A stretch of 63,585 bases of DNA, filler included, from Collodictyon triciliatum (taxonomy: Eukaryota), in NCBI GenBank assembly GCA_043381765.1. It is 21 parts of 21 records of this genome, joined end to end, with 100 filler letters (N's around TTAATTAATTAA, not from the genome) between each part and the next. Parts side by side here need not be neighbours in the genome. Positions count along the whole stretch, not along the records: positions 24,604 to 27,574 come from JBHJMP010007987.1; 20 more parts are not named here. One strand, 5' to 3'. Every line of letters begins with the position of its first letter. Within the stretch, counting starts at the first letter, position 1. The notes under the pieces were generated by a model. It searched no databases, had not been told where the DNA came from, and worked only from the letters and a program-made list of their open reading frames with translations. The position numbers were made by a program, and so were the translations under genes. Shown here one piece after another: positions 1 through 63,585 of this stretch.

Positions 1-2841
1 GGAAATCCGCCAAAAGAAAGTCGGAAACGAGCATCCTCTTGTCGCAACATCGTACCAGAACTACGGCCATGTCTCTCTGGCTGGGAAAAAGTAGCATATA
101 TTCATTCGATTAAAGACAGTTTTTAAATATACTTATAATTTGAGATATATTAATATGATTGAATCACCAAGGTATGAAGAGTCTATTGACAACTACGAGA
201 AGGAAAAATCAATCCTTGAAAAATCATTGGGAGCTAAGCATGCATCTGTTGCCTCGACAATCCAGTTCATTGCGAGTGTTCATCTTGCCAGTGGAAAGTT
301 TGGATTTTTAACCTACAGATATTTTCATAAAACAATTATTCCTTTCAATTTGCAAAATATATTTGGCTTCATATATTTCATTTTTATGGACTCTATTTGG
401 GGTTAAAATTATGCATAATATAATTAATTAAATATTAAATAACTATCTTCTTATATAGGATAACTGAGGCCTTGTCCTCATTAAAGCAATCGCTGGATAT
501 TTTCATGTCTGCCCTGGGTGAAAATCATCCGAATGTTGTGGCCTGCTATGAGATGATTGGATACATCAGCCATGATTTGAAGGAGTATATCTTTCTACAG
601 ATTATTTTTATATTTTGAATTGAAAAGGATAATGTATTTACTCACTTTATCCTAGCTTTAAGGGTGCTCTGGAGGCCTATACGAAGACGCTGGATATTCG
701 CGTGAGAACACTGGGCGAAAAGCATGCTGATTATGCGACTTCTCATGAGAATGTCGGCCGAACAAACTTTGAGCTTCAAAGGTTAATTTTTCTGTTATAT
801 TAAAAAATCGAATATATTTTATTAATACTTGTAAAACCCTACATATTTGTTAACTAATATACCTGGATTTAGATTGGACCAAGTTGTTGAGTACTTTCAG
901 AAGGCAGCTGCTATCAGAAAGGAGACAAACACTGTAATGTCACTGAAAGACACCCATCAGATTGACAACATTATCCGATTCATGAAAGAAAAGGAGGAGC
1001 ATGAAGCCGTCATTCAGCTTTACAAAACGCTGATTCATTTATTCAGCAAGCTTTACTCCATGGATTATCTTGGAATATGCAACAGCTGTGAGGAAATCGA
1101 CAAAATTTTCAAGGAACTGACGCAGCATAACGAAGTAGTGGCATTCTGGGCTGAGATGAGAGACAGATTCGCCGATAAAATTGGATGGATTCACCCCAGA
1201 ACATTAAACTCGTGCGAATACTTGTCCGTCCATTCAAAGGAAATCGGAATCAACAAAGAGTCTGTCGAGTTTACAAGAGTCAAGGATTTCATCTGTGAAA
1301 CTCTTGATGATGCAAAACTGGATGAGGAATGGAATCATGAGCTAATCATCGCATCGTTATTCAGAATTGTCTACATGTCAAAGACTGATGAGAGCAAATC
1401 AAAGGCTGCATCTGATGCAATAACACTTTTGAATTTCATGAATGTTTCGTTTGGTGGAATGGATTTATCAAACGTCAAAATCCCACATGCAAATCTCAGT
1501 AACTCAATCCTTGATGGTACAAACTTCACTGGTGCCAACTTGGATGATGTTGACTTCACGAATTCGATGCTTGGTGATTGTGTTTTTGATAATGCAAATA
1601 TGAATAATGTGAAATTCGAATTTGTTCATGATAAACTAGAAGGTCATACAAATGATGTCAATAGTGTTTGCAGTATTCAAGGACCGAATGGTGGAATATA
1701 GCTGGCTTCTGGAAGTCGTGATGAAACAATACGTATTTGGGATGTAGCCACAGGAAACCAAATCAAAAAATTAGAAGGTCATAAAGATTATGTCTGGAGT
1801 GTTTGCAGTATTCAAGGACCGAATGGTGAAAATTGGCTGGCTTCTGGAAGTAGCGATAACACAATAATTATTTGGGATGTAGCCTCAGGAAACCAAATCA
1901 ATACATTAAAAGGACATACAGATTATGTCATTAGTGTTTGCAGCATTCAAGGACCGAATGGTGAAAATTGGCTGGCTTCTGGAAGTTATGACAAAACAAT
2001 ACGCATTTGGGATGTATCCACAGGAAACCAAATCAAAACATTATATGGTCATACAAGTGGTGTCAGTAGTGTTTGCAGTATTCAAGGACCGAATGATGAA
2101 AAGTGGTTGGCTTCTGGAAGTTGTGATAACACAATACGTGTTTGGGATGTAGCCACAGGAAACCAAATCAAAACATTATATGGTCATACAAGTGGTGTCA
2201 GTAGTGTTTGCAGTATTCAAGGACCGAATGGTGAGAAATGGTTGGCTTCTGGAAGTGGTAAAACAATACGTATCTGGGATGTAGCCACGGGAAACCAAAT
2301 CAATACATTAAAAGGACATACAGATTATGTCATTAGTGTTTGCAGTATTCAAGGACCGAATGGTGAAAACTGGTTGGTTTCTGGAAGTGATGATAAAACC
2401 ATACGTGTGTGGGATGTAACCACAGGAAACCAAACACACAGTCTGCAAAAGTCAGAAGTTACCTACACGCAAGGAAAATACCTTATCAGGAAAGAAAAGC
2501 CAGACGAAGTCATCGCAGTATTCAACAGAACAAGCGATGCGATGAACATGATTGACACCAATAGAATCCAAGATGCAAGGACAGTCCAGATTATCGGCCC
2601 AAGAAAGCTGCAAGGTGGAAACATCCAAATCAAAAATGTCACGGGATTGAGTCAATTCAACAAATCCCTCCTACTTTCTATCGGTGCTGCTTCCTTTGAT
2701 GCGGACTTTGCTGCCTATTGTGAGCAGGGTGAGTTCACAAAGTTCCAGGTTCAAATGATGGCTGAGTGCTATGAGAATGGATGGGGTGTTGGAAAGGACA
2801 CCGAGAAAGCAGCTGAGTGGAGACAGAAAGCCGCAGCTTAA
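1..2841 (+). pseudogene. TPR-pentapeptide-WD40-Sel1 protein (5'-partial) with one in-frame TAG in the first WD40 repeat
   Basis: Exons <1-90, 172-297, 459-584, 656-781, 873-2841 (GT-AG, all phase 2) give kinesin-light-chain-type TPRs (LGENHPNVVACYEMIG). Then a pentapeptide segment (ANLSNSILDGTNFTGANLDD), six 45-aa WD40 repeats and a Sel1-like end (ECYENGWGVGKDTEKAAEW). TAG at 1699-1701 replaces the conserved Trp; the frame stays open to TAA 2841. Confidence 0.8.
1636..2445 (+). repeat. 135-nt coding tandem repeat (6 WD40 units)
   Basis: GGACCGAAT recurs at 1681, 1816, 1951, 2086, 2221 and 2353 (one unit is 3 nt shorter). Confidence 0.95.
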
Positions 2842-2977
2842 CAAGGTAAGTAGTATAACAGATGCATATAATATATATTCGTTAATCATAATCATTTTAG
2901 ATGGAGAGATTCTCTGCGTTTTTTTCAAGCAGACCTCCGCATTTTTCCCACAAGGACGCTCCTTGAAAACAGAATAA

Positions 2978-3077
2978 NNNNNNNNNNNNNNNNNNNNNNN
3001 NNNNNNNNNNNNNNNNNNNNNTTAATTAATTAANNNNNNNNNNNNNNNNNNNNNNNNNNNNNNNNNNNNNNNNNNNN
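2978..3077. other. Artificial contig linker (N44-TTAATTAATTAA-N44); first of 20
   Basis: Identical 100-nt spacer with stops in all six frames, recurring about every 3.07 kb (also 6055, 9130, 12206, 15282, 18362, 21433, 24504, 27575, 30645, 33715, 36785, 39855, 42924, 45991, 49062, 52130, 55198, 58265, 61332). Most contigs end in microsatellites or homopolymers. Confidence 0.98.
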
Positions 3078-3561
3078 AGACGGCTGCAGCTGTTGGCCCA
3101 ATCCAGGCGATATTTGGGCCTCTGCAACAGCTGCGTCCAGAGGCAAAAACATTCTGGGCAGTGACGCGAGGCCATTTGATATGGACTATGTGGATAGCGC
3201 GCATATACTCACGCAAAGCAAGACTCAACAACCAGCCACCCATTCCCGATAATAGGCTGAATGACATCATACAAATCTCTTTTATCAACATCTTCCTTCG
3301 CCACCTGCACGTCCTCTATTAATCAGACCCTGTGAGAAGAGACATGTGGAAAGAAGCTGAGAAAGAGATTAAACCTCGCCTTGCCTCTCTCATGCAAACA
3401 CAAGACCCAGGCTACAGGCCAAAGCGCAGGATGCAATTCCTGATTACCGATTACTTCTCCACCACCCGGCCACCAAGTAGCGTCCATGCAAACGATGGCT
3501 AGCGAACCAAAGCCAACATCTTCACCATCCTGCACAAAATTGAAAGGAAGAAAAAAAAAAA
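3078..3561 (+). mobile_element. 3' end of an L1/Tx1-like non-LTR retrotransposon (family B) with poly(A) tail
   Basis: Frame reads ...FWAVTRGHLIWTMWIARIYS...FLRHLHVLY*SDPVRR..., a WxxWxxR motif typical of L1-clade ORF2 C-termini. Ends CACAAAATTGAAAGGAAG-A(n). Homologous copies at ~30540, ~36245, ~42440 and ~44515. Confidence 0.8.
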
Positions 3562-3715
3562 CGCTCCAAGTCTCATAGCATTGGTTCATGAAACGGCTTT
3601 AGCCAATCTGTTAACGTTTCCCCCTTTTATTCGGTCCAAACTGCAACGAGGTTATGCCATACCAAGGGCGAGATAGGTGGGCGTGGTAGAGAGCAAACGC
3701 GAGTAGGAGAAAACG

Positions 3716-5632
3716 TTAATGTCGAGAGGCTTTCTCCGGAAAGATATCAGTATAGCCAGTTATCCAATCTGTAAACTTTTGAAATGGAATATGCCAAAGT
3801 AAAATCAAACTGACAAACGAAAAAATGATGAAGGGTATCGTAGTGAAATATGCATTTAGGATAATGAAATAAGCGATTATCGTAAAGAACACCATAACAT
3901 AAATGAATATCACCAGAATCATTATGATATATTGACACAGTCGAATACACAAAATAATTAAACATATCAAAATCACTGGAAAAAGTATAGGCCATAGAGA
4001 CGTATTGCAGTCATCCCCAAAGAAACCAGCGTGGCATTCACACTTGTCGGTTGAAATCTCACACACCCCATTCCCATTACAATCATTGACGCAGTTTCCA
4101 TAATAGAATAGATTCACTTGGCGACTTTTGAGGTTATTTTCATCATAGATATTCATGTCGTTTCCAGTTTCATTACCATGAGCATACACTAATGTTATGT
4201 TTCTGTCAGTGATGGCAATATCATACTTGTCTGATGTGTCAAGACGGCGTGTAAGCTCGTAGATGGTAATCGGCTCTAGAGATTTTGATTGCTGCAACAG
4301 AGATTGAACATCCTCGTGGTCTAGTGATTTCCCAGATGCTAGTTCTCTTTCGATAGAATAATCAACCACCTCTTTTGCTGTGGGGATAGATGTTCGGAGA
4401 TTCCAATTATTCTCACCACCATCGGAAGTATCCAGCCTAACGTGTCCATTATGATCAATCCAAAAGTCGCCTGCTATCCCACTCGAAGATAATGAACTCT
4501 GGCGACATATAACCATGTCAACCCAAGACTGGCGTCCCTCGTCAGATACAAAGCCAATAGCCGCCCATGTTTTTTCGACCTTGACAATCAGCTTGATGTC
4601 GATATTATCGCTATGAATACTCCACTGCATTCGCATCTTAGGGGACAAATCAATCGCAGCGGGAATAGGAATGTGAACTCCTGGTGAAGCATAATTCAGC
4701 AAACATATGAATATGTAATTTCCACCTATTTAAGAACAAAGAGGAGATATAATATATGGAGGATGAAACTCACGGCCGATAGAGCAATCATCCCCGCTGA
4801 AGCCAGGTGAGCACTCACAAGCGTTTTTCGTAACATTGCAGACTCCATGATTGCTACAGCCATTTGGGCAGCTATCGTGATCCATGAAATTCAGTTGGAT
4901 GGAGTTAAAGCTTCGTGTGTCGTATGCAACCATCGTCTTTTCTCCTTCGGACCCGTGCGCATAAATCACACTCAGCTTCTCGTTCGAGATGACCTTGTCG
5001 AATGTGTCGGTCGAATTGAGGGGACGAGTAAACTCGTATGTGGTCTCACGGTCGTGCATTCCAATGAGCCCCATAGCAAACTTCATAAAGTCCTTGTTGT
5101 AGAAGCCAGACTCAAAGAGGGATAAGACAAACTCGTATGCAGTCTCTACTTGCGTGGTAGTTGCTGACTTCAGCACAATATCGTCCGTCCCGCCGAGCTC
5201 AGTGTCCAGCTCGAGTCGGCCGTTTGCGCTAGACCAGTAATCCCGCACCAGCTGCACAGAGGGGTTTTTGGCATCAAACTCGCCCACAGCAATATCAGCC
5301 TCTGTCCCGGACTCCTGGTGAGTTCTAATTCCAATCGCTGCCCACGTACTAGTGTGCTTCACAATAAGCTTGATGTTGATGTGATCATGATCCAGGCTCC
5401 AAATCATGCGCATGTGAGGGGTCAGCTCAACCATAGAGGGAGCTCGGCCGACCACTGGGGTTAGATTTTATAGTTTTGTGAGGGTGAGGATTTCATCAAA
5501 TCATTAGAAAAGTAAATTTTTCCTCCAACAACAGAAAATATATAAAGAAAAGCACCAACCTGAAGAGACATAAGTAAAAAGGATAAAGAAAATCGCAGTG
5601 GTTTGAGCACACGGAAGTCCAGAACGTCTCAT
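3716..5632 (-). CDS. Signal peptide + 2x(DOMON + EGF-like) + C-terminal transmembrane helices
   Basis: Exons 5632-5560, 5454-4774, 4680-3716 splice in frame. DOMON motifs (WAAIG..D; YEFTRPLNSTDTFD; VIYAHG) and EGF motifs (CPNGCSNHGVC..CECSPGFSGDDC) each occur twice; hydrophobic C-terminus. Confidence 0.85.
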
Positions 5633-5798
5633 CTTCGTTAGAAACTATACGTTTGGCTTACACATTAAGGAAAAGAAAGCTCCATAGCTCCAAATAGTAG
5701 TTTGGTATACTTAGGCGACAAAAAAAAGTACGGAAATAGAGTTTATGAAGCGGGACATTTACGGAGTAGGGACAGTGTATTATGTATGTATTATAAGC

Positions 5799-5823
5799 AC
5801 TTTGAATCGAATAAAGGAAAAAA
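5799..5823 (+). mobile_element. Family A micro-retroinsertion
   Basis: ACTTTGAATCGAATAAAGGAAAAAA with degenerate direct flanks ATGTATGTATTATAAGC / AAGTGTGTGTTATGATGC. Confidence 0.6.
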
Positions 5824-5892
5824 GTGTGTGTTATGATGCTTTCTCAATTGATGACGATGGTCGGAATGAGGGAGCCACTTAGCTCTGATATG

Positions 5893-6052
<160 letters not shown>

Positions 6053-6463
6053 TANNNNNNNNNNNNNNNNNNNNNNNNNNNNNNNNNNNNNNNNNNNNTT
6101 AATTAATTAANNNNNNNNNNNNNNNNNNNNNNNNNNNNNNNNNNNNNNNNNNNNTGTTTTTGTTTTTGTTTGTTTGTTTGTTTGTTTGTTTGTTTGTTTG
6201 TTTGTTTGTTTGTTTGTTTGTTTGTTTGTTTGTTTGTTTGTTTGTTTGTTTGTTTTTCGTCTGTTTCTTAAATCTGTTTTGCATCATTGTAATAATGTTG
6301 CGTTTGATTTCCATAGATTTCTGAAAGTATTTTGTAGAAAATGAAAATCGATAGATACATGCATTCACGTCCCATCAAGCCCCATTTTATTTCCCTTAAT
6401 TGACTTTGCCTAATTTTAAGGGGTGCCAGGGTTAGAATAATATCGAGATTCAGCATACATAGG

Positions 6464-7985
6464 ATGGCGGGTAAGATATCAAAACGGAGTATCTTTAATA
6501 CAAAAATAAAAACGAAACGTATTCATGTATTCTTTTACTACAGGAACAGCTAGAGACCCAATAAATGTTCTTCTCCTGGGACAGACGGGCTCAGGGAAAA
6601 CATCTCTTGTCAATTTCTTGTGTTCATGGAATGAAAAAGGTGACACAACTGAACTATCGGCACTTTTGCCATTAACGTCTTATGGAAAGGGCGAAACATT
6701 GAATATTTCTACTGCGAGTGTGACTAGTCAAGTTCAAAGTTACCAGCTGGTATTGAGGAAGGATGGGCAAACAATTCACGTTAATATACACGACACCCCA
6801 GGATTCGGGGATACAAGGGGATATTCACAAGATGAAGACAATATGAATGCCATCGGAACTCTATTTCAAAAATGTCAGAAAATGCACTGCGTGATGATTA
6901 TGTTCAATGCATCAGATATCAGGAGTCAATCCAGTAGATCAAAATACATTCTGCAAATGTTCTATTCAATATTACCTAGAAGTTTCATTCAATCTACGAT
7001 AGTATTTTTTTCACACACAAATTGCGTAGCGGAGGTAGAAAAAGAAGGTCTTAGGGAGCTAAGTATCCCGAATGGGCATTTCTATCACTATGACAACTTA
7101 CTTTACTCCAAGGATTGTCGTTTATTGAGGTCATTTTCTGACGTTGCAACCCTTTTAAGTGCAAGTAAGATGGAGGTTTTGAAGGATTCTATAAGGAATG
7201 GATACACCACACTATTTAGTATATTCAAGCAAGTCCAAAAGTTTCCTGTTCAACCATGCGAGGATTTCAAAAGTATTCATGAAAACCGAAGTTCCTTAAG
7301 AAGAATGTTAATGGCTATAGCAATGAATTATAAAGACAATGTCGAAATTTTAGGGGCGATAGATTCCCGACAGGAAATCACTGACATTAGTGTTTTGGGT
7401 ATATTAAAAACTGAAAGAACAACCACAAAGAACACAACATGCCAGTGTTGCCTTACCTCTTGCCACGAGGGTTGTCAACTGAATGAATTGCCCAATGGTT
7501 CAAAAGGTAATAATTTCGCTTATCAATATTTTTTTTCCATGCACAGAGGCGATTCTTTTTTAAATAGACAGAAATTTTGAAGAAAAAAAAAACTAATATA
7601 TTAATCGATAAAAAAAATTGTAGATTTTTATAACTGTGCCGCATTTCGAGGTCCAAAGTGTAAGTGCGGGCATGGTCCCACGACACATTTCCACTACTTT
7701 TACAAATTCTATGTTCGGGACACTCATATATCTGCCACTGCAAATTCGAGACCCACAGAACATAAATCGGTATTAACACAAAATAAAGAAGCGGCAATAA
7801 GAGAGATAGAAAGATATCTGAAGGAACTGCATGAGATATGCCCTCCGTGTTACGACTTCTCAATTGAGCTTTCGACCATCATGGAATATCTGAACGAAGA
7901 GATCTTGACATCCAGGGACAGACAAACGAAAAGAAAATTGAGAGACCTGTTGGAAATATTCGAAAAAATGGCCGAGATTCTTTAG
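6464..7985 (+). CDS. AIG1/septin-like P-loop GTPase with Cys/His-rich C-terminal module
   Basis: Exons 6464-6470, 6544-7506, 7624-7985. G1 GQTGSGKTS, G3 DTPGFGD; C-terminal CQCC..SCHEGC..CAAF..KCKCGH...HFH. Confidence 0.85.
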
Positions 7986-9386
7986 GCCAAATTCAACTTC
8001 CCCTTGTCCGAAAGCACTGAGACCACAGATGTGCATTAAAAAAAAATAAACTAAAAAACGCAGAGGTCTAATATATGGTTAGATATCAATTGCTATGCAA
8101 ATATTATTCTGATTCCTTAGTTTGTTTAATTTGAGTTTTTTATATCTTGTCTCTACTATGCGCACCTATCTCGCCTCTCATGTGGCATAGATATTCATAC
8201 ATGTAATTGTATGATAATTTGTTAAACCCGACAAAGCAATATCCATACAAAAAATTAAGTTTGTCAGAAATCTTATGAAATGTCTCCCAAAGACGATGAA
8301 TAGAATCCCATAGACACTATCGCATCCCTTTTGTCTTGGATGAAAAAATCTTGATCATAGCGTCAAGCTTAACAGGCATTCTTACCCGCCACCCTGGTAT
8401 TGCTTCGCTCATATGTCACTGACAGCCGACAAACCAAATGAAGCCGCTGTCTGGAGCTGATATCACTCTTCTCATATTTTTAAGTTCGATTTTTTTTCTC
8501 ACGCTGTGTATTTGATATGTTATTACAGCTCATTTTGGATGCATTTGATTTGGTTTCAAGCCTGATGTCGAATGAGAGGATTGGTATCTCTGTCCCTGCC
8601 TCGCAAACCTAACAAGGCCAAGTTTTCCCTTGCGCGGTTTGTCTTTGTTGTCCTTTCACCGAGACAACGGTTGAGGATACCACAACGAATAAATTATTCA
8701 AAGAATGCACCCTTTTAAACTCAAAGTAACGATTTATCCAAAACTGGAATATATACCGAAGCAAATGGCAGCCTTTGTTTAAGATCCGCGAGCAGCTCAA
8801 ACACAAGTCGCAGAGACACTCGGTTGGCTGGCGCTGCAATTCTGATCAGCAGCTTTCCGCCTTCAATCGCCCTCAGAAGCCAATGGGCTGCCATGGAAAC
8901 TTGCCTCTTAGTTAAGAATGAAGCTACACTTTAAAAGTGGTGTTTGTTTTGTTTCTTTGTTTCTTTGTTTCTTTGTTTCTTTGTTTCTTTGTTTCTTTGT
9001 TTCTTTGTTTCTTTGTTTCTTTGTTTATTCTTTTCTCGCATGCTCCTCTGGTGTCACTGCGGTTGTGACTTCTGGGAGCTCAACCTAAACGCAAAAAAAA
9101 AAAAAAAAAAAAAAAAAAACAGCCCCACCNNNNNNNNNNNNNNNNNNNNNNNNNNNNNNNNNNNNNNNNNNNNTTAATTAATTAANNNNNNNNNNNNNNN
9201 NNNNNNNNNNNNNNNNNNNNNNNNNNNNNTTTGTTTGTTTGTTTGTTTGTTTGTTTGTTTGTTTGTTTGTTTGTTTGTTTGTTTGTTTGTTTGTTTGTTT
9301 GTTTGTTTGTTTGTTTGTTTTTGTAGTAATTCTTTATTAACTTCTCCCTTCTCCCTTTCTCCCTTTCTCCTTTTCTTTTCTCTCTC

Positions 9387-9423
<37 letters not shown>

Positions 9424-9504
9424 TCCCCCCTCTGCGGATTCGCTACAGACGCCAGCACAGGCAAGCAGAGCCCCACTCCTCACAGCACAGCCGCAAAGGA
9501 GTCC

Positions 9505-11893
9505 ATGAACGCTCCGCTCTCCGCACAGCGGCATCGCACACTCAGCCAAATGGCCGAACTCGCCCGCTTGGACGCGATTTCCCCGCCAACGCCACCGCTT
9601 CAAAGCAAAGCGCCGGCGACTCCCGCATCGAATGCGCGTCCCGCTTCTGCGCAGTCCACTCGCTCGATTCGCACCGCATCGGCCCCCCGTGCAAACGCCA
9701 CACCCACAAAGGCGCCGATGCGTGCGGCTTCGCTGGACCGAGGCGCGACTCCGTCCGTGAGTTTGTACGCATTGCGCAGTGGGCGCCAACGAACGCCCGA
9801 CTTGCAGACAAACGGGCAGTACAAGCGTGTCCTGACTGGTGCTGAGTCAAAGGGTCGTGGCAGAGAGGAGCGGCCGAATCCCCGCGGGAGAAGGTAGCTC
9901 TTCATTCCGGCAAAGATATATGTCGATTGTGTGCCTGCTATCGCAGTTGATTTTCTACTTCTTTCCTCTCCCTTTTCTTTTTCTTTTTTTCTTTTTCTTT
10001 TTCTTTTCTTTTTCTTTTTCTTTTTCTTTTTCTTTTTCTTTTTCTTTTTCCTTTTCTTTTCTTTTCTTTTCATTTATTAATATTTTTCCTTTCCTTTTCT
10101 TTTCTGTTCATTTTGTTCCTTTTCTTTATTTGCTTTCACTCATTTATCCTCTATTGAATTGTATCTTAATGGTTACAGTTGTTGAAGGATGATATAATTC
10201 TACTTTCCCTTCATTCGTATGCCTTTCTTTTGAATCCCTTTTGAGCTGCTAATTGTGAGAACCCAAATACGTATTCATCCTTTGTTTCGTATATATAATC
10301 GGCACAGGTCTATGAGTGCTGTAGATGTCGACAAGCATAGAGTTTCCAGAGTATGCGTGCCTCACGTGTCGTATGTCTCTTTATATGCACATTCTGTTAA
10401 TTGACTTTTTCATCGACTTGTTTCCAGTCAAATGGATACTGATGATTATCACTGGCTGGGAAAACTAAAAAAAAAAAAAAAAATCATAAAGGGAGCAAAA
10501 GGTTGCATTCGATCCTTTGCTTCCACAGCCGGTTCTCAGAATGAAAAAAATGGTATTTCTTCGAACTCAATCTTTTAACTTTCAGCATTCGTCTGCTATA
10601 TGTCCTATTCTTGTGTTGTGGAATAATCGTATTAAAATATTATGATAGCTTCTTCCTCTTTTTTATTATTATTAGTTTCATTAATGATGGTGTTCTTGTT
10701 CTTTTCATTGTAAGCATTTTCATTATTTACAGTCTTTTAGGTTTCTTGAATCGATTAAAGGGAAAAAAACTACAGCCTTTTAGGTGACAATATTTTTTCT
10801 ATGTATCCACAAGGTTCTCGACGTGATTGAGACCCTTGGAATTGAAGCAGAAAAGATCAGGAAAATTCAACATTATCCAAAGAAAGTGTTGGCCATGCAT
10901 AAACTCGGTATTACCCAAAAGGGAATCATCCAGGCTTTAGTCGACTATGCGCAAGTAAATACTGCAAGAAATAATGGATGAGATGAATTGAAATTTAAAA
11001 TCTGAAGCGTCTTATCATTTATCCTCTCAAAAAAATTGCCACAGATTACTTTATTATAATGAATTGCTAATTATTATCATATCTATCGTTCAATTAGAAA
11101 TCTCAAAAGGCGGGTCACGATGGCTCTGTTATCCGTCATGAAATGACTGCCTTACTCGCCCAGCTATCTTCTGTGTTTTCAAATATCCAAACAATGCTTG
11201 ACGGGGATGTGTTGCCGTACGGGGTAAACTTTTTAATCTATTTTTACTCTTTTTCTTTCTGTTCTGTTCTGTTCTGTTCTGTTCTGTTCTGTTCTGTTCT
11301 GTTCTGTNNNNNNNNNNNNNNNNNNNNNNNNNNNNNNNNNNNNNNNNNNNNNNNNNNNNNNNNNNNNNNNNNNNNNNNNNNNNNNNNNNNNNNNNNNNNN
11401 NNNNNNNNNNNNNNNNNNNNNNNNNNNNNNNNNNNNNNNNNNNNNNNNNNNNNNNNNNNNNNNNNNNNNNNNNNNNNNNNNNNNNNNNNNNNNNNNNNNN
11501 NNNNNNNNNNNNNNNNNNNNNNNNNNNNNNNNNNNNNNNNNNNNNNNNNNNNNNNNNNNNNNNNNNNNNNNNNNNNNNNNNNNNNNNNNNNNNNNNNNNN
11601 NNNNNNNNNNNNNNNNNNNNNNNNNNNNNNNNNNNNNNNNNNNNNNNNNNNNNNNNNNNNNNNNNNNNNNNNNNNNTTTTTTTAACCTCAGATCTATTCA
11701 TTGTTTAAAGTTCACAAATACAATTGATATTTTCAATTGGATTACTATTATTTTTTTAATCCCACAGATTCCGTCAGACAAAAAGAGTTCGAAGCCAGGG
11801 TCACCTGAAAACCAAACAAACCACAGAAAATCGGACGATATATCAGCAAAATCAAAGCGTTCTGTTGGTCTAGCTACATCACCGCATCAAAAT
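9505..11893 (+). CDS. Multi-exon hypothetical protein (Ala/Pro/Arg-rich N-terminus), partial
   Basis: GC-rich first exon 9505-~9892 ending AAG|GTAG; further exon-like segments ~10814-10952, ~11098-11223 and ~11768-11893; N gap at 11308-11676. Confidence 0.5.
10743..10770 (+). mobile_element. Family A micro-retroinsertion with 15-bp TSD
   Basis: TTCTTGAATCGATTAAAGGGAAAAAAAC between TACAGTCTTTTAGGT (10728-10742) and TACAGCCTTTTAGGT (10771-10785). Confidence 0.75.
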
Positions 11894-12336
11894 GTAAAAC
11901 GCCAATATGCAAATTTATATCAACTTTTCATTTCTCTTTCTTGTCTTTCTTGTCTTTCTTTTCTTTCTTTTCTTTCTTTTCTTTCTTGTCTTTCTTGTCT
12001 TTCTTGTCTTTCTTGTCTTTCTTGTCTTTCTTGTCTTTCATGTCTTTCATGTCTTTCATGTCTTTCATGTCTTTCATGTCTTTCATGTCTTTCATGTCTT
12101 TTATGTCTTTTATGTCTTTTATGTCTTTTATGTCTTTTATGTCTTTTATGTCTTTTATGTCTTTTATGTCTTTTATGTCTTTTATGTCTTTTATGTCTTT
12201 TATGTNNNNNNNNNNNNNNNNNNNNNNNNNNNNNNNNNNNNNNNNNNNNTTAATTAATTAANNNNNNNNNNNNNNNNNNNNNNNNNNNNNNNNNNNNNNN
12301 NNNNNAACCATACAAAAAAAAAAAAGCATTACGAGC

Positions 12337-14558
12337 ATGACCGACGCCACCGATCCTCTCGAAGAGCTACGAATCCTCACTGGAGACCGTGATATTGAGA
12401 AACTGCAAGGCAGAAAGTTTTTGGAATTGGTTGAGGGACACTTATGGTTCGTGCCTCGCGGTGTCTTTACATTGCCCAACTTACTGATCCTTGACCTTCG
12501 CTGCAATATGCTAAGATCGCTGCCGCCAGATATATCGTGCCTGTCGGGCCTTTTCATCCTTTCTGTCGGGGGAAATCGGCTTACATATTTACCCTCAGAA
12601 ATATCACACCTTACACGTCTCACATGGCTCAGTGCTGAGAACAATCTACTCTGCTCGCTTCCAGAAGGAATCTCGTGTTTATCATTCCTGTGCCGCCTTC
12701 AAGTAAGCAACAATTATCTTACTTCTTTCCAGCCAGACATGTTATGTCCAAAGCATCTGTATCATTTAGATCTTGGATGCAATAAACTATCAGCTTTATC
12801 CAGAGAAATATCCTGCTTGACACACCTAAGGCTATTGTGTCTCGGTCGTAACAGACTTTCGTCACTGCCGCCAGAAATATCGCACTTGGTCAATCTAGAG
12901 AATATGAATATAGTTGGCTCTGAATTGACTTCATTACCAGCAGAAGTTCTTTATTTGACAAAACTTTCAGAATTAGGTATTAGTAAGAATAGCATTTCCT
13001 CTTTACCTGAAGGAATATCACGCCTGACGAATCTCGTATCTTTTCATATGAAAAGTAACAGCATATCTTCACTGCCTATGCAAATATCCTATTTGACATG
13101 CATTACATCCATTCAAATGAAGGGAAACGGGTTCTCCTATTTTCCTATACAAATATCGCCATTAACAGGTATTAAAGAACTCAACTTTACTTACAACCGG
13201 ATGGAATTTCTGCCTCCAGAAATATCTTGCTTCGAGTTAATTGAAAAGCTAAATATGAGCTCCAACAACATAGATTACCTTCCACCCGAAATATCAGCCT
13301 TGACAAGCCTCACAAATATGATGTTATCTCATAACCAGCTATCATATCTTCCGCCAGAAATATCATGTCTAACAAATCTTATAGAGTTAGGGGTTTCATG
13401 GAATCCGCTGTTCTCTTTGCCACCTGAAATATCATATTTGACAAAACTGAGTTGGTTTGATATCTCTGTATGCTCGGTGAGTAAGTTCGTCAGGAACGAC
13501 CTCTTTTTTTTAAAAATATATATATTTTGACCATCAAATTACTCTCATTTAAATCGAATGGTCTATTAGCAGATCGTGTACTTGTGTGTTCGCTAACACT
13601 CATTAGAGAATGGGGCTCAAACATATTTACCTGTAGATAAATGAGCTTCCACCACAAATAACAGCTCTCGTAAATTTGTATGAGTTTTATATCATGCATG
13701 GGGGAAGTGTGGACGTTCTGGGAGCACCTCGCGGAGTGACAAATCTCCCGTGCTGGGATAACACAAATATGCCGCATGGAGATATGAGGATAAGCTTCGC
13801 AGACGCTCTCCAGAGACTTGATTTATACGATACGGTAACTAAATCGGCCATATTTTTACTAAGCACTCGCTTCTATCCAAAAATAATGTTCATAAAAATA
13901 ATGAAAAATTAACTTTTTGGTTTTGCTATTGTATTACGGTCCTAACATAATGAATTTTAACAGATTGGCTCCATAGCCGAGCCAGGTTGGACACCGAACG
14001 AAATCCAAGTCAGACTTGAGAATGTGAATTTATTTGGAATGAAGCTAACATCGCTTCCAGAGAGCATTTCGCTGCTAACCGCTTTAACTTTCTTAAGCCT
14101 CGAGCAAAACTCGGTAATTCCTAATCATCCAAATAATATTGTATGAAACATATATCTTATATACTACCTACAGTTCGTTGAGTTCCCTGGGCCTGTTTGT
14201 TACATCACGTCGCTCATAAGTTTGAATGTTTCAAGCAACAGGGTATGCAAATGCAAAATTAAAAGGCATGATATATTCCCTGCTAGAATAAAACGTGTAA
14301 AGGGTCTGGTAAATTGTTTAAACCCACTCTAGCTCACTGAAATTCCTGAATCTATCAATCGGCTTCAGAATATCGAAGAATTATGTCTCGAATATAACAT
14401 GGTAAGGACCCTGACTAAGTCGTAGAAACACGGTATATTATTATCCAGTTCTTTTATCATTCTCATTGCCATTTTTTTCTAGAGGATATTGATGGCTATA
14501 TATTTGTTAATCATTCTTTATGCAGATTCAGAAGCTGCCAATATTTCACTCGAACTGA
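12337..14558 (+). CDS. Leucine-rich repeat protein (23-aa LRRs)
   Basis: Exons 12337-13476, 13637-13834, 13964-14113, 14174-14242, 14333-14401, 14526-14558 join in frame; LxxLPxEIxxLxxLxxLxLxxN repeats. Confidence 0.88.
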
Positions 14559-14710
14559 GACCCATGAGGTGATTTCGAACTTATTTATGTCTATAAAGTG
14601 ATGACTTTCTGAATAATGCTTCTTTTTTATTCAACACCTTTTAATCTCTCGACACTATAACAAAAGAAGGTTTGGAACTATGGAGTGATTCTTAAATTGT
14701 CGGCCTCATC

Positions 14711-14732
14711 CTTTGAATCGGATAAAAGGGGG
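14711..14732 (+). mobile_element. Family A micro-retroinsertion with degenerate TSD
   Basis: CTTTGAATCGGATAAAAGGGGG between AAATTGTCGGCCTCATC (14694-14710) and AAATGTAGGCCTTGTC (14733-14748). Confidence 0.65.
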
Positions 14733-15683
14733 AAATGTAGGCCTTGTCTCTTTTTCTTTTTCTTGTCGGATTTTCATTTCAAATACTATTTAATTGGAAC
14801 AACACTATTATCATCTCACACGTAATCTTTATATTGTTTAGCTCGTTTGTGAAGCGTTAATTTATTTATTTGCGCATTTATTCATTTATTCATTTATTCA
14901 TTTACTCATTTACTCATTTATTCATTTATTCATTTATTCATTTATTCATTTATTCATTTATTCAACCTGCAACCTCCTGGCGCAAACGGTTATAAAAGCA
15001 CGGATATATTGCGACTGATAGCAGCCATCAAGCTCAGGAATTACAAAAGCCTTCATCAATAAATGATTAAATCTTAGGAATGATTAATGAAACTAGTTGA
15101 TTGCGGGGATGTGAGAAAACAAAGCAACTCTCCTAGAATCCTTGTTTCACTTCCCGACCTCTGCTATCGCCCATAAGCACCATCATCTAACAAAGCCCTT
15201 CTCTAACTCCCATTTCACGTACACACGATCTATTTCAGTATCAATTTTTTAAGCATTTTTTTTAGTTTTTTTTAGTTTTTTNNNNNNNNNNNNNNNNNNN
15301 NNNNNNNNNNNNNNNNNNNNNNNNNTTAATTAATTAANNNNNNNNNNNNNNNNNNNNNNNNNNNNNNNNNNNNNNNNNNNNATATTTTCTTTTTCTATTT
15401 ATATTTTCTTTTTGTACTTGTTTTTGTACTTGTTTTTGTACTTGTTTTTGTACTTGTTTTTGTACTTGTTTTTGTACTTGTTTTTGTACTTGTTTTTGTA
15501 CTTGTTTTTGTACTTGTTTTTGTTTTTGTTTTTGTTTTTGTTTTTGTTCTTGTTCTTGTTCTTGTTTTTGTTCTTGTTCTTGTTCTTGTTCGTGTTCGTG
15601 TTCGTGTTCTTTTTAAAAAGTAATAATAAATGGTTAATGAAAGTGTTTTTACTTTCTTCTAACTCTTAATATAAAATAAAAAG

Positions 15684-17361
15684 AATATGAAACTTTCCGA
15701 CGCTGTCTCTGGCCTGGAAGATGAGATGGAAAAGATTAACAAGGAGAATCAAGAACTTCGTGATACTTTAACAAAGCTAAATCTGATGGGAAGTGAAATG
15801 CTCCCCCAATCAAAAGATAGTCCTATCGCTCATATAAGTGAAATTGCTTCTTCAGGAGAGAATACGTATATTTTCAACTCCCTTATGAAATACTACCCTT
15901 TTTTTTTTTTTTTCTAATTTGTGTGATATTGAACATGAATTTTATATTCGGGTTTATCCTATTGTAAGTAGATCCTAATATCTTTTCTTTTAGCCGCGAA
16001 ACCACGCCACCTCACAGTTTCAAACTGCACACAATTCCTGGCCCCATGCTCCGCGACAATGCAATCACTGAATTTTCGCGTCCAATACCAGAAATAAAAC
16101 CAGACTCAACCCTGCCGGTTGCACAACCTTGGAGTCGACCAGCATCGAGTTTACCAACGCCAAGTGAGACCTTCAGATTAAATACTATAACGATGACACC
16201 AACTGCGGAAAACGCAGAATGCCTCGTCTTTCATGGCCCACAGCAGAATCAAAATCAATGTGAGCTTGGAAACAAATCTTCTTTGTCACCAACATCATCA
16301 GAGATGGAAGATTCTTTTTCAATCTTGCTTGACTCGCCCTATAACTTATCTTTGAAGAAAACTGCCTCTAATTCAATCAATATTTCGACAAAGAAGATGA
16401 ATACACATGAGGTTAGTATAGACAAAGGAGAATCAACACTTCGCCCTCATATGAAACTAGATTTTGATGACCATAAGTTACTGAACGATGATGTAGAGAC
16501 GATGCAAACAACTTTCTCTTCGAATGATACTCAAAACACTATCCAATTGAAACAAAACATTTCTTCTTTTCCAACAAATATCCAAAATCAGAATATTTAC
16601 AATGTTGAATTAACCCAGCCAATTACTCAATCATCGTTAACTCCAACCATTACATCAACACCAAATACCAAGCAGCCTATGCTTCAATCAAACCATTTCA
16701 TTCCATACTCTCCAGTAATGGCCCCAGTCTATAGGACATATGGCCCACATATCACGACCACCCACGCTTCTCAAATATCTGCCTTTTCGACACCATCTGC
16801 TTCCCTGTGAGTCCAAATATCTCTTTTCTTTTTCTTTTTCTTTTTCTTTAAACGCATTTATTGTCTTACGTCTTGTTCCTACAATCTGTGCACATATACA
16901 CATACAATATAATTTTAAAATTTTTGTTAATTCATGTTTAAAAAAAAAACTACGCTTACAATATACTCAAATGAATTAGCTCGGTTGTACCTGCGTCCAC
17001 GTCTCTGTATTCTGCAACGTCTTTGACTTACTTAAACCCCTCATCCTCCCCGACAATCCCCTATTTTTCAAGCCCACTTCCCTCTTCCAGGCCTGGAGGG
17101 TCGTCTGTTACCCCGCAGCTGCCAGGTTCTGTGCATAATCCACATTTTAGCAATCTAAACATAACATCGTCTCCATCTTTGGGTTCAATGCCGACACTCC
17201 TCACCTCCTCGGCTGGAAATTATGCACAACCCCTGCCATCGATGCAGCAAACACAGCCACAGCCACAGCCACAGCCACAGCGAACTCTGGGGAGGTCGTG
17301 GTCGCACAACCCGAATGTCTTTGTGACAACGCCATCTTCATGGGCTCCGCTGCGGAGTTAA
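15684..17361 (+). CDS. 3' part of a coiled-coil + Ser/Thr/Pro-rich protein
   Basis: Exons ~15684-15864, 15994-16806, 16980-17361 with GT-AG boundaries; ends at TAA. Confidence 0.6.
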
Positions 17362-17583
17362 CCACACCGATATATTCTACGTGATGTTCAAACCGCCGGC
17401 AAGCTTCTCTTTTTTTTCATTTTTGTGCAATACTTTGCACATCGCTTTGTTATTTAATCACTGGCATAAAAATAAACATACCCCCCAATTTTTGATAAAT
17501 ACCATCGGAACTCTGTCTATCATCTTCTATCTCTCTTCTCCTGGGTGTATGCAACAATTGTGATCTATATAAATGGTGTTGTT

Positions 17584-18361
17584 TCTCCCTTATTCGATTC
17601 AAAGTACAGAAAGGTTAAGTCGTACAAAGGGCGAGTAATAAGAGTATGATAGATAGCGGGTGCGGGCAGAAGATTAGTGGAAGAAGCCACCACCGGAAAG
17701 AATTGTTGATACCGAGTTTGTTCAGGCGGGCGACCCACCTTTCGCTGGTGGTCAGAGCAGTGAAGAATGTGGGCGTGTTTCAGCAAGCTAATCTACAAAC
17801 TGGTTTGCACAAGGCTCTCTTTTCCGTAGGATGGTTTCAAGTGCTTCGTGGTTCACATAGTCGTATGCTTTCTCCAGGTCGTAGAAAATCATAGTGCGAG
17901 GTGTCTCGCTTACTTGATATTCCATGTACTCTTTGTTGACAACCCAGATGTTTGTGTCGATGTTCCTTCCGTTCATGAAGCCAATCTGCTATTTGGATAT
18001 GAGTTTGTCAGCAATGGGTGATATGCGATTTCTGAGTAGCGTCGTAAATATCTTGTAGTCGTTATTCAACAGCAATATTGGCCGCCAGTCTACAAGATTG
18101 CTCGAGTTTCCTTTCTTTGGTATCAGCCGCACCGTGGCCTCTGTAAATCCTTGTGGTAGGTCGCCACCAGACATGATTCCATTCAGAAAAGTCACTAAGG
18201 ATGCCTTGACCTCATTAAAGAAAGCAGAGGATATTCCGTTGGGCAGCGTGTCTGAGCCTGGCGCCTTTCCGTTGTGCAGCGACTTGACCGCTTTCCACAA
18301 TTCGCCTGCATCTATTGGTGCTATCATGCTGGCTGCTTGCGAGGGTGAAGCCTTAGAGCAG
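17584..18361 (-). mobile_element. Degenerate, internally deleted L1/Tx1-like LINE (family A): RT fragment joined to the 3' terminus
   Basis: KAPGSD..P, LIPKKG...DWRPILLLNNDYKIF, *QIGFMNGRNIDTNI, DLEKAYDYVNH are non-LTR RT motifs; in-frame stops present. Ends ...TACTTTGAATCGAATAAGGGAGAAA. Confidence 0.9.
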
Positions 18362-18461
18362 NNNNNNNNNNNNNNNNNNNNNNNNNNNNNNNNNNNNNNN
18401 NNNNNTTAATTAATTAANNNNNNNNNNNNNNNNNNNNNNNNNNNNNNNNNNNNNNNNNNNN

Positions 18462-20507
18462 CCATTCCGTGCATGTACGGGACGTTAAACGGGGGATAAC
18501 CCACAGGCATCATTTGCGCCATCGGGTGTGGCGTCGGATACGCAACATATTGATGGTGCACAGGGACAGGAACCACGGAAGAGGCACTTGTCGGGAATGA
18601 ATATCCAGAGCTTATTAAGGATGGGTGGGTTGTTGAATTGAGCGGAGGAACGCCCATAGCGGGAAAAGCTGCCGGATTCACCGAGGCAGTTTGGGGGGCG
18701 TAGGGGTTCTGTGTATTTTCACCGGGTTTTGGTGGGTTGGATTGCCTGGATTCTTTAGTAAACTGCCTCAAGTCAGCAGGCGTCAGCAGCTGCAAAAGGA
18801 TATCATGGTTGAATGGTCAATATTTCAATATGTGCACACCGCCCGTTGAAGTAATGTATTAATGATAATGCAATCATAAAGGTAGTAATATAAAAAAATG
18901 ATAATATAGCTAGTAAAGTTATTCATGGAGTTTCATATAGACTTTAATTTGTCTAAATATAAAATCATAAGCATACTTACCATAGCATGTGGCTGGATTG
19001 GATTGATTTGCTGATTCGCTGATTTTCCAGATACTCCTATGATGCAATTGAATCAACACATACAGCAAGAATAAAATGTACTCTATTCAAAACGAAGATA
19101 CTTTGATTTCCGCGAATCATTTATACCATGAAACACCCAAAGAAAATATTGGCACGATGACTTACGGTTGGATGCATCAGATCTGCTTGAAGTGGGACCA
19201 ACGTTGCTTTGTTGAGTGGTCGTAACAAAGTTTGATGAGCTTCCTTGGCCCGATTCGGCAAGAAATGTCGTCTTGAGAATCTCACTACGACCATGGGTTG
19301 GGGAAAGCACAACAGAGGCATAGTGACCAGCTACTGGGTTAGTATGCACAGGCGGGAGGGGAGGAGGCAGTAGCCCAAATCCAGTTGAAGGGGTGCCGTA
19401 GGTCGGAGAAATGAGCCCGACTGCATTTGTACCCACTGAAGCCCCTCCGATATTTTCAACAATAAATGGGCTCTTCATAGGTGGTTTTGGATGTGTTGGC
19501 GCAGGTGCAGACTTTTCCTTGGTAGAAGTGGGATTGGTTGGCGACTTGTCAACCGCAGCTTTGGTATCCACAGGGTCTTTGGCAGGGGTCGGTACAGGTG
19601 TTGGCACGGGCACACACTTTTTCTTGGTAGAAGTGAGATTGGTTGGCGACTTGTCAACCTCAGCTTTGGTATCCACAGGGTCTTTGGCAGGGGTCGGTAC
19701 AGGTGTTGGTACGGGCACAGACTTTTTCTTGGTAGAGGTGGGATTGGTTGGCGACTTGTCAACCTCAGCTTTGGTATCCACAGGGTCTTTGGCAGGGGTC
19801 GGTACAGGTGTTGGCACGGGCACAGACTTTTTCTTGGTAGAGGTGGGATTGGTTGGCGACTTGTCAACCTCAGCTTTGGTATCCACAGGGTCTTTGGCAG
19901 GGGCCGGTACAGGTGTTGGCACGGGCACAGACTTTTTCTTGGTAGAGGTGAGATTAGTTGGTGACTTGTCAACCGCAGCTTTGGTATCCACAGGGTCTTT
20001 GGCAGGGGTCGGTACCGGTGTTGGGATGGGTGGTGATTTTTTCATTGTCGAGGTAGAATCGCTCTGCAAGGCTGCAAACATGGTACTCATAGCTCCCGGT
20101 CCTGCAATCACAGTTGGTGGTGTATTTCTCCTGGGTGGTATATACTTCTCTACTTCATTGGTGGTAGTGAGAAAGTTAGCATTCAAGGCCATAATGGAAT
20201 TGAAGCATTATGGCTGCATGTTTGGGATTTGATGTATTAGATATGTAGCCAAGAAATATACCCATAGGTGACTGCTTTCGATTTAAACCCGCTTGAAAAG
20301 CAGTATTGCCAGGAACTTTAGTATTGAAATTTTCTCCTTTCATAGCAGAGGAGGCAAAAGGTCCTTTGACTCTCGGTGGAGACATTTTGGGAGAAACCCT
20401 ATTAGCAGAGACGCCTTCGCTGCTAATGAACTTTCCAAATGGAGAGAAGTTGGACGACTTGTCTTCCATTACAGAATTTGGTTTCAAAGACGGAGTTATG
20501 CTCTTGT
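18462..20507 (-). CDS. Pro/Thr/Ser-rich low-complexity protein with 35-aa tandem repeats (partial)
   Basis: Exon 20507-20262 joins the long ORF through an intron ending near 20152 (branch-like GCTAAC); further exons extend to the contig edge. Confidence 0.6.
19507..20025 (-). repeat. 105-nt coding minisatellite, ~5 copies (KKKSVPVPTPVPTPAKDPVDTKAEVDKSPTNPTST)
   Basis: TTGGTATCCACAGGGTCTTTGGCAGGGG recurs at 19561, 19666, 19771, 19876 and 19981. Confidence 0.95.
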
Positions 20508-21332
20508 CTGCATTATAGAAGATTCGTAAGATATGGAAAAGAAGAGAAACATGAAAGAAAGAAAAAGGCCGCCATCACTATCTAAAACTAACTAGTAAAT
20601 TATGAGCATAGGAATAGTCTATGAAAATGAAATGATTAGAAAATATAGACCAAGGAGAATACCGTTTCCGTACATACTAGATATCACCACAGCCGTAGGT
20701 ATCAATCATAGAATGATTATTTGTAAGAAACGATAATGAGTACCAGATGAATCACTATAGAATTTGAACATGGTAGATAAAGAAAATATTTATTACTTGA
20801 AGAAACCTCCGATATTCTTCCGATTCTCAATAGCAAACTGAGGGGGAGGCATGTATTCAAGCACTTCAGTTTGGTGGTAATCGTCTCTTAATGACAAGTT
20901 TGAGCCCAGCCCTTTTCGAGGAGATTTCGGACCAGCCACCTTTTGTGTGAACATCCATTTGACTTTCATTCAAGAAATAGCGGAAAATGGGACAACCCTG
21001 ACCTGACAATCATCCCCTTTTCATATGCAAAGTAAATAATTATTTCTGTTATATAAACTTTGGCATACCGGTTGCAATGTGCGTCGAATATAGCTGATAT
21101 TAATAAAACTTTTGGGCGGTCTGCTGACGACTCGGCCATCGTCACACCTAAAGTATTAGCGTAAGAGTGTTAAAATAATTTGGTAGCGATGGAGCAGATT
21201 TTCAAGAATGGGACGACTAACGCACCAAGAATGTAGGTTGCTGCCGCATTGAACTTTACTTTCAAGTAGAACATCAATGGTCTGTCTTGGTCGGCTACGC
21301 AATATGGAAGGAATCAGCTTCGCAGTCGTTAA

Positions 21333-21432
<100 letters not shown>

Positions 21433-21532
21433 NNNNNNNNNNNNNNNNNNNNNNNNNNNNNNNNNNNNNNNNNNNNTTAATTAATTAANNNNNNNNNNNN
21501 NNNNNNNNNNNNNNNNNNNNNNNNNNNNNNNN

Positions 21533-21613
<81 letters not shown>

Positions 21614-24603
21614 TCTTTTTTTGTCTTTTTTCCATATATATATTTCAAACGCGCATCGAAAACCTCTGCTGAAGAGAAAGGTGATATATTCATAAACATA
21701 GCAAAAGGCCACAACAGCTGCTCGAGTTCCCGCTTATGTATTCACACTTGGACGAGGAGAACGATGTGAAGTATCTTCGCCTCTCGCAAATTGCCCAGTA
21801 TCTGACTCTTATTGAGGTATAAGCATACATTTTTGTTGTCGCACACCATCGAAAACAAGCTTTAATAATTTCACATACCAGCACTCACTCTCCATGAAAC
21901 CAATTTCATTCAACTGCACCCACCTAGGCATCTGCTATCATTCTATTTTTTTCCTTATCATTTTTCTTTTCCTTTCTGTTGCATTATTTTTTTTTACCTA
22001 AAATTACCTTTTTTTTATTTTTATTTTGTTTCTGTTTCTTTTCATACTATTTTCATAACACTTTGATTTCTTTTCATCTCTTTTATTTCTATTTCTCTTT
22101 CTTTTCCATTTTTCTCTTCCATATATCTTTTGCTACTATTTTTATCTGTAGTTTTACATGTAATATATTTGAAAGAAGAAGAAGAAGAAGAAAAAAAAAA
22201 GAAGAGAAACAACCTCTTTTCGTAGATGATCCATTTGCACTTGCTCGACCACGACTTGCTCGTGCTGATGCTACGCGGCTTTCACCTGGTTAGCTCTTAT
22301 CTTGCACATTACCGAGACGCCTTTTATTTTATTTCATCTTCGCGGGGCCATTGAGGGGCTTGTCCCCACCGCGCGAATTCAGACTCGATATTTTTGAAAA
22401 GAATAAGGCTGAACAACCTCGTCATTTACGCACCCGTAGGCGCTTCTTTATCGCTGGCCGATTATATCTCTCCAGTCGTCATGGTTCGTCTCCTCCGTGC
22501 TTTTCTCGAACGTGTCCATCATCGGGATCCACTGCTTCTTCCGAGTCAAGAATTCAGTCTTCCTTGATTACATCACCGACCATGACGGTATAACTCATCT
22601 CATACAGTTCATTACAGAGTGGGAGTGAGGGAAAAAGAAAAACATCAAACAGTTTACTTTTTCATGACAACAAACTATTCAGAGAATTATCATGGTCATA
22701 TCTTTTACATGGTACATAACTTGCGCCTCTTTTCTCCCAGCTGCGCCAGCATCGGTGGTCCATTTGATCTTTGTCGATGTAGTTATTGCTGGTTTGCAAG
22801 CTCTTCACATATGGAGTCGGGTTCGCAGCTACCGTTCTCACTCCCGCGTCGGTCGAAACGAGGATTGAATAGCAGCTTTGGGCCAACCCTTGTTTTTGCC
22901 TTCTCATTCTCTGTTTCTTTCGCTTTCTTATCTGATGCCATCCATCCGGTTGCTGTTGATAGACTTTCATCCCCGCAGAAGAAGAAGAAAAGGAGGAGGA
23001 GAAGAAGAAGAAGAAGAAGAAGAAGAAGGAATATAAGTATATAAAGATAAAGAATGATATTAACCAAGCCATGAAGACTCTATCGTCTGCCACCGGCCTT
23101 CCATGCAAGATAAACTAAGGCAATCGCATGTCATTCTCGCACAACCGCATACACAAGACCAAAACCAAACTTGCGATTTGTTGGCTGGTGAGAATCATCA
23201 GAGCTGCGTATCAATGGGATTTCCTCTGCATGGAGAAAAAGAACTATGGTCGTTTCTCTGCGGATCTAGACAGAAGCAGGAGAGCCCCTTTGCTGAGCAG
23301 AGTGCCGCATAATCGCTTCATCTTTTCTTTTTCCTTTTCCTTTTTCTTTTCCTTTTCCTTTTTCTTTTCCTTTTCCTTTTCCTTTTTCTTTTCTTTTCTT
23401 TTTCTTTACTTTTTTCTTTACTTTTTTCTTTACTTTTTTTCTTTACTTTTTCCCTTTTCTTTTTCTTCTTTTCTTTTTCTTTTCTTTTCTTTTTCTTCTT
23501 TTCTTTTTCTTTTTCTTCTTTTCTTTTTCTTTTCCATTTCTTTTCCATTTCTTTTCTTTGCTTTTTTCTTTTCTTTACTTTTTTCTTTACTTTTTCCCTT
23601 TTCTTTTTCTTCTTTTCTTTTTCTTTTATGTTTTTCATTTTTCCTTTTATGTTTTCCTTTTCCTTTTCCTTTTCCTTTTCCTTTTCCTTTTCCTTTTCCT
23701 ATTCCTTTTCCTTTTCCTTTTCCTTTTCCTTTTCCTTTTCCTTTTCCTTTTCCTTCTCCTTCTCCTTTTCTTTTACATTTCTCGCGATTAAACTGAACTT
23801 TACAGAAGACGGCCATGGACAGGATGCAGAGGTTGGTTGTTGCGATAGGCGGGGCTGCTTTGGCGCTCCGTCTGGGCTTTGCTTTTTCGCCGAGGCTGCA
23901 CATCTACACGCGTCGAGCAGCGTTGATTCTTGGCGCGTTGGCGTCTGTGTCGTGGCGCCGATTCTGGAAGGGGCCTTTGCAGCCCGGTTGGCCGTTTTTG
24001 CTGGAGGTCATCCTCAAAGTCATGCGCTCTGGCCCGGCACCGGTTTCGATTCAGTCTCTTGTGAGGATTGCTCAGCCTCGTCACAAACAGCGTTGGCTCT
24101 TTTTTCCTTTTTTTTCCTTTTTCATTCTTTTTTCATTCTTTTTTCATTCTTTTTTCATTCTTTTTTCATTCTTTTTTCATTCTTTTTCAATTTTTTGGGG
24201 TAGTAATTCTTTATCACCGCCGCTGCATAATTATCATAGTCATCCTTGTTGTGCTTAAATCTTTTTTATCTTTTTATCTTTTTATCTTTTTATCTTTTTA
24301 TCTTTTTTTATCTTTTATCTTTTTTTATCTTTTTTTTATCTTTTTTTATCTTTTTTATCTTTTTTATCTTTTTTTTGTCTTTTTTTATCTTTTTTATCTT
24401 TTTTATCTTTTTTATCTTTTTTATCTTTTTTATCTTTTTTATCTTTTTTATCTTTTTTTATTTTTTTTATCTTTTTTATCTTTTTTATCTTTTTTATCTT
24501 TTTNNNNNNNNNNNNNNNNNNNNNNNNNNNNNNNNNNNNNNNNNNNNTTAATTAATTAANNNNNNNNNNNNNNNNNNNNNNNNNNNNNNNNNNNNNNNNN
24601 NNN

Positions 24604-24852
24604 TTTTTTTCATGCGCTGTGTTGGTGGTAATGAGACGCCTTAGGGAATGCGAATTTGTCCGAGTCTCCTTTACGAAAGGAATCCTCTCGGCTGCCATCA
24701 CGTCCACGCAGCAGTTTATCCTGGTTGGCACAGAGGACGGTGTACTCAACATCGTGACATTTGTGCCTACGCATCCGCACGCATCCCCACCGATTTCGTT
24801 TGCGCGACGAACGAGCTCGAACTCAAATCGTACCACTTCCTTTTCATCTTAA
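24604..24852 (+). CDS. C-terminal end of a WD40 protein, possibly BEACH-family
   Basis: ILSAAITSTQQFILVGTEDGVLNIV resembles the last WD blade of BEACH proteins; short fragment only. Confidence 0.35.
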   Translation, partial: FFSCAVLVVMRRLRECEFVRVSFTKGILSAAITSTQQFILVGTEDGVLNIVTFVPTHPHASPPISFARRTSSNSNRTTSFSS

Positions 24853-25219
24853 GCGCCTTCCTCTCAGCCTCCCTTTCATTCACTATTTCACTTGCATCTT
24901 TGCTGGCACTTTCACTTACACCGACAGACTCATTCACCCCCTCCGCTTCTAACTCGTTTCAATCTGATATAAAGAACATCATAACGAAATACGTGCCCCC
25001 CCCAGAAAATCGTGCTGGTGTCTTGGACGCAAACGCGGTCCGACGAGGAGCAGGTAACTGATGAGCCAGGTTCTCTTTGACCTTTCCCCGGGTTTTTTTC
25101 TTTGGCAGCTAAAAAAAAAAAACCAGCTCGAATATGGATTTACAGAAACTGGGGAATCGGCCCCTGCGTGCAGCTACAGTCACACCAGCTGGAATGCATA
25201 TTAAGATTGTATTCATTTT

Positions 25220-25247
25220 ACTTTGAATCGAATAAAGGGAAAAAAAA
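25220..25247 (+). mobile_element. Family A micro-retroinsertion with 17-bp TSD
   Basis: ACTTTGAATCGAATAAAGGG-A8 between AAGATTGTATTCATTTT (25203-25219) and AAGATTGTATTAATTTT (25248-25264); pre-insertion site TT/AAG. Confidence 0.85.
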
Positions 25248-25442
25248 AAGATTGTATTAATTTTCTCTGCAGAGACCCTTTTCATTTAGTTTTCATTTGA
25301 TCCCATGTGATATTCATTGAAGAATTTATTGTGACGAGGAAAAAGGAAGGAATGGAGGGAAGGAAGAGGAAAAGTTAAAAAAAAATTGAAGGAGGAATTG
25401 AAAGGGAGTGAAGAAAAAGGGAAGTGGTGTTCAATCGGCAAA

Positions 25443-27150
25443 TTATTTGGGTTTTCTTTTCTTTTCTTTTTTTGAGGGTGAAGAGAATGCACGTCGATTT
25501 GCTCCCTTCTGTTTTGTTTCCTCTTCTTTCTGGGTGATTAACTATCACCATTTAGCTTGGTTTAGATTTTCCAAACATACGTTTGACAAATGACAACTTT
25601 GGAGCCCCGGTTGGCGTCTGTGGCTTGGTCTCTGTGCTTTTTGCGGGTGCAGCTAGATTTGGATAGATATATTGATAGATAGATATTAATCCATCGTGCG
25701 ATAACCGAGACAGAAGAAGAAAATCGGCGTGACGAGAAAGCAAATGGATTGTGGAAAAAAAAATTTCTTTTATTCGATTCAAAGTTGGATTGTGTAAAAT
25801 TTTTATAAGAAAAAATAAATGAATGTAAAATGATTGAATGGAAGGCCAAATGATTAGGAACTGAAAAATAAATGACAAATGCTAGAGCTGGTGTTACTAT
25901 TGTTACTATCAGAAAGAAAAAAAGTTTGTGTAAACCCCCTGTCAGCAGATTGGTACATGTATATATATTTCAATAAATCGATGAATGAATCAAGGCAACA
26001 AACCAGAGACCCCATCAGGAACCGGCGCGCCTTCCAGGTCCTTTGCCGTGATTTCCTGCGAGGGGCTCGAGTTGAGAGGATTGACAAAGATCTCAAAGGA
26101 CTGGTCGACCTTTGGCGAGTGGATGCGGAACGACTCCTGTACTCGAGCCTTGGGCTGCATAGGACGCGACCCGCTATCAGTCGTGGCTGGGAGAGCGAGT
26201 GCAGCAGGATTGGACAAGTCCATCGACTGCGGACGCGGCGGCGGCGCGCCGAGCGGACGTGGCTTTGCTGCACGCGCTTTGGGCTGCATCGGCGGGATGG
26301 TCTGGACCGATGGCGGCGATGCGCTGGGGCTGTGTGGCGGGTGCTCAAAGGTTGTCCACTCCAGCGGCTCGCGGAGCGTGTTTCCGCGGCGACACGAGAC
26401 GCTCGGGTTGTGTAGGGCCATCATGATGAGGTTTTGGTCGGCCTCGTCTGTGGACACAGGGTTTGCTTCAGGCAAGGCAGCCGAGCGAAAGGAGGCGGCG
26501 GGCGGCGGAGGCGGCGGAGGCGGAGGCGGTGGGGTTGATTGTGTCGGGACAGACGGACTTTGTGGTAATTCTTGTACAGGCTTTTGAATCTGTGTCTGTG
26601 TCTGTGTCTGTGTCTGCATCTGTATCTGTGGTGCCTGTGCCTGTGTTTGTGTCTGTATGCCTTTTTGTGAACGATAGGAGGAGAGACGTGCCGTGAGTTT
26701 TGGTGATTAGGACAAATGCGGCCTCAGTGCACAGCGCTTGGCGATGACAGACTTACTTGCTAGTTCCGGGTGCAGAGCCTTAAGATCCTTCAGGACAATG
26801 GCCATGGACGGGCGGCCTTCCATGTCGAAGGAGCAGCACCGGAAAGTGAGGGATGCGTAGGATGGCGGTGTGTCTCGAGGCAGGCGCTGCTTGGCGTGGA
26901 TCATGTCGACTCCCCGACTGACGTTATGGCGGATGCAGTCTTGGTTTGGTTTCTGTCGAAAGATGATTTCCAGCATCACGATGCCGAACGAAAACACATC
27001 TGCTCGGTCGTCGTATGCATAACCCTGGGCAACTTCCGGCGGAATCCAGTCTTCAGTGCCGCAGATTGTCATACGGCGAGCTATTCCGTCGTTTTCCACA
27101 GTTCTGGCAAGACCAAAGTCGCATATTTTAATTTTAAAGTGCTCGTCGAC
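25443..27150 (-). CDS. TKL-group (LIM kinase/LISK-like) protein kinase, C-terminal part with Pro-rich tail
   Basis: KICDFGLAR...MTICGTEDWIPPEV...DVFSFGIV...RPS in exon 27150-26757; Pro-rich exon 26660-~26003; short terminal exons to TAA at 25443. Confidence 0.85.
25767..25785 (-). mobile_element. Family A micro-retroinsertion (minus strand, in a kinase intron)
   Basis: Reverse complement ACTTTGAATCGAATAAAAG, flanked by TGGATTGTGGAAAA..TTT (from 25745) and TGGATTGTGTAAAATTT (from 25786). Confidence 0.7.
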
Positions 27151-30100
27151 CTGCGAGGTGTGAACCGGATAAGAAGTGTTTCCGTTATTTAGTGAGCATT
27201 AGTGATTTTAAGTAAATATTCTTATCAATTTTATATATATATATATTACTGGTATTACTATTGCTATTGAAACCATATATATGTAATGAAACTAGGAAAG
27301 AAGACAAGACAAAGGGACATATAAATGATATATGGACATGTCAAAATGAATTTGATCATGAATTAAGGTCAGAAAACTCAATCTTGTACAAGTTAAAGGG
27401 ATGATAAATAAATATACAATAATTCAATCATGTATTAATATGATCATGATCACGGTCTATGTAATGTGCATCTTTTCTTGTTTCAATTATTCATGGTTTC
27501 AGTGATTTTGAGGTTGTTGTTGTTGTTGGGTGTTTTTTTTTCAGAAAAGGCAATAATTAATAAAGTAAAAAAAANNNNNNNNNNNNNNNNNNNNNNNNNN
27601 NNNNNNNNNNNNNNNNNNTTAATTAATTAANNNNNNNNNNNNNNNNNNNNNNNNNNNNNNNNNNNNNNNNNNNNTTTCCTGTGTTTGAATATTCTTACTT
27701 CTCTGCTATAACTATTATGTTAATATTTCTAAAATAAAAGTGAGACTGTTTCACCTGGGCATTTTTCTATGTTACTGTCTTTTACCAAAAAAAAATATTG
27801 CCCGATCCTTTTTTTTGGGGGGTTTCTTTTGCAAACATGAGTACCCCACAACATTATTTTTGCCTACTGTGTGGTAAAAAAGAATGGATTGAAATTTTAT
27901 GTTTGTGTCTTGTTTTCATTCTTGGAAATTTTAAATTTTAATGTCATAAAGAACGATAACCTCAAAATTTGCATTTTAACCCAAAAAAATAGATTGAAAA
28001 AGTGGACTTTGATATCACCCATGCAATTTATGGTAAATTTCTGTGTCAAAATCAGATACGAATATCTGGCTGTTATATTAAAAATGGATCTTATGATAAA
28101 AAATAGCACAATTATACTCGAGAACCTCTGATTTAATATATATGAGCATGGTTGCATATATTTACTTAATTCGACCCCTGTTCAATGAATATTTGTATGC
28201 AAGATGATTACTATGATGCATTTTTATGTGTTTATTCATTTAATTTACCACAGGGGTGATATGAACCCAATTAATAAGAAAACGGAAAAGAGAACAAAGG
28301 CGGTTTCCTCGGCTTTCTTTTCTCACATTAAACTGTTGAAAAGAAAACAAAAAAAAAAGAAAATGTAAAAGAGCTATATACAACTCTCCCTTCTTCAAAC
28401 GTGTTCTGACCCGAAATTCGTTGAAGGTATATCTTTGTATATCTTTATATCATGTCATGACACATTTATGGTTTGTTTTTCCGTTTTCTTTTCACATATT
28501 TAAATTGATTGCAACAACTGGAATTACATATTGCATGATTGATATGAACCCTGTCATAATATGATCTAGTGTGTATTAACTGCTGAATAATGTATAATAA
28601 TCAAAGTCTAGGGACTACTCCAGCTATACATATTATTTTTTTTGCACAAGCTTAAAGGAAGAACAGAAAACTAGGTTGCATTAAATTTTGTTACAAATTG
28701 TCTTAACTTCAAATGTGATTGTAATAACTTACTTTTCTGATGACGATGAAGCTTTCAACATGATTCATATTCTTTATATTGCTTTTTTTTTATGATTTGG
28801 TGAGGGGTATGAAAGACCCTTTCAAAGTATGTGGTGAAACGCTGTAGGAAAGATTCTACTGTTTATTCGATTTAATGGAATGATTTTTGGTTTATCTTTA
28901 TGAGTTATGATTTTGTTTTCTGTGCCTTGTTTGAGGAAAATGACGAGTACCAGAGTCGGGTCAAGAACGCTTGGTAGAGAAACTGAAATGGATGCTCATC
29001 AATACAGACCCATGACAGTTTCTGGATCAAATAAAATAAAGAAATATACACTCTAACCCTGAATTATAGCTCCAAAGAGCTGATGCTTTTAGGACATCAA
29101 CGTCTGAATACCGGAGCGCGGTCTATTTTCATTTAGTCATATACCGTGATATCTAGCTTATATGATATAGAATAATATTCACAAATAAGTTTTAGGTATT
29201 GGAGAGCAATCTTACTATCTAATATCTCAAAAAGAGATGCAATTGTACTGGATGATTAATGAAAAATAACCGTTTTGGTGGAAAAAAAAGCAACAATTTA
29301 TCAAGCATGTAAACAATATTTAGGATTCAGAATGCAATATTAATGGATTTTGTATCCGTGCATTCCAAATTTCTATGTATAGATATAACAATCATAACCC
29401 CAAAATAATAGATATAACACGTTAGAATATCGGTCGTGTTCTCTAACCCAAAATTTAAGGATGCATCTTTACTCATATCGGCAATTCCGGACACCAATAC
29501 ACTCAGACAGCTATCCTAAATTTTGTACCAGACTTGAATTTAAATGAATAGGATGTATAATATAGATATTTGGATATAAAGATTTACATACTATAACCTT
29601 TCTTATTTGCAATCGGTATATATTTTCTCTTGAACTGCGCTTGTATCTGAATAGAAATGCTTCAATAACTGAAGAATCTATTATAGTTCTGTTGTCTCAT
29701 ATAATGCTCTTTTGATTGTATGAAGCATTCTATGTTTGCTATCTCCATTTAAAATATGCAAATTTTAAAAAAAAGGAATATGCATAATTTAGAGCAAGAA
29801 AATAGCATCATAAAGCAATACATCACAAATTTAAAATTATTATAATGGGAATAGATAAAGCAAGAGGCTTATGCGATAACAAATAAAAAATGGAATCAAA
29901 AAATAACCCTAATACTTAGAATTGAAAACATCTGTGAAAAGGAATATCTGTGTAGCCATTTTTCTCTTGCATTTCTCATCTCTGAAACAGTTTGCATTCA
30001 TCTGCACTTGAAATGTCTCTGTATATTGTCTCTCTCTTGTCACATTTTTTTCTTGGTTGCTACCACTTACTCGCTTGACCTCACCACGTATGACCTTATA

Positions 30101-30539
30101 TCATCTCATCTCATCTCATCTCATTTTATCTCACCTCGTCTCATCAAATACCATCACATATACAAATCTTCTTTTGTAATTTCATCTCATCTCATACCAT
30201 TCTGCTCCATTTTTGCTCCTCTACACGAATCTGTGCTCACCTGCACTTCAAAAATCCTCCTCTTTCTGTCTTGTTCTTGTCTCCGTTCCTTGGTCGATGC
30301 CCTGTGCTTCATCTCATCCCATCTTCTGATCTCCGTTCCTTGGTCGGTGCCATGTCGGGCTTAGCTACCATCTCCTCTCTTTTTCTCACTCACTCCTCTT
30401 AGTTCCTTGGTTGCTACCGTCTTAGATTTTTCTATTACCTCATCTGCTGTTCGTTCCTTGGTTGCTGCCATCTCGGGTTTCGATATAATCTCCTCTTCTC
30501 TCTGTTCCTTGGTCTCTGCCAACTCTGTTTCGTTTGATT

Positions 30540-30644
30540 TATTTTTTTTATTCTTCCTTTCAATTTTGTGCAGGATGGTGAAGATGTTGGCTTTGGTTCG
30601 CTAGCCATCGTTTGCATGGACGCTACTTGGTGGCCGGGTGACGG
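30540..30644 (-). mobile_element. LINE family B 3' end (runs into the gap)
   Basis: Near-identical to ~3462-3560; ends CACAAAATTGAAAGGAAGAATAAAAAAA on the minus strand. Confidence 0.85.
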
Positions 30645-30838
30645 NNNNNNNNNNNNNNNNNNNNNNNNNNNNNNNNNNNNNNNNNNNNTTAATTAATTAA
30701 NNNNNNNNNNNNNNNNNNNNNNNNNNNNNNNNNNNNNNNNNNNNTTTTTCTTTTTTTTTTTTTTTTCTTTTTTTCTTTTTTTCTTTTTTTCTTTTTTTCT
30801 TTTTTTCTTTTTTTCTTTTTTTCTTTTTTGGCAATCAG

Positions 30839-33528
30839 AAAACGAAAGTTTGAATGCGGATTTTGATTCCAAGCTGGCAGATTTGGAAAAAATTGAAGAT
30901 GAACTGAGACGCTCAAATATACAGTAATTTGTAATCAAAAATCGAAAAATCACACGATATAAGTCTAACCTTTTAGCTGCTATAATACTTGACATCTAAA
31001 CAGGCTTGGCGAGGAAGTCAAATTTCTAAGAGAACAAATGGAGCCTCTCCTTGCTGACCAAGAAACCCTTCACAAGATACAGCGTCATAAACATGACTAC
31101 CAAAGTTTGACGAATAGAATTAGGCGTATTTTTTCAAGGCTAGGTCTGGTGTAAATAATTATCACATTAAATTATAGAAACATCATGGAAAAAATCATAT
31201 TTTTAATTACGCCATTCGTGTTTGTTTGTTTGTTTGTTTGTTTGTTTGTTTGTTTGTTTGTTTGTTTGTTTGTTTGTTTGTTTTATTCTCAATTTGCGCA
31301 AGTTAGTGGAAGTTTCGCACCATTCTCGTTATTATTACTAAAAGTAAATCAATACAAATGAACTGCAGGAAAATACTGCGACTTTATAGAGACCAATGAA
31401 TTTATTGAATTTACTGAGGATGATTTTGACCGCATCAGGAAACTGATGGATGAGGAAGATAGTCTTAATAGATTGGAAGGAAGCGACCCTTTCTTCCCTG
31501 TAATCTTTTCCTCGATATTTTTTTGTCGCTATACGACTATGTTCGGCTTTGATTAAACTAATCTAAATGATTATTTTTTTACCCCAATATGAATGAAAGG
31601 ATGAAGCAGAGTTGGTCAAATGGATCGGTGATGTTGAGCTTCTGTGGAAATTCTGTCAGAATGTAAAGCACCTGGACTGCATGTAAAAATTATTTTTTGG
31701 ATGGTTTTCATTCTGACTACCTTTACGGTAATAGCAACACATGATGATAGTGGAATTGAAGGACGCTGAACAAGAGGATCGGAGGATTCTTTTGGATCTC
31801 CATGCGGAACTGAAGGTGCAGCTTTGTGTCCTTTCGTATACAACCTAGTGAAATGCTAATATAATTATCGACATTCGCTTCTTTACTGCAGTTCATTATT
31901 AAGTTTTCAGAATATTCTTGTCTATGGAAATAGGAAAAGGAATCAAAAATAGCACCGAGATATTATCAGACAAAAGAAATTCAGACGAACGATGCTCCTC
32001 TTCCAGATAAAGAAGAGGCTGTTTGTGAATGAAAATAGAAAAGGCTGCACACTTCATAATTTCCTATACCTATGATAAAAAAAAACTACTTTCCTCAAAT
32101 TTGTATATGGTGATATATTAATTAATTCGCGACTCTATTATTCTTACAGAAAGTCGCACTTGATAGTCCCATTTCATCTTTCAACTCTTCATGGGATTAC
32201 TTGCTGTCCAAAAAAAGAACACGTGAGAATCACCTTACGTAAACTAATTACATTATTAACCTATTAGTCCCATAACACTAAGAAAAAATAGCGTTTAATA
32301 ATAATAGTAACAAATATATATCAGTAATTAGAAGAATAAAAAATATGAAAATGAGAATAAATTGTAGATATATACTTAGCTACCGTCATTGATTTATCTC
32401 ATAATTCAGTGTACTGTGACAAAGTAAATATAAGAAAGTATAAATTTTCTTATTCTTTATCTGACAATAGCTTCCTCTCAAGTGCCGACTCAGTCAGACC
32501 TATACAAAACCATTCTCCACATTTACAAAGAAAAGATAAAGGCGGACGCCACTGACGAGTTAGAAAATACCCCGAAGCAGACCTTTCCTGAATTTATTTA
32601 TGATATGAGCCTAGCAAAATACGGTGTTCGAAGCGTAGCAGAACAAGTTGGCACTGATGCGTTACCAACAAGACATTATCCCTTTACATAAACTATATGC
32701 ATTTGTTTTATTTATTTATCTTTCTATTAACTATAACAATGGGAAATTGTGATTCAGTATGTTATTGACGTTATGGAGGCATGTCGTCGTTTCTCCACGC
32801 GAGATAAAAGAACACGGCTCTTTGCGTCTATTATTGGGGTTGTGAATCCCTTTGATGAGACAATAGTCGATTTCTTTCTGTAAGAATTCATAACACATAA
32901 TTTTACCTAATAAGATTGACCAAAAACAATCTATGAAATCAAAATTATTACGAAAATACGAACAATTGAAAAATGAAATCTTGTACCTAGTGACACATTG
33001 AACCAGATATTGGACTCTGATGTGGGTTTCAGTTTTGAAGAGTCGGTTGACGGAAGGTATTTCTAAATTTATATATGCATTAAGGCACAGTTTATTATAT
33101 AGCTTATTGTGCGAGCTAAGTTAAAGAATATTCTCTTTAACTAAAATATTTTATTTCTAGCTTGGTCCTGTAGATAATTTACTACCGTTAGCTGATATAA
33201 ATATATTATTGTTAATTTCTTTAATTTCTTTAATTGGTATCAAACGCTAGATGGATTGTGGATATTTCTCGTGCAAGTGCAATTGTTAAGAGTGTTTTTG
33301 GAACAGCATCCTTTGTCAGCAGCGATGAAATTAGTGACCATATCAAAGAAATATCTCTAACTATTCCAAGGCCAAGGTAAGAATATGATACCTATTAATT
33401 AACCAATATTTGACCGGTACCGCATTAGGATTATCATTGGCTGTTTTTTTAAATCCCCATCTATTCGTAAAATTATACAGCCAGGCAGAGTATGAGGCCA
33501 GCCCCAGTCACCGAAACCAACGGAAACG
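30839..33528 (+). CDS. Multi-exon coiled-coil protein with a TSNAXIP1-like domain (partial)
   Basis: Short GT-AG exons; IYKEKIKAD...FPEFIYD...KYGVRSVAEQ|YVIDVMEACRRF...RLFASI resembles the TSNAXIP1-type helical domain (from memory). Confidence 0.5.
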
Positions 33529-33983
33529 TGTACGTGAATAAGTCTCTATTGAAGATTCTGTGTGTTCGTTTGCTCCTTTTTGTTTTTGTTTTTGTTTTTG
33601 TTTTTGTTTTTGTTTTTGTTTTTGTTTTTGTTTTTGTTTTTGTTTTTGTTTTTGTTTTTGTTTTTGTTTTTGTTTTTGTTCTTGTTCTTGTTCTTGTTCT
33701 TGTTCTTGTTTTCTNNNNNNNNNNNNNNNNNNNNNNNNNNNNNNNNNNNNNNNNNNNNTTAATTAATTAANNNNNNNNNNNNNNNNNNNNNNNNNNNNNN
33801 NNNNNNNNNNNNNNTTTGTGTTTTGTGTGTTTTGTGTGTTTTGTGTGTTTTGTGTGTTTTGTGTGTTTTGTGTGTTTTGTGTGTTTTGTGTGTTTTGTGT
33901 GTTTTGTGTGTTTTTTTCCGCAACCCTTCAGACGAAAGCTTTTTCTCGATAAAGAAAGCGCTCGGGCGTCAGGTGGCACTGAA

Positions 33984-35492
33984 ATGGCAGGAACGACGCG
34001 TCACGACGAGGTTGCCCAGGAACTGAAGCAGCTTATGGTGTGATCATCATTTTCTTTCAGAGATATACGATTTATGAAAATAATACAAACAATGAATATG
34101 AAACTTTCTCATCCAAAACGTGTGCTTATTAACATCCCATCACAATAAGCGTCACCGGGTGGGGTGATTGCTATTACATGAAACAAAAATACCACAGCTT
34201 TTTTTCTTTCCTGTAGTAATACGTGCTTCTGTAGGGCTTTGTTACCAACATCGGTGCTGAATTCGCACGAAGCAAACAAACTAACTCAGTAAACAAACAC
34301 ACATCAATATCAACTTTAGCAAGTAAACCTGCACCTTTCCATGTCTTCTTTTTATGTTAATTTTTTCCCCCACTGCAGTCATCACTGATATCAATCAAAA
34401 TAGATTCAAGAGATGGAAAACCTCGTTCGTGAAATCATAGAGCTGGACTTTGAGGTTAGCCATATTAAAAGCATCCAACAAAAATCCACTGAAGCTATTC
34501 GAGAGATGGTTTGTTATTTCTAATTCGATTTTTTTTTTAAAAAAAAAGAATAATGGTCTTATGCAGTATTAACATGTGATAATGTTTCCAAAAATGACGA
34601 TTAAAGTTAGTTCCCAGGAACCAGACCATATCAAAATTCGCTCATAAGAAAAAAATCGGCCTCACTTGTAAATACCACAGAATCATGAAACAGCCATCGA
34701 AAAGGTTTTGGAAAGTATCGCTTCTGCACCCCGGAAAACGGGGCCTGTTGAATCACACACATTTATGTCAAACTTTCGAAGGGAAGTTCAAGTAAATGTT
34801 TTTTTAAGCCATATTTATAAAGTGGTATTTAAACCAAATTATCTCATTACACCTTGGTGTGTTGTTTCTGTGCCTCCCTTGAATAATAACATCATACACT
34901 CGAAACATTTAGAGAAATATCCCTCAGGCTGAAGACGAGGATATAGAAACGATTGCAGAGACGGGTGCCAATAAATGCCCACTATCCCTCAAGCTATTGA
35001 TTGACCCAATGAAAAAGTAACCAATGTATTATTATGAACATACGAGACTCACTCATTTAATGAGAAATATTCCATATTAAACATCATTCGCTTCCATAGC
35101 ATATATTTCAACCCTTAATCTTTGGGATTTAATAAACCAAAATTACTCAAAGCACAAACTGTGGACATCATTATGACCGAGATACAATTTTTGGATTTTT
35201 AAAGAGAAGTGGACAAAAGGCATGCCCTGTAACTGGTGAGTTGACACCGAATGGATAGGAATAAGACTTCTCGTTCTAGCATATGAAGTAAAAGAAAGTT
35301 TTGATATCTCATACTTCAATAAGCTTTCATCGGCATCTCCATTTCCTCTGAAATATAGGTTGCTCTGCTTTGGTGCAGCAAGATGCACTTATTTATGATG
35401 CAGAAAAGAAGAGTCAAGTCGAGCAGGAATTTCGCAAGCAAAAATCAAGGCGGCATGACGATGAGGAGACCGTCAGCGTTGACTTAACGTGA
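33984..35492 (+). CDS. NSMCE2: E3 SUMO ligase NSE2/MMS21 (Smc5/6 complex), SP-RING zinc finger
   Basis: Helical N-terminal exons, then CPLSLKLLIDPMKN|TNCGHHYDRDTIFGFLKRSGQKACPVTG|C; stop TGA at 35492. Confidence 0.8.
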
Positions 35493-36244
35493 CACGTTTG
35501 GCATATAAAACTTAGTCCCCCAATTATTCCCCTAAAATATCCAGTGAGCGTAATCGTAGGCTTTTTCTTATATGTTAAAAAAATTAGCAAATATTGATGC
35601 CACATTTAAAAAAAAACTGGAATAGATGAGCAGCGCTGCAATCCCAAGTATAATATGCTTAGACGAGAGAGAAAAACGGCATTCATATTTTTGCAAAAAA
35701 ATAAAATAAAATAAATATATATGTGTCATAAAAAAGGGATTATATTCACCAAATCTAGAAATGAAGAAATATGAAGGGTTCATCAATTAAGACTTTTTGA
35801 TGGCTCGATAAATGCTATTTAAAGAAAATAATAACAATTGTAAATCTTCAGATGTAATAATAACATGCAACGAGCACAAAAATGTAAAGAAAATTATCAT
35901 ACATACTCTGAGAAAAATTCATAACATTAATTTACCCACACTACACTTTTATGCATGCATTTTTTGAAATCATATTTTATATTACACTAGGAAAAAAATA
36001 TATTTTACTCTTTGTTTTCTGCAATAAGGAAATACACACCCTAAATGTATACTCCCTCTATTATTTGCATAGCATGTCCCTAACAAGGTAGCGCTGTACT
36101 ATTTGATCAAAGGTGCCAGTTTGGTTTAGTCCAACTACGACCGCCCTGATATCGAATTGCTATATCCCACGGAAAGTTCATCTAGCTTTACTATAAAATA
36201 ACAACTAATTTTTAGGTGAAAAATAATTTAAGGTTTTATGTTTT

Positions 36245-36542
36245 CATCATTAAATTTTGTGCAGGATGGTGGGGATGTTTGCTTTGGTTCGCTGGTCATT
36301 GTTTGCATGGATGCTACTTGTTGGCCGGGTGGCGGAGAAGTAGTCGGTAATCAGGAATTGCATCCTGCGCTTTGGTCTGTAGCTTGGGTCTTGTGCTTGC
36401 ATGAGAGATACAAGGCGAGGTTTAATATCTCCTTCTCAGCTTCTTTCCACATGTCTCTTCTCGCAGGGTCGGAGTAGTAGAGAACGTGCAGGTGGCGAAG
36501 AAAGATATTGAGGAAAGAGATTTGTATGATGTCATTCAGCCT
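36245..36542 (-). mobile_element. LINE family B 3' fragment (~300 nt, diverged)
   Basis: Collinear with ~3254-3545; has TAC and CAG where the contig-2 copy has TAA and TAG. Confidence 0.85.
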
Positions 36543-36543
36543 G

Positions 36544-36585
36544 TGATATTTATTTATTCTAGATATATAGAATAAATAAATATCA
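36544..36585. repeat. Perfect 18-bp inverted repeat with 6-nt loop
   Basis: TGATATTTATTTATTCTA-gatata-TAGAATAAATAAATATCA. Confidence 0.95.
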
Positions 36586-36647
36586 GTTTATTTCGTGATT
36601 TATTGTTTTATGCGTTTTTTTACCTATTATTATATCTAATTCAATAT

Positions 36648-36784
36648 ATGGATAAAGATTTTGTTATATTGGACAAGTATTACAATGCACCCAAGCATAC
36701 CAATTCAGTTGCCGGACTCTGGGCGCTCGTAAAAGAATTTGGAATTAAAAAAAAGACTGTCGAGGAATTTCTCAAACAACAACC
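36648..36784 (+). mobile_element. N-terminus of a Polinton/Maverick-type (rve) integrase-like ORF, cut by the contig end
   Basis: MDKDFVILDKYYNAPKHTNSVAGLWALVKEFGIKKKTVEEFLKQQ matches the YY-x-P...S..xL....V.EFL..Q pattern that precedes Polinton-type integrase cores; the DDE core is not visible. Confidence 0.55.
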
Positions 36785-37434
36785 NNNNNNNNNNNNNNNN
36801 NNNNNNNNNNNNNNNNNNNNNNNNNNNNTTAATTAATTAANNNNNNNNNNNNNNNNNNNNNNNNNNNNNNNNNNNNNNNNNNNNTATTATTATTTGTTTC
36901 AAAGAGCTCGCTCCGTCTTATTCATAGGTTGATGTACTCACGGGTCGGTGGCAGCTGGCCTCTTGATCGTCGGTGTGTCTCGGTGCATAACCTGTGTTGC
37001 AAGGGATGAGGTAAAGTGACCTTTCCGCTCTCTGGGTTGGCTGAGTCGGCCTTCTCGGTATGCGTATGGTTAGCAGGCATTCATCGGCGCCGGTCTCCTG
37101 GTAGGCGGTCTCGTCCTTCTCGGGATCCCTCTTTTCGATCCCTTCCTTGCTTTTTTTTTTTTTTTGTCGACTTCAGAATGTGTTGGGTTGATAGAAGGAG
37201 GAAAGAGCCCCAGTTTAATAATATTATTTTCAGAGAGTGCGTCCTTTGTCTCTCAGTGTGATCATTTATTTATTCGCATTGCGACAAAGACTATGTGGGA
37301 GCAAAACTTCGGATCGGTTTTATCTTTAAGGCTACGAAGAGGACGACTCAGGATCGGGGGAATAGGGAATAGGGAAGGGAAGGGCTTGCTCGGCTTTGCT
37401 GCCGCGTGGAGTACGCGCATCCGTGTTCTTTGCG

Positions 37435-37693
37435 CTACGAGACAAACCATCGATCGGGGACCATGACAAAGTACTTTTCCATGGCCTGGCGGAATCTCAT
37501 CTGCGCAGACCCGAGACGAAGCATAGAAAGCAGGAAGAAGGAGATTGTCAGGAGGATAGGTCGCGGGTGATACCAGCAAACGGACTGAGACACTCGCCCA
37601 GCTTGTGGGTAATCAAGTGAAACCAAGCCAAGCAGATGAATGAACAAAAAAAAAAAAAGGAAAAAAGAAAAAGAGGAAGAAGAAAAAGAAAGG

Positions 37694-37728
<35 letters not shown>

Positions 37729-39691
37729 AAAAAGGAAAAAGAGGAAGAAGATAAAGAAAGGAGAAAAAAGAGAAGAGAAAAGAAGGGGGAAAAAAAAGCA
37801 GAATAAACCATTACGATCAAGTTGTACCTTGTATTGATTGGGAGAAATAACTGTGGGCGGGGCTTTGCTCTTCTGGCCGAGAACCGGTGCTGATTTGACC
37901 CATGTCTCAATTTGCTTGTCCCATGTGTATTGGCGGATGTAATCTATGAAGAGCAAAAGAATTGTCAAAGGACCGATGTCTCCATATTTAAAAAAGAATA
38001 AGTTATTCACGACATCCCCGCAAATAGGAGGAAAACTGCAAGGGAAAGCTCGATGAATGATATGAATATTCCGATTTACCGATGATTCCAACCACAAGCT
38101 CATGATTTTCTTCATCGATTCCCACCAAAATCGAATAGTCCACCACGTTGACTGAGCTCAAAAACTTGGTGTCGTTTGAAACACATATCTTGAGATAGTT
38201 TTTGGACATCATGGAAGTGTACAACGGGCACGTGTAGAGAACTGCAAAGAGTGCGGAAGGGAGAGGAAAAATGAGAATACTGAATCGCTGGAATGATGGC
38301 TAATTATTTTTCTATATCATAAAAGTGTAAACGAGAAAACTATATGAATATAATTTGGACAAGTTTATACACTCGAGGAAGTTTTGGTCCATCAAGACGG
38401 TATCTTGGTTTGTGGTTCGCACATATCGACTGCGGGTAGAGCCTTTCAAGTCAAATACCTTTAAATTTCACGGATAAATAAATAAATAAATAGATAAAAA
38501 AAACACAAATTATTGTTTTTAAAATATAATGATGATGATAATGATAATAATAATAATAATTATAATAATAGTCGATATGTCAAGTTATCGTTTGGAATGG
38601 TGTCGATACTTTTTGTGATAAAGAACCCCGATTAAGAAAAAAAAATGCATTTTATAAAAAAGGATTTATCTATCTTGTGCCCATATTTTTTTAAAATGCT
38701 GGTGATAGATAAAGGGTTGAATTATGACAGAGAATACAAACTCTTGATATTTGGCGACCATAAAACAGATTTTCCATAATTATAACATCCTGAATGTGAT
38801 ACGGTGCCCCAGGAATGTTGTTACGGTATCCCACCTTGAATATCCCCAGAATGCGGGTAATGGCCGAAGGAATCTATGTCACCACAGATATTATGTGATG
38901 ATTTCATACAGAATAAAGAATACTCGTTGGTGTAAAGAAAAGGTATCTCAAAAGACAAAATATAAAATACCATGTAGAACGAAAAAAAACTTTGAATCGA
39001 ATGAAGGACAAAAACAGGACTAAAATACCTTGTGGAATGAAACTCTAGACATGTACTTGAAATATTCATGAGCAAGCGATATGAAATGATCTTTTTCAGT
39101 CTTTGATATTTCTTTGATAACGAAACGATCATCTAGTACGCATACACAGAAAAAAAAAAAAAAAGAAGTGTGAATAAACCGATCTGACTTCAGGACACTA
39201 ATAGGAATGGAACTGTAGTAATAATTCTTTCGTCATATCTTCTTTTTTCTATTTGGAGAAAGTGGGGCCATTGAAAGTGAAATTATACCCAAAGTCTTTG
39301 AGAATGTGGAGCCTGACTTTCCACCAGTTGCAGACCATTTTTTACACCGACTAACTGACTGCAAAAACTGGTCTTCATCTACACCATACATTTTTCTCAA
39401 AGCTTGGAATTGCCTTGCATAGTACGATATGCATACGAAATGAGTTTTCGTTCCTTCATCATCCTCCACAAATTCTATTGTTCGTAAAAGAAGACAGCAA
39501 AAAATAATAATAAAAAATATGAATAAATGATGTAAAGCTCTAAAAATAAAACAATTTTAATGACAGAAAGGAGGAAATCACGTCTTAATCATAAATACAT
39601 TTCTTAAGGCACAGAAATAATAATAAAAAAATCTGAGGGCCTACTATGCTTTATATGTGTTTTGGTGGGATCATGTAGGTAACTCAGTATA
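37435..39691 (-). CDS. FAB1: PI3P 5-kinase FAB1/PIKfyve, C-terminal kinase domain (partial)
   Basis: YARQFQALRK...SRCKKWSATGGKSGSTFSKT; FDLKGSTRSR; NDTKFLSSVNVVDYSILVGID...[48 protein letters not shown]. Confidence 0.95.
38985..39020 (+). mobile_element. Family A micro-retroinsertion with 22-bp TSD at a FAB1 exon/intron junction
   Basis: ..ACTTTGAATCGAATGAAGGACAAAAA.. between TAAAATACCATGTAGAACGAAA (38963-38984) and TAAAATACCTTGTGGAATGAAA (39021-39042). Confidence 0.75.
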
Positions 39692-39751
39692 TCTGGGATT
39701 ATAAATGGTAGCCAGCAAGAAATAAGTCAAATGCATGACTGAATGCACTTG

Positions 39752-39854
<103 letters not shown>

Positions 39855-39954
39855 NNNNNNNNNNNNNNNNNNNNNNNNNNNNNNNNNNNNNNNNNNNNTT
39901 AATTAATTAANNNNNNNNNNNNNNNNNNNNNNNNNNNNNNNNNNNNNNNNNNNN

Positions 39955-39999
<45 letters not shown>

Positions 40000-40004
40000 A
40001 AGAA

Positions 40005-40048
<44 letters not shown>

Positions 40049-40084
40049 GAAAAGGAACAAAGAAAGGTGACGATAAGGTATGTT

Positions 40085-41141
40085 AATTTTGCCTGCGTAA
40101 GCTCGTGCATTATGAGTCATCACAACAAGAGGCGTAGAAATGCCAACATCGACATTACTAGGCAAGTGAAAAGTCCATCGCGTAGATGTAATGTCTGAAG
40201 AATACAGACTGTCATCGTCTTCAGATTCAACTTTCAAGGTTCTGGATTGACTGAATAAAGAGTGATTATGAGCATCATGTGAGAGAAAAGGGTTTGTCTC
40301 TGAGGATAGCTCATTTATGGGCTCGATGTCATCGTCATCATCTTCGTATCTATTCATTCTTAATTCTGTCGGTCTCTGCTTATCTAGAGGCAGATGAATG
40401 TCTTGTGTGTCTGTTATATAAAGAGGTAAATACGATAAAGTACGTAACGGCATCATTGAGGTAAGAAGGAGGACATTTAAAAGCATTACCACCAAGCATG
40501 TCTGTCTTCTCAGCATTAAACGGAGCGAGGTGATGTACCCCAGAAATAATAATAATCACACCACATGAAAAACCAATAGTCTGCATCCTTATTATTATTC
40601 ATGCTTGTCATGAGTTTAATACAATTTTATATTGTCTCAAAATCTAAGGGAAACTAATATAAATATATGTATTGGCTGTGCATTTGTGGATTGTGTTGGC
40701 TATAGATTGATCGATATTGTTTGATTTGAAAGAGATGGTTGCGAAGCCATACATACCAAGAAAAATCTGCAAATTCCCCAAAGTATATACCTCCGCTAAG
40801 AATGGAAAAAACCGTCCAGAAAACTTGCAAGGCGGGGACAATTATCATACTTGGGAATTTTCGTAGACCGCTGTTTAGCCTTTCCATCTAGTATGGCATG
40901 AAAAGTCATCAATGATGTTATAACTGATAATATTTTACACCTTCCACTAGACAGCGCCTCTTGAACAAAGAAATTGCTAGTTGTAGTCCGGAGAATTTAC
41001 ATATTCATTATCGTTGGGGCTATTCGAAAATACCAAACCCAAAATATGGTCAATCCTATCCAACCGAAGAATACAAAATATGTAAAGAAGTAAATGAATT
41101 GATTATCTCCAGTCATCGTCGTTCTTAGCAACTGTGATCTA

Positions 41142-41239
<98 letters not shown>

Positions 41240-42714
41240 GCATCATGTTCAAAATACACAAGAAACTATTGTTGTGAGATGTCAAAATTGACAAAAAAAA
41301 AATAAAGAATAAGAATAGGAAAAGGAAAAGGAAAAGGAAAAGGAAGAAAAATGAGGGAAATTGAGAATAAGATGAGAATATTCGCTTCATAGCCTTACAA
41401 AGATTTTGCCAGCAGGACACTAAGAGATCCTATCATAGCAGATGTAATTGAATAGCAACCTATTTGTTTGAGTGTCTTTCTGGTGTCTCCAGCGTTCTAG
41501 AGTTTAAAGAGTTTATTCAAACATTATAATACTCATACACACGTTGAAGCATTATTTAGCTTCACAAATGTTAATCGACGAAGTAAAGCAGAGCTACTTT
41601 ATCATAGTCCAGTTTGTAATAAACCAGCGTCAATCCGACTGCTGCGACGAAAACGAAACATATGTAAACAATAAAAGATGTTTGCATGTACATCACATAA
41701 AGTTCATCGACAGAGTAATCTGCATGAATAATATATAGTTGTTATCTATTTTGGTTTAGGAGATTTAAAAATATTTGTCGTTCAGTCCATATTGTTGTTG
41801 CTATTCTTATTGTATTATGTTATTACAATTAATATATTTATTGGTATATTTATTAGTATATAAAAGGCAAAGCAGATAAGATATATGACAATTTTACTTT
41901 TCGATTCATGGCTCGCAAATAATAGAGTGAAGGTGTTTCCCAACACAATTACACAAGTCCCCTCTACCACTCTGCGAGTAACCTGGTAATATTTCTCTAT
42001 AAATATTTTCGAAAGGCCCAAAATCATTCGAACCAATAAAATGATTGAATATATCCTCTACATCATATTATGTCATATCATTAAAATATGTCGTTTAAGC
42101 TATTTCAATAGAAGCGAATGATTTAAGGATTGATTATCATCCATCTAAACAATAATAAAAGCATTGAACCTTCTCGTCTAACAATAAAAATGCAAATATG
42201 ACGTTAGAGACAAATTGTATACTCCCAATGCAGGCCAACAAGCTCTGTGCGGCATACCCAAAAGACATGAAATTAAAGGCATTTCCAATGGAAAAAATCA
42301 CTATTCCTATTTTCATTATGTCCATTTAAAAAATTAGTTCCAAATGCCACTTTCTCGCACAACTATTTTAAAGGTTTGATTTTGGTGGATAAATAAGCCT
42401 CATAAGCTTTGATATAAATAAAATGCTGGGTAAAATAATTTTTTTTTTCCATTCCTTCTTTCAATTTTGTGCAGAATAGTGGAGATGTTAGCTTTGGACA
42501 GGGTAAAATAAGTTATATTCAAATGACAAGAAGATAACGCACCCATAAAATATGTAAACAAACCTATTGTCCATGAATGTTTTTGCCAATTACTGAGTGA
42601 CAGTGTATGGGACTCATTAATTATGTGAGAGTACTTCATCAGATTTGTTCCAAGATTAATTGTAATGGAACCAACAAAATTGAGTGCCATTCCGATTGTC
42701 CAATTGCGAGACAT
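40085..42714 (-). CDS. NIPA-family Mg2+ transporter-like membrane protein (3'-partial)
   Basis: GSITINLGTNLMK; GNAFNFMSFGYAAQSLLACIGSIQFVSNVIFA; RLNSGLRKFPSMIIVPALQVFWTVFSILSGGIYFGEF. Confidence 0.88.
42439..42498 (-). mobile_element. LINE family B 5'-truncated stub (~60 nt) with TSD, in NIPA intron 1
   Basis: Reverse complement ...CTGCACAAAATTGAAAGAAGGAATGG-A(n); GGGTAAAATAA at 42428-42438 and 42501-42511. Confidence 0.75.
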
Positions 42715-43194
42715 TATCGCTGAGAATGCACGCCTACCTGTGACAACCTCTGATGCTGCAATTTACAGGAATACTTATGCAAAAATATCAAATGACTTTA
42801 TGGAATTGAACCACCAACTATGCTTTGTTTTTTGTTTTTTGTTTTTTGTTTTTTGTTTTTTGTTTTTTGTTTTTTGTTTTTTGTTTTTTGTTTTTTGTTT
42901 TTTGTTTTTTGTTTTTTGTTTTTNNNNNNNNNNNNNNNNNNNNNNNNNNNNNNNNNNNNNNNNNNNNTTAATTAATTAANNNNNNNNNNNNNNNNNNNNN
43001 NNNNNNNNNNNNNNNNNNNNNNNCAAAGTTTCCACGCCTTATTTTTTGTATGGAAATCAAATTAGTCAACTGCTTAGTTTGATGCAGAAAAGTAGAGGTA
43101 TATCGAATCATACACATTACTATACGCTTATTTTAATTCACAGTTGCAAAATACCTCAGAATTTCTCATTTTATGAAAAATAGACGAAAAGATA

Positions 43195-45660
43195 CCTTAA
43201 AAAGGGAAGATAACAACCGACGTTGAAAGTAAAGAGTCGCCTGCATCTGTTGTTTCCATCTCAAAAACATCACATGTTTTAAATCACGACTAAGGCCTGA
43301 AATCATAGCGCTCATCAAATAGCGGATGCGCTTATTTCTTTGACAGACCTAATATATATAGCACCGACACATACAGAGATTGAGTTATTTAATAGTTAAT
43401 AAGTATGAATAAGAAAGCAATTGAATTAAATCTCTTCGAGAGAAAAACAAAAAAGTCTTACATTTTTCCAACAGATCAGCGTGTGCCGAGCAAATCTCTG
43501 AAAGCGTGATAGTTCAAGCCATTCAAGAAGAACCTGAAATAAGTCATTTTTAGATGTATATAAATGAAATGTGTCTCATAGTCTCTATTAACATAATTTA
43601 ATTTTAGGTTGGACGATAACCACAGACCTTTTTCAACAAAACACTCTGATTATGCCTCTTCGATACGCTCTTCTTGAAGGATTTTTCCTTTCAATATTGG
43701 GAAATAAACATCAGAAATAATAATCAACTAAGCATATAGGGAATGAAAAATATTTAAGACTAGATAATAAATTATGGATCTCGAAAACCTTTGATAATTG
43801 TACGAATATCTTCCAACTATCCAAAATTAGGGAGAGCAGTCTCCTGCAAATTTAAAACTCCAAATAAAGAAGTGCTCTCATATACCCATAGATTTCTATT
43901 ACGAGTTTTTTTTTCTCACGTATGCAGTTTTCTTTTTTTTTAAAGATTTTTTTCAAAAGAAGCAGAACCTTCGCCTTGATTCAAAATGAATTTTTGATCG
44001 TTTGTTTTTCTCTTCGAATTGATCAGCTGTTCGTTTCCAGTAAAGAAACATGCTTCGTTTTCTAACAAAGAGAGACGTAAGCAATATGAATATTTCATTT
44101 CATGCATATATGTCCCTGGTTATGCGCCTGCTAACATTTTCGTGGTTGTCATGTCGAGGCGCTGTCGAACAATTTTTGCTTCACGTACTCTTTGCATACA
44201 AAAAACTCGCCTAAGAAAAGCTAATCAATTAATGGACTAATTGACATTGTCTGAACGTTTCCTATATATAATAACGCGTTATTTTTTTCAAAGGATGTAG
44301 CGCAACACGACATCAATGTAGATTACCATCTATAAAAATAAAGGGATAAAATTCCACGTGATTTCTTCAGTAATTGAAGGGCAACTTTTCTTTTGCAAGA
44401 AAATTCATATTGGTATCGCAAAAACCACTTTCTGTAATAATTCTCCACCTAAGGTATAATATACTTTCGGTTAAGCTTCCAGAGGGCAGAATGAAACTAA
44501 GATTTTTGAAATATATTCCACCATCCTGCACAAAATTGAAAGGAAGAATAAAAAAAAGATTTTAGAAATATTTTGCCTTCATACAATTAATTTTTCTGAT
44601 TTTAAAGAATAGATTTTCCGGCGCCTCTCCATGCTGGTATATCTCATCCAAAACCTAGAAAAATCGTGATTATGTTTCCATTCTTCCTCGAAGTATATTT
44701 CAATATTCAGAATAATAAACATATTTATGAAACGAATTATTTGGAATTTTCTTACATGAATATTTTCTTTATTCTAATCTCCTTTCTGAATTCTGACACT
44801 AGTTTCCTCTGTTGTGATTCTAAGTTTGTTTTAAATAATTATACGAACCAAAATGAGACCCATCTCATACATTTCTTTTAAAAATAGATTTAAATCACTT
44901 TGTCGACTATATTGCAGCCATTTGTAAAATAAATCTGAAAGCCTCCTTATTTTCCATTTGGAATAACCCACGTCAACTCTTTCGCTCTGAACCTAATAAC
45001 AATATATATTTAAAAATTACGATAAGCTATTGTTTATAGTCTGAAATAATCACTTATTATTATAACCTTAAGTCTCCTAGAAAAAAGCATCCATTTCCTA
45101 AATGCTACAAATCGTAGGCGCCCAAAGAAGTAGATACCGACCTATGGACATATTTAATACATTCAATAGATAGCGTATCTCGAAATGTGAAGGAAAAATC
45201 TCAAACATTAAATCGGAGAGACCATTTCGGTGGGCTAGTTAGGTGTCATATATGTCAACCTGATTCATCACGTGTTTTTTTCGCTTCCATTCTATTGTGC
45301 GAGCTAACCATGACTGTAAACATATACTCAAAACACGACGACTCAACGTGTGAGATATTTCTAGTTGGACAGAACGCAACCACTAGGGTGATTTGAAAGT
45401 TTGGTTCAATGGAAAACATGCACTATTACGAAATACATAATCAAAAAAGTCATAAAAGAAATACAAACACTTTGCTGGCGAGTCCACGCTTGCCACCGTT
45501 TGAATATATATAATCCTTTGTCTTTGAGCCTTGCCTCACGGAAGCAACACACTAAATACGCAATAATAAGTAATTGATTAAGGAAGTGGCGAGCTCGAAT
45601 GGTTCATTCCCATGCTACTAACCAACAAGTCTCATCTTCGACCTCAAACGAGAGTGGTTA
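43195..45660 (-). CDS. Multi-exon protein with Trp-containing helical repeats (Sfi1-like), partial
   Basis: Exons reading LFYKWLQY, IFKRWQAW and VLLEWLEL..LICWKN resemble centrin-binding Sfi1 repeats; the exon chain is not fully resolved. Confidence 0.4.
44515..44555 (+). mobile_element. LINE family B 5'-truncated stub (~41 nt) with 16-bp TSD
   Basis: CCACCATCCTGCACAAAATTGAAAGGAAGAATAAAAAA between AAGATTTTTGAAATAT (44499-44514) and AAGATTTTAGAAATAT (44556-44571). Confidence 0.85.
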
Positions 45661-46777
45661 AGCCATGAATAAAATATTCTAGATACAATTCTACTCCAGT
45701 GATTTATTTTAACTGCACCATACACATATTTTCTTCCTTTTGCACAAAGTGCCTACATATAGGATGTATAAGAAAATAGTCTTGAGCAATATGGACATGA
45801 AATAATCACTCTTTTTTCAAGCTTTTTTTTGTAACGACCTTTTCTTTCCAAATTCTAAAACATCTGAATCTGATACTATCATCTGAATGCTTAAGCGCTA
45901 TTTTCATGAGCATGCGCATATGCTAGATATAAATATTTCTTTTAGTCACTTGGAAAAAACAGAAAAAAAAACAGAAAAAAAAAACAGAAANNNNNNNNNN
46001 NNNNNNNNNNNNNNNNNNNNNNNNNNNNNNNNNNTTAATTAATTAANNNNNNNNNNNNNNNNNNNNNNNNNNNNNNNNNNNNNNNNNNNNTCTATCTCTA
46101 TCTCTATCTCTATCTCTATCTCTATCTCTATCTCTATCTCTATCTCTATCTCTATCTCTATCTCTATCTCTATCTCTATCTCTATCTTTGGCACCATCGA
46201 CCATATCAATTTCCCCGCCGAAATCGCCTCCCATAACTCAGGACACAAACACATACTTAGCTGTCTCTCCAGAAGCTATGCGTTTCATACCTTTCAACAC
46301 TATAAGTTGCATCTTACTAAATGTATTTCGGTGAGTGCTGAAAAGTTTATTTTTATTATTATTATTTATTCAAAGAACCTGATACTACCACTTTAAAAGA
46401 CACGGCAAACAATCATATCATGGCTTAGTCTCAGAATATAAAGCACGACCGGAAAGATCGGATTGATTAAAACTTTACTGACAACAGAAGTACTTGGCTG
46501 ACCTGGATGGGGACGACTTTGCAAAGATTCAGCATTTAATCAGCGATGAATCGTGGGTGTCCCAGGTGAGATAGATGACACGTTCTCTTTTTTCTTCTGT
46601 GCCCTCACTGCATGCGCTGTGTCGCATTTTTCTCCCTCGCATCACTTTTTGTCGAGAAAGAAAGGGGAAAAAAGAATGAAAGAGAGAAGGAAGAAAAAAA
46701 AAGAAGAAAAAAAGAATAGCCCAGATGAGATTTTACTATTGTAAAATGTTGATTGCCCTGAACAACCCTTTTACAAA

Positions 46778-46828
<51 letters not shown>

Positions 46829-47242
46829 TATCACATTGCAAAGCGCCGGCCGTGCTCTGCTTTCCGCTTCTGTCGCCACAGACGGAGGCAGCCACACTAG
46901 TCATAACGACGACGGATGCAAAGACAACCACAGTCCCATCAGCCACTAACGCTCACGCCACAACGGGCGCCTCTCTCATCCCAGAAATACGCAGAGTTCC
47001 ACGACATGATGGAGTTTGCCGAGACCTACAAAGAGCACGAGTTGTAGCCCGCCACCCCTGTGTCTCCCAGTCCCTCCGTCTCTGCCGTGCGCGCGGCTAC
47101 CTCTCCCTCTTCCTGGCGGGGGCGAGCATGGACTGACTTTGTTGTCTGTATAACCCCAATAAATATATATATATTAATATTATACAGACACTGCCTCGCT
47201 TCCCTTGCTCACTTGGTTCGCGCGGGCGGCTCGCGTCTGTCT

Positions 47243-47577
47243 TTATTCGTCGGCAGCCTCGGCAAAGTCGGGCTCTTCCTCGATGCGGCTGTCCTCTGGT
47301 GCAGTCAGCGTCGGTGGTCGGTAGAAGCGGGCAATGTTGGAGCTGATGATGGCTATGGGGAAGGCCAGGGTCTGGCATTTTTCTTGAGTACCATTGTTCC
47401 TTCTTTTTTTCTTTTTTTCTTTTTTCTTTTTTCTTTTTTCTTTTTTCTTTTTTCTTTTTTCTTTTTTCTTTTTTCTTCTCAATATCGGTGAAATACCAGG
47501 ATTCCAACGAGGGTTGCCATGGACGCCACTATCTTGCCTCCAGTTGTGATGGGGATAACATCTCCTGCAGTGGTGCA

Positions 47578-47631
<54 letters not shown>

Positions 47632-48715
47632 GTGATGATGGTGAGCAATAGGGACAACTAGTACCGTATCCGACTGTGCTCATAGTGACGATGGCCCACC
47701 AAAAAGTAGCTGGGATGCTCTGGAAGGAGCTGTGATTTTTGTTTTCGATGAGTTTTGTATTGCTGTGTTAGCTGGTGAAGTAGGGAAGTGATGTGATGAA
47801 AGGTCGCCAGTCTGGAGGAGGACCGTGTCCCGGCATTTGTGGGGTGGAAAAGAATGCCAAAAAGCGAACCTTCGCTCCCCGTTGTCTTTTCTCCATGCGT
47901 TGTCCTTCCACTCACCGCGCTCGAGAAACCACACGAGAGAGGAAAACATGACGATGTTGATGGAGACCAGGACGCAGAAGAGAAGGATGGCCTCGAGCGA
48001 CCCCCTGACGGTCTTGACGATTGCCTGGCGTTTATTGTCTTTGTTATCTTTGTTGTGTGTGCTTGATTGATTGGTTGTTGATTGGTTCATTGATTTAATG
48101 ATTCATTGATTCGTTGGTTCGTTGAATGGGCGAGAATATCACGACGCAACCCACCCGTATGTTCAAACATACCTGAAAATCTTTAGCAAACTGTGATTCT
48201 GGGACGATGGCGAGTAGGCGGATGAAACGAAAAGCGCGGATGACAAGAAGACCGTGTAAACTCTATTGATGGAGGGAGGCGTGTAAATGGCTGTGTGGCC
48301 CGATTACATTTTACTTGTTTTTCACCGGGGCCTCCTTCACCATCCTTTCGGTTGTACAGGAGATTTGTTTTCTAGATTTACTGGGAAACAAAAATCATGT
48401 AACTAGGAATGTAAAAGTATGTCACCTGTGCGACAGACAAGTCCACAATAAAGATAATGCAAGCACAAAACTCGATCCAGTTCACTAGAGCTACAGTGGC
48501 ATAATTTATGAGAAAACTTTTTAGTTTAGTACTGCTTGCGCCTTTTGACGAATATGAAAGGTGAGCAATTCTGTAATTTTCGTAGTAAATAAATAATGAA
48601 GAAAATAATATGAGGGAAAGGTAAGCAAAACAAAGTGGAGCAAAAAAAATTAAAAAAAAAATGAAGGGGTAAACATTATATGGTAAAGGCAAAGCGAGTT
48701 CAAATTGTATATGAA

Positions 48716-48797
<82 letters not shown>

Positions 48798-48906
48798 ATT
48801 TGTCGAATCAAACATGAGAAGAAAAATTTCAGAGATATAGTAGTCCAGAAACGCAATCCCAATTCGAGAATAGTAAACAACATGAAGATTCCTTGGATAA
48901 CCAACC
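47243..48906 (-). CDS. Voltage-gated K+ channel (Kv-type, 6TM), 5'-partial
   Basis: S4 LLVIRAFRFIRLL; pore FQSIPATFWWAIVTMSTVGYG|DVIP; S6 GKIVASMATLVGIL|TLAFPIAIISSN. Confidence 0.92.
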
Positions 48907-49022
48907 TACGATGCAAGGTACAAAATTGGTGTAAGTGAATATATATAATTCCACATCAATATGATATTTAGTACTATCTGAAATCTTTTTGCTTATCCAT
49001 TGCACAAGAAAAGAAAAAAGGG

Positions 49023-49061
<39 letters not shown>

Positions 49062-50942
49062 NNNNNNNNNNNNNNNNNNNNNNNNNNNNNNNNNNNNNNN
49101 NNNNNTTAATTAATTAANNNNNNNNNNNNNNNNNNNNNNNNNNNNNNNNNNNNNNNNNNNNGTTTTTGTTTTTGTTTTTGTTTTTGTTTTTGTTTTTGTT
49201 TTTGTTTTTGTTTTTGTTTTTGTTTTTGTTTTTGTTTTTGTTTTTGTTTTTGTTTTTGTGTATGTAGGCCTTCAAGAAAATAACGGGGATGAATATCCTG
49301 AAGTTTGCCCTTTTTTTCATCGCTCGGGCGCAACCAAGCCTTCGCTTTGTGCCCTCCGGCCTCCCTTTTCACTCCTGGCTGTCATTCCTTTATCTCCGAT
49401 CACTAGACTCACTTTCCCTTCCTTTGACGCAGCGAAATACAGAAAAATGTCAGAAAGGCAGGGATATGTCAATAATTTATATACGGAATTTATACTAAAG
49501 AAGGTTGTTAAGTCATCATCTATTTTAATTTTACCTTGAAAGTCTATATTATTCACCTGCATACCATAATAATATTGCATTAACGGAATGATTGCGCTTA
49601 AAGTTACTCACGCCCGCTCCTGTCGCCTGTTCTGTGAGTCGTGCGTTGAAGGGAAAACGAGATGTCCTGCGTGCCTTCGCCCAATCGATTGGCGAGATAT
49701 TTCTCCAAACATCTGAGAAATACCCTCTGCGGTCCGCCAAGTAGCTCGATTACCGAACAACCACACCCCTAGGCCTCGCATTTGTCACCTTCAGTCCCCC
49801 TTTGTTATTTTACTTTATTTTATTTAATTTTGCTTCAATCTTATTGTCTCGACCGCTGGCCATACTTCAGCCTGGGGGATACAATGTAAACATTCCCAGC
49901 CATCCCCTCCACCTGCGACATTATGCCGAGTGCCACAGAAAATGCAATCCCACGAGATGCAAGGGGAAAAAAAAAAAACGATAACTGATGATACTATTTG
50001 TGGAAAATACTAATAGAGCTCATAAACCTCATATAGTGTGTCTGCATATTCCTAATATATCAATATTATATATGCATGTATATGCAACATCGACTGCGGC
50101 CTCAGCTAATTAATGCGTCAGTGCCTTGCTTGTGGTTGGAAAAACGAGGTGGTTTGGAGGACGCTTCCGTTACTCGGCCTGGTTTGGAATCCAAAATGAG
50201 AATATTCGCCGGTTCCTATGTCCGCATTTGGATGTTGACGACAACTTGGAAGACACATATGTGGATTTTAGGGTCGAAAGGTGTTGACGTCAATTTCTTT
50301 TGAACAGAGAGGTGCTCATATTCAGGCATTTTCTGCTAAAGGCCGCTTCTTCAAGCGCGTGTTGAAAGTCTTGAAAATCACCATACATGGAAAATTGTAT
50401 AATACAGAGGAAACTGCAAATACTCGAAACTAAAAGCAGTTTAGTGGACAAAGCAGCAAAAAGGAATCTGAAAGCAGAAAAAAAAAAAAGTGAAATGACA
50501 ATATGAATATAAGGAGGAAAGAACCTATGACATAAGCGAGGAACAATGCGTATAGAGGAGGAGCTTAAATAAAAGTTGGAGCGTGGGTATCCAAGTGGAA
50601 AAACGCCACGGTGTGAGGGTGGGTTAGAGGGATGGCAGAGCTGTCTGCGCTTCCTCCCACAAATCCCACCCAATTCGCGTATGAGCCCGATGAGCTTGCA
50701 ACCCACAGACCAATGCCTGGTTTTTTTTTTTTTATTGCCTATGCCAGGTTGTCTGTGTGCTACGGAGGACACTGAATCAGAATGTGAGTGTAGTGGTAGT
50801 GAGATAAAAAAGAAAGACAACTAACGAGACACAAGGCGCACAATGCACTCCTCCCCATTCCTCTTGTACGATCCAATCAAGAGCACATAACATACAGAAG
50901 GAAGCAAAGTTTCCAGCCCATCCAACCCGGCAGCTGCAAACC

Positions 50943-51266
50943 ATGGAGGGACAGCAAGGACAGCAACTGCTATATTCACCAGATCTGCTTCCTCCGCCTT
51001 CGCCTCAACCTCACTCACATCCGCTTGCAGAATTATGCAAATACTTTGAAAATCACCCCTACTTACAAACGCAATTTCAAAGACGGCCACTCAAATGGGC
51101 AGAGAAGCAGCAACAGCTGGTGGAAATGTGGAGTCACATATTGCACGAGTGGCCCGCTGCGCACAAGTGCCTCTTCTTTAATGCCACATACTCGTTTCTG
51201 ACCACACCGTCCGTGCCACTGGGACATGTACGCGCAGTTGCGGAATATCTACCCCAAGAAGCATGA
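50943..51266 (+). CDS. Short hypothetical ORF, weakly reminiscent of VPS25/CHMP7 N-terminal winged helix
   Basis: 107-aa ORF; KQQQLVEMWSHIL gives only weak resemblance. Confidence 0.25.
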   Translation: MEGQQGQQLLYSPDLLPPPSPQPHSHPLAELCKYFENHPYLQTQFQRRPLKWAEKQQQLVEMWSHILHEWPAAHKCLFFNATYSFLTTPSVPLGHVRAVAEYLPQEA

Positions 51267-52127
<861 letters not shown>

Positions 52128-52502
52128 TTNNNNNNNNNNNNNNNNNNNNNNNNNNNNNNNNNNNNNNNNNNNNTTAATTAATTAANNNNNNNNNNNNNNN
52201 NNNNNNNNNNNNNNNNNNNNNNNNNNNNNTCTCCATACTCCTCTGATGGCACATCCGCCATCACTTTCCCCTTTTTACCTCGGAATACTTGCTTGGTGGT
52301 TGAAAAAAGATTGTTGGCATGGGCGCCAACAGCTAAGTCTATCGTGAATGAAAAAAAATGTCGAGTAAAAAAAGAGTGAAACTTTTCCTTTTTACTGAAT
52401 GGTTTATTCAATGGGATGAACTCATTTTTTCATCTCTTATGCCGAATGGGTCGGAGCAACTTCGGGATACTGTCTACTATGACATCTGGATGTTATCCCT
52501 GG

Positions 52503-63585: not shown

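Follow-up and report, generated by a model that had tools for sequence, protein, structure and literature searches.

How does a piece of about 20 nucleotides, identical to the very end of a LINE, come to lie on unlinked contigs of one genome, and why do most of its copies start at nearly the same base? The DNA that raises this question (hereafter the window) is a stretch of 63,585 nucleotides from Collodictyon triciliatum, made up of 21 unlinked eukaryotic contigs of about 3 kb from a highly fragmented assembly, with spacers of the form N44-TTAATTAATTAA-N44 between them. L1 truncation points are widely spread. SINEs carry a Pol III promoter head and measure about 80 nt or longer. An earlier note on this DNA had described a dispersed micro-retroposon with a fixed start, and had offered a defined template, a strong RT stop or host slicing of LINE RNA as possible causes. 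A literature search yielded no description of a fixed insertion of about 20 nt from a LINE tail and no paper on the motif itself; supplements and subscription journals lie outside its coverage, so that absence is unproven.

In this study, we show that the micro-copies are identical to the tail of a LINE (family A) and carry A tails and target-site duplications (TSDs) of variable length (14-22 nt). We further show that the 5' boundary of family A is non-random and that this behaviour, judged against a second family known from five copies only, is specific to family A.

A short motif dispersed over unlinked contigs

With up to two mismatches allowed, the 16-mer TTTGAATCGAATRAAG matches the window eight times (5801+, 10745+, 14712+, 17588-, 25222+, 25768-, 38991+ and 57233+), as compared to a mean of 0.25 expected from 100 shuffles, none of which reached eight matches (0/100). 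The 20-mer with up to three mismatches gives six matches versus 0.00 expected. The dispersal over unlinked contigs that had been claimed from reading is therefore real. Nine family-A copies (n=9) were counted in 61 kb; the copies of the motif are diverged by 0-4 changes, and at three places the motif runs on into LINE 3' UTR. The motif contains AATAAA.

Micro-copies are flanked by target-site duplications

The type micro-copy occupies 25203..25264 on the plus strand. TSD1 (25203-25219, AAGATTGTATTCATTTT) is followed from 25220 by ACTTTGAATCGAATAAAGGG and A10, matching the 20-mer with 0 mismatches, and then by TSD2 (25248-25264; 17 nt, 1 mismatch). The interval 25203-25264 singled out in the earlier note thus consists of exactly TSD1, the insert ACTTTG...GGG-A10 and TSD2. 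A second copy on the same contig (25745..25799, minus strand) has its insert at 25764-25785 (ACTTTGAATCGAATAAAAGAAA) between TSD1 at 25786-25799 and TSD2 at 25745-25758 (14 nt, 1 mismatch), and its A tail merges into the A/T-rich target. An older copy at 10728..10785 (plus) comprises TSD1 (10728-10742), the insert 10743-10770 (TTCTTGAATCGATTAAAGGG-A7-C) and TSD2 (10771-10785; 15 nt, 1 mismatch); the insert equals the type copy in length, its first bases being TT, not AC. The copy at 38963..39042 (plus) has the longest duplication, with TSD1 at 38963-38984 and TSD2 at 39021-39042 (22 nt, 3 mismatches), and its insert (38985-39020) consists of four extra A, then ACTTTGAATCGAATGAAGGA, then a decayed A-rich tail.

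Less well preserved flanks are found at the remaining micro-copies. The copy at 5799..5823 (plus; ACTTTGAATCGAATAAAGG-A6) has the tail variant that is also found in L001, a related metagenome copy of the LINE, and stands in TG/TA-rich flanks with a weak direct repeat (score 7). The decayed copy at 14711..14735 (plus; CTTTGAATCGGATAAAAGGGGGAAA) starts at the C (19 nt) and matches the 20-mer with 3 mismatches; by eye, AAATTGTCGGCCTCATC and AAATGTAGGCCTTGTC form a possible imperfect TSD, with a score of only 7. The seventh micro-copy, 57233, scores 8 on an exact 8-nt repeat.

Taken together, a TSD score of at least 11 was reached by four of the seven micro-copies (10745, 25222, 25768 and 38991) versus 5.6% of 3000 random window positions (binomial, hand-computed: P about 3e-4). 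Most copies had been said to have direct flanks: this holds for these four of seven, and not for 5801, whose flanks show no convincing TSD. Lengths (14-22 nt) and sequences of the duplications differ between copies. In three of the four TSD-bearing micro-copies, exactly 2 nt separate the end of the upstream repeat from TTTG. A tails are preserved as A6-A10 in 5801, 10745 and 25222, short or merged in 25768, decayed in 14712 and 38991, and absent in 57233. The junctions of 25222 and 25768 are clean, with 0 extra bases, and inspection by eye for microhomology found nothing shared at the upstream target ends.

One longer family-A copy has the same hallmarks. At 3599..3776 (minus), the LINE 3' end (3626-3759, tail GTTTGGACCGAATAAAAGGGGGAAAC) lies between TSDs at 3760-3776 and 3599-3615 (17 nt, 2 mismatches) and is 81% identical to L001. 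It is an ordinary 5'-truncated copy of 136 nt, and the weak site at 3617-3640 (minus) listed earlier proved to be part of it. Because TSDs are present in four of seven micro-copies as well as in the 136-nt copy, we regard these as insertions by target-primed reverse transcription (TPRT). Two other readings of the motif, as a U12-type branch site or 3' splice site and as an initiator-like start, were dropped by eye; the micro-copies include the AC.

A LINE with an L1-like RT ends in the motif

The long family-A fragment lies at 17579..18361 on the minus strand, measures at least 780 nt, runs off the contig end and terminates in the tail ACTTTGAATCGAATAAGGGAG. It consists of the N-terminal part of an RT with one stop, an internal deletion that joins RT to 3' UTR near 17819-17826, and the 3' UTR. 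The motif forms the 3' end of this fragment, the matches mapping to positions 756-772 of the LINE-fragment query, just as had been read before; it is likewise the tail of L001. The window copy and L001 both run off their contigs, and the 5' part of family A, in which an L1-clade element would carry an APE-type endonuclease and ORF1, is contained in neither.

Among solved structures, human L1 ORF2p is the best relative of the family-A RT (E 1.5e-11 to 3.7e-11), R2 being far weaker (E 0.024). A homologue search for the RT returned one relative with 34% identity. Pfam RVT_1 gives a weak match to the 123-aa RT fragment (E 0.0021, below the cut-off), and the ORF2 C-terminus of L001, a relative and not the window copy, matches zf-RVT (PF13966; E 1.5e-7, 32.4 bits vs a cut-off of 27.5). 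By these similarities family A is probably an L1-like LINE. The proposal of TPRT by an L1-type LINE is thus upheld by the TSDs, the A tails and the closest solved relative of the RT. Between the window LINE and L001 the 20-nt tail is identical at 19 of 20 positions, as compared to 68% identity over the enclosing 171-nt HSP, which suggests that the terminal 20 nt are a constrained module.

The 5' boundary of family A is non-random

Six of the nine family-A copies begin 19-20 nt upstream of the A tail. Among these, four start exactly at ACTTTG, one has the same length and one starts at the C; the other copies measure about 29 nt (ambiguous), 136 nt and at least 780 nt. The fixed start claimed previously therefore stands for four copies to the very base, and fails for 57233 with its 8 extra bases. 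Apart from the ambiguous copy of about 29 nt, the window contains no family-A copy of 8-18 or 22-135 nt. Family A does not show the spread of truncation points that is typical of 5'-truncated LINEs.

One alternative is that 5' truncation is random as usual and that the apparent mode reflects the shortest copies which a motif search of 16-20 nt can detect. A 16-mer search is indeed blind to copies below 16 nt, and copies of 39 and 58 nt in the second family (see below) indicate that this genome tolerates extreme truncation. However, scans with a floor of about 8-12 nt gave no convincing shorter copies; A-rich BLAST matches and three AATGAAGGGAA 11-mers were inspected as candidates, and none was convincing. 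Smooth null models, scored for at least six of nine copies within a 3-nt window together with at least two copies of 100 nt or more, reproduced the pattern in 0/20,000 simulations. A very steep exponential is the only null that clusters the copies, which then gather at the floor. A smooth distribution, or a mode set by the detection limit, had been named as what would overturn the fixed start; within the window neither was found, and we consider random truncation very improbable.

Family B, another poly(A) retroposon in these contigs, served as control. Its copies are of 39, 58, at least 99, 311 and at least 485 nt. The shortest (44501..44571, plus) consists of 35 nt and A8, the BLAST match being 39 nt, with a 14-nt TSD (1 mismatch); the next (42428..42511, minus) of 52 nt and A10 (BLAST match 58 nt) with an exact 11-nt TSD. 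A copy at 30542-30640 (minus) aligns over 99 nt and runs toward the contig end at 30644, and another at 36233-36542 (minus) covers 311 nt at 89% identity to the long copy at 3078..3562 (plus), whose length is at least 485 nt provided that it extends to the contig start. Since these truncation lengths vary, the fixed start is specific to family A.

What may set the boundary

A structural cause in the RNA found little favour. The 3' UTRs of the window LINE and of L001 fold no better than shuffled sequences (z -0.59 and 0.12), and their consensus fold brings no covariation gain (term +1.68). The 30-nt element, too, has no structure beyond that of shuffles. The CTTT/AAAG mini-stem proposed in the earlier note has to be abandoned: it reaches -0.3 kcal/mol, a value equalled or bettered by 105 of 200 shuffles. 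Rfam at the gathering score assigned no family to the window; at E<=5 it gave 0 matches on 17500-18361 and, on L001, two weak lncRNA chance matches lying elsewhere than the boundary. ARAGORN reported no tRNA or tRNA-like match. With no UTR fold beyond shuffles and no ribozyme or tRNA-like match, a structural block to the RT is less likely.

The reading that we tentatively prefer, at somewhat less than an even chance, is that the micro-copies are TPRT insertions by the L1-like family-A machinery in which only the last 20 nt (ACUUUGAAUCGAAUAAAGGG) and the poly(A) were copied, the template ending there. The terminal 20 nt would be a conserved module bound by the ORF2 protein of the element. Degradation or host cleavage of LINE RNA may then leave a 3' fragment protected by protein and poly(A), the cut presumably lying between a pyrimidine and an A (U|AC in the window LINE, C|AC in L001). 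The RT would prime on the poly(A) and, after copying 20 nt, run off where the fragment begins; this short cDNA would then be joined to the upstream target end. Run-off would be expected to leave 0 extra bases, as in 25222 and 25768. A host process of a general kind, measuring from the poly(A), would be expected to hit family B too, and no such mode is seen among its five copies. Also against this reading, the first bases deviate in two micro-copies (TT at 10743, four extra A at 38985), and 57233 ignores the boundary. With low confidence, the product under this template-end reading would be a dead-on-arrival 'nano-copy', not self-propagating, and each copy would also deposit an AATAAA signal. 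If the fixed product is real across the genome, an L1-type enzyme would be able to complete integration from a template of 20 nt and A's, which to our knowledge is well below any SINE size.

In a stricter form, a precisely processed 20-nt poly(A) RNA would be the main template integrated, with the RT-bound LINE module freed by host dicing, slicing or exonuclease footprinting; this we hold to be less likely than not. If it applies, the micro-copies would be the smallest retroposed unit known, the genome would preserve in its DNA the trace of a defence or decay step acting on RNA, and AATAAA signals would be spread with a density of about one per 9 kb.

The main competitor of the template-end reading is abortive TPRT on full-length LINE RNA, where the RT primes on the poly(A) and copies the 20-nt tail, the passage from initiation to elongation often fails and host repair resolves the stalled cDNA. 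The cause could be a protein roadblock, the hold of the RT itself on the tail or a modified base at -21. This course of events, to which we give a substantial minority share of belief, predicts the same DNA products, namely TSDs, A tails, a fixed boundary and family specificity. The conserved tail (19/20) fits an RT binding site with rate-limiting release, and the copies of 136 nt and at least 780 nt would be events that escaped the stop. Against it, though not decisively, the folding values given above reveal no stable structure upstream of the boundary, and stalls are usually ragged, yet four copies share the same start base and two have 0 extra bases. The DNA facts fit either a 20-nt poly(A) RNA that was cut beforehand or protected, or an RT that stopped abortively; of defined template, RT stop and slicing, the three options of the earlier note, none is singled out.

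A jump between terminal repeats would also yield an exact boundary defined by sequence, family specificity and strong conservation of the 20 nt. Here, family-A RNA would start with the same 20 nt with which it ends, in the manner of a retroviral R region, and once the 3' copy is made the cDNA would anneal to the 5' copy and run off, with one repeat and poly(A) as the product. No second occurrence of the motif heads a LINE-like sequence in the window, however, and we know of no terminal repeats of this kind in L1-type elements. We consider this mechanism improbable.

Independent sequence data

The single contig 24604-27574 was compared with sequencing runs, and most of it is without cover; no run reaches half of the contig's words, the best share being 0.11. 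In a lake metagenome (run X2, record 10), a 151-nt piece covers 25762-25909 including the 25768 copy with 0 differences, and this copy is hence no artefact of the present assembly. In run X1, the flank is about 99% identical at a depth of 7.3. Among the eight records listed of 39 from this run, seven are unitigs of 31-48 nt on 25219-25254, starting at 25219 (four), 25220 (two) and 25221 (one). Their depths range from 4 to 155, which is contig depth and gives no copy number, and the assignment of the run to RNA or DNA is guesswork. Of the four unitigs that start at 25219, three have a first letter that falls outside the match, which indicates that differing bases precede the A of ACTTTG. Among the run pieces listed on this contig there is neither an empty site nor a joint spanning one of its two micro-copies. 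Piles from runs X2-X4 on 26494-26547 are GC-rich, have less than 95% likeness and continue into unrelated sequence; they were ignored.

The X1 unitigs listed, which begin at or beside the A of ACTTTG, count in favour of the template-end reading. The records also bear on two further explanations. The first is a true micro-SINE, i.e. a separate master gene with an external promoter whose poly(A)-ended RNA of about 20 nt mimics the LINE tail and parasitises its RT. The defined 5' end, the preponderance of micro-copies (6-7 vs 2 longer copies in the window), the break of the X1 unitigs at the A of ACTTTG among the eight records listed of 39, and a first base that is a purine after a pyrimidine in both LINE subfamilies all speak for it. 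On the other hand, 20 nt are too short for an internal promoter, and since the TSDs adjoin the 20-nt unit directly, the copies carry no promoter. Rfam and ARAGORN find no tRNA-, 7SL- or 5S-like head, and the window holds no candidate master locus. A transcript of about 20 nt is, moreover, unlikely to be polyadenylated. A micro-SINE thus appears a poor prospect.

The second denies a retroposed element altogether and takes the motif for a regulatory or poly(A) signal, or for an assembly or library artefact. The AATAAA in the motif and the fragmented window assembly would suit such a view; the differing TSDs, the 0-4 changes among copies, the X2 piece and the continuation into the LINE 3' UTR at three places contradict it, and we give it hardly any credence.

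Wider searches gave little else. An exact-pattern scan of a metagenome collection found two loci, the relevant one being L001; the other, L002, is a chance match within unrelated sequence. The same scan returned 0 matches in a viral collection and one in a prokaryote genome collection, which lies in a bacterial MAG and is attributed to chance.

Relation to known systems

The micro-copies resemble 5'-truncated L1 in their poly(A), in TSDs of about 14-22 nt, in mostly T-rich|A-rich targets, in the L1-type RT and in being dead on arrival. They differ in that six of nine family-A copies share an end point to within 1-2 bases, 20 nt from the tail, while the second family in the same DNA is truncated in the ordinary way. 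The extreme in humans is an insertion of poly(T) only, in NF1 exon 25, interpreted as an Alu, L1 or processed pseudogene with severe truncation (PMC3219598).

The Drosophila 'suffix' is about 265 bp long. According to two reports, this short retroelement occurs as separate conserved copies and also as the 3' end of the F-element LINE (PMC1868783, PMC3136478). It is akin to the present unit in being discrete, in having a defined start, in its identity to a LINE 3' end and in its dispersal apart from the LINE; unlike the non-coding 20-nt unit here, suffix spans hundreds of bases, overlaps the end of the RT coding region and is itself transcribed.

If mobilised as RNA, the micro-copies would be SINE-like, being non-autonomous, poly(A)-ended and in competition for an L1-type ORF2 protein, although independent mobilisation is hypothetical here. 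A defined 5' end together with a LINE-derived 3' tail is a SINE feature that they share. Unlike SINEs, they have only 20 nt, no head and no promoter. For Alu, a 46-nt 5' domain is reported to be needed for retrotransposition (PMC12199147).

Should the fixed product hold genome-wide, it would mark a discrete and normally invisible step of LINE retrotransposition, either a checkpoint at which TPRT passes from initiation to elongation, or a step in which LINE RNA is precisely cleaved or protected beside the poly(A). Units of 20 nt are below the detection limits of standard repeat annotation, so that much retroelement activity in compact genomes could be overlooked.

An atypical copy within a WD40 gene

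By Pfam, the window genes encode WD40, pentapeptide, LRR, DOMON-EGF, AIG1-like GTPase and kinase domains. An alternative genetic code was considered for in-frame stops in neighbouring genes and rejected; as the stops are mixed (TAG, TGA and TAA), these genes were read as pseudogenes or as containing introns, the code being unchanged.

The copy 57233 (57217..57275, plus) is located within a WD40 ORF of 989 aa. Exact 8-nt repeats (TGGTGAAT) at 57217-57224 and 57268-57275 bracket 43 nt including TTTGAATCGAATATAG. With about 29 nt, 8 extra bases before TTTG and no clean A tail, this copy does not respect the fixed boundary, and its orientation is ambiguous because the core is quasi-palindromic. 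All 51 nt are in frame and lengthen one WD40 repeat by about 17 residues (FPSFESNIEGKKGPIGE). As the copies carry AATAAA and an A run, and one lies in frame in this gene, such insertions could alter 3' ends and coding sequences.

Short family-A copies are retroposon insertions

The 3' tail motif of family A, an L1-like LINE, is strongly over-represented in the window, which comprises 21 unlinked contigs of about 2.97 kb each (spacers N44-TTAATTAATTAA-N44) and is not a single locus. Allowing up to two mismatches, TTTGAATCGAATRAAG gave 8 matches against 0.25 expected, and 8 were reached in 0 of 100 shuffles, which bears out the earlier note in placing copies of the motif on unlinked contigs. The 20-mer ACTTTGAATCGAATAAAGGG, with up to three mismatches, gave 6 matches against 0.00 expected. 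Positions 25203-25264 correspond exactly to the 20-mer plus A10, enclosed by two copies of a 17-nt direct repeat.

Target-site duplications (TSDs) of the seven micro-copies, i.e. insertions of about the last 20 nt plus an A tail, were scored in comparison with 3000 random window positions, 5.6% of which reached a score of 11 or more. This score was attained by four of the seven, at 10745 (15 nt), 25222 (17 nt), 25768 (14 nt) and 38991 (22 nt), corresponding to a binomial P of ~3e-4 (calculated by hand). The remaining three, 5801 (score 7), 14712 (7; a plausible imperfect repeat by eye) and 57233 (8; an exact 8-nt repeat), are weaker. In three of the four high-scoring micro-copies, exactly 2 nt separate the end of the upstream repeat from TTTG. 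Long A-rich microsatellites and minisatellites, e.g. (GTACAAAAACAA)n and (GATAAAAAA)n, together with uninterrupted A stretches of >40 nt, lie at 15400-15610, 21590-21650, 23300-24500 and 48720-48795 and raise the null level in direct-repeat tests. Mismatches between TSD pairs differ (1/17, 1/15, 1/14 and 3/22) and the cores carry 0-4 changes, which argues for insertions of different ages and not for a single burst. An origin other than retroposition is disfavoured and barely credible.

The 5' end of family-A micro-copies is not random

Nine family-A copies are present in ~61 kb. Four begin at ACTTTG (5799, 25220, 25785 on the minus strand, and 38989, which is preceded by 4 extra A), one of equal length begins with TT (10743) and one begins at C (14711). 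The others are the atypical copy at 57233, a 136-nt truncated copy at 3626-3759(-) and a long copy at 17579-18361(-), which is cut off by the contig end and measures at least 780 nt. The 136-nt copy, found with the related metagenome copy L001 as query, has a 17-nt TSD and substantiates as a normal truncated copy what had been listed as a weak site at 3617-3640 (minus). In the window, BLAST at word size 7 and scans anchored on tail 8-mers turned up nothing convincing at 8-18 nt and no copy at all of 22-135 nt, which places the mode ~7 nt or more higher than the detection floor. When truncation was simulated with log-uniform or exponential models, 0 of 20,000 simulations put 6 or more of 9 ends within a 3-nt window and also gave two or more copies of ≥100 nt; clustering arose only with a very steep exponential, and then at the floor. 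The argument that a fixed start speaks against random truncation is upheld by these simulations and by the position of the mode, and random truncation combined with a detection floor is disfavoured as quite improbable.

Family B, a second poly(A)-tailed retroposon (LINE or SINE) ending in ...CTGCACAAAATTGAAAGGAAGAAT-An, served as internal comparison. A blind screen for short inserts with a terminal A run and flanking direct repeats picked up 10745 and 25222, the cleanest pair among the family-A copies, plus two family-B inserts. The family-B 17-mer has 6 matches against 0.68 expected, five of which were taken as real: 3078-3562(+), 36233-36542(-), 30542-30640(-), 44515-44557(+) and 42439-42500(-). 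Copy lengths are 39, 58, at least 99, 311 and at least 485 nt, and TSDs of 14 and 11 nt flank the two short copies. This genome therefore commonly shows extreme truncation, but a fixed end is seen in family A alone.

Independent sequencing run X1, compared with the contig at 24604-27574, is in keeping with the same boundary. No run covers this contig well. Among the 8 of 39 X1 records listed, seven are unitigs of 31-48 nt confined to 25219-25254, starting at 25219 (4), 25220 (2) and 25221 (1), with depths of 16.5, 4, 19, 12, 155, 75 and 50.8 (contig depth does not equal copy number). Mean word depth is 381 in the 100-nt bin containing the element versus 7.15-7.3 in the bins over 24704-25103. 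Such single-k-mer unitigs imply that the graph branches at either side. The match excludes the first letter of three of the four listed records starting at 25219, hence different bases precede the A, which is what a repeat bounded at that A would give. One 848-nt X1 record matches 24643-25132 (5 substitutions, 5 gaps, depth 7.3). It departs from the window at 24643, directly after AG at 24641-24642, into unlike sequence; the junction resembles a 3' splice site and weakly suggests that X1, whose kind we can only guess, is spliced RNA.

The parent LINE

The fragment at 17579-18361(-) comprises an N-terminal reverse transcriptase (RT) part with one stop, followed by an apparent internal deletion, the 3' UTR and the tail motif. 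Among solved structures its RT is closest to human LINE-1 ORF2p chains (E 1.5e-11 to 3.7e-11), followed by R2 proteins (0.024). L001, found by a metagenome scan for the tail, encodes the C-terminus of a related ORF2, in which a zf-RVT zinc knuckle is recognised (E 1.5e-7), followed by a 3' UTR of ~440 nt and the tail ACTTTGAATCGAATAAAGG-A10. The two 3' UTRs share 81% and 68% identity over two aligned segments, and the tails agree at 19/20 positions. A database search returned a single RT relative (34% identity), so family A is poorly sampled. Compared with L001, the long copy passes from RT (after ...ILRKRE) directly into the 3' UTR at 17819-17826(-) and thus lacks the remaining RT and the zinc-knuckle domain; the join may have arisen by internal deletion or template switching, or may reflect splicing of the LINE RNA.

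Origin of the boundary

The micro-copies arose by target-primed reverse transcription of family A, and their 5' boundary is non-random and specific to this family. The observation in the earlier note is confirmed and its interpretation partly supported, the chief limitation being a small sample of nine copies and one k-mer pile-up from the 8 of 39 X1 records listed. RNA structure, ribozymes, tRNA-like genes and microhomology each found no support as the cause of the boundary. The proposed CTTT/AAAG mini-stem fails, with -0.3 kcal/mol equalled by 105/200 shuffles; the 3' UTRs do not fold above shuffles (z -0.59 for the window LINE, 0.12 for L001), and the consensus fold of three sequences places no helix there (covariation term unfavourable, +1.68). 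Rfam searches gave no ribozyme or other family matching the tail, ARAGORN found no tRNA-like gene, and junctions read by eye show no microhomology between upstream target ends and the element. A jump between terminal repeats is improbable.

We tentatively favour a template that ends at the boundary. The conserved terminal 20 nt would be a module held by the ORF2 protein, and decay or cleavage of the LINE RNA may fall between a pyrimidine and the A that opens ACUUUG (U|A in the window's LINE, C|A in L001), leaving a protected poly(A) fragment; RT running off its end would yield clean junctions as in 25222 and 25768. An abortive RT stop on full-length RNA predicts the same DNA and is a possibility nearly as likely as a template end.

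Family-A copies work like severely 5'-truncated L1 insertions, but do not show the scattered truncation points of L1. In humans, the extreme case of such truncation is an insertion of poly(T) alone in NF1 (PMC3219598). Drosophila suffix, which is far longer than the micro-copies and is transcribed, comes closest in concept. It is a discrete element that also forms the F element's 3' end (PMC1868783, PMC3136478). The micro-copies have no promoter head and are therefore not SINEs; for Alu, the smallest domain reported to function measures 46 nt (PMC12199147). An independent master gene is likewise an improbable source. Full-text literature searches, supplements and subscription journals aside, turned up neither a fixed ~20-nt LINE-tail product nor the tail motif.

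Window and host

GC content per 2 kb varies from 27 to 47%, and the genes are eukaryotic (WD40 and pentapeptide repeats, LRR, DOMON-EGF, an AIG1/septin-like GTPase, a kinase). Pieces of 151 nt with 0 differences from the contig at 24604-27574, within 25543-27158, were found in each of X2-X4, lake or freshwater metagenomes from three studies; the organism, or a near-identical strain, thus occurs in those waters and is a freshwater dweller. Single in-frame stops break long reading frames at 835-2841(+), 3716-5467(-) and 25990-27198(-): TAG in the pentapeptide-WD40 gene (the repeat's TGG changed to TAG), TAA in the DOMON-EGF pair and the kinase gene. Because stop types are mixed, a variant genetic code was rejected and the frames are read as pseudogenes or containing short introns. 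Regular spacing of BLAST matches by 105 nt points to a tandem repeat of that unit length at 19559-19988, inside a 374-aa ORF (19083-20207(-)) without Pfam match. Within the ORF 55298-58264(+), a 51-nt in-frame insertion at 57217-57275 consists of 43 nt and a single copy of the repeat TGGTGAAT. The insertion contains the family-A core and extends a WD40 repeat by ~17 residues (NGE-FPSFESNIEGKKGPIGE-YWL), leaving the 989-aa frame intact; it is possibly an exonised retroposon fragment.
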